Below, piece by piece: positions 1 to 64,000 of a stretch of DNA of 64,000 nucleotides. Within the stretch, counting starts at the first letter, position 1; every line of letters begins with the position of its first letter. Both the position numbers and the translations under genes were made by a program. The notes under the pieces are model-generated. The model worked only from the letters and a program-made list of their open reading frames with translations, searched no databases and was not told the origin of the DNA. The stretch is taken from positions 771,370 through 835,369 of the forward strand of contig NW_003314285.1 of assembly GCF_000143415.4 (NCBI RefSeq), in the 5' to 3' direction. This stretch comes from Selaginella moellendorffii. Its lineage: Eukaryota; Plantae; Lycopodiophyta.

Positions 1-989
1 TATGATTTGCCATACTGATTACAATGCAAAATTTCCTCTACAGGTTAAAGTGATGACACTGAATACAACTAATTACATTACATGAATTTCAAATATAATC
101 AAACTCCAGAAATATAAAATGCTAGAACATTAACACACTCGAACGCAAACGCAAACCCAAACAACTCAAACTCTAGATTTTAGAATATCCTATATGCTAT
201 TGACATGTTTGTGTATGTAGGTGATTAGGTTCTGAAAGTGCCACCTTGGTCACATATTCAGAGGGATATATCTACATGCAAAGATTACATCGAAATGTGT
301 GAACCACCACCTGCCTTCCTCGGTCCATATGCCCACAATCCTGTGCAGCACACAAAACGAGTTAGAGGAGAGGGGGAGGGAAGAGAAAACTCACTGCTCT
401 GCTACATACTCCCACCACACGGGGACTTACTGCTACACCTTAGATTGGTAGGCAAGGTATCAGATTTCAGCAAAAGATCAAAGGGCGCAGAAGAAGGATT
501 TTGACTCAATGGTTATGGAACACCTCGGATGAATGGAGCGTATTGGGGATTGCTGTGATGGGATATAGGGAAGGCGTCGATGATGCCAAAGTTATAAGCT
601 GGCTCTTGCAATGCAGTTCTTGAAGAGCAAAAATACTTTCCATATAGTCATTTTCACTGCCCGAATTGTCTTCCAGCTCTCGAGCGCCTCGCGGCGCCGA
701 CTCCAGCGGCGACGACGACGATCGCAGCATCGGCGCAATCGATTTCTTTGCCCGCTCGGCTTCTTCCGGCAAGCGCGCAAACATTGCAGGCGATCTGGGC
801 GATGGCGGCGACGGCATCGATACGAGGTTGCTGCTAGCGCAAGCTCAACGAGCTCCGGGACGACGAACGCGCACAATATTCTGTGGTGAGAAATCTTTGG
901 ATTGCTCTTACTTTTCTCTGGAGCTAAGCTGGATTTTTAGTGGAAACGCCTCACATTCTTCTCACTCCTTTTTTCCAGAACTTGCTTCA

Positions 990-1500
990 ACGTCCAAGGA
1001 AAGATATCGGGAGAGGTTGATTGGTGAGCTTTTGGTTTTCTGTGTTTTATTTTTCCTGCCTGTCATTTGCGTTTCTCTTCTCAAGCGCTTGGACGTGATC
1101 AACGTCGAGATCACGTCGAGAAAGCTGCCGACTACGTAAGAACTTCGACGGTTGTTTTGGAAGCATTCCCGGAGGAGCTGGACAGAGTAAGCCATGAAAC
1201 TTTTAGACACATTGAGCGCTCTTTCTTGACTAATGTTTTCCGCGACCACGCAGTCTTTTGCTGCGCTGGGGCTATTGCTATCGCCGGTGCGCATCATCAC
1301 ATTGACAAGGGCTGGTGTCTTTGCGAGCGCCATTAAGTTAAGTCCGGTCATGAGTTTGCATCTTCTTGGTCCTTTCTAAAATGCGAATTCTTAAAGTCTG
1401 CTACTCGTGGTGGGTGCTTTCGAGTCTAGTGATGCTCGACCGTGTGGACTGGATCGATAAACAGAAGCTCAAAACATTCATTCTCGAGTGCCAATATACT
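990..1500 (+). pseudogene. Rab geranylgeranyltransferase (GGTase-II) beta subunit pseudogene
   Basis: Fragments LLKRLDVINVE, KAADYV, NFDGCFGSIPGG, VFCCAGAIAIAGAHHHIDKGWCLCERH* and [33 protein letters not shown] match the plant RGTB C-terminal half. Frameshifts, deletions and an in-frame stop are present. Confidence 0.85.
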
Positions 1501-1695
1501 CTCACTGTCGAGGCATTTAAATTTCACCTCTTACAAACATGTGGATTGTGTCCCGTTTTGATTCAACCGCTTGTGAAAAGTCCCGTCCTTTCCGATCTTA
1601 TCCAGACGCCACGCCTCGTGCATATTTGGTAAATGATAAAGTCTTCGCACTTTGTATCGATTGCAACGTGAACTTCATGGTAACCTTTGTGTGAT

Positions 1696-2610
1696 CTAAT
1701 AGACCTCCACATGCCACTGTCGGTTTTTCTTCAGTTTCGCAAGTTTGCCACGCCAATCTTCTCCCATCCGCCTTGCAACCTCTTCGAACACCGCTTCCAC
1801 TCCCACCAGCATGTCTTTGCGGCCGCAAAAGTAGATATGGCTGCCTCCATCCAGAAGCTTGAAGATCTCTTCTCCATGCTCCTCCATTCTGTCTTGCACG
1901 TAAAATCTCCCACCCCTCTTATTGCAGCTTTCCCTGCTCAAAGCAGTGTCATATCTAAAGCTCAAAGGGCGATCTCTTGCATATCTCTCAAACTCTTCAT
2001 TATATAGCAGTCTACCAGCTGTTGGAGCTCCCATGAAAAGCCAGGCTGATCCCTCAAACTTGCGAGAACCCATCTTGTCCTCGAGTAATCTCTGCAAGAA
2101 TCCCCGGAATGGAGCCACTCCCGTCCCAGTGGCAACCATGATATGAGAATCACTCGGGTTACTCTCATTCAATAGCATCAATTTCCCAAACGGACCAACG
2201 AGATCGACCTTGTCACCCGGCTTGCAATCGCACAAGAAGTTACTGCAAACGCCCTTCTTGCTCGGATCTTCCTCCCCGGTTTGAGGATCAACATAGATCG
2301 CTCTCTTCACGCACAAGCTCGCGCTCCTCCCGCTGAGATCGTCGCCATACCTAGAAGAAGCAATGGAGTACAAATGGTATGGATGGCGTGTTCCTGGCCT
2401 CTTTGAATTCTCGCCAGGGGGAAGAATTCCATAGCTCTGGCCTTCCCAGAATGGAACATTACCGCCGTGGTCAATGACGATGTGGGACACTTGACCGTCT
2501 CTAGTCAGTCGCTGAATAGAGCTGACCGTGGCTGTGTATGGCAATTGCGATGTGTAGAGATGGAATGGTGGTTTGTTACCACGCTCCAGTAACTTTAGTA
2601 GCCGAGACAT
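1696..2610 (-). CDS. Ferredoxin-NADP+ reductase, root-type-like, intronless, no apparent transit peptide
   Basis: 304 aa. Motifs HIVIDHGGNVPFWEGQSYG, LYSIASSRYGD, GVCSNFLCD, ATGTGVAPFRG, YVQD, YFCG and C-terminal WHVEVY. Confidence 0.93.
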   Translation of the reverse strand: MSRLLKLLERGNKPPFHLYTSQLPYTATVSSIQRLTRDGQVSHIVIDHGGNVPFWEGQSYGILPPGENSKRPGTRHPYHLYSIASSRYGDDLSGRSASLCVKRAIYVDPQTGEEDPSKKGVCSNFLCDCKPGDKVDLVGPFGKLMLLNESNPSDSHIMVATGTGVAPFRGFLQRLLEDKMGSRKFEGSAWLFMGAPTAGRLLYNEEFERYARDRPLSFRYDTALSRESCNKRGGRFYVQDRMEEHGEEIFKLLDGGSHIYFCGRKDMLVGVEAVFEEVARRMGEDWRGKLAKLKKNRQWHVEVY

Positions 2611-2764
2611 TGACCTAGAGTTTTAGACCTAGCTCTTATATTTTAAATCGTCCCGCTCAAAACATAGGGTTTATCAAAAAGGGAAGGGAGAAAGGGGACG
2701 GGCGATTCATTCTGCTAGGTCGAGTATCGATTCCTGTAGATCTTCTCTGCTGCAGATCTTCTCT

Positions 2765-3710
2765 TTGCGATACTTCTCATCTCTGTGCTATATTTTGCTT
2801 TCTCGCAGCTGTGAGCAAGAGATTTCCTGTCAACGAGGTAGATTTCTTGATATCTCGACAGATCGCGAGCTTCTCTACAGATATTTCGGAGAGTTTCTCA
2901 TTCGTTTCTTGCAGATTTCCCCATCGCCGGTCGATCGCTCGCCATGTTTTCTCTCCATCGATACAGGTAATAAGCAACAAGCTCTCCGAAATTTCTACAC
3001 GTCCTATGGCAGGAATCTCCTCAACAAGGTCAAGGTCCAGCGTCACAATGCGGGTATAGTAGATCCGAGTAACAATATTAAGCAGGAGATCTCATCTTGG
3101 AAGTGATCGTCTCGTTTTAGCACTGGATCGCCAGAAGATCGAAGTGGCAACGACGATCGATGCTCAGCCACTCCAGAAGGCCGACGCTGAAACTGGTAAG
3201 TCGTGAGAATCCAACGCATGGTAATGCCGTCTAACTTGAAAAGTTTCTGTGACCAGATGCCGCCACCACTTACATGAAGTTCAAGAAGGACGTGATGGAG
3301 AATCTCGAGCTGCCGGACCTGGACAGCTATGGAGTGGACTTCGTGGAGCGTGTGTACAGTGAGTTCCTCCTGCGCGACAACGATCTCAACGAGCAGCAAA
3401 GGAAGCGCCTCTACGACGTTTGCTCTGCTTATCTGGGGAATGGCAATTCATCGCCTTGGAGCGAGTAAACCAAGGTAGGTTTCTTTGATGGATATGCTCA
3501 AGAGTGATTCACGCCAATGTTCTTTTAGTGGCAACACGGCATTTTTGTTCGACTAAGTCTTTCGGTTCAATTCGAAGTTCTCGTACTGACAGGTATTCAT
3601 GCGTGTGTGGCACTGACTTTTTTTGGCGTGCTTTCACAGCGAAGACAAAGTTCTCAAGCTACCGTGAAAGGTAAATCCTCGGATTATCAAACAACTAACT
3701 AGTCCAACTT
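2765..3710 (+). pseudogene. Unknown multi-exon gene or pseudogene, duplicated at ~22630-23335
   Basis: Coding-like segments (LRNFYTSYGRNLLNKVKVQRH; KFKKDVMENLELPDLDSYGVDFVERVYSEFLLRD) with GT-AG sites and stops. No family recognised. Confidence 0.35.
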
Positions 3711-3949
3711 TTTCACAGAACCTATGCCTCGACTATCATCACTGCTCCATCGTCCGTAACATCACTTTGAGCGTCACCGCCTCTTCTTGTTTCGCTCGCT
3801 TCTCCTCCAGCCTCCGCGGTTTCTTCGCAATCCTTCTCTTCCTCGTCGGTTTCTTCCGAGCCATTCGATGGATCGTCATCTTCTTACCCTGCTTCCGTCA
3901 CTGAGAATGGATCGGCATTTCTCACCCATCTTTGTACAGCATCGTGTTG

Positions 3950-4900
3950 TGAGCGTCAGCATAGCAAGCGTATTGAGACACATCACTGGCAATCGCAGAG
4001 CGCTCATTGCAAGCATGTGGCCGAGCGTGTGGTGCTTGGGATACTTTGGCTTTCCAGGAGTATTGTCGAGCTGTGAGAGATAACACTGATCAGGCTGATA
4101 AATGGTAAGGCATTTTTCAAATTCTTGCTCTTCATTTCCTTGTATGCTCTCTCAGCCTGCGCAAAAAGTTTGTTAACCAGCTTCGAAGTTCTCTTCCAGC
4201 AGGACGCGAGCTGTTGCGGAGGCTCCAATAAAAAAGGCTCAAGTGCTTGTATAGACTTTTAGAGCTGCCTTGAGCCTCCACCCTTCCGAGGCACTTCAAC
4301 AGAAGATCGAATGTGAACGAATTGGCCGAAAGACCAACCTTTGTATGCGACTGATATAATTCATGTTTCCTGTACAAGCACAGAAGCGCTCAAAAGAAAA
4401 ATCAACGCACATATATCTTAGAAGTGTTTTTTTTTTTTGCTGTCGATGTTGCCTTGCCAGGAGCATTATACGTTTTACCGTCAGGGAAGTTGCATTTCCT
4501 TGCTGTAATGCTTTCTCGAGATCAACACTTAAGCATGAACTATAACGAACGGATATCTACCTGCATCGTCTATACGAAGAACGTGTTGGCAACAAGAAAT
4601 CGAAGTGTTGTAAGTTTGAATGCTTATTGGTTCCTTGGTTTGCTTCATTGTGAACGCAGGATATCACACAGACGGCAAGCAGCCATTCAAGGCAAGTACC
4701 TCGTAGATGGTAAGTGCTCGTTCTCCTTACAAGCGAGCATAAGAAATGAAAGAAAACACGAAGAACTATCTACATGTACCTTCGTTTGCACTCCGGCAGT
4801 CTTTGGTTCTTCCAATATCTTCAGACCGATTCAGCCTTCCTGATGGCTTCATTGAATTGCGTGATATTGTTCTGGAAGGAAGAAAACCTAAGGAAGAGTC
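3950..4900 (-). pseudogene. Degenerate P-class PPR gene fragment
   Basis: PPR-like pieces (GLSANSFTFDLLLKCLGRV, AQAERAYKEMKSKNLK) are broken across frames. Confidence 0.4.
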
Positions 4901-4973
4901 ACTGAGCTCATACCGGAAGCAAAAGATTCTCACTCCTTTATGTAAAGTTAATTAGCAAATATTTAGCACTAAT

Positions 4974-5047
4974 GGTTTTGTGGTGTAGTTGGTCATCACA
5001 TCAGTCTAACACATTGAAGGCCTCCAATTTGAAGCTGGATGAAACCA
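4974..5047 (+). tRNA. tRNA-Val(AAC), degenerate and probably a pseudogene
   Basis: GGTTTTGTGGTGTAGTTGGTCATCACATCAGTCT-AAC-ACATTGAAGGCCTCCAATTTGAAGCTGGATGAAACCA follows plant tRNA-Val(AAC). The T-loop/B-box GGTTCGAA is mutated to AATTTGAA. T-runs lie downstream. Confidence 0.85.
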
Positions 5048-6274
5048 TAAAAGTTTTTACTTTTATATTTATTTTTGTTGGCTATCAATTTTAATTTTAA
5101 TTTTTTTTCTTACTTCATACTTCACTTTTTCTATGCTTGCCATTTCAGCTTCAAAATGTGGAGGCACCTTTGTCAATGGCAGTGTTTCATACCACACAAA
5201 TCCATCCCTTGACCACTGCTACTATATATAAACTATTGCCACCATAAGCACAATCATGGTAGGAATCATTCAATCTGCAATCCTCCTTGTAAACATTAAT
5301 TGGGCAGTGGAATTGTGATTGCATTGTGAGAGAGTGTTAAGCACCAGTTTGACCACGTGGTCAACGTGGGTCAAAGTGAAGTTCAAGGGTTTATTAAGGC
5401 ATGTTAGGGTAAGGAAAAAAAAACTTTAGAGCTTTTGACTTTAAAAAGAGGTATAATATAATTTAGGGAGACTAGATTTTATCTTTTAATGCCGGATCTT
5501 AACATTAGTATCAAAGGAAGTTAGTTGCAATGAGAATTTTATTATTCATAGTGGTGCCAATGATAGTATCGATAGAACTGCAAAAGTTTGGATTATTCAA
5601 AATGTTGTTCATAAGTTTCGAGTTCTTAATCAAAGTCAATAAATTTGTGATTCAACTTGTTATAACACTCGATACAATCCCTTTCACAAAGCAAAAGCCC
5701 CTTATACAAATTATATACCATATGATTGAAAAATGAAAAACACCAAATCATCCACTTTGTATTCTACATATATTTTACATATAGATAATGATAGGAATTG
5801 TATTGTTATTATTGTCCCACTTGTATTCAGCTTAAGTGTTTAGTAGGCTCAACTAGTCCACTTGTACACTGTTATGAATATGACTATGGGTATTGAAAGT
5901 TATTTATCAATAAGTCTTTTTAGATGTCCTTTTTTTATTGCCACAACAATAGGAGGTTGGTATTGCTAAAAGATTTTTCAAACTCCACTCAAGCTAGTTG
6001 AAAAATTGGTCATCATGTTTGTACTTATGCTGAATAAACATAAGGTAGGAACTCATATGTGTTTCTTACTAAGTATATTTGGCTCGATACAAAAAACTCA
6101 TATATTAGCTTTATAAACAATTAAAGGGAATAACTTGAGAGATGTTCTATATAAGTTTAAATATAAAGGGAGAAGGCTCATGAATAAAAGTGCATCTCTT
6201 TTTCCAATCGGTTAAGGGTTTTAGGATATTTGGGGTTTAGTGGCATCCTAGAAGTCTAAATTCAAAAGCTTATA

Positions 6275-6960
6275 AGCTTGCACTTGTTAGTGTTGGGAAC
6301 CCCTATGGTATTGAGTTTGGTCCCTCAATAATTGCTAGGTGATAATTTACCATATTTACCAAAACACTTTTACTATCATGCCCTTTGTGTTGGTTCCATT
6401 TTAGTCCTATTAGCTATTTATGGAAAGTGTCTAAATTTACTAATTGGGCATATCTATGGAATGTAGAAATTATCCTAAATATAATGGTATTGGTCTCATA
6501 TCTAAATCCACAATTTAGCATAACTTGATATTTAATAAGTTTTAAGCTTGTCTCAAAGACTAACTCTTGGTACTAAGGGTAAAAACCCAAGCAGGCATTC
6601 TTCTGGGTGGGGGGTTCTAAATATATAATAAAGATATTAGGTAGGTTAGGTGTGGCTGACCAACCTAAAGCATAGTCTATCTCTTGTTTGTATGTTTGTC
6701 TTTATTTTACATTTGGCTTAAATTTAAGCTTAAGTTTTGTACTATATTAGTTGGTAGAGTACCTATATCTTTGTGTTATGCCATTGGTATGCTGAAATAG
6801 TGTTAGGTTCTGTTTGGCACCATTTTGCATGCTAGTTCTGGCATTGAGATGCTGGATGCTCTAGAATTATTCCAACATCATTCTCTACTTTTGTTCCTTC
6901 GCTCCTTGCGTTGAACGCTCAAAAGTCACTCTGTGCTTCAATTTCTTCACTCTTTGGTTG
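6275..6960. mobile_element. Old diverged LTR relic of the same family as the 9300-16545 element, in opposite orientation
   Basis: Its reverse complement aligns by eye with several LTR segments, e.g. ctatcatgccctttgtg, ctatttatggaaagtgtc and ggtatgctgaaatag. It runs into the N gap. Confidence 0.75.
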
Positions 6961-7678
6961 NNNNNNNNNNNNNNNNNNNNNNNNNNNNNNNNNNNNNNNN
7001 NNNNNNNNNNNNNNNNNNNNNNNNNNNNNNNNNNNNNNNNNNNNNNNNNNNNNNNNNNNNNNNNNNNNNNNNNNNNNNNNNNNNNNNNNNNNNNNNNNNN
7101 NNNNNNNNNNNNNNNNNNNNNNNNNNNNNNNNNNNNNNNNNNNNNNNNNNNNNNNNNNNNNNNNNNNNNNNNNNNNNNNNNNNNNNNNNNNNNNNNNNNN
7201 NNNNNNNNNNNNNNNNNNNNNNNNNNNNNNNNNNNNNNNNNNNNNNNNNNNNNNNNNNNNNNNNNNNNNNNNNNNNNNNNNNNNNNNNNNNNNNNNNNNN
7301 NNNNNNNNNNNNNNNNNNNNNNNNNNNNNNNNNNNNNNNNNNNNNNNNNNNNNNNNNNNNNNNNNNNNNNNNNNNNNNNNNNNNNNNNNNNNNNNNNNNN
7401 NNNNNNNNNNNNNNNNNNNNNNNNNNNNNNNNNNNNNNNNNNNNNNNNNNNNNNNNNNNNNNNNNNNNNNNNNNNNNNNNNNNNNNNNNNNNNNNNNNNN
7501 NNNNNNNNNNNNNNNNNNNNNNNNNNNNNNNNNNNNNNNNNNNNNNNNNNNNNNNNNNNNNNNNNNNNNNNNNNNNNNNNNNNNNNNNNNNNNNNNNNNN
7601 NNNNNNNNNNNNNNNNNNNNNNNNNNNNNNNNNNNNNNNNNNNNNNNNNNNNNNNNNNNNNNNNNNNNNNNNNNNNNN
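6961..7678. other. Assembly gap (N run)
   Basis: Run of N. Confidence 1.
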
Positions 7679-7828
7679 AATATCAGATCATGGCAATATA
7701 AAAGTTTATATAGTGAAGCACTAACAAAACTTTGTACCCTTATAATATATACATCCCAAATAGATAGCAAATAACCATCTTAATTCGAATGTTAAAAATG
7801 AAGGAATAGAGCTAAACTCTCAAGTTTG

Positions 7829-8070
7829 CAACCAAAGAGTGAAGAAATTGAAACACAAAGCAACTTTTGAGCGTTCAACACAAGGAGTGAAGGAATAGGG
7901 ACATAGAATGATGTTAGAATAATCTAGAGCATCTAGCATCTCAATGCCAGAGCCAACATGCAAAATGGTGCCAAATGGAGCCTAGCACTATTTCAGTATA
8001 CCAATGGCATAACGCAAAGATATAGGTACTTTACCAATTAGTATAGTACAAAACTTAGGCTTAAATTTAA
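7829..8070. repeat. LTR-relic fragment, inverted copy of ~6720-6960
   Basis: caaccaaagagtgaagaaattgaa...acaaaacttaggcttaaattta is the reverse complement, with mismatches, of the sequence left of the gap. Confidence 0.8.
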
Positions 8071-8479
8071 TATATATACTTGATTGAGGAGAAAGTATCT
8101 AACAGTAATTGCATACATACTAGTAAGAGTACTAATTTCCACCTAACGAGTCAAATAGTCAAAGACAATAATAACATATTCATGGCTAACAATTGACCAT
8201 GGAAACAACCCCATCAAATAAAATGCCACTAACTCAAATAAACAAGAAGTTGCAATTTACTCTAATTATCTTTCTGTAATATGAAGGTGAGTATTGTGAG
8301 CTTGGCATTAAACATAGCTATACATATACTGTATAACATTATGTCACATGTTCGGCCAATAGAAAGATCTATGCAATTTTTCAATCACACAACAATGTCC
8401 TATATAGCCACTTAAAATAGGAGAATTATGATAGATATGGGGAAATCATGGAATACACACTATTAGTCGTAAATGATCA

Positions 8480-9060
8480 TTAAGATCAATCCCCAAAAAA
8501 TAAATAAAGTCATCCTCAATGCAATATTAAGAATGTAAGTTCCAAAACAGTAAGTTATCAGTAAAGGATGAAACAACATTCAGATTTAGGGCTCAACCAT
8601 TTGAGGTTTACAATCCTCATTAAGAAAAGGTAAGTTTTACTCTGCACTTTATGGACACTAAACATTAAATATATTAACTACTAATAGTATGGAATCTTCA
8701 TTTAAAAAATTCAAAGATTTTAGAATAAAAAATTCATTAAGAATAGGAGAAGAGAGAAAAGAAGGGAGAAGAGCTTGAGAAAAAGCCTTAACATTAAATA
8801 TAGAACTCCTTGGGTAATAAATAACTTTAAAATCATATATTTAAAGCTTCAAAACCCATTAAGCAATATGACTAATCAAATTCTTCTGTTTCAATAATGA
8901 AATAATTGCAATATCATCACTTTATAGTAATGTCTAAGACCTATACAAATGCTTTTTTAAAGCCCAAACTACTACTAGACACTCATTCTCTATTGTGGAG
9001 TATAATTCACCTTTACTAATTGTAATGTATAGTTGATATATATAATAGAATGATGTTGAC
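8480..9060. repeat. AT-rich dispersed repeat, similar to ~24300-24970; continues beyond the LTR insertion at 16560-17160
   Basis: Shared strings gcaatattaagaatgtaa, cactttatggaYaYtaaacatt and ctaattgtaat. Confidence 0.6.
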
Positions 9061-9299
9061 TAGGAACACTTGTGTTTTCTTGTGTCAACACACTCCTAAT
9101 ACTGATATTAAATCATCTATATGCAAAATAAAAAGTCAAGTGTTTTCATGGTATATAATAATTATAATAAACAATAGCTTTTGTAAATCTTTATAATAAA
9201 TTTTGTCGATCAAGATGTTTATGGGGGGCATCAAGTGCTTGAGGATTATGAAAGGTTCCAAAGCCATTGATCTACTTATAATGTGGATCTTTAGACTGT

Positions 9300-10446
9300 T
9301 GTAGCGTACGTGGTTTTGACCCTTTATCCTATGGTGATTTACCATAGGATAACACCACGAAGCGGAACCTAAACCCTCTTTGTGCCACGTGACAGATGCC
9401 ACGTGTCACATACCACGTGTCCGTGCCACATGTCCATAGGAACCTGAGGTTCAGGGCCTTGGGCCACTGAACGAAGGAACGGTGCCAAACTCCCAAGCGT
9501 GACGCCAAGGAGTGATGGAACCGGACCACGGAGCAACTCCCGAGCATATAGCCCAAGGAGCGAAGGGACAGGAGCCCGGAGCGACTTAGAACAGTCCTGG
9601 AGCAACCAGCATCCCAATGCCAGGACCAGCACGCAAAACGGAGCCAAATGGAGTCTGGCGCTATTTCAGCATACCGGTGGCCTAACGTGAGGATATGGGT
9701 ACTCCACCAGCTAGCATGGAATGGAACTTGGGCTTAGACCCAAGCCGGACGCAGAACAAGGACAGGCACGCAAGCGGGAGCTAGACTATGCCTCAGGTTG
9801 GTCGGCCATGCCCGACCTACCCACTATCCCTACTATACATTTGGAACCCCCCACACCCCCCCCCCCCNNNNNNNNNNNNNNNNNNNNNNNNNNNNNNNNN
9901 NNNNNNNNNNNNNNNNNNNNNNNNNNNNNNNNNNNNNNNNNNNNNNNNNNNNNNNNNNNNNNNNNNNNNNNNNNNNNNNNNNNNNNNNNNNNNNNNNNNN
10001 NNNNNNNNNNNNNNNNNNNNNNNNNNNNNNNNNNNNNNNNNNNNNNNNNNNNNNNNNNNNNNNNNNNNNNNNNNNNNNNNNGAAATGAGACTAACACAAA
10101 GGGCATGATAGCGAGGGTGTTTGGCAGACACAGTAAGCTATCATGTAGCGATATTGAGGGACCAATCTCAATACGCGAGGGTTCTTATCAAGCCAGTGCA
10201 AGACAGAGCAAAAGAGAACTAACAAGCCGGGCCGAGTATGCTCAGCTAAATAGACACTTAGGAATTCCTTCCTTATGCTCATCCGGCCAAGTACAGATGC
10301 AAAGTCCAGTTTACTAACACTTGAACAAGAGGGACTAATAAAGGGTCCAGCAATACCGACCTCCTGCTATCGTGGCAGTAAGGTAAGAGTGTCCGTAAGG
10401 ACTGGCCGACAGATAACTTTCGATACTTGAAGTCACATTCACGACA
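9300..10446 (-). repeat. 3' LTR (contains an N gap at ~9868-10081)
   Basis: Highly similar to 15428-16545 and adjacent to the PPT. Confidence 0.95.
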
Positions 10447-13400
10447 CTCTCCCCCCCTTGGGAAAATCGACGTCCTCGTCGATGCATACTCCAGTCTAGA
10501 ATACTGCCAAGGAAACAACTCCAGAAAAAGTTCACGGTACTCACACTATGTGAGAAATGCACCAACTTAAATGAGTTAGGGAGCAACCTCTTTGTCTAAC
10601 GCGGATGCGTTACCAGCTCAGACACCTTCCGGCCGTCGCCGACAAGGAAAGGACCAACGAAGTCAGCCACCCTTGCTACTCTGGGGGTCACCCAGCTACA
10701 AAAGTGTGATATGCCCCTGCCCGCAGGAACATAGAGAGAGAAGCCAGAGGCCCCAACCCTCCTAAGCAAAGAAACCAAACCCGTCGGTAAGGTTTAGATA
10801 GACTACTGTAAACAGGCAGTTAGAGTTGTTTATACGGTCACGCCCTTTCAACGGAATAAGGAACATCGACAGAGAGGCGGGTTATATGACTAGTCGACAA
10901 TAGCTACCCCATGACTAGAGATTTCAACATGCACACGAAGTGCCGAAGCCAGTCTGCCTATTACTGGCCCAAACTCAAAGATTAATAGACGGACAATATC
11001 AAAGTCATAGACAATGATATCTTAGAGTCGGAATTATCAGTGAATAAATCTTATATTAGAACACAAAAGTATTCCAAGTAAGGTATTATCTGATAAACTA
11101 GTATTACAGCATAGAAACCACCAAGATCATCATAATTGATAAACATAAGAATCACCATCCAACAAAATTCAATAGCAAGTAGATCATCAAAGAAACTCAA
11201 TGATAAAATTTAACTATCGAAAATGGCAGATAGCATGCCAAACAACTCACAAAACACAACTCAAAGAACACAAAGTATCATTGACTAACAAGCACAATGC
11301 TCGTGAATGTATCACCCGAAGGAAATAACATCCTAATCTATGAGAACTAACTCGAGCAATAATCAACAGAACAAAATGAATGTTGCAATGCAAACAAACG
11401 CTTATTCATATCAACCATTGCACTAGCCAATTCAGATAGATCCCAGCCAATAACACTAAGGAACTCAAGTTGCCTAAGTAAGTGTTAGCAACATCCTACT
11501 AATGTCTCAAACCCAAGAGACCAATCCAGAGCAAACCACAAAGAACATGTGGTATTGCGAAAAGCCAAAAGCTATCAAAGAGAATAACTAACTATCACGA
11601 AAGACCATCAATCATCCCATCAATAAAGAGATGCATAATCATCGTCTAAGAAAGAATCCACTACCCAGAAAAATAGCGAATCATTCTATATCAACAATAA
11701 TCAAGCAAAAAAAATTTTGATAAGGATAATCAATTATCCTAGATGATAGTCAATCATCACCAATGATTGCCATATGCAAATACTAACTTCAACATTGAAG
11801 CTAATGAGCCAAAAATGCCTTCCCCAATAACTTCAAACAAATGGACCACAAGCATAATAACGCAAGGAACCAAAAGCTCGAAGAAGTTTATAGCTAAGTT
11901 TTTGCCTAACAATGATCACGAGTCTCGCATGAACTAACTTCAATGCTAAAGAAGAAATCATGGTACAACCCACAATATCCTCCTCAACACATCCATAAGC
12001 TAAACTTCATAATGCAAAGCTAATGAAGAGCATTTCTGCATCAATCCAAAAGCTAAACACAATGAAGTTATGCCCAACAAGTGATCACTAAACGATCCTC
12101 CATGAATCCATCTATAGCAAGACGTAACTCACTTCATAACAAGCACAAGAGGAATCATCAATGATCAATATATTCCAACTCAAATTCAATAAGGATTCAA
12201 ACATTCTAACATCGATCACTAACTCCTCCGCTTGTAGAGTTAGCATAGTCCACGACTAAATTACTTTTTAAGAAAAAGCTAAAGCTCAACCTCTACTAAA
12301 TAATCTCGTCTAAAACACAACTAACTCAAACTTGCCACTCAGCTTTGTTTGAACGTCAATGCAGTTGCTAACTAGCAATTGCATGAATGCCAACAACACA
12401 AAGCTACAGCCAATCATCAACACTATCTTCATCAAGCCTAATGAAACTCAATATCAATCCTAAGGAGAGACATCTCATTTCACCTGAATCCAATACTAAC
12501 GATGTCAACGATAGGGCATCACTTCAATGTCATCAACACCATAACAAAGCTAGAAGAAAGCAAGAGTGAATCACCACTCAAAGCTTTCTAGCAACCAAGC
12601 TAACCAAAGTCGAAGACACCTTAGTCAGTATCCGAGACCAATCCTCCAACAAAACTTAGTTACAGATAACACTTCATCAAGGAGTGATTCACCACGTCCA
12701 AGACTCAATGAAATCTAACACTACGGACTAAATGTAACCAAATGACATCAACAGAGGTAGAGTCGACATGTCAACATGAAAAACTCATGTAAGTCTAACG
12801 ACACGATCCTCCGCAACACCATCTGGTAAAGCAAGCCCATCACTGCTAAATCATCATCGAGCAAAGCAAGTATTAACAGTCTTTTTGACAAAGTCTACAA
12901 GTAATCACTAGTCGCAAAGCAACTAACAATCACCCTTCAACTTGCATTCACAAGACCCGAACACTAACTCATGTCATCGAGTTACATACTTGTCCAACAT
13001 GAACACAATACCCCAGGTACGAGATAAAAGTTCATAGACAAGCACAAACTGAATAACCACTCGAATCCAACTCAACCACGATAAGCTCACTAATGCATTT
13101 AGTCAATAGCTCTGAGCATGCCTTGAAGAGGCTAGCTATGTGATCAACACTCAGTCGAAACTAAAGTGAAGACCATGAGCTGGACTCATATCGGTACACA
13201 ACCTCCTCATAGACAAAGCTATAGTACGGGTATTAACATCTCAACCTCAAACAACTAAGTTGGACATCACCATCCTCAGCCAAGGCGCAGGGCCACCAAG
13301 ACCAAGTCAAGATTAGTGAGAACTCACTACTCTCATAGAGTCTAACGAAATGCAAGGTGCAACCTGCCACAAGCACAATGCTACAAAAGAAAGGCACAAG

Positions 13401-15427
13401 GGTCACCTTTCTTAGAAAAGCGCAACAGCCACTTTTCTACACCAACTCCAGACTCTATCCAACTCAATTGCTTTAGCCCCAAAAGTTAGCATCCCTTTCG
13501 GGTCGCATCATACAAACTACTTACTAAGATCTAAGCCAACCGAAGTTAACTCCAACCCCTTCACTAGTTTGTATTGGCTTTCGAAAATGGAATGGTTTTC
13601 GGACAAAATGATCAATAGATTAGCCATTGGAAAAGTTTAAGAAAATTTGTGGAAAATTTCCATCCTAGAGAAAGAATAACTCTCAGTCCAGGAATGCAAA
13701 CTTTCAAGACTCAACCAACTTCCTCCTACCAACAACTTCACATAGTTCACCTCAACACAAATTCTCATGACCCATAGTATGTTTAAGCCTCGAACATCTC
13801 TACCCATCTAACCGATATCCAACACCGACATCCGCAAAGTGCAAAATGAACATCCAAGGCTTGATCACGAAGACCACATCTTCGGATATCCACAATGCAC
13901 TAACACTCTTCTTCAACCACCTTCAAGATCCAATGTGAAGCCAAAACACTAACAAGAAAAATGACATGGAAAATCAAGGTCCAAGGAAAATTCCTCATCA
14001 CTTGAAATAACAATACCACCTCCACTAACACAAGTGCTAGTGATGTCAATGCCCCAACTACACATCTTCTCCATCCAACAATCTACTCCAAGTGTTAACA
14101 GATCAACCAACAAGCCATAGCAAATGAATGCTATAACCCTTTTCCAACACCTAATGGGCAAACTCAAAGAAACAAGGTACCTACTTAAGCTTAGCATAAT
14201 GAACCACCATCGAAAATCCAGTCAAAGCTACTACAATGCTACTTCGTGCAAGTAGACTAGCTTCTCCATCAACCACTTTGGGGTTGATCATCATTTAACC
14301 AGCAACTTCGTAAACACATTGCTCATTATCACATGGATATGATATAGAAATCACAATGACTTGATCATTAATTGAGCAATACCACGAGCAATGCCAATGT
14401 CATTACTTCAAAGGTTTATGTGAGTATCAAGTGCTAACTCAATTCGACAAAATGCAACATAAATGCCACACTCCACCGATAAAGATTTACAACACCCAAT
14501 ATCACTAACTTTTGTTCACAACACGGACAATCTCATGCCACTCTCTTTCCGACCAAACTCAACACTAATCCAACACCAAGCTACTCAAGGAGCAATAGCA
14601 AGGTTCCCCGGAAAAGAATTGAGCATTGCAACCCCAGTCTTCCATAGCAAGCCTAGACAAAATGGTATAACGTTTCACCGTTATCCATCCCACAACTCAC
14701 CATTGTAAGACCACCATCTCCAACATGCATCAAGATAGGGACCCTTGATTGCATGATGTGAACACAAGCAATGAGTTAACACCTCATTGCAAATCATCTC
14801 TCCAAGAAGAGAAAATGATTTATGTATTTGATCCTCCGTCCCCAATGACTCTCTTTTCGGTCTCATCTTTGACCAAACCTCAAGCTTGCTTTCGCACTGC
14901 CTTCAGTTCAATCAAAGAAAAGTTTATGAGAGAGCACGGCCATGACTACTTGAACCAATAGACTAATTCCTATAGTCTTGATTGATCCACTTGTAACCAT
15001 GCCTAGGAAGGATCTACTAGTGCCGTGCTAAACAGCTACGGGCTAGCCTATTTGCCACTCATAGCAAACCCAGGGAGGTTTGCTTTCACCTACGGTACAT
15101 GGAACAACTCATGGAACCACCGATAGGCTAACATTAATCCTGCCAACTCAAAGTGTAACCTCGAGTTGCTAATGTGCCTCACTCACGAGCTCAAGCTTAA
15201 ACTCGTGCTACCGGAACAACTCAAATCCATCCTATGAGCCCAAGTGCAAGCTCACATCATAAGGTACAATAAGGTAACAATATCCATACCCAAGGAACCA
15301 ATTGCCAAGCCTTTGCACCCAAACGTGTACCCACTTGGATCATCATTTTCATCTCTGCGTATGCAACGAGACTAGTTGCCCAATCTCATTGAATAGTACT
15401 CGCTAAGACTCATCCTCTGATACCAAA

Positions 15428-16545
15428 TGTAGCGCACGTGGTTTTGACCCTTTATCCTATGGTGATTTACCATAGGATAACACCACGAAGCGGAACCTAA
15501 ACCCTCTTTGTGCCACGACGTGTCCGTGCCACGTGTCCATAGGAACCTGAGGTTCAAGGCCTTGGGCCACTGAACGAAGGAACGGTGCCAAACTCCTAAG
15601 CGTGACGCCAAGGAGTGATGGAACCGGACCACGGAGCAACTCCCGAGCATATAGCCCAAGGAGCGAAGGGACAGGAGCCCGGAGCGACTTGGAACAGTCC
15701 TGGAGCAACTAGCATCCCAATGCCAAGACCAGCACGCAAAACGGAGCCAAACGGAGTCTGGCGCTATTTCAGCATACCGGTGGCCTAACGTGAGGATATG
15801 GGTACTCCACCAGCTAGCATGGAATGGAACTTGGGTTTAGACCCAAGCCGGACGCAAAACAAGGACAGGCACACAAGCGGGAGCTAGATTATGCCTCAAG
15901 TTGGTCGGCCATGCTCGACCTACCCACTATCCCTACTATACATTTGGAACCCCCTATAGCCCCCCCCCTTGAGAAACACACGCTTTGGGCTTTCACCCCA
16001 AGCCTCCCTTAGTATTAGGAGTTAGTCTCTGGGATAAACTCAAAACTTACTAAATATGGAATGTCCTTAGATTGCGAATTTGGACACGGGACGAACACTA
16101 TTGTGTTCAGGCCGATCTCTACATTCCGTAGATATGCCAAATGAGCAAATCTGGACACTTTCCATAAATAGCATTTGGGACCGAAATAAGACTAACACAA
16201 AGGGCATGATAGCGAGGGTGTTTGGCAAACACGATAAGCTATCATCCAGCGATATTGAGGGACCAATCTCAATACGCGAGGGTTCTAGCCAAGCCAGTGC
16301 AAGACAGAGCAAAAGAGAACTAAGAGCCAGGCCGAGAATGCTCAGCTAGAAACACATAGGAGTTCCTACCTTATGTTCATCTGGCTAAGTACAGATGCTA
16401 AGCCCAGTAAGCTAACACTTGGACAAGAGGGGCTAATAAAGGGAACCAGCAATACCGACCTCCTACCATCGTGGCAGTAAGGTAAGAGTGTCCGTAAGGA
16501 CTAGCCGACAGGTAACTTTCGATACCTGAAGTCACATTCGCGACA
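15428..16545 (-). repeat. 5' LTR
   Basis: Adjacent to the PBS and bounded by the TSD. Confidence 0.95.
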
Positions 16546-16559
16546 ACTGTAGTTAGGAT

Positions 16560-17160
16560 GCTATAATTGGAGGAGTCTTTAATATCTCTTTGAGATCCAT
16601 AAATACTTGCTTGCAATCCATAAATCAAATGTATTAATGACTTTAAAAACACTCATAATGGTGTAATATAATAAAAAATATAATCAATAAAATAATTGAA
16701 ATATTACACATTACCTAGGAAACACTTCATATCATTCATATATTTTGGAGTAAGGAACTTTAGAACAATTATAAATTTATGAGGATCAACATATAAACCT
16801 TTATAAGAAATATAGTCTTTAGACCCAAATATACATTTTGATCACTTTAGCTTTAAATTAACTTCTTGTAATCAATTCAACACATTGCGGATATCACAAT
16901 GTATACACAATTGTATAGTATTAAGAAATTGCACCAATTTCTGCTCTAGAGTTAGAGGAGGAGGAGGCTACTACTCTACCATGAAGATAAATGAAAAGTA
17001 AAAGAAAAAATGGAAAAATCTACAAAAGTAATAAAGATCTAGACAATGTAAAAGTTAAATCTATACAAATTCAATCACTCTTGAGATACAATAAAAAATG
17101 CCTTTCATCTTCACCAATATGAGTGCATGGATACATAAATGTGCATATTTGTTTAGCGTG
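16560..17160. repeat. AT-rich dispersed repeat, similar to ~25225-25680 and ~27220-27440
   Basis: Shared strings aattggaggagtc, ctcataat.gtgtaata, aatattacac and attaag.aa.t.caccaatt. Confidence 0.65.
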
Positions 17161-18509
17161 AAAACCTTAACTTATATATTGGAGTGAAGGCTAAATTTAT
17201 AAAACATGTATATACTTTTGCCAATATCCTATAAGGACTAGCACAAACACTGGGTGTGCTGCCTTATAATGGAGTTACTTAGTGAAATTCTCCCTTATCC
17301 AAAGTGACTCTAAGCCTAAAGTAGAAATAGTTGCAGTTGCCTTTGCCATACCAAATCGAAATCCCCCTTCAGATAAACTACAGGATCAACTCTAGGGGGC
17401 ACCATCTTTAGCAAATCTCTTTCTTATCTCCATCAACAAAATATGGTAGCTAAGCTTTCTACCACTCCTCAAGCCTCGTTGGCTTCTCCTTGTTCCAGAG
17501 GATGGCATGGTGTGGCCTAACTGCCATTAGCATGAGTCTCCACCAATCTACCATCACCACTAATACTTAGACTTGGACCCTGTCAAAATGAGCCCCAATT
17601 GCATGCTCCTCATAAGGCCTATCACATGCCATACCACCCATCTAGCATGGCCCAAAGCCTCCCACACAAAGACCCCTATCTCCACACTAGTCTCATCCCA
17701 ATGGACTTGGATCCCCCAACCATGTCATCTCTTGCATTTGATGTGTTGCAAGGCCTCTTGCTCCCTCAAACTAGTTAATCATATCTCTATTGTAAGCCTC
17801 AAATTCCTGTGTGGTGCCTAAATCCTTCCCTACCTTGAGGTTTTGTTGCCACACTTCTTTTGCTACATCACACTCCTACAACGTGTGGCTGACCATCTTA
17901 GTCTCACCATACTCCTTGCATTTATGACGCATCATTTTAGAACCACTATTTGACTAAGAGTCTATTGTTGGCAACTAACCATAATGTGATTTTCACTTTT
18001 TCATATATGGGGAGCTTCTAGAAGTTCACTGTGTTATGCGCCATCTATTCCGTATTCATCCCTTGCACTATCCACTTCTGCCATAGCTTTAGGATTTCCT
18101 CCCTCACCTCCTCTCTGGATGTCATCAACCGGTTGTTTCATATGAAAAGAAGTCATTTGTGCAAGGTTTGGATTAAAATCAATCTAATGGCTATCAAAAT
18201 CTAATATTAATGTATGTATTTAAAAATTCTCTAAATTTAATAACCTATTTAAGGGTTACAAATAAACTTAGAACTATTAAGTTAAAAATTTAACCATTCC
18301 CCAAAATCACAAATAAGCACTACTAATTTAGTTTAGGTGGTGAATTTAAGGAACCAGAACAGATTTATCATCTACATGCCAAAACTACTTTGAAATGTGC
18401 AAATCCTTGTAACACCACCAGGACATATGTCCACAATCTGTGTAGCACACAAAACAAGGGGAAGGAAAGAAAACTCACTATATGGGGCTGCAATTAGATT
18501 AGGCTTGAG

Positions 18510-18770
18510 AAAGCTGAGATTACGTGAGCTGTAAGAACTTCCATTTTGGACGCATAGGAGAATTGCATGCTATAGAAACTTTGAGAGCAGCTAATGCTAT
18601 GTTGGAGCTATTACTATCTCATCAGCTAGATATTTAATAAGATATATTTGAGCAGAATGTACAGACTTGTGGTCATGTCTACTACTCATGGTGGGCGCTT
18701 TTGAGTCTAGTGACGCTCAACCGTGTGGACTGGATCGATAAACAGAAGCTCAGAACTTTCATTCTTGAGC
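18510..18770 (+). pseudogene. Second, more decayed Rab-GGTase beta fragment
   Basis: [30 protein letters not shown]. Confidence 0.8.
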
Positions 18771-18956
18771 CGGGTAACTATAGAGGCCTTTCACCTCTTA
18801 AAAACATGGTCCAGGACACTGATGAAGGCAGCCAACTGCTTGTTACAAGTCCATCCTTTCCGATCTTATCCAGATGCCACACCTTGTGCATATTTGATAA
18901 ATGAAGTTAAAGTCTTTGCACTTCGATACTTTCTCCTTCAATCGACTTTGTGTGAT

Positions 18957-19385
18957 CTAGTGGTCCTCCACATGCCACTGTCAGTTTTTCTTCAGTTTCG
19001 CAATTTGGTCTCACCAACCTTCTCCCATCCGCCTTGCAACCTCTTCGAACACCACTTCCTCATGTCCTTGCAGCCTCAAAAGTAGATATGGCTGCCTCCT
19101 TGAAGATCTACTTGGGTTACTGTCGCATCAAGGGCTTACAATCGTACAAGAAATTACTACAAACGCCCGCCTCTTCCTCCCAGTTTGCGGATCAACACCG
19201 ATCACTCTCTTCAGCATAACCTCGCGCTCCTCAGATCGTCGCCATACCCGGAAGACGCAAGGGAGTACAAATGGTATGGATGGCGCGCCTGGCCTCTTTG
19301 AATTCTCGCCAGGGGAGAGAACTCCATAGCTTTGGCCTTCTCAGAATGGAATAGTAATCTCTAGAGGTCAATGAACATGTAGAGC
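18957..19385 (-). pseudogene. FNR pseudogene (internally deleted copy of 1696-2610)
   Basis: DNA matches the WHVE, PYHLYS and EGQSYG coding segments, with large deletions and frameshifts. Confidence 0.85.
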
Positions 19386-19912
19386 AAATTGGATTTTGAT
19401 ATCAATTTCGAAAAACACCCGTTCAGCACCCCCTCCTCACAGAATAGACCTTGGATCTGTCCCTCATGATCCTAAACTTGAAATTGTACCATTGAATAGT
19501 TCATTGTTAAGGCAAGAGTTCATTGTTAAGATCAAAAGGAACTATGCACCTATTACATATTTATATTATATTGTGAAAGAACCTAAACTGTCCGTATCTA
19601 ACCAATTGAGTTGGACATATGTACGATTCAATCTCAACATGTGGAGCCCAATGGACCAATGGGACCAAATTGGTTATATGTCATGAATGGGCATCACGAA
19701 CGGGCAGACAATTCCATTTTAGATGTGTCATTCTACCTTGCATCTTGTCAACTACGCAATGGAGGTGCTGTGGGGGTCAGTATCTCAAGGACAAGGTCTA
19801 CTTTATCGACACAGTGTTCCCCTAGCTAATCAATATGAACATGTGGTGTACCTCTAGCCAACCAATTGATTTTTCTTATTCCTTTTTAAGGTGATAATGT
19901 TTTTTTTTTCCA

Positions 19913-19921
19913 ATATATAAA
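19913..19921 (+). promoter_or_regulatory. Putative TATA box of MTPSL
   Basis: ATATATAAA about 45 bp upstream of the ATG at 19964. AATAAA occurs downstream of the stop at ~21101 and ~21134. Confidence 0.45.
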
Positions 19922-19963
19922 GAACTTCAAAGAAGGTTCATTCATCACTTTTGTAGCTGAGAG

Positions 19964-21067
19964 ATGGAAGATGTTTTGGCTGAAAAATTGTCAAGAGTTT
20001 GCAAGTTCGATTTGCCATTCATCCCTTGTAGCATTCCCTTTGAATGCCATCCTGATTTTACTAGGATATCCAAAGATACTGATGCATGGGCTCTTAGAAT
20101 GTTGAGTATCACTGATCCATATGAGAGAAAGAAAGCTCTTCAGGGAAGACATAGCTTGTATAGCCCAATGATTATTCCAAGAGGGGAGAGCAGCAAAGCG
20201 GAGCTTTCATCAAAGCATACATGGACTATGTTTGTTTTAGATGACATTGCCGAGAATTTTAGTGAGCAAGAGGGAAAAAAAGCTATTGATATTCTTCTTG
20301 AAGTTGCTGAGGGAAGCTATGTCTTAAGCGAAAAAGAGAAGGAGAAGCATCCTAGCCACGCCATGTTTGAGGAAGTGATGTCGAGCTTTCGGAGTCTCAT
20401 GGATCCCCCACTGTTTGCTCGCTACATGAATTGCTTGAGAAACTATCTGGATTCTGTGGTGGAGGAGGCCTCTTTGCGAATTGCCAAATCTATTCCAAGC
20501 CTCGAGAAGTACCGGCTGCTCCGGAGAGAGACAAGCTTTATGGAAGCAGACGGAGGCATTATGTGTGAGTTTTGCATGGATCTCAAGTTGCATAAGAGTG
20601 TGGTGGAATCCCCAGACTTCGTAGCCTTTGTCAAGGCAGTGATTGATCACGTCGTTCTTGTCAATGATCTCCTTTCCTTCCGACACGAGCTGAAAATCAA
20701 GTGCTTCCACAACTATCTCTGTGTCATCTTTTGCCACAGCCCGGATAATACAAGCTTTCAAGAGACTGTGGACAAGGTATGCGAAATGATCCAGGAGGCC
20801 GAAGCCGAGATCTTGCAACTCCAACAGAAGCTGATTAAGCTGGGCGAGGAAACTGGGGACAAAGATCTGGTGGAGTATGCAACATGGTACCCTTGTGTGG
20901 CATCTGGAAATCTTCGCTGGTCATACGTCACAGGACGCTACCATGGACTTGACAATCCGCTGCTGAATGGTGAACCATTCCAAGGAACCTGGTTTCTACA
21001 TCCAGAAGCCACCCTCATCTTGCCATTGGGATCCAAATGCGGCAATCATCCATTTATCACGATTTGA
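19964..21067 (+). CDS. MTPSL: Microbial terpene synthase-like protein (class I terpene cyclase, single alpha domain)
   Basis: 367 aa, intronless. DDIAE (aa 93-97), R188 at sensor spacing 46 aa before the NSE triad NDLLSFRHE (aa 234-242), and WSYVTGRY (WxxxxxRY). No plant-TPS beta/gamma domain and no RRX8W. Confidence 0.95.
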   Translation: MEDVLAEKLSRVCKFDLPFIPCSIPFECHPDFTRISKDTDAWALRMLSITDPYERKKALQGRHSLYSPMIIPRGESSKAELSSKHTWTMFVLDDIAENFSEQEGKKAIDILLEVAEGSYVLSEKEKEKHPSHAMFEEVMSSFRSLMDPPLFARYMNCLRNYLDSVVEEASLRIAKSIPSLEKYRLLRRETSFMEADGGIMCEFCMDLKLHKSVVESPDFVAFVKAVIDHVVLVNDLLSFRHELKIKCFHNYLCVIFCHSPDNTSFQETVDKVCEMIQEAEAEILQLQQKLIKLGEETGDKDLVEYATWYPCVASGNLRWSYVTGRYHGLDNPLLNGEPFQGTWFLHPEATLILPLGSKCGNHPFITI

Positions 21068-21559
21068 TTTTATGTCTTTGGGAAATGTATTGTGTTCTAT
21101 AATAAACTGGAATTGTTTTGAGTTCTAAAATTAAATAAAAGGAGAAACAGGGTTTAGTGAACGTAGGCTCATCTATCGCGGTTTCGTGCAAATGTGTCTC
21201 CGGGGACTTGCTCACTGCCATAAGAAGTGGGTTAATCAACGAGAATAGTGGTCCTCAGCTCACTCCAAATAGCGCCTTGTTTCAATGTAGACAGTGTTAT
21301 TTAAGTTCCAGAAAAACTGACTGCCTTCTCGGCCCTCGACCATCTCCCTGATCTCAGCCTCGCCATTCACTTGAACGGGCAGGACTTCTTGGCCTCGACA
21401 CAGCAATAGCGCTCGGGCATTGGAGTGATCTCAGTAAGTGCCAGTAAATTTTTCCTAATGCAGCAGTAATTTAATGTTTCTCCTATGTAACACTTGTGTT
21501 TAGTGAGATAGTAGATGTCTTGACTGAAAGACTGGCTAGAGTACAAGCTTGATTGATTC

Positions 21560-21612
21560 TTCATCCCTTGTAGCATTTTCTTTTGAATGCCATCCTGAAT
21601 TTATTTAGGATA
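21560..21612 (+). pseudogene. Short MTPSL 5' fragment
   Basis: ttcatcccttgtagcattttcttttgaatgccatcctga matches ~20018-20070. Confidence 0.8.
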
Positions 21613-22153
21613 GGCGAAGCTATGCTAGAGACAAAGGAGACAGAGGAGACAGAGAAAAAGAAGAAAAGAAGTGGAGTGGTTTACTTGTCTTTAGACTGGA
21701 AAACTCATCAAGAATGGGGGCTGGAATCGATTCTGAACAATGCTTGAGGCCTCAAACTCTCAATCCCGTTGCAAAGCTCTCGGCATCAGCACTCAAATCA
21801 AAATGAAAAAAACCTCGATCTTGCTTACGAACCCGCCTCACGTCCTGGACACCTCATGAAAACTTTGTGAGAAAATAAATAGGTGGATTTCTTCTTTTGA
21901 TTGTTGATCATATAGCCTCTCTGTGGCTTTCTTTTTCGTGTGGTGCTGTGTGAATTGGCATCTTGTGAGTAACTACCGACCAGCCCTGTCAAACAATGTG
22001 TCAATGGCACTTCCAAATGGCACAAGAGGAGCAAAGAATTTCAGATTATTAATCTTTTTGAATGTTGACAAATCGCAGGTTGGTGGCAGCCTTTAAGATT
22101 TTATAACTTGTGAGCTGTTAGAATCAAACTTTGTAGCAAGGTAGCTACTAAGT

Positions 22154-22257
22154 GAGATGAAAGATGTCTTGGCGTTTGGAGTGCCTTCTACCCTTGTAGC
22201 AATCCCTTCGAATTTTACTAGGATATCGGAAGTTACTGATGCAACGGGCTATGAAGA
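22154..22257 (+). pseudogene. Decayed MTPSL 5' fragment including the ATG context
   Basis: gagatgaaagatgtcttggc...cccttgtagc...ttttactaggatatc...tactgatgca matches ~19961-20100 with deletions. Confidence 0.75.
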
Positions 22258-22274
22258 TCCACTGCCTCTCACTA

Positions 22275-22582
22275 AGAGGCTTCCTCCACCAAAAGAATCC
22301 AGATAGTTTCTCAGCAAAATCATGTAGCAAGCACCAGTGGGGGATCCATGAGACTGTAAAGCTCGACATCACCTCCCTCAATCATGACAAAGGGCTTCTC
22401 TTGTTCACTAAAGACAGTTTTCCTCTGCAGCTTCAAGCAGAATATCGGCAGCATTTTGCCTCTTACCTCTGCAATGTTATCAAAAACAAAAAAAATTCAT
22501 GTCATATAGTCCACAAGAATTTCTTTCTTTTCTATCCGTGATCTAAAAGGAATGAATGTTCGGAATGTTGTGTCCTGGATGG
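22275..22582 (-). pseudogene. Inverted decayed MTPSL fragment
   Basis: The reverse complement contains gtgatgtcgagcttt, gtctcatggatcccccactg, gagaaactatctggattct and ggtggaggaagcctctt, matching ~20220-20475. The match is weaker back to ~20045. Confidence 0.85.
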
Positions 22583-23145
22583 CAGCGAGGAGCAATCCAG
22601 CTGCCCAGAATATTCCGCCAGAAGGCCCTCCATTCTGCTCGATTCTTGTAGATCTTCTCTGTGCCATACTTCACTACATTTTGCGCGCAGCTGTGAGCAA
22701 GAGATTTCCTGTCGACGATGTAGATTGCTTGATATCTCGACAGATCGCGAGCTCCTCTACAGATATTTCGGAGAGTTTCTCATTCGTTTCTTGCAAATCT
22801 CCCCATCGTCGGTCGATCGCTCGCCACTCCATCGATACAGGTAATAAGCACAAGCTCTCCAAAATCTCTACAACTCCTACGGCAGGAATCAAAGTCGGTA
22901 TAGAATAAGGATATTAAGCAGGAGATCTGATCGCTGGCGCTGAAACTGGTAAGTTGTGACAATCCAACGCATGGTAACTGCATGACTTCATGGAGCATGT
23001 GTACAATGAGTTTCTTCTGCGCATCTCACGAGCAGGAAAGGAAAGGAAGTGCGTCTATGAGGAATGGCAATTCATCACCTTGGGAGGTAAGTTTCTTTGG
23101 TGGAGATGCTCAGAGTGATGTTCTTTTAAGCATCATGCGTGTATA

Positions 23146-23251
23146 GCTCCGATACCATGTTGGAAGATGGATCTAGACAGGCCGGGGATTGAACCTTGGA
23201 CCTCCTACACCAGTGCCATGAACTGTGTGCATGTTCAGCTTAGTTCCAACA
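23146..23251 (-). mobile_element. Mini-LTR (94 bp) plus PBS, TRIM-like remnant
   Basis: TGTTGGAA...TTCCAACA (23158-23251) is followed directly on minus by TGGTATCGGAGC (iMet PBS). Absent from the paralogous copy near 3600. Confidence 0.65.
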
Positions 23252-24199
23252 TGCTCTAATTCACAGTGAAATAAAATTCTCAATCTACTGTGAAAGGTAA
23301 GTCCTCAAATTTTCAAACAACTGACTATGTCTAACATATGTCCAACAGCATGCACTGGAAACCCCATGAATGAAACCACAGAAAAAATATACAATAAAAC
23401 ACTTACACTTCTGAGGTTACTATGATTTTATTAGCAGGATATTTATAATCATGAAATTAGTTTCAATCCAAACCATTTGTTACTATATATAAACTAAAAT
23501 TTGAATATGAATATTTTTATATTCTATACATTGACATTAGTTGAGGTGATGGGAAGCCTTGATTGTTTTTGAGGAGTGTTTCTTGTTTGAATCTAATTTT
23601 TGTATTATCTAGATTATTTTTATTCTTGTAGCTTTTTATTTTTTTTTCTTTTGCTTTTTCTTCATAGCTATTCCTCATTTGTCCTTTTCCTTTGATTTTG
23701 GAGTAGTAATTAGTGCAAATGATCAATTGAAATCAATTAATAGTGGTATTCACAATATACAATGTAGTTCCTCCAATCCTCTCATTTGTTGAATTCCTTC
23801 TATAGAAATTTTGAAGATAATATGTATTATTAGTTTGATCACTTTATAGTGATTGGCATTTATCATTTTTAGGATGATGCTTAGCTTCTGTTTGAGTTTC
23901 TTACATATTTTCAAAGGACAATAGTAGTATAATAGTTTGAGCATAGCTACTTATGTAGATTGAAGCCTTTTCTTGAATTTTTTCAAATGTATATTGGAAC
24001 ATGTTGACAACTATATTGATAATTTTTAACAATTGCATTATATTTGTTAGAGGCTACCTAAGTTAGTTATGCAATTTAGTGTTCGCTTCCAAAGTCTTTT
24101 ATTTTGTGTAAAGTTATATATATAAAAGTGGATCAAGTTAGGCATATTATTGTTATATATTGTTATATACAGAATAATATCACATTGTATTTCTACAAT

Positions 24200-27100
24200 A
24201 TAAAGCTTCTTAGTAATACGACAATGTCCCACATGCTTGCATATAATAGAAGAGTCATAGTAGGTATGGAGTGAAATAAAGACTAAAAGCACCACTAATC
24301 ATAAATGATTATTAGAATTAATTTCCATAAAGTAAAAGTTACCCTTAGGCAATATTAAGAATGTAAAACAATAAATCATTAGTAAGTGATGTAGAATTTT
24401 TAAACCCATCATAAAACCCACTCAGACATACGGAAGTCAGGTACTTATGTGGCAAATAAGCTATTCATGAAGGAGTGGGTGGCACAGCTGTCCATGCAGA
24501 CTTTAGATCCATGGATAAACCTTTTAAGTTTTACAAACTTTGTCAAAAGAAGATAAATTTTGTTTACACTTTATGGATATTAAACATTCATTGACAATAT
24601 GGATCCTCGTCTAGAAAATCCACAAATGCTAAAATACCAAACTTGTTAAGAATATGGGAAGAAAGTGAAAAAGAAAAAAGAGCTTAAGAAAGGGCTTTAT
24701 AATCAGCTATAATAATTTCTAATCAATAAACAACTTCAAAATTATAAATCTTAAGTTTTGAGTAGTATGACAAATTAAGTTTTTCTTCTTTAATAATGAA
24801 GTAACCATAGTATGATCACCTTCTAATAACGTTTGTAAACCATACAAATATGCATAAAGCTTCTTGAAAACTATATAAATATTATTGCTAAACACTATTT
24901 CTTTGTTGGAGAGTAATTCATCTCTACTAATTGTAATATATAGCTGATGTACGTAATGTTATGACATTGACTAGTATAAACTCTTGAATTTAGACTTCCT
25001 GAGAGATCATATAACACAGTACTATTTAAACTCAAGGATATTTAATCCTAAATACCCCAAACTCTTAATCAATTGGAAAAAAGGTACATTTTACTTATAA
25101 GCAAAATCTCTTGTGTCATTTTTTTTTTGTTTATATAGATATACTTATGCTTTTTTGCATTAATACACCCCAAGATCAATATCATAACTATTCACATACA
25201 AAACAAGTGTAGTTAAAATATGCCAAAATTGGAGGAGTCATCAATAACTCTTTTAGATCTGTAAATGCCCATTTGTTATCCTCAAATTAAATGAAAAATG
25301 ATGTTGATGACTTTAACAATGCTCATAATAGTGTAATAAAATAAAAAATATGATCAAAAAATAATTAAAATATTACACTTTACTTAAAAAGCACTATATA
25401 TCATTCACACACTTTGGAGTAAAGAGCTTTAACACAACCATATGTTTATCAATATTAACTTGCAAATCTATTTGAGATATATAATATTCAAGATGGAAAG
25501 AAGATGATTTACGTGTTTGATCCTTCATCCTCGACAACTCTCTTTTCAGCCTCATCTTTAACTAAACCTCCAACACTTTGTAAATATCATGGATGACTTT
25601 GGACCCAAACACACATTTCGACTGCTTCATCTTTAAATTAACTTTTTGTAATTTATCCAACACTTTGTGAATATCATGGATGTGCTCCTTCTATATCCCT
25701 TTTGAGTGGATCAAGACATCATTGATAAAGTTAATAGTTACCTTTGGCATATCATAAAAAACCTCATCTATCATTTACTAAAAAGTCACTAAACCATTGT
25801 TTAAACTAAAATAGCATTACCAAAAAATTATATAAACCAAATGGTGTACGAAAAACAATTTTGAGAACATCTTCCTTAACTATTAGCACTTTTTAGTAAC
25901 TAAAAGTAGATATAACTTTGAACTAACAACTTCTCCCTAAACAATTTAAAAAATCAGTAGTATAAGGAAGAGGATACATAGTTGATCACTTTGTTTAATG
26001 AGCGATAATTGATGTAGAATTAAATACTTCCATTAAGCTTCATTATAAGATGAAGTTTATATACCTAAGGACTTAGTGACTTCTAGATAACACCCTTTTT
26101 TAATATTTCTTTGACATGTTAAATCTTGATTTTCTTTGGTGACTAATGCTAAACTGAAACTTTGATTAAATGAGCATCCTTAATTAAAATAGGATGACAT
26201 GTTACAATTTTGGCTTAAAAGATATATCAAATTTGAGGAAATCAACGTACTCTTTCTTGAGCCGATCAATCGTTACAACACAAAGACTATCAAAGGGATA
26301 TGAAGAAAGAAAAGAGGAGCAAGACAAAAATATAGTAAAAAGTAATGGGGAAATAAAAGTGATGAAAAATTGAGGGATGAAGTGGAATATAAAATAAAAG
26401 AAATAAAAAAAAAGAGAAATAATAGGGCAAAACCTTAAAGTCATATTTATCATGATTGTGCTGCAATTAGTTTATACCACTGATAAAATCAAAAGTTTGA
26501 CTTTGCACTATTATGCAATAATTAAAGCTTAAACTTGAGATTACTTATATGTATAGTTAGGCCTAGCTCAGCTTGCACACATGTATGTGTACAATTGTTG
26601 TCATAGAAAATGAAAATTGCCTCTGCCGTATAATACAACTATAAATAACAATATATAGTAATAAAAGATAAATTGGAGTTTGTATTAATCAATATGCAAA
26701 GAATGAACTTGGAAAGTAAATATTGTATAAACTTATATTAAGTGAACTCTTTGATGGTAATCCTAAAATAAAGATGAAAGGGTCACTGACTTATTTGAGC
26801 AAGGACTCTTCACTACTTATGTATTTGTTTCCCAAAAAAACACCTATATTAAGCCATTTCAGTACAACAATATTAATATGACATTTTTGACATCAAGGCC
26901 TCCACCCAAAAAATAAAGAATGCCAATATAGAAAATGTTGGCAACACTGATATATGTGGTTAACTTTGTCATATGCCCAATAATAAATATCACAATTACA
27001 ACCGCATACTCTTTGTCCTTAAACACAAACAATAACAATGTTAATTTTTATTAGAAAAGGATCATCTCCCATAAAACATATATGCAACAACAAAAGGAGA

Positions 27101-27450
27101 GGTGATGTCTTATAACATTATATTAGTTGAAGAGCATCAAACTAAAATTAGTGTATATGGAAGGAGCTATACTATATGTTCTGAATAGTGCCATCAATTG
27201 AGTTTGATTGTTTTTGCTGTAATTGTATAATATTAAGCAACTACACCAATTGCTACTCCAAAATTAAAAAAAGGAAAAGTTGCTACTTTACTGATAAGAT
27301 AAAACAAAAAGAAATAAAGCAAAAGAGAAGAAACTCAAAACTTATAAAATTTAAATAATAAAAAATTAAAATCATAAATCAAAGTATTCCTCAAGGACAA
27401 TTAAAGTTACTATTCACCTCCACTAATGTGAGTGTATGAAATATAAAAAT
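24200..27450. repeat. AT-rich decayed repeat region, related to 8.5-9.1 kb and 16.6-17.2 kb
   Basis: Several colinear similarity blocks; no ORF. Confidence 0.5.
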
Positions 27451-27815
27451 GGAATACAAAATTGTGTATATTTAATTATCTAACTTATATATAAAAGTGG
27501 TGGTTTGGATTGAAATGACTACCAAAACCCCACTACATTAATAATAATATACAAAATTGTAATTATACAATTGGACTTCATATATGTATTTTAATAAATT
27601 TATATTTCAATAAATTTTATATAAGATGAACATCAATTACCTTTTTTAACTGTCAAAATATTTAAACATTTATCCAAGTTTTCTAATGACTAACAACTAA
27701 AGTTTTTCAGATAAAAATCTAGGCCAAGAATAAAAATCCAGGCCGCCCTTTGCATACAACCAGGTATGCACATTTTAGAACTATAAGAATTTGAAGAATG
27801 TACAAATAACACTAG

Positions 27816-29448
27816 CTATTTGCTAGACATTTTTGCTTTTGCAAATACAACTCCTGCAAACAGTCCTGCACAACAATAGAAAGCATCTCGAACCATATCA
27901 TCAAGAGAAAACCATTGCCTACCAAAAATGATGCTCAGCAAGTTCGGCAAGCTTGTCGGCACTCTAAACAAGGCGATGCCAGCAACGGAGAGCGGTATTT
28001 TGTTCAGTGAGCCCACAAGACTGTAAGAATAGTTGGTCCTCTTATCAGTCGCAAAACAAACGAAATTTACCTGTAGGTGGTAGGACTTGTTTGGTACAAA
28101 AACCACATAGATGTGAAGCTGATTGCCAAGCCGAACAAGCCACTCAACGTGATAACTAGCCAAAATGTCGGAAGACTCAAAATTGGCCTGCAAACAAAAG
28201 AAAAGGCATCGTTAGCAAAAAAGTTGGACCACGAAAACAAGCACTCACAACGTCGACAAGTACTCAATCTCGTTAAAAAGGAGAATGAGCACGAGACCAA
28301 GAGGCAGGGAAAGAGAATTGTTGAGCAGAACCATCGAAAACTCGCCGAGGTTGCCAGATTTCGTTGCTTGTTTCGCTGTGTCCATTACCTTCCGAAGTGT
28401 CAGCTGTAAAAACACGTGAACGAGAGAGATTATGTGGTGAGAAACCAACGTATCACTCACTGAATAAGCAGCTGTGAGAAAGCAATTCAATATCTGCCAA
28501 GCGTATCCAACTCCGTGGAAAGAAAGATCGGTGAAACCTCCAGCCACAGCAGAGAGAACCTTCATTACTACAAGTTAGGATCTCAGCGTTTTTGGTGAAG
28601 AGTGCAGTCTAAAAAGCAAGTACCATAAGTAATAGAGAGCCCCAGACTTTCCGATTGTGATGCTTGCCGAAGAGATACATTTCTCCCAGCGCGGTCACGA
28701 TATTCGTCATGTTTTTTAGAATTGTTACCATCGCCACGTTCATGTTTTTCAGGCTGTCAACAGAAAGGATTTGGATAAACAACGGAGAAAAGAAACGAAA
28801 ATATTTTTTGCGGTACCTGTAAATGCTGCTGACAAGCATGCCGACAAATATAACGTTCACTGGAAACCAGACTCGAACAAGCTTCCAGGTGATTGGCTCG
28901 ATCGTTATGGCCCCCAGGAAGCTCAGTATCACGACTGCGATGACACTGATGAGGTTCTGCACAAGAAGAAACCAGGACGTTAGTTTCAGCGCAGAAGAAA
29001 CGGAAGAAAGAAAAAAAACGAGACCTGATAAAACATCAAAGAAATCCCTGCATTAAAGTTATATCCAGAAAGAAGGTACTTGTTTAGCAAAATCATACTG
29101 CAAGAGGACGCACAGTACGCCAGTCCAGACACAACAGCCTGGTGCCGAGATTTTCGAGAATTCTTCTCATCACCTTCGACATCCAGATCTTCCAGAGCAC
29201 TGGATAGACGACTTCCGGGAACAATCCTAAAAAGAAACACACACAAAAAGAATTTCAAGAACAAGAGGAAAAAAAGAGCTTTAACTCACCTTGCCGAATG
29301 CGCTCGTCTTATACCTCCGCGAGGACTATTTGGAACTCCATTGACGGGATTGGCTCCATTCAGAGCAGCGTTCTCCAAATCATCGGCTCCATTCCTGGAA
29401 AACAGATCTAAGCGCGAGAGATTGCAGCCTTGCTCACCTCAAAACCAT
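27816..29448 (-). CDS. GONST1: Golgi GDP-mannose transporter (GONST1/2 type), multi-exon
   Basis: SGLAYCASSCSMILLNK, AGISLMFYQ, VWFPVNVIFVGML, VAMVTILKNMTN, the GDP-sugar motif GSLNKIPLS and terminal FAKAKMSSK. Confidence 0.9.
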
Positions 29449-29767
29449 GATTTGGCCGATCAGCGAAGCTCTAGAGGCCTGCCGGCTCGCATTCTTCACG
29501 ATCTAGCTCTACCCTAGGCGAGACTCGCGCGATCCAATCCTTGGCGCTCCAGTTGACCTATATTTCCTTGCTACATTCTACTAAAGCCCTAATCCATGCA
29601 AAACGTGCTGTGTGGCGTGTGGAGGGGAAATCATAATCATATAATTCTACCATTGTCTCAGACCTTGGATTGATGGTACGGTAGGACTTTATATTTGTTC
29701 CAAGTGGGTGGAATTTTGAGGGAATGCTCCAAAGTCAACATGAAACAATGGATATTGTTGCGTAGCT

Positions 29768-31462
29768 TTGAAACAAGGTATCGATCAAATGACCCTCTCT
29801 TTGCTGGATCTGGCTTGCCTAGCTCGAAGCTCCTCGAAACTGGGAGATTTATCAAAATGCATTGCAGTGCACGAGACTATCTCCAGCAGCGAGCACAGGG
29901 ACAGCAGTTACCTCGCGAATCTTGTGCTGCAAATGTATGCCAAGTGTGGGGAAATTGGTCGGGCACTGAGCGTGTTCAGATGTATGAAAAATCCCAACGT
30001 TTTCTCCTACACGATCATGCTCGCGGCACTGGCACAAAACGGGAATCTGGACGATGCCAGAGCCTTGTTCGCCCAGATGCCCGAGCGCAATGTTGTATCG
30101 TGGACGACCATGATCTCATCGTGTGGACAGCTTGGGCTTGTCGAAGAGGCAAAGCAGCTCTTTGATCAAATGCCGGAACCGAACACAGTGACTTGGAACT
30201 CGCTGATTCATACATATGCCGTAACTGGGCATCTTTCTAAAGCGCAAAGTATGTTTGATCGAATGCCTGAAAGGAGTATTGTTTCTTGGAACGAGATCAT
30301 TTCGATGTACGCACAAAGTGTTGAGGGTGGCAAGGCCAAGCTTGTGTTTGATAGTTGTCCTGGATGGGATGTTGTTTCTTGGACAAGTATGATCCAAGCA
30401 TTTGCCTTTTCTGGGGAAATCCAAAGCGCTAGAGATGTGTTTCACGAGATGCCCGAGTGGAATGTGGTGTCTTGGAACACAATGGCTGGCGCGTTTGCGG
30501 AGAACGGGCACGCTGAAGAAGCTAGAATTCTTTTCGATTCGATGATGGAGCGATCGGAAGTGTCGTGGACAATCTTGCTGGGAGCTGCAGAAGATCTCGC
30601 AGAAGCAAAAGCCATCTTTGATAGCATGCCCGAATGGTCTGTCTTCTCTTGCACGGTGATGCTCCAAAAGTATGCCCAGTTCGGGCATATTGAAAACGCC
30701 AAGAGCCTGTTTGATCAAATGCCCGAGTGGAACGGGGTAACTTTGAGCACAATGATATCCATGTATGCCTTAAACGGGTATCTCGTCGATGCCAAGCGCT
30801 TGTTCGATGGCTCACAAGAGAAAAACCTTAGCGCCTGGACAGTGCTTGTTCAAGGATACGCTCAAAACCTGGATCTAAGAAACACCAAAGCAACGTTTGA
30901 TGCAATGCCAGAAAAGAACGTAGTTGCATGGACGTGCATGGTCGAAGCAAATGCCCGATCGGGGCAAATACTTCAGGCGAAGAACATGTTTGATGCATTG
31001 CCCGAACGAAACATCGTCTCGTACAACGTTGTCATTGAGGCGTTTGCGAGCTCTCCGTCAACCATCCATTGGTTTCACGACATGCTGATAAACGGGCAAG
31101 ATCCCGACGAGTACTCGTTCATCAACGTTCTTACCGCGTGCAGCTGCAGCGGGAGCTTGTTCCAGGCGCGGGACTTTTTCGTTTCGATGCAGGGCGACCA
31201 CGGGCTGCAGCCATCGCAACACCATTTTGCATCGATGCTGGATCTGCTGGGGCGGCTTGGACAAGTCCGAGACGCTGAAAAGATCCTGGGCGAGATGCCG
31301 TGTGAGGCGGACTCGGTGACTTGGGCGACCTTGCTTGCCGCTTCGAGGATCCACAAGGCCAACGAAAGTGGCGCTCGAGCTGCCAGGAACGCTCTAGAAC
31401 TTGAGACGATCAAGCCTGGAGCGTATTTGCTAGTTGCCGAGCTTGCAGCTAAAACCATTTGA
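29768..31462 (+). CDS. PLS/E-class pentatricopeptide repeat protein (first ATG at ~29789)
   Basis: Tandem 31-aa S repeats (FDxMPExNVVSW) and an E-domain-like C-terminus (HFASMLDLLGRLG...MPCEADSVTWATLL). No DYW domain. Confidence 0.93.
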   Translation: MKQGIDQMTLSLLDLACLARSSSKLGDLSKCIAVHETISSSEHRDSSYLANLVLQMYAKCGEIGRALSVFRCMKNPNVFSYTIMLAALAQNGNLDDARALFAQMPERNVVSWTTMISSCGQLGLVEEAKQLFDQMPEPNTVTWNSLIHTYAVTGHLSKAQSMFDRMPERSIVSWNEIISMYAQSVEGGKAKLVFDSCPGWDVVSWTSMIQAFAFSGEIQSARDVFHEMPEWNVVSWNTMAGAFAENGHAEEARILFDSMMERSEVSWTILLGAAEDLAEAKAIFDSMPEWSVFSCTVMLQKYAQFGHIENAKSLFDQMPEWNGVTLSTMISMYALNGYLVDAKRLFDGSQEKNLSAWTVLVQGYAQNLDLRNTKATFDAMPEKNVVAWTCMVEANARSGQILQAKNMFDALPERNIVSYNVVIEAFASSPSTIHWFHDMLINGQDPDEYSFINVLTACSCSGSLFQARDFFVSMQGDHGLQPSQHHFASMLDLLGRLGQVRDAEKILGEMPCEADSVTWATLLAASRIHKANESGARAARNALELETIKPGAYLLVAELAAKTI

Positions 31463-31554
31463 TCGTTCTTGTTGAATCGGATAAACGATCTTGTCAATCC
31501 ATTTCTCAAATGCTCTCGAGTGTCAAAGAGATCATCTAAAGTTTCGCTGCTGGA

Positions 31555-32323
31555 TCACGACTTCTTCTTGGTGTCTGACCCCGAGTATTTCCTGTCGAAG
31601 TAAGCTAGCTGGTTCCGGAGGTGACCATTGTCCTCGAGCAGCCGATCGTATTCCAAGAGGAAGCCTTCGCCCTGTTTCTTGAGAGCCTGGACGCTGGCTT
31701 CTGCCGCTCGGAGCTCCTTCGTCCTGCCCTCAGCATCGATCTTCATGTTCTCGAGCTTGGCTCTCAAGTCGTTGATCGTCCCGTCCTTTGCAGCGGAATC
31801 GAGATTCATCCTCTCCATTCTTGCGCGCAAGTCACTGACAAGGTGTTCCAGGTGATCAAACTCCACCTGTTTTTGTTTAAGCTGGAACTTCTCATTCTCC
31901 GAGATCTCGAGCTGGAGCTTGAGCAAACGCAAGGTTTCTCTCAGTGGCTCATCCTGGCACACGATCCTGTGGATCTGGCGAATCACTATCGCCACGAACA
32001 AACTCGATCCTACAATACATACAAATTAGAAACTCTTGCAGAGGAAATTTTTTTTTTTTTTGACTCTCGATCTTACCAGTTAGAGCCGCCAAAGCGCGTT
32101 GATAGTGGAGATCCACCAAAGACGCTGTGCGCATTCTAAACACAGCAGTAGCAAATGCAATAGAGAGATACCCGATGATCAAACGAGACAGAGCTCGCCC
32201 CTTCCCGATCACGAAGATTCCAACGCACGATCCAGCGGCGCGACTGAGAGGTGAGAATCTGCTCACAAGGAGTAGCAGCACAACGCATTCGATCGCCGCG
32301 AGCGCACTGAGCGCCTGCAGCAT
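31555..32323 (-). CDS. BAP31: B-cell receptor-associated protein 31-like (BAP31), one intron
   Basis: Three hydrophobic N-terminal helices, a coiled coil, ALKKQGEGFLLEYDRLLEDN and a C-terminal KKxx ER-retrieval signal (KKKS). Confidence 0.85.
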
Positions 32324-32497
32324 TTTTTTTCGTCCTCCCAAAAGCCCTAAGTCATTGTAAACCCTGGAAGCTTTAAAGGCGTACACGTGGCGGGCATCCA
32401 AGGGCAAACGAAGAGCAGCCCATTCTCCCGCGTTTTATTTCGAAGCTTTGGCGCCCAGCATTAATAGGGTTTTGGGGTTCCAGGGGATTGATCGGCG
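32324..32497. promoter_or_regulatory. Short bidirectional promoter shared by BAP31 and BRCA1
   Basis: 174 bp between divergent ATGs. Contains G-box CACGTG (~32384), E2F-type TTTGGCGC (32447-32454) and telo-box TAGGGTTT (~32465). Confidence 0.55.
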
Positions 32498-35461
32498 ATG
32501 GCGGCAATGGCGCCTCATCTGGAGCGCTTCGGCAGGGAGCTCAAGTGTCCAATCTGGTACATTTCTTTCTTCTCTTCTATCGGATCTTGTTGATCACTTG
32601 ATCTTCGCTTGTAGCTTGAGTCTATTCCAGCAAGCCGCGGTGCTTTCTTGCACCCATTGCTTTTGCAAGTAAGTATATCGTTTCTTTTTGTGTAGAGGTC
32701 ATTAACACATTGGTGCTCTCAGGCCGTGCATTCTTACATCCTTGAAGGGCATGCCATTCTGTCCTGTGTGTAAAGTCCCTGCCACGAGACGAGGTGAGCC
32801 ATTGGGCCGTGCTCTTTTGTCTAGCAGTTCTAAGTTTTTGATCCTTTGCTAGAGGTGAGGCCTTCGCCAAAGATGGATAACGTTGTGGGTATTTATCGGG
32901 ATATAGAAGCTGCGGTTGGAATCACACCGTTTGCTAGTCAGGATCCAAATACTCATGGTAAGGAGCAGACATGAAAGAAGATTTCTAATAGAGCTTTCCT
33001 ACGTGCAGGATTTCACAAGCAAACGAAAGGAGGTGACAATTCCCCTGAACGCGGAAAAGCTACTAAGAGAATTCCTTCTAAGAAAAGAGTTCAGGCACCT
33101 CAGATGGTCAGTTCTGGGAATGCCAAAGATAAAGAGAAATCTCGCAAGAGGAAACGTAAAGCACAAGTTGAAGAAAAAGAAGAAGAAGCCTTGAATCCAG
33201 TGAGTCTTAATGACTTTGAGAACTTTGAAGCTGAGCTTGCAAAGGAGAAGACTTGGGAATTTGGACGATGCGAAGCTGCCTCTTCGTCGAAACTGCAAAA
33301 GACTGCTGAACATAATACTGCGCAACAGGAACTTCCTCGACAAAGTACTCCTCTTGCTCCTTTCTTCTGGCTCTCCTCGCAAGATGATCCACAGATAACG
33401 CAGACACATCCATCGCCGGATATTGCTGCAAATCGCCCTTCGTTCAGCGACCTCAAAAGCTCAGAGCATCAGTCAAGTGAACAAGACATGGTAAGAGATG
33501 CTTTTATTTCCTGCTTAAGAAACACGGATCGTGCAGGAAGACGTATCAAAAGGTCATGGAGCGGATTCTGATCCATTTCTTTGGACTCAGCGTGCATGCT
33601 CTCCCGAACTTGAATGCAATGCTCACGACGATATGGTAAACTACGTTAGTTCGACGCTCTTGTTTTCGGCCTTACTCACGTGTAATGTAGATGAACTTGA
33701 TCGTTGAGGATTCACAAGAACTTGATCCTTATCTTCCTATTAAGCAGTTTTTAAAAGGTGACACAGACTCGGGAAAAAGCGTGATTAGAAGAGCTCGCGT
33801 GGATCCTGTCAAGGTTGAAGTTCCTTTTGACAAGATTCCTTGGACGGAGAAGCCGCATGCACCTGTATCAGAAGGTCCACCAAAAGAAGGCGATGTTAAG
33901 CCAGTTCGGTCTCCTGCAAAGAAGAGAAACAACAGGATAAGTAAAAGTCCTGTGCGTCAAGTTGGTAATGGTACTGTACAAGAACGCGAAGTTTCTCCCC
34001 GGAAATCTGGAGAGGTTTTTTGTGCATTCTGCCAGCGTGCAGGCGATTGTTCTGTAAGTAATTTGCCGTTTTGAGTTTTTTAAAACTGATTGTCCGGATG
34101 CAGGTTTGTGGAGACCTGATGGCTTACAAGAACGGTCTTCTTTTTCCAAGAAATAGCGGTGCCAAAAACGTTGTACACAAGCTTTGTGCTGAATGGTATG
34201 CTTTTCTTTTCTTCTTTTTACTTGTTAGATTCTATGTTATCTTCAGGGCACCTAAAGTCTACTTTATTGGCGATGAAAATGAAAACAAACTGCAAAATTT
34301 GGAGTCAGAAATTTTCCGGGCCCGGAAGCTTAAGTGTAAGAGCTGCAAGAGAAAAGGTGCAGCATTGGGTTGCTATTGGAACAGCTGTCGTAAATCTTTC
34401 CACTATCACTGTGCGAAAGCTGATTCCAACTTCAAGTTCGACACGGTATATGATTTATGAATTTCTTGGACACTAATGAATGGTTTCCGTTTGCAGACAC
34501 GGTTTCTCGTGCTTTGTCCAGTCCACGCGACCGGTTCTTTTTCTGGGAAACGAAGGAAAAGCTCCTCAGAAACAAAACAAAAAACGTCGAGACCAAGGTA
34601 GTAAAGCTCTTATTACTCTCAAGCTCCAATGGATCATCTTGCAGAGGTGGGAAAGCCAAAAAAGCAGAAGCGCAAAATTGTCCTAGAAAATATGTCTTCT
34701 GCGGTTCAAGCTTGGATACTCGTGACAAGGTAAATATCATTTTTAAGGTTTTATACGCCACCTGCATATCTTTTCTCAGGAGCAACTGGCAAAGTTCGCA
34801 TCAGCAACAGGATCACTCGTCGAATCATCGTGGAACCATAATGTGACCCATGTGCTTGCTGGTCCCGACGCGACTGGCGGTGCTCGGAGGACACTAAAGC
34901 TCTTGAGGGGGATTCTGGAAGGAAAATGGATATTGCAGCCTGAGTGTACGTAAACCACATTGAACTTCTCACACCGCTGATGAGCTCGATTGCTTGTACA
35001 GGGTTAACCGCCTGCCTATCAACTGGCCATTTCGTAGACGAGGCACCATACGAAGCTCGAGTTGATGTACAAGGCAGACTTGAGGAGGGACCCAAGCAAG
35101 GAAGACTTCTTGCAAACTCAGAGGTCTGGAGCACTTCCACACTTTTTTCTTGGCTTAACAAACATCTCGTTCTTTTGTTCAGGCCCCGAAGCTGTTTACC
35201 TTGCTAGACTTCTACTTCACCGAGTTTGAGGGGTCACTGAAAACGGACCTGGAGACCCTGGTCCGAGCCGGTGGTGGAACCGTGCTACATCGTCAGCCTG
35301 TCTCTCCATCTCCCAAGACAACGCTGGTTATCTATCCACAAGACAGCAAAACGCAACGGAAAGCGGCAACCTCGATAGCCGAAGCTACAGGAGCCGTCGC
35401 TCTGGAACACACTTGGATCCTCAACTCCGTAGCCGGCTACCGCCTTCAACCTTTGCGGTAA
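32498..35461 (+). CDS. BRCA1: BRCA1 homologue (RING, ePHD, two BRCT domains), multi-exon
   Basis: HLERFGRELKCPIC RING start; PFFWL and PSFSDLK motifs of plant BRCA1; ePHD (VHKLCAEW...KGAALGC...FHYHCA); BRCT (VTHV, TLKLLRGILEGKWIL, WILNSVA). Confidence 0.88.
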
Positions 35462-35544
35462 AGGTGTTTCTTCCTTTTTGTTTCTTTACTTACGCAAATG
35501 GTTTTTAGGGATCAACCAAATTGGGAGGAAAAGGAAAAGCTCTG

Positions 35545-36153
35545 ATGGAGCTCCAAGACAACGATGCGTCCGACAGGTACAAGCTAGTGATCAAACTCCA
35601 GGGCCGGGGCAATTCCATGAAAACCAAAGTCGACAACATAGCCGAGGTGTGCAAAGCTCTGGGACGCTCGCCGGCGCTGGTGACGAGGTTCTTTGGCTGC
35701 GAGCTCGGGGTGCTTTCGAGCTACAGCGACGACACCAACACCGCCATCGTCAATGGCTCCCACGACACAGAGAAGCTGGCAAAACTCCTCGACAAATTCA
35801 TTGCTAAGTATGTGCTGTGCTACGAGTGCAAGAATCCAGAGACGGAGTTAAAGGTGGACAAGATGATCCGGCTCAAGTGCGCTGCGTGTGGTCACTCGTC
35901 CGAGGTTGATCTCCTCAAGAACGACGAGGTGGTGAGGAAGTTCTACTGTGGCGGTGGTGGCGCCGCTAAGAAAGCTACCAAGGTGGCAAAGGGGCCGAGC
36001 AAGAAGAACGCTCCAGTGGTGATGGCGAAGAACGGCGATGAAGACGATCAAGAGGATGACGATGGAGTGGAGTGGCAAACCGATCCTTCGAAGGAAGCGG
36101 CCCAAGAACGCTTGAAAGAGCAGCTTAGCTCTAACCTTGGATGGTTACTTTAA
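35545..36153 (+). CDS. eIF5-like protein, N-terminal GAP/zinc-ribbon domain only (no W2 domain)
   Basis: DRYKL, QGRGNSMKT, FFGCELG, VNGSHD, YVLCYECKNPET, LKCAACG and EWQTDPSKEAAQERLKEQLS, then a stop. Intronless. Confidence 0.8.
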   Translation: MELQDNDASDRYKLVIKLQGRGNSMKTKVDNIAEVCKALGRSPALVTRFFGCELGVLSSYSDDTNTAIVNGSHDTEKLAKLLDKFIAKYVLCYECKNPETELKVDKMIRLKCAACGHSSEVDLLKNDEVVRKFYCGGGGAAKKATKVAKGPSKKNAPVVMAKNGDEDDQEDDDGVEWQTDPSKEAAQERLKEQLSSNLGWLL

Positions 36154-36605
36154 ACTAGCCCTGTGTTTAAAGTAATTAATTTTGCATAATTTTAAGTTTA
36201 ATTTAATGGACAGAGTTCTTTCTGCCTTTAGGTCTTTTATGTTTGTTTAAAAGAGAGATTTCCAGGTCGGCACCGGCGCTCCTCTCCTTCCTAGCCTGGC
36301 TAAAAGGCCGCGCGATTTTCTCGTCGATCGAGCACGATCGCCGCCCAGCGCGGCCACCAGGTCTGTTCTTCGCTCTCGATTTGGGAATGCCGGCGATCTT
36401 TTTCTCGATTCCACATCCTAACCGAGGGCTTCGCCAATGCAGTGTGAGATTTCCGGAGGAGCTGCAGTTCTCCCGCCTGGCGGCGGCATCATGGACTCGA
36501 TTTTCGCGGATCGGGCTGTATCGCTCATCGCAGCACTGCTCCTGGCGGCATGAAAGAAGTGAGTGGGAAATGTAGCTTAGCTGGGATCATGAGACACGAC
36601 AGGGG

Positions 36606-39056
36606 ATGCGTCTGGTGGCGTCGGAGCTCGCGAGGCGTGTAGCAGGCGATTTAAGACAGGGAATTTCCATGTCGGCGGTGACGAGCAAGAGAAAGGTCCA
36701 CTGGAGATGGAAGTTACTGGCTTACGCGTTCTTCCTGGCTATGGCGTCGTGTCTTATCTACATGACCATCCTGGTGCCGCAGTTCCTCAAGCCCAGCCTT
36801 CTCATCTTCGACGGGTTTTCCAGCATCGACGAAAGCTATAAGAACGCGCACGAGCAGTATGAAGTGAGCCGCCACCACCATGAAGGGCCGGGACAGATCA
36901 GAGTTTCTAAGCCGGAGAGGCAAGCTTCCAAGGAAATGTCACTCGTCCAGGATGATGTTTACAAGTGGTACTCGGGCTTGAATCCACTGCTCCGGAAGAC
37001 CAACAAAGGGACGAGCTTTATCATCAAGCAGCCCAGGCAGGCACTCAAGCAGTGGATGGGCGATGTCTCGGAGCTCCAGCGTGCCGCTAATGAAGCTCTG
37101 GCTGCCGGGTCCGAGTCCTGGAAAAACGTTGTGGCGATGAGCAAGAATGGTTCGCGTAAAGTTGCTGAGAGGCCGCGTGGTAAACAGGAGTGTCCACTGG
37201 AGCGAACAATGACTAGGCAGGAGCTGGAAAATGCTGGGATGGCGATGGTGCTGCCTTGTGGACTCGAGATGGGATCATCGGTCACTGTGGTTGGCAAGCC
37301 TCATGGCGGACGTATGGAGTATGTCAAGGGGAGAGTGGAGAAGTCCGTGATGGTGAGACAGTTCGTGGTGGAGCTGCAAGCTCTTAAACCCGGCAGGGCT
37401 GAAGATCCTCCCCGCGTCTTTCATCTCAATCCGAGACTATCAGGTGACTGGAGCGACAAACCTGTCATTGAGATTAACAGCTGCTTCCATGGAAAATGGG
37501 GTGTCTCGCAGAGATGTCATGGATTGCAGTCTCAAGAAGATGAAACAGGTATGATTCTCAGACCTTGCCTCGTTTTTTCTGTTTCTTTTCTTATTGTTTC
37601 TTAAACGTCTTACAGTTGACGGACTTTATCAGTGCGAAGAGTGGCTTCAAGAAGGCACTGAAATTAAAAAGAGCAGCGAATCGCTGTCGTGGTGGAAGTC
37701 ACTGTTTCAAAACGCTGAAAAGTCGGACGACTTGTTGTGGCATTTCCCATTTGCCGAGGACCGGTTCTTTGTTCTTACTATCAGAGCCGGATTTGAGGGC
37801 TACCATCTTATTGTCGACGGAAGGCACATTGCATCTTTCCCGTATAGAGAGGTTTGTATGTCCGTGTTCGTTGTTGGAACTTCGCTACTAATGCTTGGCG
37901 ACAGGATTTCAGTTTGGAGGATGCAACTGGAGTGTTTGTCGGTGGACATCTCGACGTGCACTTGGTCATGGCGACGTCTCTTCGTTTATCAAACTCCAGT
38001 ATTCCTTTGACAGAAACTTTGGAACTCATTCCAAAGTGGAAAGCACCAGTTCCGGTCAATCCAAGTCCCGAGCTGTTCATAGGAATTTCCTCGACGAGTT
38101 CTCATTTTGGAGAGCGGATGGCCGCTAGAAAGACTTGGATGCGTTCACCATCTATCCTTTCCGGCCGAGTAGTTGCCAGATTTTTTGTTGCACTGGTAAG
38201 AGAAGCTTATTTCGACTCCGAGCAGCTTACTGACGAGTTCCAACTATAGTGTGCAGATAACTACATGAACTTACAAGTCAAGCAAGAAGCTGATTTCTAC
38301 AGAGACATGATCATCATCCCCTCCATGGACCGGTATGAACTTGTCGTTCTGAAAACTATAGCAATCTGTGAATTCGGGGTAAGCAACACGCTATGCATTT
38401 CTTTTACAAAGCGCTTCCACAGGTTCGCAACTTCTCAGCTAAGTACACCATGAAGTGCGACGACGATACGTTCTCTCACGTCGAGTCCATTCTCCACGAG
38501 CTGGAAATGACTCCTTACAAGACCGGACTTTACATGGGGAACATCAACCGGTACCACAGACCGCAGAGAATGGGAAAATGGGCTGTTACTTACAAGGTAC
38601 GTTGGCTTTGATTCATATCTATCTAGATCAAGACAATGAGAATAATGGGACAATGCAGGAATGGCCCGAGGACGAGTACCCGTTATACGCCGACGGTCCC
38701 GGATACGTGGTATCAGCCGACATTGCGAATTTCATAGTGGAGCACCATGAGAAGCGTACTCTTCGCGTAAGTTTTAGAGAGTTTTTCTAGCTTTCGAGCT
38801 TTAGAGTTTTTGGAGAGATCTGGAGATCTAATGTGGGATCCTTTTGTGACAGATTTTCAAGATGGAGGACGTGAGCATGGGACTGTGGGTGTCGCAATTC
38901 GCGCTCTCGAATCCAGTCTACTACATCCACCACTCCAAGTTTTGTCAATGGGGGTGTGTGGAGGACTACTACACGGCACACTACATGTCGCCCCGCCAGA
39001 TGGTTTGTATGTGGCAAAAGCTCTCGCGAGGAAAAGCTCAGTGCTGCAATATGTGA
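36606..39056 (+). CDS. GT31 hydroxyproline O-galactosyltransferase (galectin plus galactosyl_T domains; GALT2-6 type), multi-exon
   Basis: N-terminal [55 protein letters not shown] and terminal AQCCNM. Confidence 0.92.
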
Positions 39057-39588
39057 GGAGAAAATCACTTTGCTCGCTCGCTCTTCTTTTTCCGCATGTA
39101 ATTTTGTACGGCTGCGATGAAGTGACTCTGACGGTTGCGATTTTTGCGACGAATCGACGGTTTTGATCTTTGTTTATTTGTTTATTTGTTTATTTGTTCT
39201 CGTTTACTATGTCAGCCTTTAGGGTTTAGTACATAGATTATCCAAACGACTATCCAGGGATCTTCCACTGTTGGTGACATTCCATTTGTTCTTTAACATT
39301 CTTGCACTGCATTCTTCTAAGTGATTCGTTTCTGATATTGTTTCGTTCGTTTCTTCCACACTTCAGTCGGAGCGTTTCAAAATCCAGGCTCATTAGATAG
39401 ATAAACATTTGTATAGTCACCGGACTTCTAATCCTTTCTTACTCGTCCTCTCGTCACTTCAAAACGTTTGGATACATTCGGCTGATCTAGCCTTCTTTCT
39501 TCGGGGACCCAGACACTACTGCGGAGGCCGCCAGGTTCACACGGACATGTCGAGCGAACTTTGCTTTAGGAGATCGAATTCGAGAACC

Positions 39589-40860
39589 ATGGCGGAGGTA
39601 GTGCTGTACATGATACGCGGTGCCGAGGTTGTGGCTGAGCAAAACGTGGTTCAAAGTCTGGGCGCTAACAAGACTCAAGCCGAAGCCATGATCGAGGCAG
39701 AAAGCGAAGCTGGGCAGGAGGAATCGTTGGCTAACTCTCGAAACAATCTCTAGAAGAAGCCGAAGGGACGAGCGAAGGGACCCTGTAGGTTAGCGCTAGT
39801 CGAGCACGAAGAGGCTGAAGTGCTACCGTCAATGACATAACCTTCTTGCAAGCAGCTTCACGTATGGTGAGTGTAGCGTCTGCACTTTGACTTGAATTGA
39901 TTTCCCAGTGCTAGAGATGTTGAGGCGACGGATCTCCTTGGCCCCGGTGGTCCGAAAAGGCTTCTTATAGTTGATGAAGCCCAGGCTGCATTTGGCCGTG
40001 ACTATGTTATGGAAAACTCTGAGGACCAGGGCGCCGGGATGAGGAGCAGAACACGTCCCAACAACAGGTGGGATAGTTTGGACAGCAATCGGATTCTCTC
40101 AAGGTAAGCATCTGCTCAAGGATTTTATGCATGTAATTTTCTAGGCCTTCAGGTGGTTATGACTCATGGTTTTTCTTTGCAATTCAGTGATGAGGAGCAT
40201 GGATGCGGTACTTCGGATTGAAAGACCTTGGTGATGAATTACGAGATTGGATTATCCATTTATCCGATAAGCAGACAGGATTTATGGCGGAAATTTTGGA
40301 TTGGCTTGCGGGCACTGGGATTGGGACAGAAAGGCCGAGCTGGCTAAGTGAGTACTTCATCCACAGGCTGCAGACGACCGATCTCAAGACCATTTTGCCG
40401 AATGTCAGAGCATATAGTCGTAAGCTGACTGTGTCTTGAAGTAGTGTGACAGGGTATACAGGTTCTACGACAAAGTTGATAGTCCCTCTTGTGTTTACCG
40501 TTCCTTTATAGTGTGCTTACTTGCGAATCTTGGGGTATGCATCCATCTTTATCTGTTTGAAATGTCCTTGGTTGCAGGTGTCGTATGATTCGCTTTGACA
40601 AGAGATGCAAGACACGGTCCATGAGCTACGTCTGCATGGCCAGCTTATGAAAAGTACGCGGGGAAATTCTTCTAGAGTGCACGAATGTGTTTTCTTCAGG
40701 CGCGTCTACAAGGGTATATTGCCTGTAGCTGAGGTAAATGCTATGGGAAATCAAGCAGTTCCTTGGTTTTAGAGCACTTCTCGTTCAAGGTGTTACGAGA
40801 CAGCTTTTCATGGGGTCGAGCAAATGAGGCAGATACCACCCCCCATACGAGCATCGTCTG
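39589..40860 (+). pseudogene. Unknown multi-exon gene or pseudogene with a Walker-B-like LLIVDEAQ motif
   Basis: GT-AG pattern, LLIVDEAQAAFG at 39961-39996, and premature stops. Confidence 0.35.
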
Positions 40861-41482
40861 AAGAATGAGTTCTACAAGTCTGTGACTTGGATCTGTTTCT
40901 ATTACGTGACATGAATGTGTTTGCAGGTCAATATGCTCCTTGCTCGAACCTGGCATCTACCAATGTGGGACCTTGTTGGTGTCAGATGCTTCGTTGATTA
41001 GTATTTGGCATGGTATTTTGGGACCACAAAACGTTTGCATCTTGAAAAGTAGATAAAATTAAATGTGTTTTCCTACTTGTTTTAGGCTACTTGTACTATC
41101 TAGATTCAGGCAAAACGCCCAGTATTGGCCCCTGTTTTCTGAACCACTCAAGGTTTATGTTATGATTGATATATCGGGGATTTGTGAGATAACATGACGG
41201 GACGGAATTGGTTGTCGTTACATTTTCTTCCGACTTCGAAACATCAACGGATTATCCAGATGGTTTCATTGTTCGTCATGCCAGTGGAAAAACATAAAGG
41301 TGCCCAACTCCACAGCAGATTCCCAAACAAGGGGAAACGGAGAAGAGAAGTTCAAGAGGAACAACCACAGGGAAACGAAGCAACTTGATATCTTGTTGTC
41401 ATTCTAGAGAACATTCGCTCTTGGAAATATATAATCTCAAAAGAAAAACTATCACAAGTTCGCAGTTTTGCTGTTTGGATGT

Positions 41483-41680
41483 CGATCTAATGTGGGAGCC
41501 TTTTGTGACATATGAATCTGTATCGCAATTTCCGCTTACATCCCACCACTCCACCACTCCAACTTTTGTCAATGAGGGTGTTACACGGCACACCACATGT
41601 CGCCCCGGCTCGTGTTGTACGGCTACGATGAAGTGACTCTAACGGTTGTGATCTTTGCGATGAATCGACGGTTTTGATTT
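41483..41680 (+). pseudogene. Decayed duplicate of the GALT last intron, last exon and 3'UTR (~38825-39170)
   Basis: Shared strings gatctaatgtggga, ttttgtcaatg, cacggcaca, acatgtcgcccc, gatgaagtgactct and gaatcgacggttttgat. Confidence 0.8.
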
Positions 41681-42045
41681 TTGCTTGAATCCAGCGGTTG
41701 TCGATCGAATCGATGGATTGGACCTACGGCTTAATCGACGGTTGTGCTTTTCTTGTGCCCGTCACGCTCGTCACCGCCCATCTTTTCTTTCTCTCATGCC
41801 TCTGTTGATCTCGCCGCTCTTTCCTTCCGTACAGCGATCACTCCAATATATTGTGCCTGCTATTAGGGTTTATGGGATGACCGAATGCGGTAGCGCGAGC
41901 GCGAGTGCGATCCAGGAGGGATCGCTTCCGAAATTCCGTGTCGCGATCGGTTAGAGCTCCGGCTGGAGGATTTTTCTTGAGAGATTGCAAGGGTTTGCGA
42001 GCAGCGCCAATGCCAGTTCCGAGGTATTGACGTTCTTCCTGTGAA

Positions 42046-43358
42046 ATGTCGGGGGTTTCTTCTTCCTCTCCACCTCCAGCGACGATTGAATTGTCCTGTT
42101 TTAGGCGATCGGAGCTATATTACGCGTCGGATTCGCCGTCGCCCACTCCCAATGCCGCTGGCAGCGACGACTCCCCTGTTTCCGTGGCAGGGAACTCGCA
42201 ATTCCTCTCCAGCAGCGACTGTAGCAGCAATGGGGAGTGCTGCTCGTCTGGAATGGCGCCGTGGAAGCTTGACGAGGTGGATCCACTAGGGGGGCGCAGC
42301 ACCGACAAGGAGATGATTCCAATGACGCAGATATTCATGGTTTGTGGACCCTGGATCGACGAGCCCGCAAAAACATGGAGAGAAAAAAATTAAATTCCTC
42401 GCGCTCTCTCTCTCTGTTTTGTAGGATCGGGCCGGCAACGACCATCGTGGTTTCACGCATCGTGGACGCCTGGTGTATACTCGAGCTCCAGCGCAAAAGG
42501 TAGAAATCAATCCCGCAATCCAGATCTTTGCTAACTGTTTCCTAGAACCAAACGACAGGCGCTAAATTGTCCGGCGAAATTGAAGAAGAACAAGCAGCTA
42601 AACGCGGAAGAGGTGCTCCAGCCGAAGCCGATCGAGCAGAGTGTGAGAGATGAGCCGGATCTATCGATGAAGCTCAACAAGGTGGAACTCCTAAAGCTCC
42701 AGAGCCAGGTGGAGGAGCTCAAGCTAAAGGTACGAGACAAGGAGGGATTGCTCCAATCCATCAAGCAGTCGGCGCAGTCGGACATCAAACTCCTGGAAGA
42801 GGCCGAGATCTCGGATCTTCGGAACAAGGTCGACTTCCTCCACACGGAATTGCTAAGGAGGGATTTTCTCCTGCATTCGCTCCAGCACCAACTCTCCGAG
42901 AAACACGTAAGTCATAGATTCTCTGTTTTTGTTCTTACCTTCTCTCTCTTATAGGTGGAGATGGGAAACATGAAACTCTTGATCCAGGGGTTGCAGAACG
43001 AGTTGGCAAAACGAGAACACAAGCACTCGCAGATGGAAAGCGACATGGATGATCTCCGGTTTGAGGTAGCAGCGCTCAGATATGAGAACCAAATAGCGGG
43101 AAGTCCACATTTTGTGCCACAACCGGATCAGATGATGATCATGAGCTGCGAGGTAAGATCGTCAATCAAAGCTTTAGTTCCGAGTGATCGATGCAAGCTT
43201 TCATGGATGAACAGAGCATGGAAGAAACGAGAGACAGATACCTTGCGGCTGTCTTGGCAGCGAAAAACAAACCCGCAGAGGAATCAATAGCGCTAGCTGC
43301 CGAATTGAGACACCAGTTGCGAGGCTTTGTCACGCTGCCACACGTATTTCACGAATGA
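42046..43358 (+). CDS. MPB2C: Microtubule-binding protein 2C-like (MPB2C), multi-exon
   Basis: EMIPMTQIFM, FTHRGRLVYTRAP, a central coiled coil and C-terminal MEETRDRYLAAVLAAK...EESIALAAELR, all matching plant MPB2C. Confidence 0.8.
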
Positions 43359-43512
43359 AAGGTGACGCCTTCCTCCTTTGTTTGAGTTGCCCGAGGTAAG
43401 CTCGTACTTTGTTAAGATTTTTCTTTCTTTTCTTGACACCACTGAGAATGCTTTGCAGCGACGGGAAGAGCAAAGCAAATCACGGAACCAGTTTTCTAGT
43501 TTCGGAAAAGAA

Positions 43513-44818
43513 TCAAAGAATTGTCGACATCTCGATCGCCTCAGTGGGAACTGGAGTAACGCTTCCACCACAAACGTCCCTTTGCAACTGTGCGTGGGTC
43601 TGGGTGAGACTGGAGACGTCGTCTTGGAGCGCTTTTAGCTCTTGCAGGGCGCTCCTCGCGTCCTCTTTCGTTACTAACACCAGTCTCTCCATGGGATTGC
43701 GCTCGAAGTGGGATGACCTGTAAGAAAAATTCCCTGATGTTACTGAAAGCAGTAAAAAGAAAAGCTTGAAACGGTGAAAAGCTAAAGTAACCTGGATCGT
43801 TCGGACAATCTGTTTAGATCGTTAGCGAAATTTCGGAAGTACTCCTCCTCGTTGCAAATGACGTTGTAGATAACTTCCCAGTTGCGAGCCCAGAAGTAAT
43901 AAAACACTGCCCCTGCTACAGCGAGCGAGAGAAAGGCCCGACCTCTGGGATTGCAGTAAGTCTTGGCCGCCAAAGTCACCACCGAGAGAAGGAAAAGGAA
44001 AAACGACATGATCCCACCGATTCGAATCTGTCTGCTCCACAAAACACGGTCGAGTTGAATGACACGCGCAAGAGATGAAAGTTTAAAGAGCTTACCGGAA
44101 CTCGTTCCATTGAGACATGATGTTTCGGAGCTGGAAAGCAAACCAGAAAAAGATCAGCGAGTATAGAGGAAGCATACAGATGGTGACAATGGCAAACGCC
44201 TTCTGGTGGACAACGCAGTCTTGCAGGTCAGGACAGTACCTGCGATTAAACAAGCGGCGCCAAGCAAGCATTAGAAAAGTATGAAACAGAAAAAAAAGAA
44301 AAAGAAAAAGAAAAAAAAAAGGAAAAAAAAAAGGAGACTTACTTGACGGCACCCTTAGCGGACGCAAAAGTCGAGATGACGATCGTAGGGGAGAGCAGAA
44401 CGACGAGAGGAAGGACAGTGAGCTTGAGACGGTCTTGCCTGAGCACACGCATTTTCCTGATGGTCACCAAATAGAGCTGCCCCATTCGAACGGTGAGGCA
44501 ATTGAGCCAGAGAGCAAACCCAAAGCAAGCCTGGAGCCAAAACGTCCACAGCGAGCATATGTTGAATGGTCTCTTGTTCACCCGCGGGAAGTGCTTCATA
44601 ACGACGACAGTGGCTAGCACCCAAATCAATCCCCCGACCGAGCTCAGCGAAGTTAGCCACACACCCCTGGCATGTATCGGCTTGTAGTCCCTGCGCCTAA
44701 TCAGTATCGTGTTCCCAGCTATGTGTATCACACAGCCTACCGCTATGACGCTCACCACTACATAATCCCACACGGTGGGCTCCTGCCCATCGCTGTGGCA
44801 TCCTCCTCCTTTCTCCAT
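43513..44818 (-). CDS. 7-transmembrane protein resembling the 7TM region of RGS1-type proteins; no RGS box
   Basis: About seven hydrophobic segments over four exons. CSLWTFWLQACFGFALWLNCLTVRMGQLY and QLRNIMSQWNEFR resemble RGS1 TM3 and loop 3. Short coiled-coil tail. Confidence 0.65.
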
Positions 44819-45317
44819 TTCCTCCGCTCCGCTATCATGCTACTCTACCGCTACTCTACACCTGTGATGTCTTCCCTGTGAATCCTGAGAACTTTGCAGC
44901 CGCTCTGACTTACAGGGCTAAATCTTCTATGCTCTGACTTGTTCGTCGACCTCCCAGCTCCCAGCTCCCAGCTCCCAGCTGCAAAAGCTCCAAGCTCTCC
45001 TGTAGAGAAAACAGCGCGGCTTAGGGCGGTGAAAGAGCATTTTGCTTACGAGTCTTGACCGTGCCTGGGACTGTTCAAACGTTGACTCGATGAACTTGTG
45101 GCGAGCGCGTTTTTCACTACGCTGCTTCAAACTGGGTCGGGCACTGTCGGGCTCGGGCGACGACTTTTTGTATCAACTTCCTGTTTGTCCACGTTTGCCG
45201 CGAACACCCGTCTGACAAATTTCCATCCGTGCGAGTGCAACTGTTAAGAACAATCTGCTTGGAAGTTGCATCCTGCCTTACCTTATGCCGACGAGTGAGA
45301 ATTGAAAAGTAGAAAGC

Positions 45318-47108
45318 TTACTTGTCTCCTTGTGGATCGACATGCTTCCTCAAGCATGTGTCGTGTACCTTTTGGTCGTATATCGCAGCGTCGTTCTTGG
45401 ATATCTTCAAGGTGGTGTACGAGACGCGATCCGGGAAGCATCCGCTGTCCACCATCATCTGGAAAATCCCTCGAGCCTCCTCCTCCCGCTGCTCCCTGCA
45501 GAAGGACTTGATGATGGAATTGTAGGTGATGACGTTTGGCTTGAAGTCGGCTTGAATCATCTGGTGGAGCAGCTTCACGGCGGTGTCGGGCTGTTGCGCC
45601 TTGCAGAAGGCTCCGATCAGAGTGTTGTAAGTAACGTTGCTGGGAATGGATCCCCTCTGGCACATCGACTTAAAGAGCTGGTGAGCCTCATGCAAGTCCC
45701 CGGCCTTGCAAAACTTGTGAATCACAACGTTCATGGTTTTGGTGTCGAGGATGTAGCCACTTCCCAGCATCCGTCCCAGGAGCTCGAGGCTGTCATAGGT
45801 TCTCCCGGCACTTGCAAACGCCACAACCAGGATTTTGTAGCTCACGTCGTCGGTCTTGCATCCCTGGCTATACATCGATAGCAGCACCTGGTAAGCCTCG
45901 TCTAGCCTGCTGTTCTTGCACAGCATCAGCAGCACTGTCCGGTAGTTCACCTGGTTCGGCCGAGTTCCTTCCTGGATCATCTTCTCCAGGAGACTTAAAG
46001 CCTCGGTCGTTCTGTCACCCTCGGCGGTGGAAAGTGCGGTGAAGAGGCTGTTGTAAGTGACGACGTTCCTCTTCTCCAGCGCGTTGAGCAGCCTGTAAGC
46101 CTCGTCGATGCTATTGTTCTTACAGAAGATATCCAAGATCATCGTGTAAGTTATGACATCCGCCCGGCACCCCCGCTGAGACATCTCCTTGAGCAGCATC
46201 AAGACCTCGTCCAGCCTCTCCAGCTTGCGAAACCCATCGATGAGCGCATTGTAAGTTACCACGTTTGGAGAGCACCCCTTCTTCACCATCTCCGTCACCA
46301 GCCCATACGCTTCATGAGGCTGGCCCGACTTGCAAAGAGCGTCCACGAGAATGCTGTAAGTGTAGACGTTTGGAGCACAGTCCTCTCCAATCCTTCTAAA
46401 GTGTAGCAAAGCTTGCGAGACTTTCCCTGCGGTGCACAGGCCCCGGATGATGGTCGTGTGGATCACCACGTTGGGACGAACTCCATTGCTTTTCATCTCG
46501 TCCAGCAACTCTAGAGCTTGCTGGAACTCTCCGGCCTTGCAAAATCCTTGCATGAGGATGCCATAGCTGACCTCGTTCACTGCGTAGCTCCCCAGCAGCC
46601 TGTGCCTGTAAAACTCATACCCATGGCGATGCCTCTTAGAATCCACGAAGATCTGGAGCATACCATTGCAAGCGTAGACGCTGTGGTGGTAGGACGGCAG
46701 CGATTCTGCCCAGTCGAAGAACACCACCGCCAAGTCGGGATTATCGATCCTCTCCAGCACTCTCCACGCAATCTCCCGAGACAGGCAGCGGACGTGAAGC
46801 GCGAGGCTGGATTTCGCGTGCTCGGGGCAGGGCGCGCTGGCGAGAATGCTGAGAATCACCCTTGCCGCGATGAGCGCCTCGATCTGGCGGCTGTTCCGGC
46901 CGGGCGAGGACGCGGCGATGGCAGCACTGGCGGCATTGGCACGGGATTCTTGCTCCGCCGAGGGCATGACGCTGCGATGATCCGCTTCCTTGTGCTGCCA
47001 GAGCCAGAATCTCGACAAGAAGCTGGGCGCTGGCGGCATGCCGGGGAAATTGTAATGGTACCTGGAAGAGGAAGGCGCTCCATAGATCGCAGAAGAACAC
47101 AATGCCAT
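45318..47108 (-). CDS. P-class pentatricopeptide repeat protein
   Basis: Tandem 35-aa repeats (PNVVTYNALIDGF etc.) and a transit-peptide-like N-terminus starting MALCSS. Confidence 0.93.
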   Translation of the reverse strand: MALCSSAIYGAPSSSRYHYNFPGMPPAPSFLSRFWLWQHKEADHRSVMPSAEQESRANAASAAIAASSPGRNSRQIEALIAARVILSILASAPCPEHAKSSLALHVRCLSREIAWRVLERIDNPDLAVVFFDWAESLPSYHHSVYACNGMLQIFVDSKRHRHGYEFYRHRLLGSYAVNEVSYGILMQGFCKAGEFQQALELLDEMKSNGVRPNVVIHTTIIRGLCTAGKVSQALLHFRRIGEDCAPNVYTYSILVDALCKSGQPHEAYGLVTEMVKKGCSPNVVTYNALIDGFRKLERLDEVLMLLKEMSQRGCRADVITYTMILDIFCKNNSIDEAYRLLNALEKRNVVTYNSLFTALSTAEGDRTTEALSLLEKMIQEGTRPNQVNYRTVLLMLCKNSRLDEAYQVLLSMYSQGCKTDDVSYKILVVAFASAGRTYDSLELLGRMLGSGYILDTKTMNVVIHKFCKAGDLHEAHQLFKSMCQRGSIPSNVTYNTLIGAFCKAQQPDTAVKLLHQMIQADFKPNVITYNSIIKSFCREQREEEARGIFQMMVDSGCFPDRVSYTTLKISKNDAAIYDQKVHDTCLRKHVDPQGDK

Positions 47109-47362
47109 AGCTAGGGTTTTAGAGCGCGAATTTGAAAACTCTCCAGATTCCAATCCATAGGCAATTAATCCAAATCGATTCGATTAATTCAATCCAACTC
47201 GCGCAACTGTGATTGTTCTTGTGAAATTCGATCACAGTGGAGTGGTCGATCAAAGAAAAGAAGTGCTTTCTACGTGGCTGGCACTTGTCAAGGAATCGAT
47301 CAACACGCACGGATCATATAAATTCTACCATGGAGTAGAAATTTATTAGGGTTTTGGACAAA

Positions 47363-49782
47363 ATGATAGCTCGGCCCACGAATCCAATGGTTTCCTCTTT
47401 GCTCAATGAGATGTACCACGTAACTACAGCGTACGCGTACTGGAAGGCTGGCAAGCACCTCGATCGCGCAGTGTAATCCAATTTCGATCCTTTTCTCTCG
47501 CCGATTCGGTTCGTTTCTTCTTCCAGCTTTGATCTGTGCCACTGCAAGCCTCCATTCGGGGGCGAATTCACAGTCTTCGCGGGGCTGGAGGAATGCCTTC
47601 GTTTCGTTGCCAATTTCGGGTTTGAGGACTCTGGGATCGATTACTTGCGGAGTGTCATGCCTTCTTATGTGGAGGTAGTGTAAGTTTTCTCGATCGCGTA
47701 GAGATCCTCTAGTGAATTTTCCAGGAAGAGTTCTTCGGGAGCTTGAAAGAGCTCGACTGCTCGCGAGTGATCATCCATGCGATTCCAGAGGGAACAGTGG
47801 TTTTTCCGCGGGTTCCATTGATACGAATCGAGGGGCCTCTTTGGGTAAAACGAAAAAGGCCTCATTTTTCTTCGTAGTGATCTTGGTCTTGCAGGTGGTG
47901 CAATTGCTCGAGACAACTTTCTTGGCGCTTGTGAATTACGCATCTCTCGTCGCTACAAATGCCGCAAGATACAGGCTCGTTGCCGGAAGCTCCAAAGTTT
48001 TGCTTGAATTTGGCCTTCGTCGAGCCCAAGTAGCTAAAGTTTTCCAGAGCTTTCACAGAGAACTCGATCTAAACTTTTGGTTTCTTCTAAATTCCAGGGC
48101 CCAGATGGTAGCATCAGTGCATCGAAGTACTGCTACTTGGGTGGCTTTGACTTCACAAGGTGGTCCAGCTTTCACGAATTTTCTTCTAGAAATTCTGTCT
48201 CTTTACAGTAATCTCGAGGCTGGACGGCTTTTTGGAGTACCAGTGGGTGGAACACATTCGCATGCTTTCGTGAGCTCATTCATGGTAAAAATCTCATCCT
48301 CCGATATTCACATGTTTTTTATTTTTTTTTTCTGTTTCCATGGTTTTGATTTTAATAACAGGGCCTTGATGAGATTGCGTTGTCTCGCACTTCTGAAAAT
48401 ACAAAATTTTGCAAAGACTTTGGCACGAGGATACAGCATTGGCTTAGCAAACTCAAGGCAAAGTTTTATTCTTTTTTCTCTGTTTATTTGTTATATTTTT
48501 GTCTTCATTTTTGTTTTGTTTTTCTTTTTTTTTCAGGCCGTGGAATCTCTTCATGTAAAAGAGACCAACGAGAGCGAACTCGCGGCATTTGGATCGTATG
48601 CATTGGCATTTCCGGAGGGATTTCTTGCCCTCGTCGATACATACGACGTAAATACATACATCTTAAGATGGTTTTGACCTTTATTTTCAGGTGATGAAAA
48701 GTGGCGTTCCAAACTTTTGTGCAGTTGCATTGGCACTCCATAGCCTGGGGTAAGCTTTTCATTGCTAAACTCTGAAAATTATCATTCCTTCAAAGCTAAT
48801 TCGTACATGCTTAACATAAACTTTGGTATTAATCTCAGATACAAGGCCCGTGGCATACGCTTGGATTCTGGAGACCTGTCGTACCTCTCAAAGCAAGCCA
48901 GGGCTTTCTTTCGCAACGTCGAGGAAGAACTCAACATCTCAGGCTTTGGAAACACAACGATAATCGCGAGCAATGATATAAACGAGGACACCATCGACGC
49001 TTTGACAAAGCAGGCAAGCAGCAGCGTTTCAAAGATCACAAAATACCTCGTTGAATCAGCGATTGATTTGATTCCTCAAAATTTGCGTCCAGGCTGACGA
49101 GATCAATGGGTTTGGGATTGGAACTCAGCTGGTGACGTGCTACAAGCAGCCAGCGCTGGGTTGCATTTACAAGCTCGTGGAAGTAAATGGCCACTCCCGG
49201 ATCAAAATCTCCGAGGACGTGGCCAAAGTCACCATTCCTTGCAAGAAACAGTGCTACAGGCTTTACGGCGAGCAAGGCTTTGCTTTGGTAGATTTGATGC
49301 AAAAGGACGAGGAGCCGGCTCCTCAAGTAAGTTGTTTTCTCCCAAATCGGAGAGATTCTAACAAGGAGAGTGATGTCTCCTCTCTCAGGTTGACGAACCA
49401 GTTCTTTGCCGGCATCCATTCAATCTCAACAAAGTTTACGTGGTTCCAAAACGAGTGGAGCCTCTGCTCCAGTGCTACTGGAAGGGATCACTAGGCAAGT
49501 TGGTAAAAATCCATCGTTTTCCTCAAGTTTTTCTTCAAATTTACAGAAAAAGAATTGCCATCGCTCAAAGAAACGCGAGAGTACTGTCGCCAGCAGCTGG
49601 CTGCAATGCGTCCGGATCATATGCGAATTCGTAGTCCAACATCTTACAAGGTTTGAGAAGAATTCTTTCTCTCTCTCTGAGCTCTAAATATTTATCACGA
49701 ACAGGTGAGTGTGAGCGCCCAGCTCTACGATGACTTCCACACAGCCTTGTTCAACGAAGGTCCTGTCAAAGAGCTAAGATAG
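47363..49782 (+). CDS. NAPRT: Nicotinate phosphoribosyltransferase, divergent, multi-exon
   Basis: [76 protein letters not shown] and YKVSVS. Confidence 0.9.
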
Positions 49783-49891
49783 CAATGTCTCTTGGTTAAT
49801 TGTTTTTTTCGCGAAAAACCTTGTGTACCATTTTTTTTTCCGATATAACATGAAAGCTACCGGCCATTGCTTCGTACTTTTCCTAGGGTAG

Positions 49892-51286
49892 ATGGATCCG
49901 AGATGGAGGAGGAGGAAGAAGAGTGTTGTTGGATCCAAGTTTGGGTTTCGTGGTTTTGTCTATCTGCTGTTGGGCCTGGGATTGATGGCGCTGCTGCCGA
50001 TCTTCTTCTTCTACAGCCGCTTGAATCAAGTAAGGAAGTTTGTGACAAAATGTAGATGAAAACTTTGTTTCGTTTTGCTATAGGAAGGATCGAAAGAATG
50101 CGAATGGATAGAGAAGCCTCCGCTAGTTTGTGCTCACGGTGGTGACACCTCAAGAGCTCCTCCTAACACTGTAAGAATTTCTTTTCTCACTTCATCTGGA
50201 TCTATTGTTCCATTTCTTCTTTTCATCTATGACTTTATTTTCTTACAGCTTGTAGCTTACAAGCTTGCTCTAGATGCTGGAGTTGATTGCATGGAGATTG
50301 ACTCATCGCAGACCAAAGATGGAGTTTTGGTGGCCTTGCACGACAGGTAAGCTTTCATCTAATGCTTTGCATCTTAAAAAAAAACCATTTTTTCTTTTGT
50401 TTTGGTCATTTTCAGAGAGCTGAACGACATGGCTAATACTTCTGGCCTTCGTGTTGGTGATCTCACCTTTGAACAGGTGCAAATATTGTTTCTTCGATTG
50501 GAAAGCTTTGTTCTTAAACTATTTCTAGTTCCAGATTCAAGAGCTCAATGCTGCTCGTGGCTTTCCTGACGAGTTTCAAGGCCAAAAAGTCCCAAGCCTC
50601 GAGAACGCATTAAGAGTGAGTAATTCTCTTGTTCACTTTTGTTTTCTAGCCTCACCTTCGTGCAGTATGTTTCCAGATTCCTCAAACATGTCGTAGTCGA
50701 TGTCAAAGTTGGGCCGTCGCTGCGTGCAAAAGATCTTGCAGCTGAAATCAAGTCCACGGTATTACAAGTTTCAATTTAAGCTGGTGCTTTTCTTATAAAA
50801 ACACCTCTAAACAGGTGGATAGAACTCACTGCAGGAATTGCATCGTCTGGTCAAAGGTAGACGACGTTGTTCGTTCCTACAAACGTGAATCACAAGCATG
50901 GGTGAGACTAAACTCCATAAGAAGAAAAAACTTGGAAATCACTCTGCTTGTTACTGTTTCAGGCAGGCTACATTGTCATGGACACCCAAAAGATGAGAAA
51001 ACCTCTGAGGATAAGCTCCGCTACCGTTGTTGGAGTTTTCCATGGGCTCATCGACAAAAGAATGGTTTCTACAATTCACAAGTGCATATAGTCTCTCTTG
51101 AAAGTTACCATTTTCTGAAGTTTCCATTTTCGCAGGGCCGACAAAGTGGTTTATGCCTGGACTGTGAACGAAGAAGCCGATATGCTGAAAATGCTTCATC
51201 ATGCTGTGGATTGTATCATCACTAGCCAACCACGTTTACTCCAACAAGTCATGGAGCGAGAAAGATCAAGCTGCCAATTCATCTAA
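49892..51286 (+). CDS. GDPD4: Glycerophosphodiester phosphodiesterase (GDPD4 type), multi-exon
   Basis: N-terminal TM, PPLVCAHGGD, DCMEIDSSQTKDGVLVALHDR, VDVKVGP and VYAWTVN. Confidence 0.88.
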
Positions 51287-51537
51287 GATCAATAGCTCGT
51301 TTACTTCGATTTTTTTTCATGGCCAAAGAAAGAAGAGAACGAAAGAATGTATCGAAAACCAAAACGATTCGTTTGTACTTCTTAGCTATTGTACAGATGG
51401 TCAATCAATCTCTGTGTATCTGTGTGTCTGCGTGTGTCTGCGAACACAACTAAAAGCTAGATAGCACTGGTTAGAACAAAGTAAGTTTTGCGACTCCACC
51501 AACAAACCGAGAGAAGCGAGCGAGAGGAGAGTTTTCT

Positions 51538-53093
51538 TCACATAGTGATCTCCTCCAAGTCGGATGCCGATGGGTCGACTTGGTTGCTCCCGTCCGCGCC
51601 TTCCGGGAGCTCCGTGTCTGTAATCTCTTCGTCGTTGTCAGTGTTGGCTTCCTCGGCATCGCTGCCACCACCTCTCCCAAACTCCGGGTGGTGGTGCTCT
51701 CGAGTCACCTTCGTGAGCTCCTCCTCCATGGGACCTTCCGAGGCCATTTCGTCCATGTCCATGGCACAAGGCTTGACGTTCCTAGAAACGCAAACGCGAT
51801 GACAATGTGTGTCTCACCAGAAGCTTAGAACTGTACCTTGGCTGGTTTAGATTTAGAGTGTGGTTTTGTGGGATGGTCGATCCCTTTGACGTAGGCGCCA
51901 TGTATCTATACCACGACCTCAGGGTCTTGGCACTGATGTTTTGGTGACAGAACCACACCTGGGAGAAAAAGAAAGATGTTTTGAGAGCTTAAAGCTTTTA
52001 TAGAAAGACTTACATTCGAACGAGGCTTGCTGATTGGCGTTAGAAACAATCGCCGCGGCTCGTCCTCGATGGGCTTGGATGGCAAATGCATGTAGTACTT
52101 ATCCAGGCATTCGACGACGTCCAGTTCGAAGGAACGGACGATTTCTCGGAAAACTTCTTTGTTTTTGAACTTCATTGCCCGGCGTTCGTCGTATCTGCAC
52201 AAGTCAGTGAACGTCACTACGATGAAAACATAGCAGACGATACTACTTACTCCCAGAAAATGTTTCCTTTCTCGTCAGAACTCCGGCGAAACTCAAGGTC
52301 GGTGGTGTCATAGAGCTCCATATAGCCAAATATTCGAAATCTGTGAATGAGGTAGTAGCAAAGCCGCCTGGCCAGACCATGAGCATGCGTCGTCTGATTG
52401 GCAGGATGATGCAATATGTCCTCTTCAGATGCAGGGCCCCTGTCGTTTACTCTCCTCTTCTTTGCACTACCTCCGTGAATGATGCTGTATTTCATGGCCT
52501 CTAAACATGCTAGCCGAGCCTTCTCGAAGATGATATCCTTGCTTGCATCAACAGTAGGCCCGTCGTACTTGCCTTGCAAATAGAGTGATCTGTAGTGAGA
52601 GCGCAATATCCGAACAAAAGCCCGAAACATACTCTTCAAACTGCCCAAGAAAACCACGATTGTCTAGGAACAAGAGCAATGAAGCTACCTTTCAGAAGGA
52701 AACAAACTCCCGTTGCGTTTCTTTACCATGAGAAAGAATTTGACCAGGCTATCAGCAAACTCGTTCAACGGCATATCTTCTATCTGCTTTTCTGGCAAAC
52801 CTTGCTCTTTTCGCCATTCCATGTAGTGGCGCCTGCAAAAAAGAAAAAAAGGAAAAAGCGCTCTAAACACCACGCGGAAAGAAGAAAATGAACTAACCTG
52901 GCCCATGTCATTACACCAGAGTTTACTTCCTCGGAGTTTTCCACTTTACGTTTGTCGCCAACAAAATTGAGCATTTCCGAGCCCAATGGACTGCATGCAG
53001 CAGATTCTAAAGGCCCAGGTGTTAAAAGCGCGTCATCCTTCCTATCAGCCATATGACTCTCACCAATAATCCCTTCCTCTTTCTTGTCGGAAA
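51538..53093 (-). CDS. DUF3504/Crypton tyrosine-recombinase-like (ZMYM/QRICH1/KCTD1-like) protein, multi-exon; 5' end uncertain (ATG at 53052 or spliced to the upstream gene)
   Basis: LVKFFLMVKKRNGSLFPSE, SLKSMFRAF, VVECLDKYYMHLP...LFLTP, WFCHQNISAKTL and QNHTL. Acidic tail. Clean GT-AG exon frames. Confidence 0.6.
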
Positions 53094-53129
53094 CTGCAAA
53101 AGTATAAGAAGTATATGAGTCCCGGACGA

Positions 53130-54286
53130 TTGCAAACAGTTTAGTTGAGAGCAACCAAGCAAAACTTTCGACATACGACCTGAATGCACACTTGTATACG
53201 ACTTCTCCTGGTATCTACCTTCTACTTTGGTGGTCCTCCCATAGCGATTAGCTGCCGCAAGCTTCAAAGCCGATGAACGAGTAGAATTTACTCTTCCTTC
53301 GCTACAGTTGATAAGTGACCTGGATGGCTTGTTACAAGAAAACTTCTGCGGTTAATAACCAGACCAGCCTCCTAGTAAACTGATCCTCCTACCTGAATAA
53401 GCGTCGCCAGAGGAGGAGAAACATCAGGCCGCCAGTTTGTAGCTTTACTCGAGATGAAGTGAACGGAAGTTGGCTTGCCCTGTACAACAGCATCTAGTAC
53501 TTTGGCACATTTTTCCTGTAAGACGCAACACTCACGTAAACCATTGAAGTAGTCAGCTAGACACACCTTTTCCTCCTTCAAAGCTCTCTCGAGATGAGAA
53601 ATTTGACCCTTGGCTGCAAAACAACAAGGATAAGCTATTATTCCACGAGGGGAAGCTAATTTACCATGCATAAGTGAGTCAAACAACTCCCAGGCGAGAG
53701 TTCCCATCGTATCGTTTGCGCAGCGTCCTTGAGAGAGTTCCAAGTCGAGGGCAACCTCTCTGGCCGCCCCGTGCACATTGATCCAAGTCTTTAAGCGCGC
53801 ACAGGAAGCACCTACACGAGAGAAAAGTACAGAGAGTTACGTAACACGTAAAATTCAATCGCGCACCTTCTCCTCCCACAGCACTAGCTGGTCCTCCCAG
53901 CTCGACTTTAACTTTGCTCGATGAAAACCCATCGTGCAAGCCTTGAAGATACGTGGTAAATCCATCCTTGATGCCAATCGACTCTTTCTGTATCCATGAA
54001 GATCACGATCGCGATCAAACAAAAAAGAAAAAGGAAAGAAGCTCACCAGATTATTGAGGTACTCGCAAGTGAAGCTCCCGTGCCAAGTGTTGTAGTGAAA
54101 ATCCGAGGTAAGGACATGCAAGTGCCCGGAATTGGAAGGATGGATGTAGAACAAGAATGGCATCAGTGCCGCATTGCGTGCGTGTGGAGAAGCCGGATCA
54201 AGCTGGCCCTGCGCCTTGTTGCAAACTGCCCTAAAGCCGATGAGAGGGCAAGGCTCGCCATCGTTCTCCATGATGTGATCCTCCAT
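53130..54286 (-). CDS. XRCC4-superfamily head domain, plant PAXX-like (At5g64010-like), multi-exon; 3' end uncertain
   Basis: PFLFYIH...HLHVLTSDFHYNTW, ESIGIKDGFTTYL...SKVKVEL and MGTLAWELF, followed by a coiled coil. Confidence 0.6.
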
Positions 54287-55794
54287 GCCGCTCGCAAAAT
54301 GCTGCTCCAAATCCCTCACATTCTTGTCCTGGATTCCGATTCACGACAAACCCCACTCTGCGCAATGGCGCTGCGAGCAGCGCCGGGCGGACGATTCTTG
54401 AGCGAGGCGAGGAGATTGTGATTGCGATTTCCTAGGCGTGCCGCAGCAATCGGTAGCGACGATCCAGAGCGCCTCAGCACCTCCATCGCTTCTTCTTGTG
54501 CTCGAGCCCTAGCGCCAAACGAAAAATACCCAGGTCCCTTGTCATCTCGATCCAACGGCTCTCACAACCCTAATTCCGGAATCGGAAGCCATGGCTGCTG
54601 GCCATGGCTAGTCCTTTATCTCCTTTGCCTCGCCTTCGCCGATCCCAGCCGTTGGATCATCTTACTCTTCCGGAAGACCGAATCCCAACCATCCACAATA
54701 TTATGGTTTCTCATGCAATTAGGTTTTCTTGTAAGTTGTTAAAAGGAATATGTAGTTGCAATAACTCTAAACTTACTAAAAAGAAGTATTTACTCATATG
54801 CAAAGGTAAGGTAAAATTATATGTTTTTCATATTTTTTGATTTTCCATTTTTATTTATTTTTGTGTTTATTATTTTTTGTTGTGTTATCTATTATCATGG
54901 AATATCTAGCCTTGGTACTCACATGATACATGTAACCCAAATCAATATCATTTAATTATTTTTGTGATGTAATACATTAATAAAATATATATTTAATTAT
55001 GGAAAAAGTAAATATTCTAAATTATCCCTAATTAATAGCATTTAAAATAAAAAATTATCTAATTTATTGCAGATTTAAAACAATAGTTTAACTATATTAC
55101 TTAATATATTAATGAATATCATATACTCAGTAAAATTAATTTATATAAGTTATTTAGAACTAAGGGTATTTATGATATGTTTGGCAACTTGCCAACATAT
55201 GGTGGTTGGTGATGTGTTGTACTGCAAAATAATTAAACATATCTTTTATTAAAGTAGCAAAATAACTAAAAGATATGAACCTTAGTTACATGATTATATA
55301 TAACTTTAAATTGTAAAATAATTCTTTGCATTATCATGCAATTTTTCTTAATAAACTATTAAATATTAATATTTAATTTATTATAGATTTTAAAAGTAAT
55401 TTAATTCTATAAATTATTTTAATAATGTTATGAATACCATGTGTATTTATTTAGTAAAATCAGTTTATATAAGTTTTTGAACAACTAGTCTTTAGTATAC
55501 ATGTAAACTTATTTTCTTAATAATATTAATAAAAACTACAATATTAAAACAAATAGATAAACTTATAAATCATAATAAAAATTTATAATATCAAACTTAC
55601 ATTGCACAAATAAAAATAGTAATGTATTTTATATTTATTATACACTTTCTAAACTATATACTAAGCTTAAAATAATTTCAAGCTAAATATAGATTCAATT
55701 ACTTGATACTAAATGTTTTTTAATTAATAAAATAAAATAATTATCATTAATATACATAGTAGAGTTTATAAATATATGTACGTATACATATATA

Positions 55795-58002
55795 TTACTC
55801 TACCTAAGTAACTAATTAATATACTAATTATAATACTAAAGCATATGGATTGTTTATTTGGAACTAAATGTAGTCAATTCATTCTTATATATAAGCAAGG
55901 GTTTAAACCTCAATTAATGTATCTATTCCTGGTGGAGGTGAGGGACATTGCAATTTGTCCTTAAAGGGCAAAGCTTTTTAACAATGCTTTGCTCAAGTGT
56001 TCGGGATTGTGTTTTTTATTCTTATTTCTTCATTTTTTTTAAAATTTAGATTTGTATTAGCTTTTTGTAAGATTTAAAATTTTAGCTATTGTTGTGCTTA
56101 GATTTATTCTTTCTTTTGATCTTCATTACATTTTCTTCTTCCACCATATTACGTCATCATTAATTAAGGAGTATGTCATTTAAGGTTGATAATGCTATTC
56201 TATTAGATTGAACTTTTAGTGTTGTAAAGTGTGATTATGTTGGTGTTGCATCCATTTTTGGTGTGTTACTGTCTTCAACTTTTGTGGGATATGATTACAC
56301 AACTTGTTTTATTCTTGGTGTTTTGCCATTTCTTGTCAATATAAAGTATGATTATGATATCTGACGAGTTATAGATGATGTAGTCTGGTTCTTGGAGAAT
56401 TTTCCAGGATCAAGTTTATGGGAAGACAATGTGTTTAAGCTTGAGTGAATTCTAGATTGTTTTGCAAAGCTTAATTATTATAAAGATAACTTTGGAAATA
56501 AAGTGGAAATTTCATAAAGTATGTATCAATCCTTCAATTTGCCATTTGATCTTTTTTTTTTACCTTTTGCTTTTTTCTAACCTTTTCTCATTTCTCAACC
56601 TAAATCACCTTTTTATATTTCTAGTATTTCTTCCTCATTTGTAATGTTTTTTTTTCCTAGCACATTCATCATTTATGACTTTTATTATTCTTATTTTCAA
56701 TTTAGTGTTGACATGGGTGTTTTATATCCTCCCTATACTAATCTAGATATTATATATATATGTATGAAGCTAAGAATCTTGCTTTTGTTTCATTAGTAAC
56801 ACTTTTGATTAGTTCTAGTGTTAAATAATCCCCTATTCCAAAAGTTAAATCATTTTGCTAAAGTTTTAATTTGAGTGCATATCCTTAATTGTGAGTGCCA
56901 TTAATAGCCTTTTTTTTATTGTTCTTACTGAGGAGTTTATATGTTTTTTTATGAATGTGGACATTTTTATTGATTCTCCTGTTTTAATTGTTAAGTTATA
57001 TGTTAAAGAGGTTGAATGGTGTGAATCTTTTCCTTATATTATGATAACCGAAGTATTTTATGATAGAAAGTCATCTATTTTTTAAGCTTTGAGCATATGT
57101 TCTTTTTTTTATTTCTCTATTTCTGAATTGCCAACTATTGGAAATTCCTTTTTTAAGGTTTCTTTATCCACTTTTTCTTCTTCTACAATGGTTTTACTTA
57201 ATTCTTTTTGTTTTTTCCTTTATGCTTTGACATTTCAAATTTTATTTTCTTCAAAGGAGGGGGTAGAAGGGATGGATGGGAGTTTGACCCCAATGATACA
57301 ATAAAGATGAGTGAATACAATAATGGAGCAAAGACGAATAACATGGATTGTGAAGTGAAGATGAATATAGCAAATTTGAATAAAACATATAGCTCTAATG
57401 CAGTGAAATCAAATAGATGTGATAATGGAGTGAAGCCAAATATAGATGGCAGAGTAAGGACAAGTGCAATAAGTCTAAATGGAGCTAATGCTTTAAAAAA
57501 AAATTTCCTTCAAGGAGGGGGTAAAGATGTTATGGAAAACAAATGGAGTGAGTTCAATTTTCTATATGCAATGCTAAATAAAGATGAATAAGTAGGTTCT
57601 ACTTATGGTCGTGAGTTTGAGTTAAATGTAATTTTAAAGGATCATTAATAAAAAAAATTAAAGATGAAAAATATTATTTGTTACAATAGTGTTTTATGGA
57701 TTGTAGTGGCTCTTGAAGTCCTTTGCTTTAATTCAAAATTATGGCTTCAATATTAATTTGAGCATTTGACAATTGTATATGGAATTTTAATTAATTCATT
57801 AGGATTTCGTAGTCGACTAATGTTTATGCCATGGCTATGGGTTTTGTTTTAGTCATAATTGTCAAGAACTTTATTAATAGTTTTGTGGGAGTTTTAGATT
57901 CCTATAGTAATTTATAATTGTCCAACAAAAGTTTTAAATATTGCACTTAATTTATTGTTTTATCACCCTTTCATCTTCCCGAGGGGAGGATGGTGTAAGG
58001 TT

Positions 58003-58033
<31 letters not shown>

Positions 58034-58135
58034 TACCTTACCTAGGTAATACACTAATTATAATACTAAAGTATATAGACTGTCTATTTGAGATTAAATC
58101 TAATCCATTAATTCTTATGCATAAGTATGGGTGTA
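55795..58135. repeat. ~110-bp diverged direct repeats (55795-55900 and 58030-58135); possible ancient LTR relic
   Basis: Both contain tactaattataatactaaag. A PPT-like gaggggaggatgg-TGTAAG lies near 57980-57998. Confidence 0.4.
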
Positions 58136-58404
58136 TATAACTAATCCTATATCCTAAGCACTCACACACTACAATTCAAAATTGTATAGAAATTGTTTAA
58201 AATTAATTATTTAAAGAAATCACAAATATGTTTAGCAAGTAAGAATTTACAAAATATGGTAATTTTTAATTTTTACAAATAATATTTTCGATTATAATTT
58301 ATTAAGTTTTTTTTATTTTTAAGGTTTTTGGAACTAAATATATTATTTTTAATAATTTAATTATATATATTTATGTATACTTATACATACATACACACAC
58401 ACAG

Positions 58405-58695
58405 ATAATGCTTTATTTTGTTAAAGTGGAACTTTTCATTATCCCACTTATGGTGTGTGGCCACATGCCATTTTTATAACAACAATAAAAAATTGAAATT
58501 TTAGCTTTATAATTTATAAATTAAAAACTTTTCATATGATTTTGTGTTATAATATTGTGAAATATAAAAAATAAATTAAAAAACTGATAGAAATATTAAT
58601 AAATATTAATTAAGTACTAGGAAATGGCATGTGGACACATGCTAATTAATGTCCCACTTTACTGAATAAGTTCCACTTTAACGAAATAAAGCATG

Positions 58696-58697
<2 letters not shown>
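58405..58697. mobile_element. MITE-like element with long TIRs in a TA/CA microsatellite
   Basis: atgctttattttgttaaagtggaactt pairs with aagttccactttaacgaaataaagcat. Inner inverted repeat ccacatgccattt / aaatggcatgtgg. Confidence 0.75.
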
Positions 58698-58728
<31 letters not shown>

Positions 58729-59655
58729 AAATATGTTATATTTATTTGTTGAAGAATTTTCAATTTTAAGTAATAGCATGAAATATGTTTTATATAGTTG
58801 CAAAAGTTTATTCTTTAACAATTAAAATATAGTTATATTAGCATTCACATTTTAAAAATACTAGATGAAGGTTTAGTTTGAGTCTTTATAATATATAATA
58901 ATCACAGAAATTATATATATTAAAAAAAATACAAAATGTATAATTTATTTAATATTATACTTTAAACATTTTAAGACACTATAATATAGTTATTGGTGAA
59001 TTTTTAATATCAAAAATATTTTAAAAATTTTAAGTCTTTTATCAAAACAATTTTGATGTATTTTTTAATTTTGTATCTTCAAAGAAATTGTTTTTTGAGA
59101 TCACTCTTTGTTTTTTTATAGTCATCATGTTTACTTTTTGGTGTAATTAAAAATTTATTTAGTTTTAAAATAATTATTAATAAATTTAGAAATTACTTAA
59201 ATTCATATATTTTAGTGAGTATACATGGTGAAAATTTATATCAAAAGTCCTTACCAAAATGTTAAAGATAGTAAATACCATTGTATTATGTATTTAATTT
59301 AAGTTGAGTACTGTGATGGTTTAAAATTAAATATTCAATTTATTAAACAAAATAATCTAATTAGTTTTTATTTTATCACAAAATTTAAATTATTATAATT
59401 ATCTATTTTATAATTATATATATTATTTAAAATACACAAATATTGATTTAATGCAATATACACTAAATTATTAATTTTTAAGCAGTGTCAATATAAATGT
59501 CAAATATCGCTGTGTGTTTCTTGTAAACATTTCCACAGATCATTATATTAATGAAAAATTCCGTTAAATACATTTTATAATATAACTTCAGATTTTAACT
59601 ATTGAGAAACAAAATAAATAAGTTTGTTTTGTTCTTCTTCGTATAGCTAGGGTTT

Positions 59656-61143
59656 ATGGAGATCGAGAATGGCGGAAAGGAGGTACTTTGTCCATTTGAT
59701 CTTACGAGTGCCCAGAATGCTTGCTCGTGTTTCTTTCTAGCTTTGCGATTCGACGCTTGTGGATCCGAGCTATGTCATCCATCTTATTCGCGAGATGATT
59801 CCTCAAAGCTCTTGTGATGAATTCGATGCAAGAGAAGACACTGCAAAGGATGATCCAAGCGCAGAAGCTGGCTGTGTTTTGTGGGACTTGGCAGCGAACG
59901 ATTCCCTTGCGAGGCTCATGGTTAGTTTTCGTCCATTCCTCCCGTGTGTTTCCTTTAGTTCTTGTTTATTTTTCTCGTGAAGTGATTCGGTGTACAGGTC
60001 GATAACTACATCCTCGATGTCATACTGGGTATTTTGCAAGCACCAAAGTCTGATAGAATCCGGGTTTGGTTTTTTCTTTTTTCTTTTTTCTTTTTGTTTT
60101 GAGATTTGAATAGCTCGTAAACCAAATTTCTGACAGGAGATTTGCCTGGGAATTCTTGGAAACTTGGCGTTTCACGAGGAACTCAGTGGAGTCATTGCTG
60201 AGAATCGAGAATTGCTATCCACAGTGGTGCTGCAGCTCTTTGTCACAGACGCTCAAACTCTAGTAGAAACATGCAGGCAAGGGTTCTCAAGAAACGCTAC
60301 TTTGGCCTGCGTTATAACTCATGCTCTTGTTTCACAGGTTGATCAACGTTGGGCTACACAGCAAGCAAATGGAGTACTGGATTGGCGAGATAAACACGCA
60401 AGAGACCCTGGAGCACATACTTTGGATTGCAGAGAATACGCTCAATGAGCAGCTGGTAGAGAAAGTTTTGGAGCTCCTGCTCACGATGGTGGACAGCGAG
60501 AAGAAAACGGCCGCGGTGTTTCTTCCGGGCCTTGTCAAGTCGGGCATTGTGAGCCTGCTAGCAAAACTCACGACCTCCCAAGTCGAGGGGATCACGCAAG
60601 GCAGCATTTTGACTGGGTAGGCAAATTGGTTCTTACAAGTTTATAGATCCGTTTTTAACCCTTTTGTTCTTGACAGAAATGTTCTTGAGTCTTTGCTTCA
60701 AGTCGCTCTCGAGGTATCTCTCTCGGTTGAGTTCTCCGGATCCATCGCGGACGACAATGAACTGACAGCCGCAGTCTTTCAAGTTGTCCACCTTTCTTGG
60801 AAGGACGAAGTAGTTCTTTTGAGATTTTTCTTCCCCGTTTGATCGACTGGTTTGATTGCAGGTCGGAGTGGCAGCAGTAACGGCGATGGTCTTGGTTGCC
60901 AACCTTTTTTCGCAGAAGCCAGCCCTTGCCAAGGAAGTTTGCGAAGGTAAAATCATCGACTCAAACGTTTCCTTCTGAGATATTTCTCTGTTTTTCTCAG
61001 ATGCTGGTTTTATGGAGCGCTTGCTAGCTCTCAAGCCTCTAACTGAGGACGACGACGCTGCCTCCAATGCTCTCTCGAGTATCATCCAGAGAATCGAACA
61101 ACAGAAGCGGGAAAGTATCTTAGAGGCTCAAAGAATTCGATAG
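59656..61143 (+). CDS. SAAL1-like ARM-repeat protein, multi-exon
   Basis: VDPSYVIHLIR, GCVLWDLAAN, EICLGILGNLAFHE, TLVETCR and ILWIAENTLN. Confidence 0.8.
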
Positions 61144-63234
61144 CACGACAAAGGCAGCAGGATGGCGAGGCTCCAGGTCGAGCACTCTTCGAGCAGCTCT
61201 CCTCGCCAACTCCATATCGCCATGAACTCCACAAGCCGAGAGAAGCGACGTCCACATTGCAGCACTCGCAGCAACCGGCATGGCCCTTCGCAAACCCAGC
61301 AAAAACTCTTCGGCCTCAGCGAGCTTCCCAGCTCGGCCCAGAAGATCAACCACGCAGCCGTAGTGCTCCTCCTTGACCGCCAAACGCTTGTCCTCCACCA
61401 GCGCCGCGAAGAACTTGCAACCATCCTCCAGAAGCCCGGCGTGGCTGCAAGCCAGGAGAAGTCCCACGTAAGTCAGGCTATCGGGTTCCACTCCCTCGAG
61501 CTGCATTTCCCGGACCAAGCTCGGAGCTCGGCCACTGAATCCGTGCTGTGCGTGCCCTGCTATCAGCGCATTCCAGGTAGCCGAGTTCCTTCTCCCAGCC
61601 ATGGTGCTGAAAACTTTGTATGCTTCCTCCAGGCTGCCACACTTGGAGTACATGTCGACGAGAGCGCTGGCGACGATCACGTCCGAGTGGAGTCCTCGCT
61701 GCCGGATCTGTTCGTGGAGGCGGCGGCCGAGTGGGAGAGCCGAGGCTGTGACGCAGGCAGCGAGAGTGGTGATGAAAGTGATCCGGTCAGGCTTAAGTTC
61801 CATCCGGTGGAAGAAGATCTCGAGTGCCGTGGAGGAGTCGGCGTTGTCGACGTGAGCCGCGATGAGAACGTTCCAAGCGACGAGGTCCGGCTCGGGGATA
61901 CGCTGGAAAGCTGCGGTGGCGGCGTCGAGGCGGCGGGACTTTGAGTAGAAGTTGACGAGCGCGGTGGCGACGATAGTATCGGTTTCCAAGCTCGACTCGG
62001 AGATGATCCCGTGAAGAGCTCGGCCAGTGGAGAAATCTTCCAGAGCTGTGCAAGCATCGATCGTGGACACGAAAGTTATGGCGTCGGATGGGACTCCTTG
62101 GAGCTGCATGGTCCGGAAGAGCAGCAGAGCGTCCGAGAAGTCGTGGTTTTGGACGAGAGCTGCGATAATCGCGTTCCAAACTACCGGATTTCTTTCATGG
62201 CAATGGAAGTTCTCGTGGAAGATGTCTCGAGCATGCGCGACGCTTCCACACTTCGCAAACATGGTGACGAGAGAAGTGGCGAGCACGGCGTCGTAGATCA
62301 AAGTTCTTCCACCTCCGAGCTCGCGCGCACAGCGATGGAGGAGCTCTCCATCGCGCAGCGGCGATGGAGCGGCCAGTCCAGACGCGAGGTTGACGAAGGT
62401 GGTGGCGTCGGCTTTGATCCCTTCGAGCATCATCGCGTGAAACATTGCCAGAGGATGGAGACGATCGAGCTGAGAGTGCGCAGAGATCATCACGTTCCAG
62501 CTCACGACGTTCTTGCTTTGGATCCTTGCGAAGGCCAGCCGAGCTCGATCGAGATCCCGGCAGCGAGCATACATGTTTACGATCGAGTTCCCGACCGCCA
62601 CCGAGCTCTCGTCCATCGCGCTCTCCATCGCCAGAGAATGGACCGCCCTCGCGTCTGTGGAGCTCTCCTGGAAGATCGAGAGCACCGCGACGAGCGTGAT
62701 GGCGTTTGGATGGATCCCGTCCAGCTGCATCCTCCGGAAGAGATCCAGGGCTTCGTGGGATCGATTGGAGTGAGAGGTGGCCGTGATGATCGCGTTCCAG
62801 GCGATGAGATCCTTGCGAGCGATGGCCGTGAAGGCGGCCTTTGCGCGATCAAGGCTGCCGGATCTGGCGAAAGTGGTGAGGAGCGCGGTGCCAAGGACGG
62901 AGTCTCGGTGAAGGCCCAGATCGATGATCCACTGGTGGATGCGATCGCCCAGGTGGATGGAGTGGAGAGCCGTGCAGGCTGAGAGGATCTCGACGAGGGT
63001 GATGCGATTGGGGGGGATTCCATCGGCTTGCATTTGCCGCAAGAGGGTGAATGCTGCAGAGGGGTCGTTGCTGCGAGCGTAGGCTCCGATGAGGGCCGTG
63101 TACATTGCGACTGTGGTGGATGAGGGCAGGGGCTGTGCGGCGTGGCGAGTGAGGAGGATGTGGCGGGCCTGAGAGAGGTGGCCGCAGCGAAGGTGGGATT
63201 CGAATGTGAATGCCGGCCATGGCAGCTTTGGCAT
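61120..63234 (-). CDS. PLS/E-class pentatricopeptide repeat protein
   Basis: PLS triplets and an E domain (HYGCVVDLLGRAG...LEPRHPAAFVVLSN). Intronless, no DYW domain. Confidence 0.93.
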   Translation of the reverse strand: MPKLPWPAFTFESHLRCGHLSQARHILLTRHAAQPLPSSTTVAMYTALIGAYARSNDPSAAFTLLRQMQADGIPPNRITLVEILSACTALHSIHLGDRIHQWIIDLGLHRDSVLGTALLTTFARSGSLDRAKAAFTAIARKDLIAWNAIITATSHSNRSHEALDLFRRMQLDGIHPNAITLVAVLSIFQESSTDARAVHSLAMESAMDESSVAVGNSIVNMYARCRDLDRARLAFARIQSKNVVSWNVMISAHSQLDRLHPLAMFHAMMLEGIKADATTFVNLASGLAAPSPLRDGELLHRCARELGGGRTLIYDAVLATSLVTMFAKCGSVAHARDIFHENFHCHERNPVVWNAIIAALVQNHDFSDALLLFRTMQLQGVPSDAITFVSTIDACTALEDFSTGRALHGIISESSLETDTIVATALVNFYSKSRRLDAATAAFQRIPEPDLVAWNVLIAAHVDNADSSTALEIFFHRMELKPDRITFITTLAACVTASALPLGRRLHEQIRQRGLHSDVIVASALVDMYSKCGSLEEAYKVFSTMAGRRNSATWNALIAGHAQHGFSGRAPSLVREMQLEGVEPDSLTYVGLLLACSHAGLLEDGCKFFAALVEDKRLAVKEEHYGCVVDLLGRAGKLAEAEEFLLGLRRAMPVAASAAMWTSLLSACGVHGDMELARRAARRVLDLEPRHPAAFVVLSNSLSL

Positions 63235-64000
63235 TTTGTTGTCGCTGCTTTCATCTTTTCAAGTCATCCATCTGCTACTTCAACCTTAAGAAAAGGAAAC
63301 ACTTCAAATTAGTCCTATCTATCTATTTATCTGTAATGCTGTATTCATTGAGGCATTTGTTACGAGTGGATGTTAAAGTGATTTGTTAGTTTTTTATTCT
63401 TTCTATATTTACACTATATGTAGTTTCCATAAAATCTATTAAAATTATAAAGCAAGTATGAAGCAACTATCACATATATTAAAAACTTACAATTACGTAT
63501 TTACTACCATGATAAAGATGGTTGGTGAATGATTGAGCTGTATGTCTTTAAATGCAAAATATTAGATATTATCATATAGTTCAAAGTGTATTTATGAATA
63601 TTAAATAAATTATACCCACTAAAAATCAGATATCAATTACTTTGTAAAAAGATTTATTTTCATTTTGGTTTTTGCTTTTCTTAGTTATCACTGACTTGAA
63701 TTTGGGCTTAGAATTGTCCTTTGATAAGGCTGACCTGTGCAAGCGAGGAGGACTGATTCTATAGCAATGAAAAAGGAGGAGCAAAGAATTCGAATCACTG
63801 TATAGAGCAACTTCACAAGCTCTTTCCTACTGACGGCAGGACGATCCTTGTCTCTCCCGAATGTGTTACAGTACAAAGAATATTTACATTAGAAAGGGAC
63901 AAGGCACTGTTTTTCTCCTCTGAAGTGTTTCTCAAAAGACCATTGCCGCTCATTTGCTTTCTTCAAATTGCTGTAATTGGCGTACCTTGTCTGATGTTGT

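Follow-up and report, generated by a model that had tools for sequence, protein, structure and literature searches.

A microbial-type terpene synthase gene in the nuclear genome of Selaginella moellendorffii, very probably SmMTPSL26

Introduction

A gene for a terpene synthase of microbial type that lies in plant DNA raises three questions, namely which member of a known family it is, whether it is still a working gene, and whether it belongs to the plant at all. Non-seed plants possess a second terpene-synthase system, the MTPSLs, which are of microbial type and are thought to have been horizontally transferred. The gene considered here was found in a 64,000-nucleotide stretch of DNA from Selaginella moellendorffii, referred to below as the window. 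In this species, the one from which the family was first reported, the SmMTPSL family is made up of 48 genes with 0 to 7 introns, and its members contain only the alpha domain and have mono- and sesquiterpene synthase activities (Li et al. 2012, summarised in PMC6779861 and PMC7826640). Terpene synthase activity has been reported for 14 members (PMC7826640). SmMTPSL5, 15, 19, 23, 33, 37, 46, and 47, which are 323 to 372 aa long and have 0 to 1 intron, use GPP as well as FPP in vitro, and alamethicin or MeJA induces some of these eight (PMC7826640).

The initial annotation of this DNA had placed the gene among the MTPSLs of non-seed plants and had stopped short of naming the family member. The placement is supported, as an alpha-only class I enzyme in plant nuclear DNA matches the published family (PMC6779861, PMC7826640). 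A name can now be proposed as well, very probably SmMTPSL26, by elimination of accessions, and the finding itself is not new. Taken as a whole, we hold with high confidence that this is a nuclear S. moellendorffii SmMTPSL gene, very probably SmMTPSL26, that it is unspliced, and that it encodes a class I cyclase.

A single-domain class I cyclase

The coding sequence is an intact, ATG-initiated, and uninterrupted open reading frame of 367 aa (Table 1). The motifs of a class I cyclase, DDIAE, R187, N234/S238/E242, and R325-Y326, are all present in near-invariant columns. Conservation was scored in an alignment of 73 relatives. In the first metal-binding motif, D93 is found in 71 of the 73 and D94 in 63, while at position 97 there are 35 sequences with D and 7 with E, and DDxxE is thus an ordinary variant of the motif. 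The column of R187 holds arginine in 66 of the 73. The NSE triad is still more uniform (N234 in 73, S238 in 69, and E242 in 70), and the C-terminal motif is conserved to a similar degree (W319 in 62, R325 in 72, and Y326 in 70). The intact intronless reading frame and the four motifs (DDxxE, the Arg sensor, the NSE triad, and WxxxxxRY) had all been called in the initial annotation; the motifs are plain from the sequence itself, and the reading frame is exact and, as discussed below, colinear with assembled contigs.

Table 1. Features of the locus and of the surrounding duplicates, in window coordinates
Feature	Position	Strand	Basis or remark
TATATAAA box, with CCAAT before it at 19910-19914	19914..19921	+	sequence read; putative promoter
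Transcribed unit, unspliced, ~1.2 kb	19959..21159	+	contig cover, four public runs
CDS, microbial-type terpene synthase, 367 aa	19964..21067	+	draft locus SELMODRAFT_414574; probably SmMTPSL26 / XP_024535054.1
First metal-binding motif DDIAE, residues 93-97	20240..20254	+	sequence read and alignment
Arg187, conserved diphosphate-sensor arginine	20522..20524	+	alignment; presumed role from class I cyclase structures
GT...AG "intron" of the 2010 draft model, 135 bp, really coding, holds the NSE motif	20660..20794	+	protein alignment, contigs
Second metal-binding motif, NSE triad NDLLSFRHE (N234, S238, E242)	20663..20689	+	sequence read and alignment
C-terminal WxxxxxRY, W319-SYVTG-R325-Y326	20918..20941	+	sequence read and alignment
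Two AATAAA signals, 21101-21106 and 21134-21139	21101..21139	+	sequence read; putative poly(A) signals
Decayed MTPSL fragment, 5' end of CDS	21505..21612	+	77% identity to CDS nt 1-105 of both scaffold paralogs
Decayed MTPSL fragment	22157..22243	+	sequence comparison
Decayed MTPSL pseudogene fragment, residues 78-170, in-frame stops	22275..22526	-	74-79% nt identity; tblastn 33%
Left piece of broken NAD_binding_1 oxidoreductase duplicate	18677..19351	-	76-82% identity
Right piece of the same duplicate, 5' region of oxidoreductase gene	22647..23335	-	83-95% identity
Intact NAD_binding_1 oxidoreductase gene	1696..2610	-	intact copy to which the two pieces correspond

The microbial character of the protein, its lack of any beta or gamma domain, and its lack of a transit peptide had likewise been proposed from the letters of the sequence, and each of these is borne out. 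The profile search suggested at that stage returned PF19086 (Terpene_syn_C_2, microbial-type terpene synthase) as the sole Pfam match, with an E value of 4.8e-28 over residues 88-281. At E<=1 the 367-aa protein has no match to PF01397 or PF03936, and a beta or gamma domain is absent. Among NCBIfam models there are weak matches to bacterial sesquiterpene cyclases, including 4-epi-cubebol, isoafricanol, selinadiene, epi-isozizaene, and pentalenene synthases, all of which fall far under the equivalog cut-offs. The best match in a sequence search of the PDB is AriE (9lpb, 5e-19), followed by BcBOT2 (8h6q), VenA (7y9g), Cop4 (8gr5), and aristolochene, pentalenene, and epi-isozizaene synthases; at E<=1 every terpene synthase matched is microbial and classical plant TPSs are not among the matches.

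Structure prediction leads to the same relatives. The AlphaFold model, built on the 73-sequence alignment, is confident throughout (mean pLDDT 95.6, pTM 0.93) and consists of a single, nearly all-helical domain and a short C-terminal hairpin. When the model was compared with the PDB by Foldseek, the best 50 matches were all fungal or bacterial class I cyclases, enzymes of a single domain, with TM scores of 0.72 to 0.83, and classical plant TPSs were not found among these 50. When 1.84 billion representatives were searched exhaustively and without a profile, 586 proteins were found at E<=0.001, only 7 of which reach E<=1e-30. The six of these 7 that were checked all belong to S. moellendorffii, and the seventh is a 178-aa fragment. 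After Selaginella, the next-best relatives are Streptomyces terpene synthases with 25-30% identity, which agrees with the published view of a microbial-type family. By these comparisons bacterial and fungal TPSs appear to be nearer to the protein in sequence than the typical TPSs of plants are.

The fold is common to the window protein and the bacterial and fungal class I cyclases AriE, BcBOT2, VenA, Cop4, Copu9 (7ofl), and pentalenene and aristolochene synthases, and the metal-binding motifs, Arg sensor, and RY pair are shared with bacterial and fungal sesqui- and diterpene cyclases. However, identity to these enzymes is only 17-21% by structure and 25-30% by sequence, and the gene of the window protein resides in a plant nucleus and has eukaryotic signals. 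Classical plant TPSs (TPS-a to TPS-h, with a beta-alpha or gamma-beta-alpha architecture) have the alpha-domain class I chemistry and the DDxxD/NSE logic in common with it, but the window protein is without the N-terminal beta domain (PF01397) and PF03936, and its gene has 0 introns where classical TPS genes have 12-14 (PMC6779861). At the N-terminus, residue 14 pairs with residue 25 of the bacterial enzyme in the PDB sequence match. The protein therefore starts level with a bacterial enzyme and leaves no room for a transit peptide, so that it should act in the cytosol, as would fit a cytosolic sesqui- or monoterpene synthase.

Paralogs, relics, and local history

The exact protein is on record at NCBI and UniRef and is encoded at 791333-792436 of scaffold GL377589.1 (1,997,012 bp) in the S. 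moellendorffii assembly GCA_000143415.2. The MTPSL loci found on this scaffold number three, the window gene included, and all are intact paralogs that lie within 48 kb, between 744 and 792 kb. XP_024535052.1, at 744359-745468, is 81% identical to the window protein. XP_024535136.1, at 767144-768247, is 96% identical and lies on the opposite strand, inverted, 3.1 kb to the left of the window start.

Identity to the 96% paralog amounts to 96.3% over window positions 19833-21163, a span that takes in the transcription unit together with some 126 bp of promoter, TATA box included, and falls to 76% further upstream (19448-19672). The two coding sequences have only 24 differences, with a dS of 0.031 and an omega of 0.64. 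Together with the low dS, the step from 96% to 76% suggests that a duplication or gene conversion took place recently. The 81% paralog gives a dS of 0.35 and an omega of 0.29, the latter a value that points to purifying selection. Overall, these substitution patterns indicate what may be a recent duplication or conversion atop an older, selectively constrained family. Retroposition was considered as the origin of the intronless copy and rejected, since the homology with the 96% paralog already sets in some 126 bp before the contig 5' ends and takes in the TATA box; the lack of a poly(A) tract after the 3' end also speaks against it.

By tblastn there is no second intact MTPSL copy in the window, only decayed pieces. 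The fragments just downstream of the intact gene stem from one or more further MTPSL copies (Table 1). Gene and relics sit between two pieces of a broken NAD_binding_1 duplicate, which are 76-95% identical to window positions 1500-3700.

Which family member

SmMTPSL26 is listed as XP_024535054.1 (Table S2, PMC7826640), and the window gene is annotated in RefSeq as a 367-aa protein. Apart from the window protein, all cluster members that are at least 47% identical carry accessions other than XP_024535054.1, and each scaffold apparently has its own block of RefSeq numbers. XP_024535054.1 would then be left, by elimination, for the window protein. We are fairly sure of this equation, which comes from accessions and their numbering. 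SmMTPSL26 and the window gene would then have in common the species, the scaffold, the alpha-only class I fold, 0 introns, and a length of about 367 aa. No difference between the two proteins is known, and a 2012-era record differs at T366M. The name "(E)-2-epi-beta-caryophyllene synthase-like" given by NCBI is weak evidence for SmMTPSL26 when taken alone, as the same label is attached to proteins that are just 29-33% identical.

Alternatively, the gene may be a true SmMTPSL other than SmMTPSL26, an uncharacterised recent paralog whose product profile may differ. We regard this as unlikely. In its favour, the identity with XP_024535054.1 is inferred only, paralogs of 96% and 81% identity lie within 48 kb, and omega against the closer copy is 0.64. 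Against it stands the fact that the other MTPSL proteins found on the scaffold are all under different accessions. The UniParc entry UPI00027F0371, which is numbered between the 2010 and 2018 batches, can be read on both sides. It differs from the window protein only at T366M and there has the C-terminal FIMI of the 96% paralog, but, this last-but-one residue aside, it equals the window protein wherever the latter differs from that paralog. Such a difference would be natural in a cDNA clone if the primer for its amplification had been designed on the neighbouring paralog.

The eight SmMTPSLs assayed in PMC7826640 were also considered as candidates. They belong to the same family and are other members, as their cloning primers do not match the start of the window gene; one of them, SmMTPSL37 (XP_024517709.1), is in the cluster at 47% identity to the window protein. 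In a full-text literature search that covered papers other than Li et al. 2012 and Jia et al. 2016, SmMTPSL26, SmMTPSL22, and SmMTPSL17 were absent from the main texts.

Transcription and gene structure

The queried stretch occurs in 20 public runs, which come from nine studies of the same organism, and the twelve best contain about 0.7 of the 1601-base query, a share close to the gene in length. Four runs, each from a different study, supplied contigs that were aligned to window positions 18800-22800. That the runs are RNA is a guess, supported by assemblies of small size (8-37 Mb) and by contigs that break off sharply at the gene edges. Cover extends over 19959-21140, 19977-21159, and 20004-21130 in three runs, and over 19989-20533 plus 20582-21151 in the fourth. 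The contigs show neither strand nor exact transcript ends. The aligned contigs have 0 mismatches, 0 gaps, and no joints. In the flanks, cover is limited to 30-47-nt pieces of unrelated contigs (18854-18884, 19692-19721, and 21187-21233) and one contig at 22679-22800. Mismatch-free, colinear contigs confined to the gene are what an unspliced mRNA with a length of about 1.2 kb would give, and the gene is very probably transcribed and unspliced. From the TATATAAA box down to the contig end furthest 5' (19959) the distance is about 38 nt, and the AATAAA signals lie just before the contig 3' ends at 21130-21159.

The 2010 draft model of the gene, SELMODRAFT_414574 (EFJ24463, 322 aa), is without residues 233-277, a 45-aa gap, and is otherwise 100% identical to the window protein. 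Since the contigs of three runs pass straight through 20660-20794, the 135-bp intron of this model is an annotation error, and the 367-aa reading is the expressed one. The draft models of both neighbouring paralogs (414571, 350 aa, and 414565, 318 aa) are also shorter than their RefSeq proteins.

A 322-aa protein without the NSE motif would imply that the locus is an inactive relic, and the decayed MTPSL fragments that adjoin the gene could be taken to point the same way. A pseudogene is nevertheless very improbable here, as the reading frame is uninterrupted, the catalytic residues are all conserved, the supposed intron is crossed by contigs, omega against the 81% paralog is that of a constrained gene, and the predicted structure shows no region of low confidence.

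Genomic context

The window also encodes three PPR proteins and proteins with eIF5/eIF2B, galectin, and NAD_binding_1 oxidoreductase domains, as found in a Pfam scan of its open reading frames, and some 6.7 kb downstream of the synthase there is a called, intron-bearing gene for a TPT transporter. The G+C content of the gene region is 0.44 and matches that of the flanks. The view that the gene is embedded in plant DNA, as stated in the initial annotation, therefore holds, with PPR genes, the intron-bearing TPT gene, eIF5, and an LTR pair around it. Microbial contamination or misassembled endophyte DNA, which the intronless gene and the Streptomyces enzymes as closest relatives outside Selaginella might bring to mind, has a negligible probability, because the gene is located at 791 kb of a 2-Mb scaffold, is flanked by plant genes such as PPR, TPT, and eIF5, matches its flanks in G+C, has a TATA box and AATAAA signals, is surrounded by paralogs and decayed copies, is only about 30% identical to any microbial protein, and recurs as an identical stretch in runs from nine studies of the same organism. 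Contamination is thus excluded for practical purposes, and a microbial-type, alpha-domain-only class I terpene synthase in genuine plant nuclear DNA is supported.

There is no sign of a biosynthetic gene cluster. No P450, reductase, or oxidase is found among the called genes up to 10 kb on either side, and no tailoring genes are found among open reading frames of at least 150 aa scanned against Pfam, a scan in which small-exon genes were possibly missed.

Other elements of the window were noted in passing. Direct repeats of about 1 kb, at 9412-10446 and 15515-16545, are 92-97% identical and 6.1 kb apart; their interior is without an open reading frame of at least 100 aa, and the pair looks like a decayed or non-autonomous LTR retroelement. 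Very A+T-rich intergenic stretches, with a G+C content of 0.22-0.32, are found at 6000-8000, 24000-28000, and 54000-60000, and in the first of these the overlapping reading frames on both strands at 6911-7774 are typical of low-complexity sequence. The PPR proteins are encoded by three long intronless reading frames, at 29768-31462 (+, 564 aa), 45318-47153 (-, 611 aa), and 61120-63234 (-, 704 aa).

Proposed function

Transcription from the gene's own TATA-type promoter would yield an unspliced mRNA of about 1.2 kb, translated into a 42-kDa class I terpene cyclase with a single alpha domain. As no transit peptide is present, the enzyme would probably remain in the cytosol with the FPP pool. By analogy with the class I cyclase family, three Mg2+ ions would be held by D93/D94/E97 and N234/S238/E242. 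Together with R187 and R325-Y326, the metal ions would bind the substrate, farnesyl diphosphate, by its diphosphate group and cause it to ionise. The allylic cation formed in this way would then be cyclised in the hydrophobic helical pocket to a sesquiterpene hydrocarbon. SmMTPSL26 (EC 4.2.3.137) is said, with reference to the work of Li et al. in 2012, to convert FPP to (E)-2-epi-beta-caryophyllene. If the window gene is SmMTPSL26, this compound would be its main product, and GPP would probably be accepted in vitro too, as for other SmMTPSLs. The analysis shows that the gene is intact, that its product has this fold and the conserved catalytic residues, that it is set among plant genes, and that the transcript-like contigs are unspliced; what the enzyme converts and makes, its place in the cytosol, and its identity as SmMTPSL26 are inferred.

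Significance

The gene is a known and annotated member of a family described in 2012, and it has very probably already been characterised. The locus adds no new kind of biology, as the family is the textbook second terpene-synthase system. What it does document is an NSE motif that was wrongly spliced out in the 2010 GenBank model SELMODRAFT_414574. It also shows that the initial annotation was able to tell the family from the bare letters.

It is also conceivable, if rather improbable, that the gene is not SmMTPSL26 but a very young duplicate (dS 0.03 against the 96% neighbour) whose product spectrum is drifting towards something new. If true, the locus, in which three copies are intact, others are decayed, and the pieces of a host oxidoreductase pseudogene lie on either side of the gene, would record the expansion of a 48-member family by local DNA duplication and gene conversion. 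The locus also shows a small birth-and-death cluster made up of three intact paralogs within 48 kb and relic fragments.
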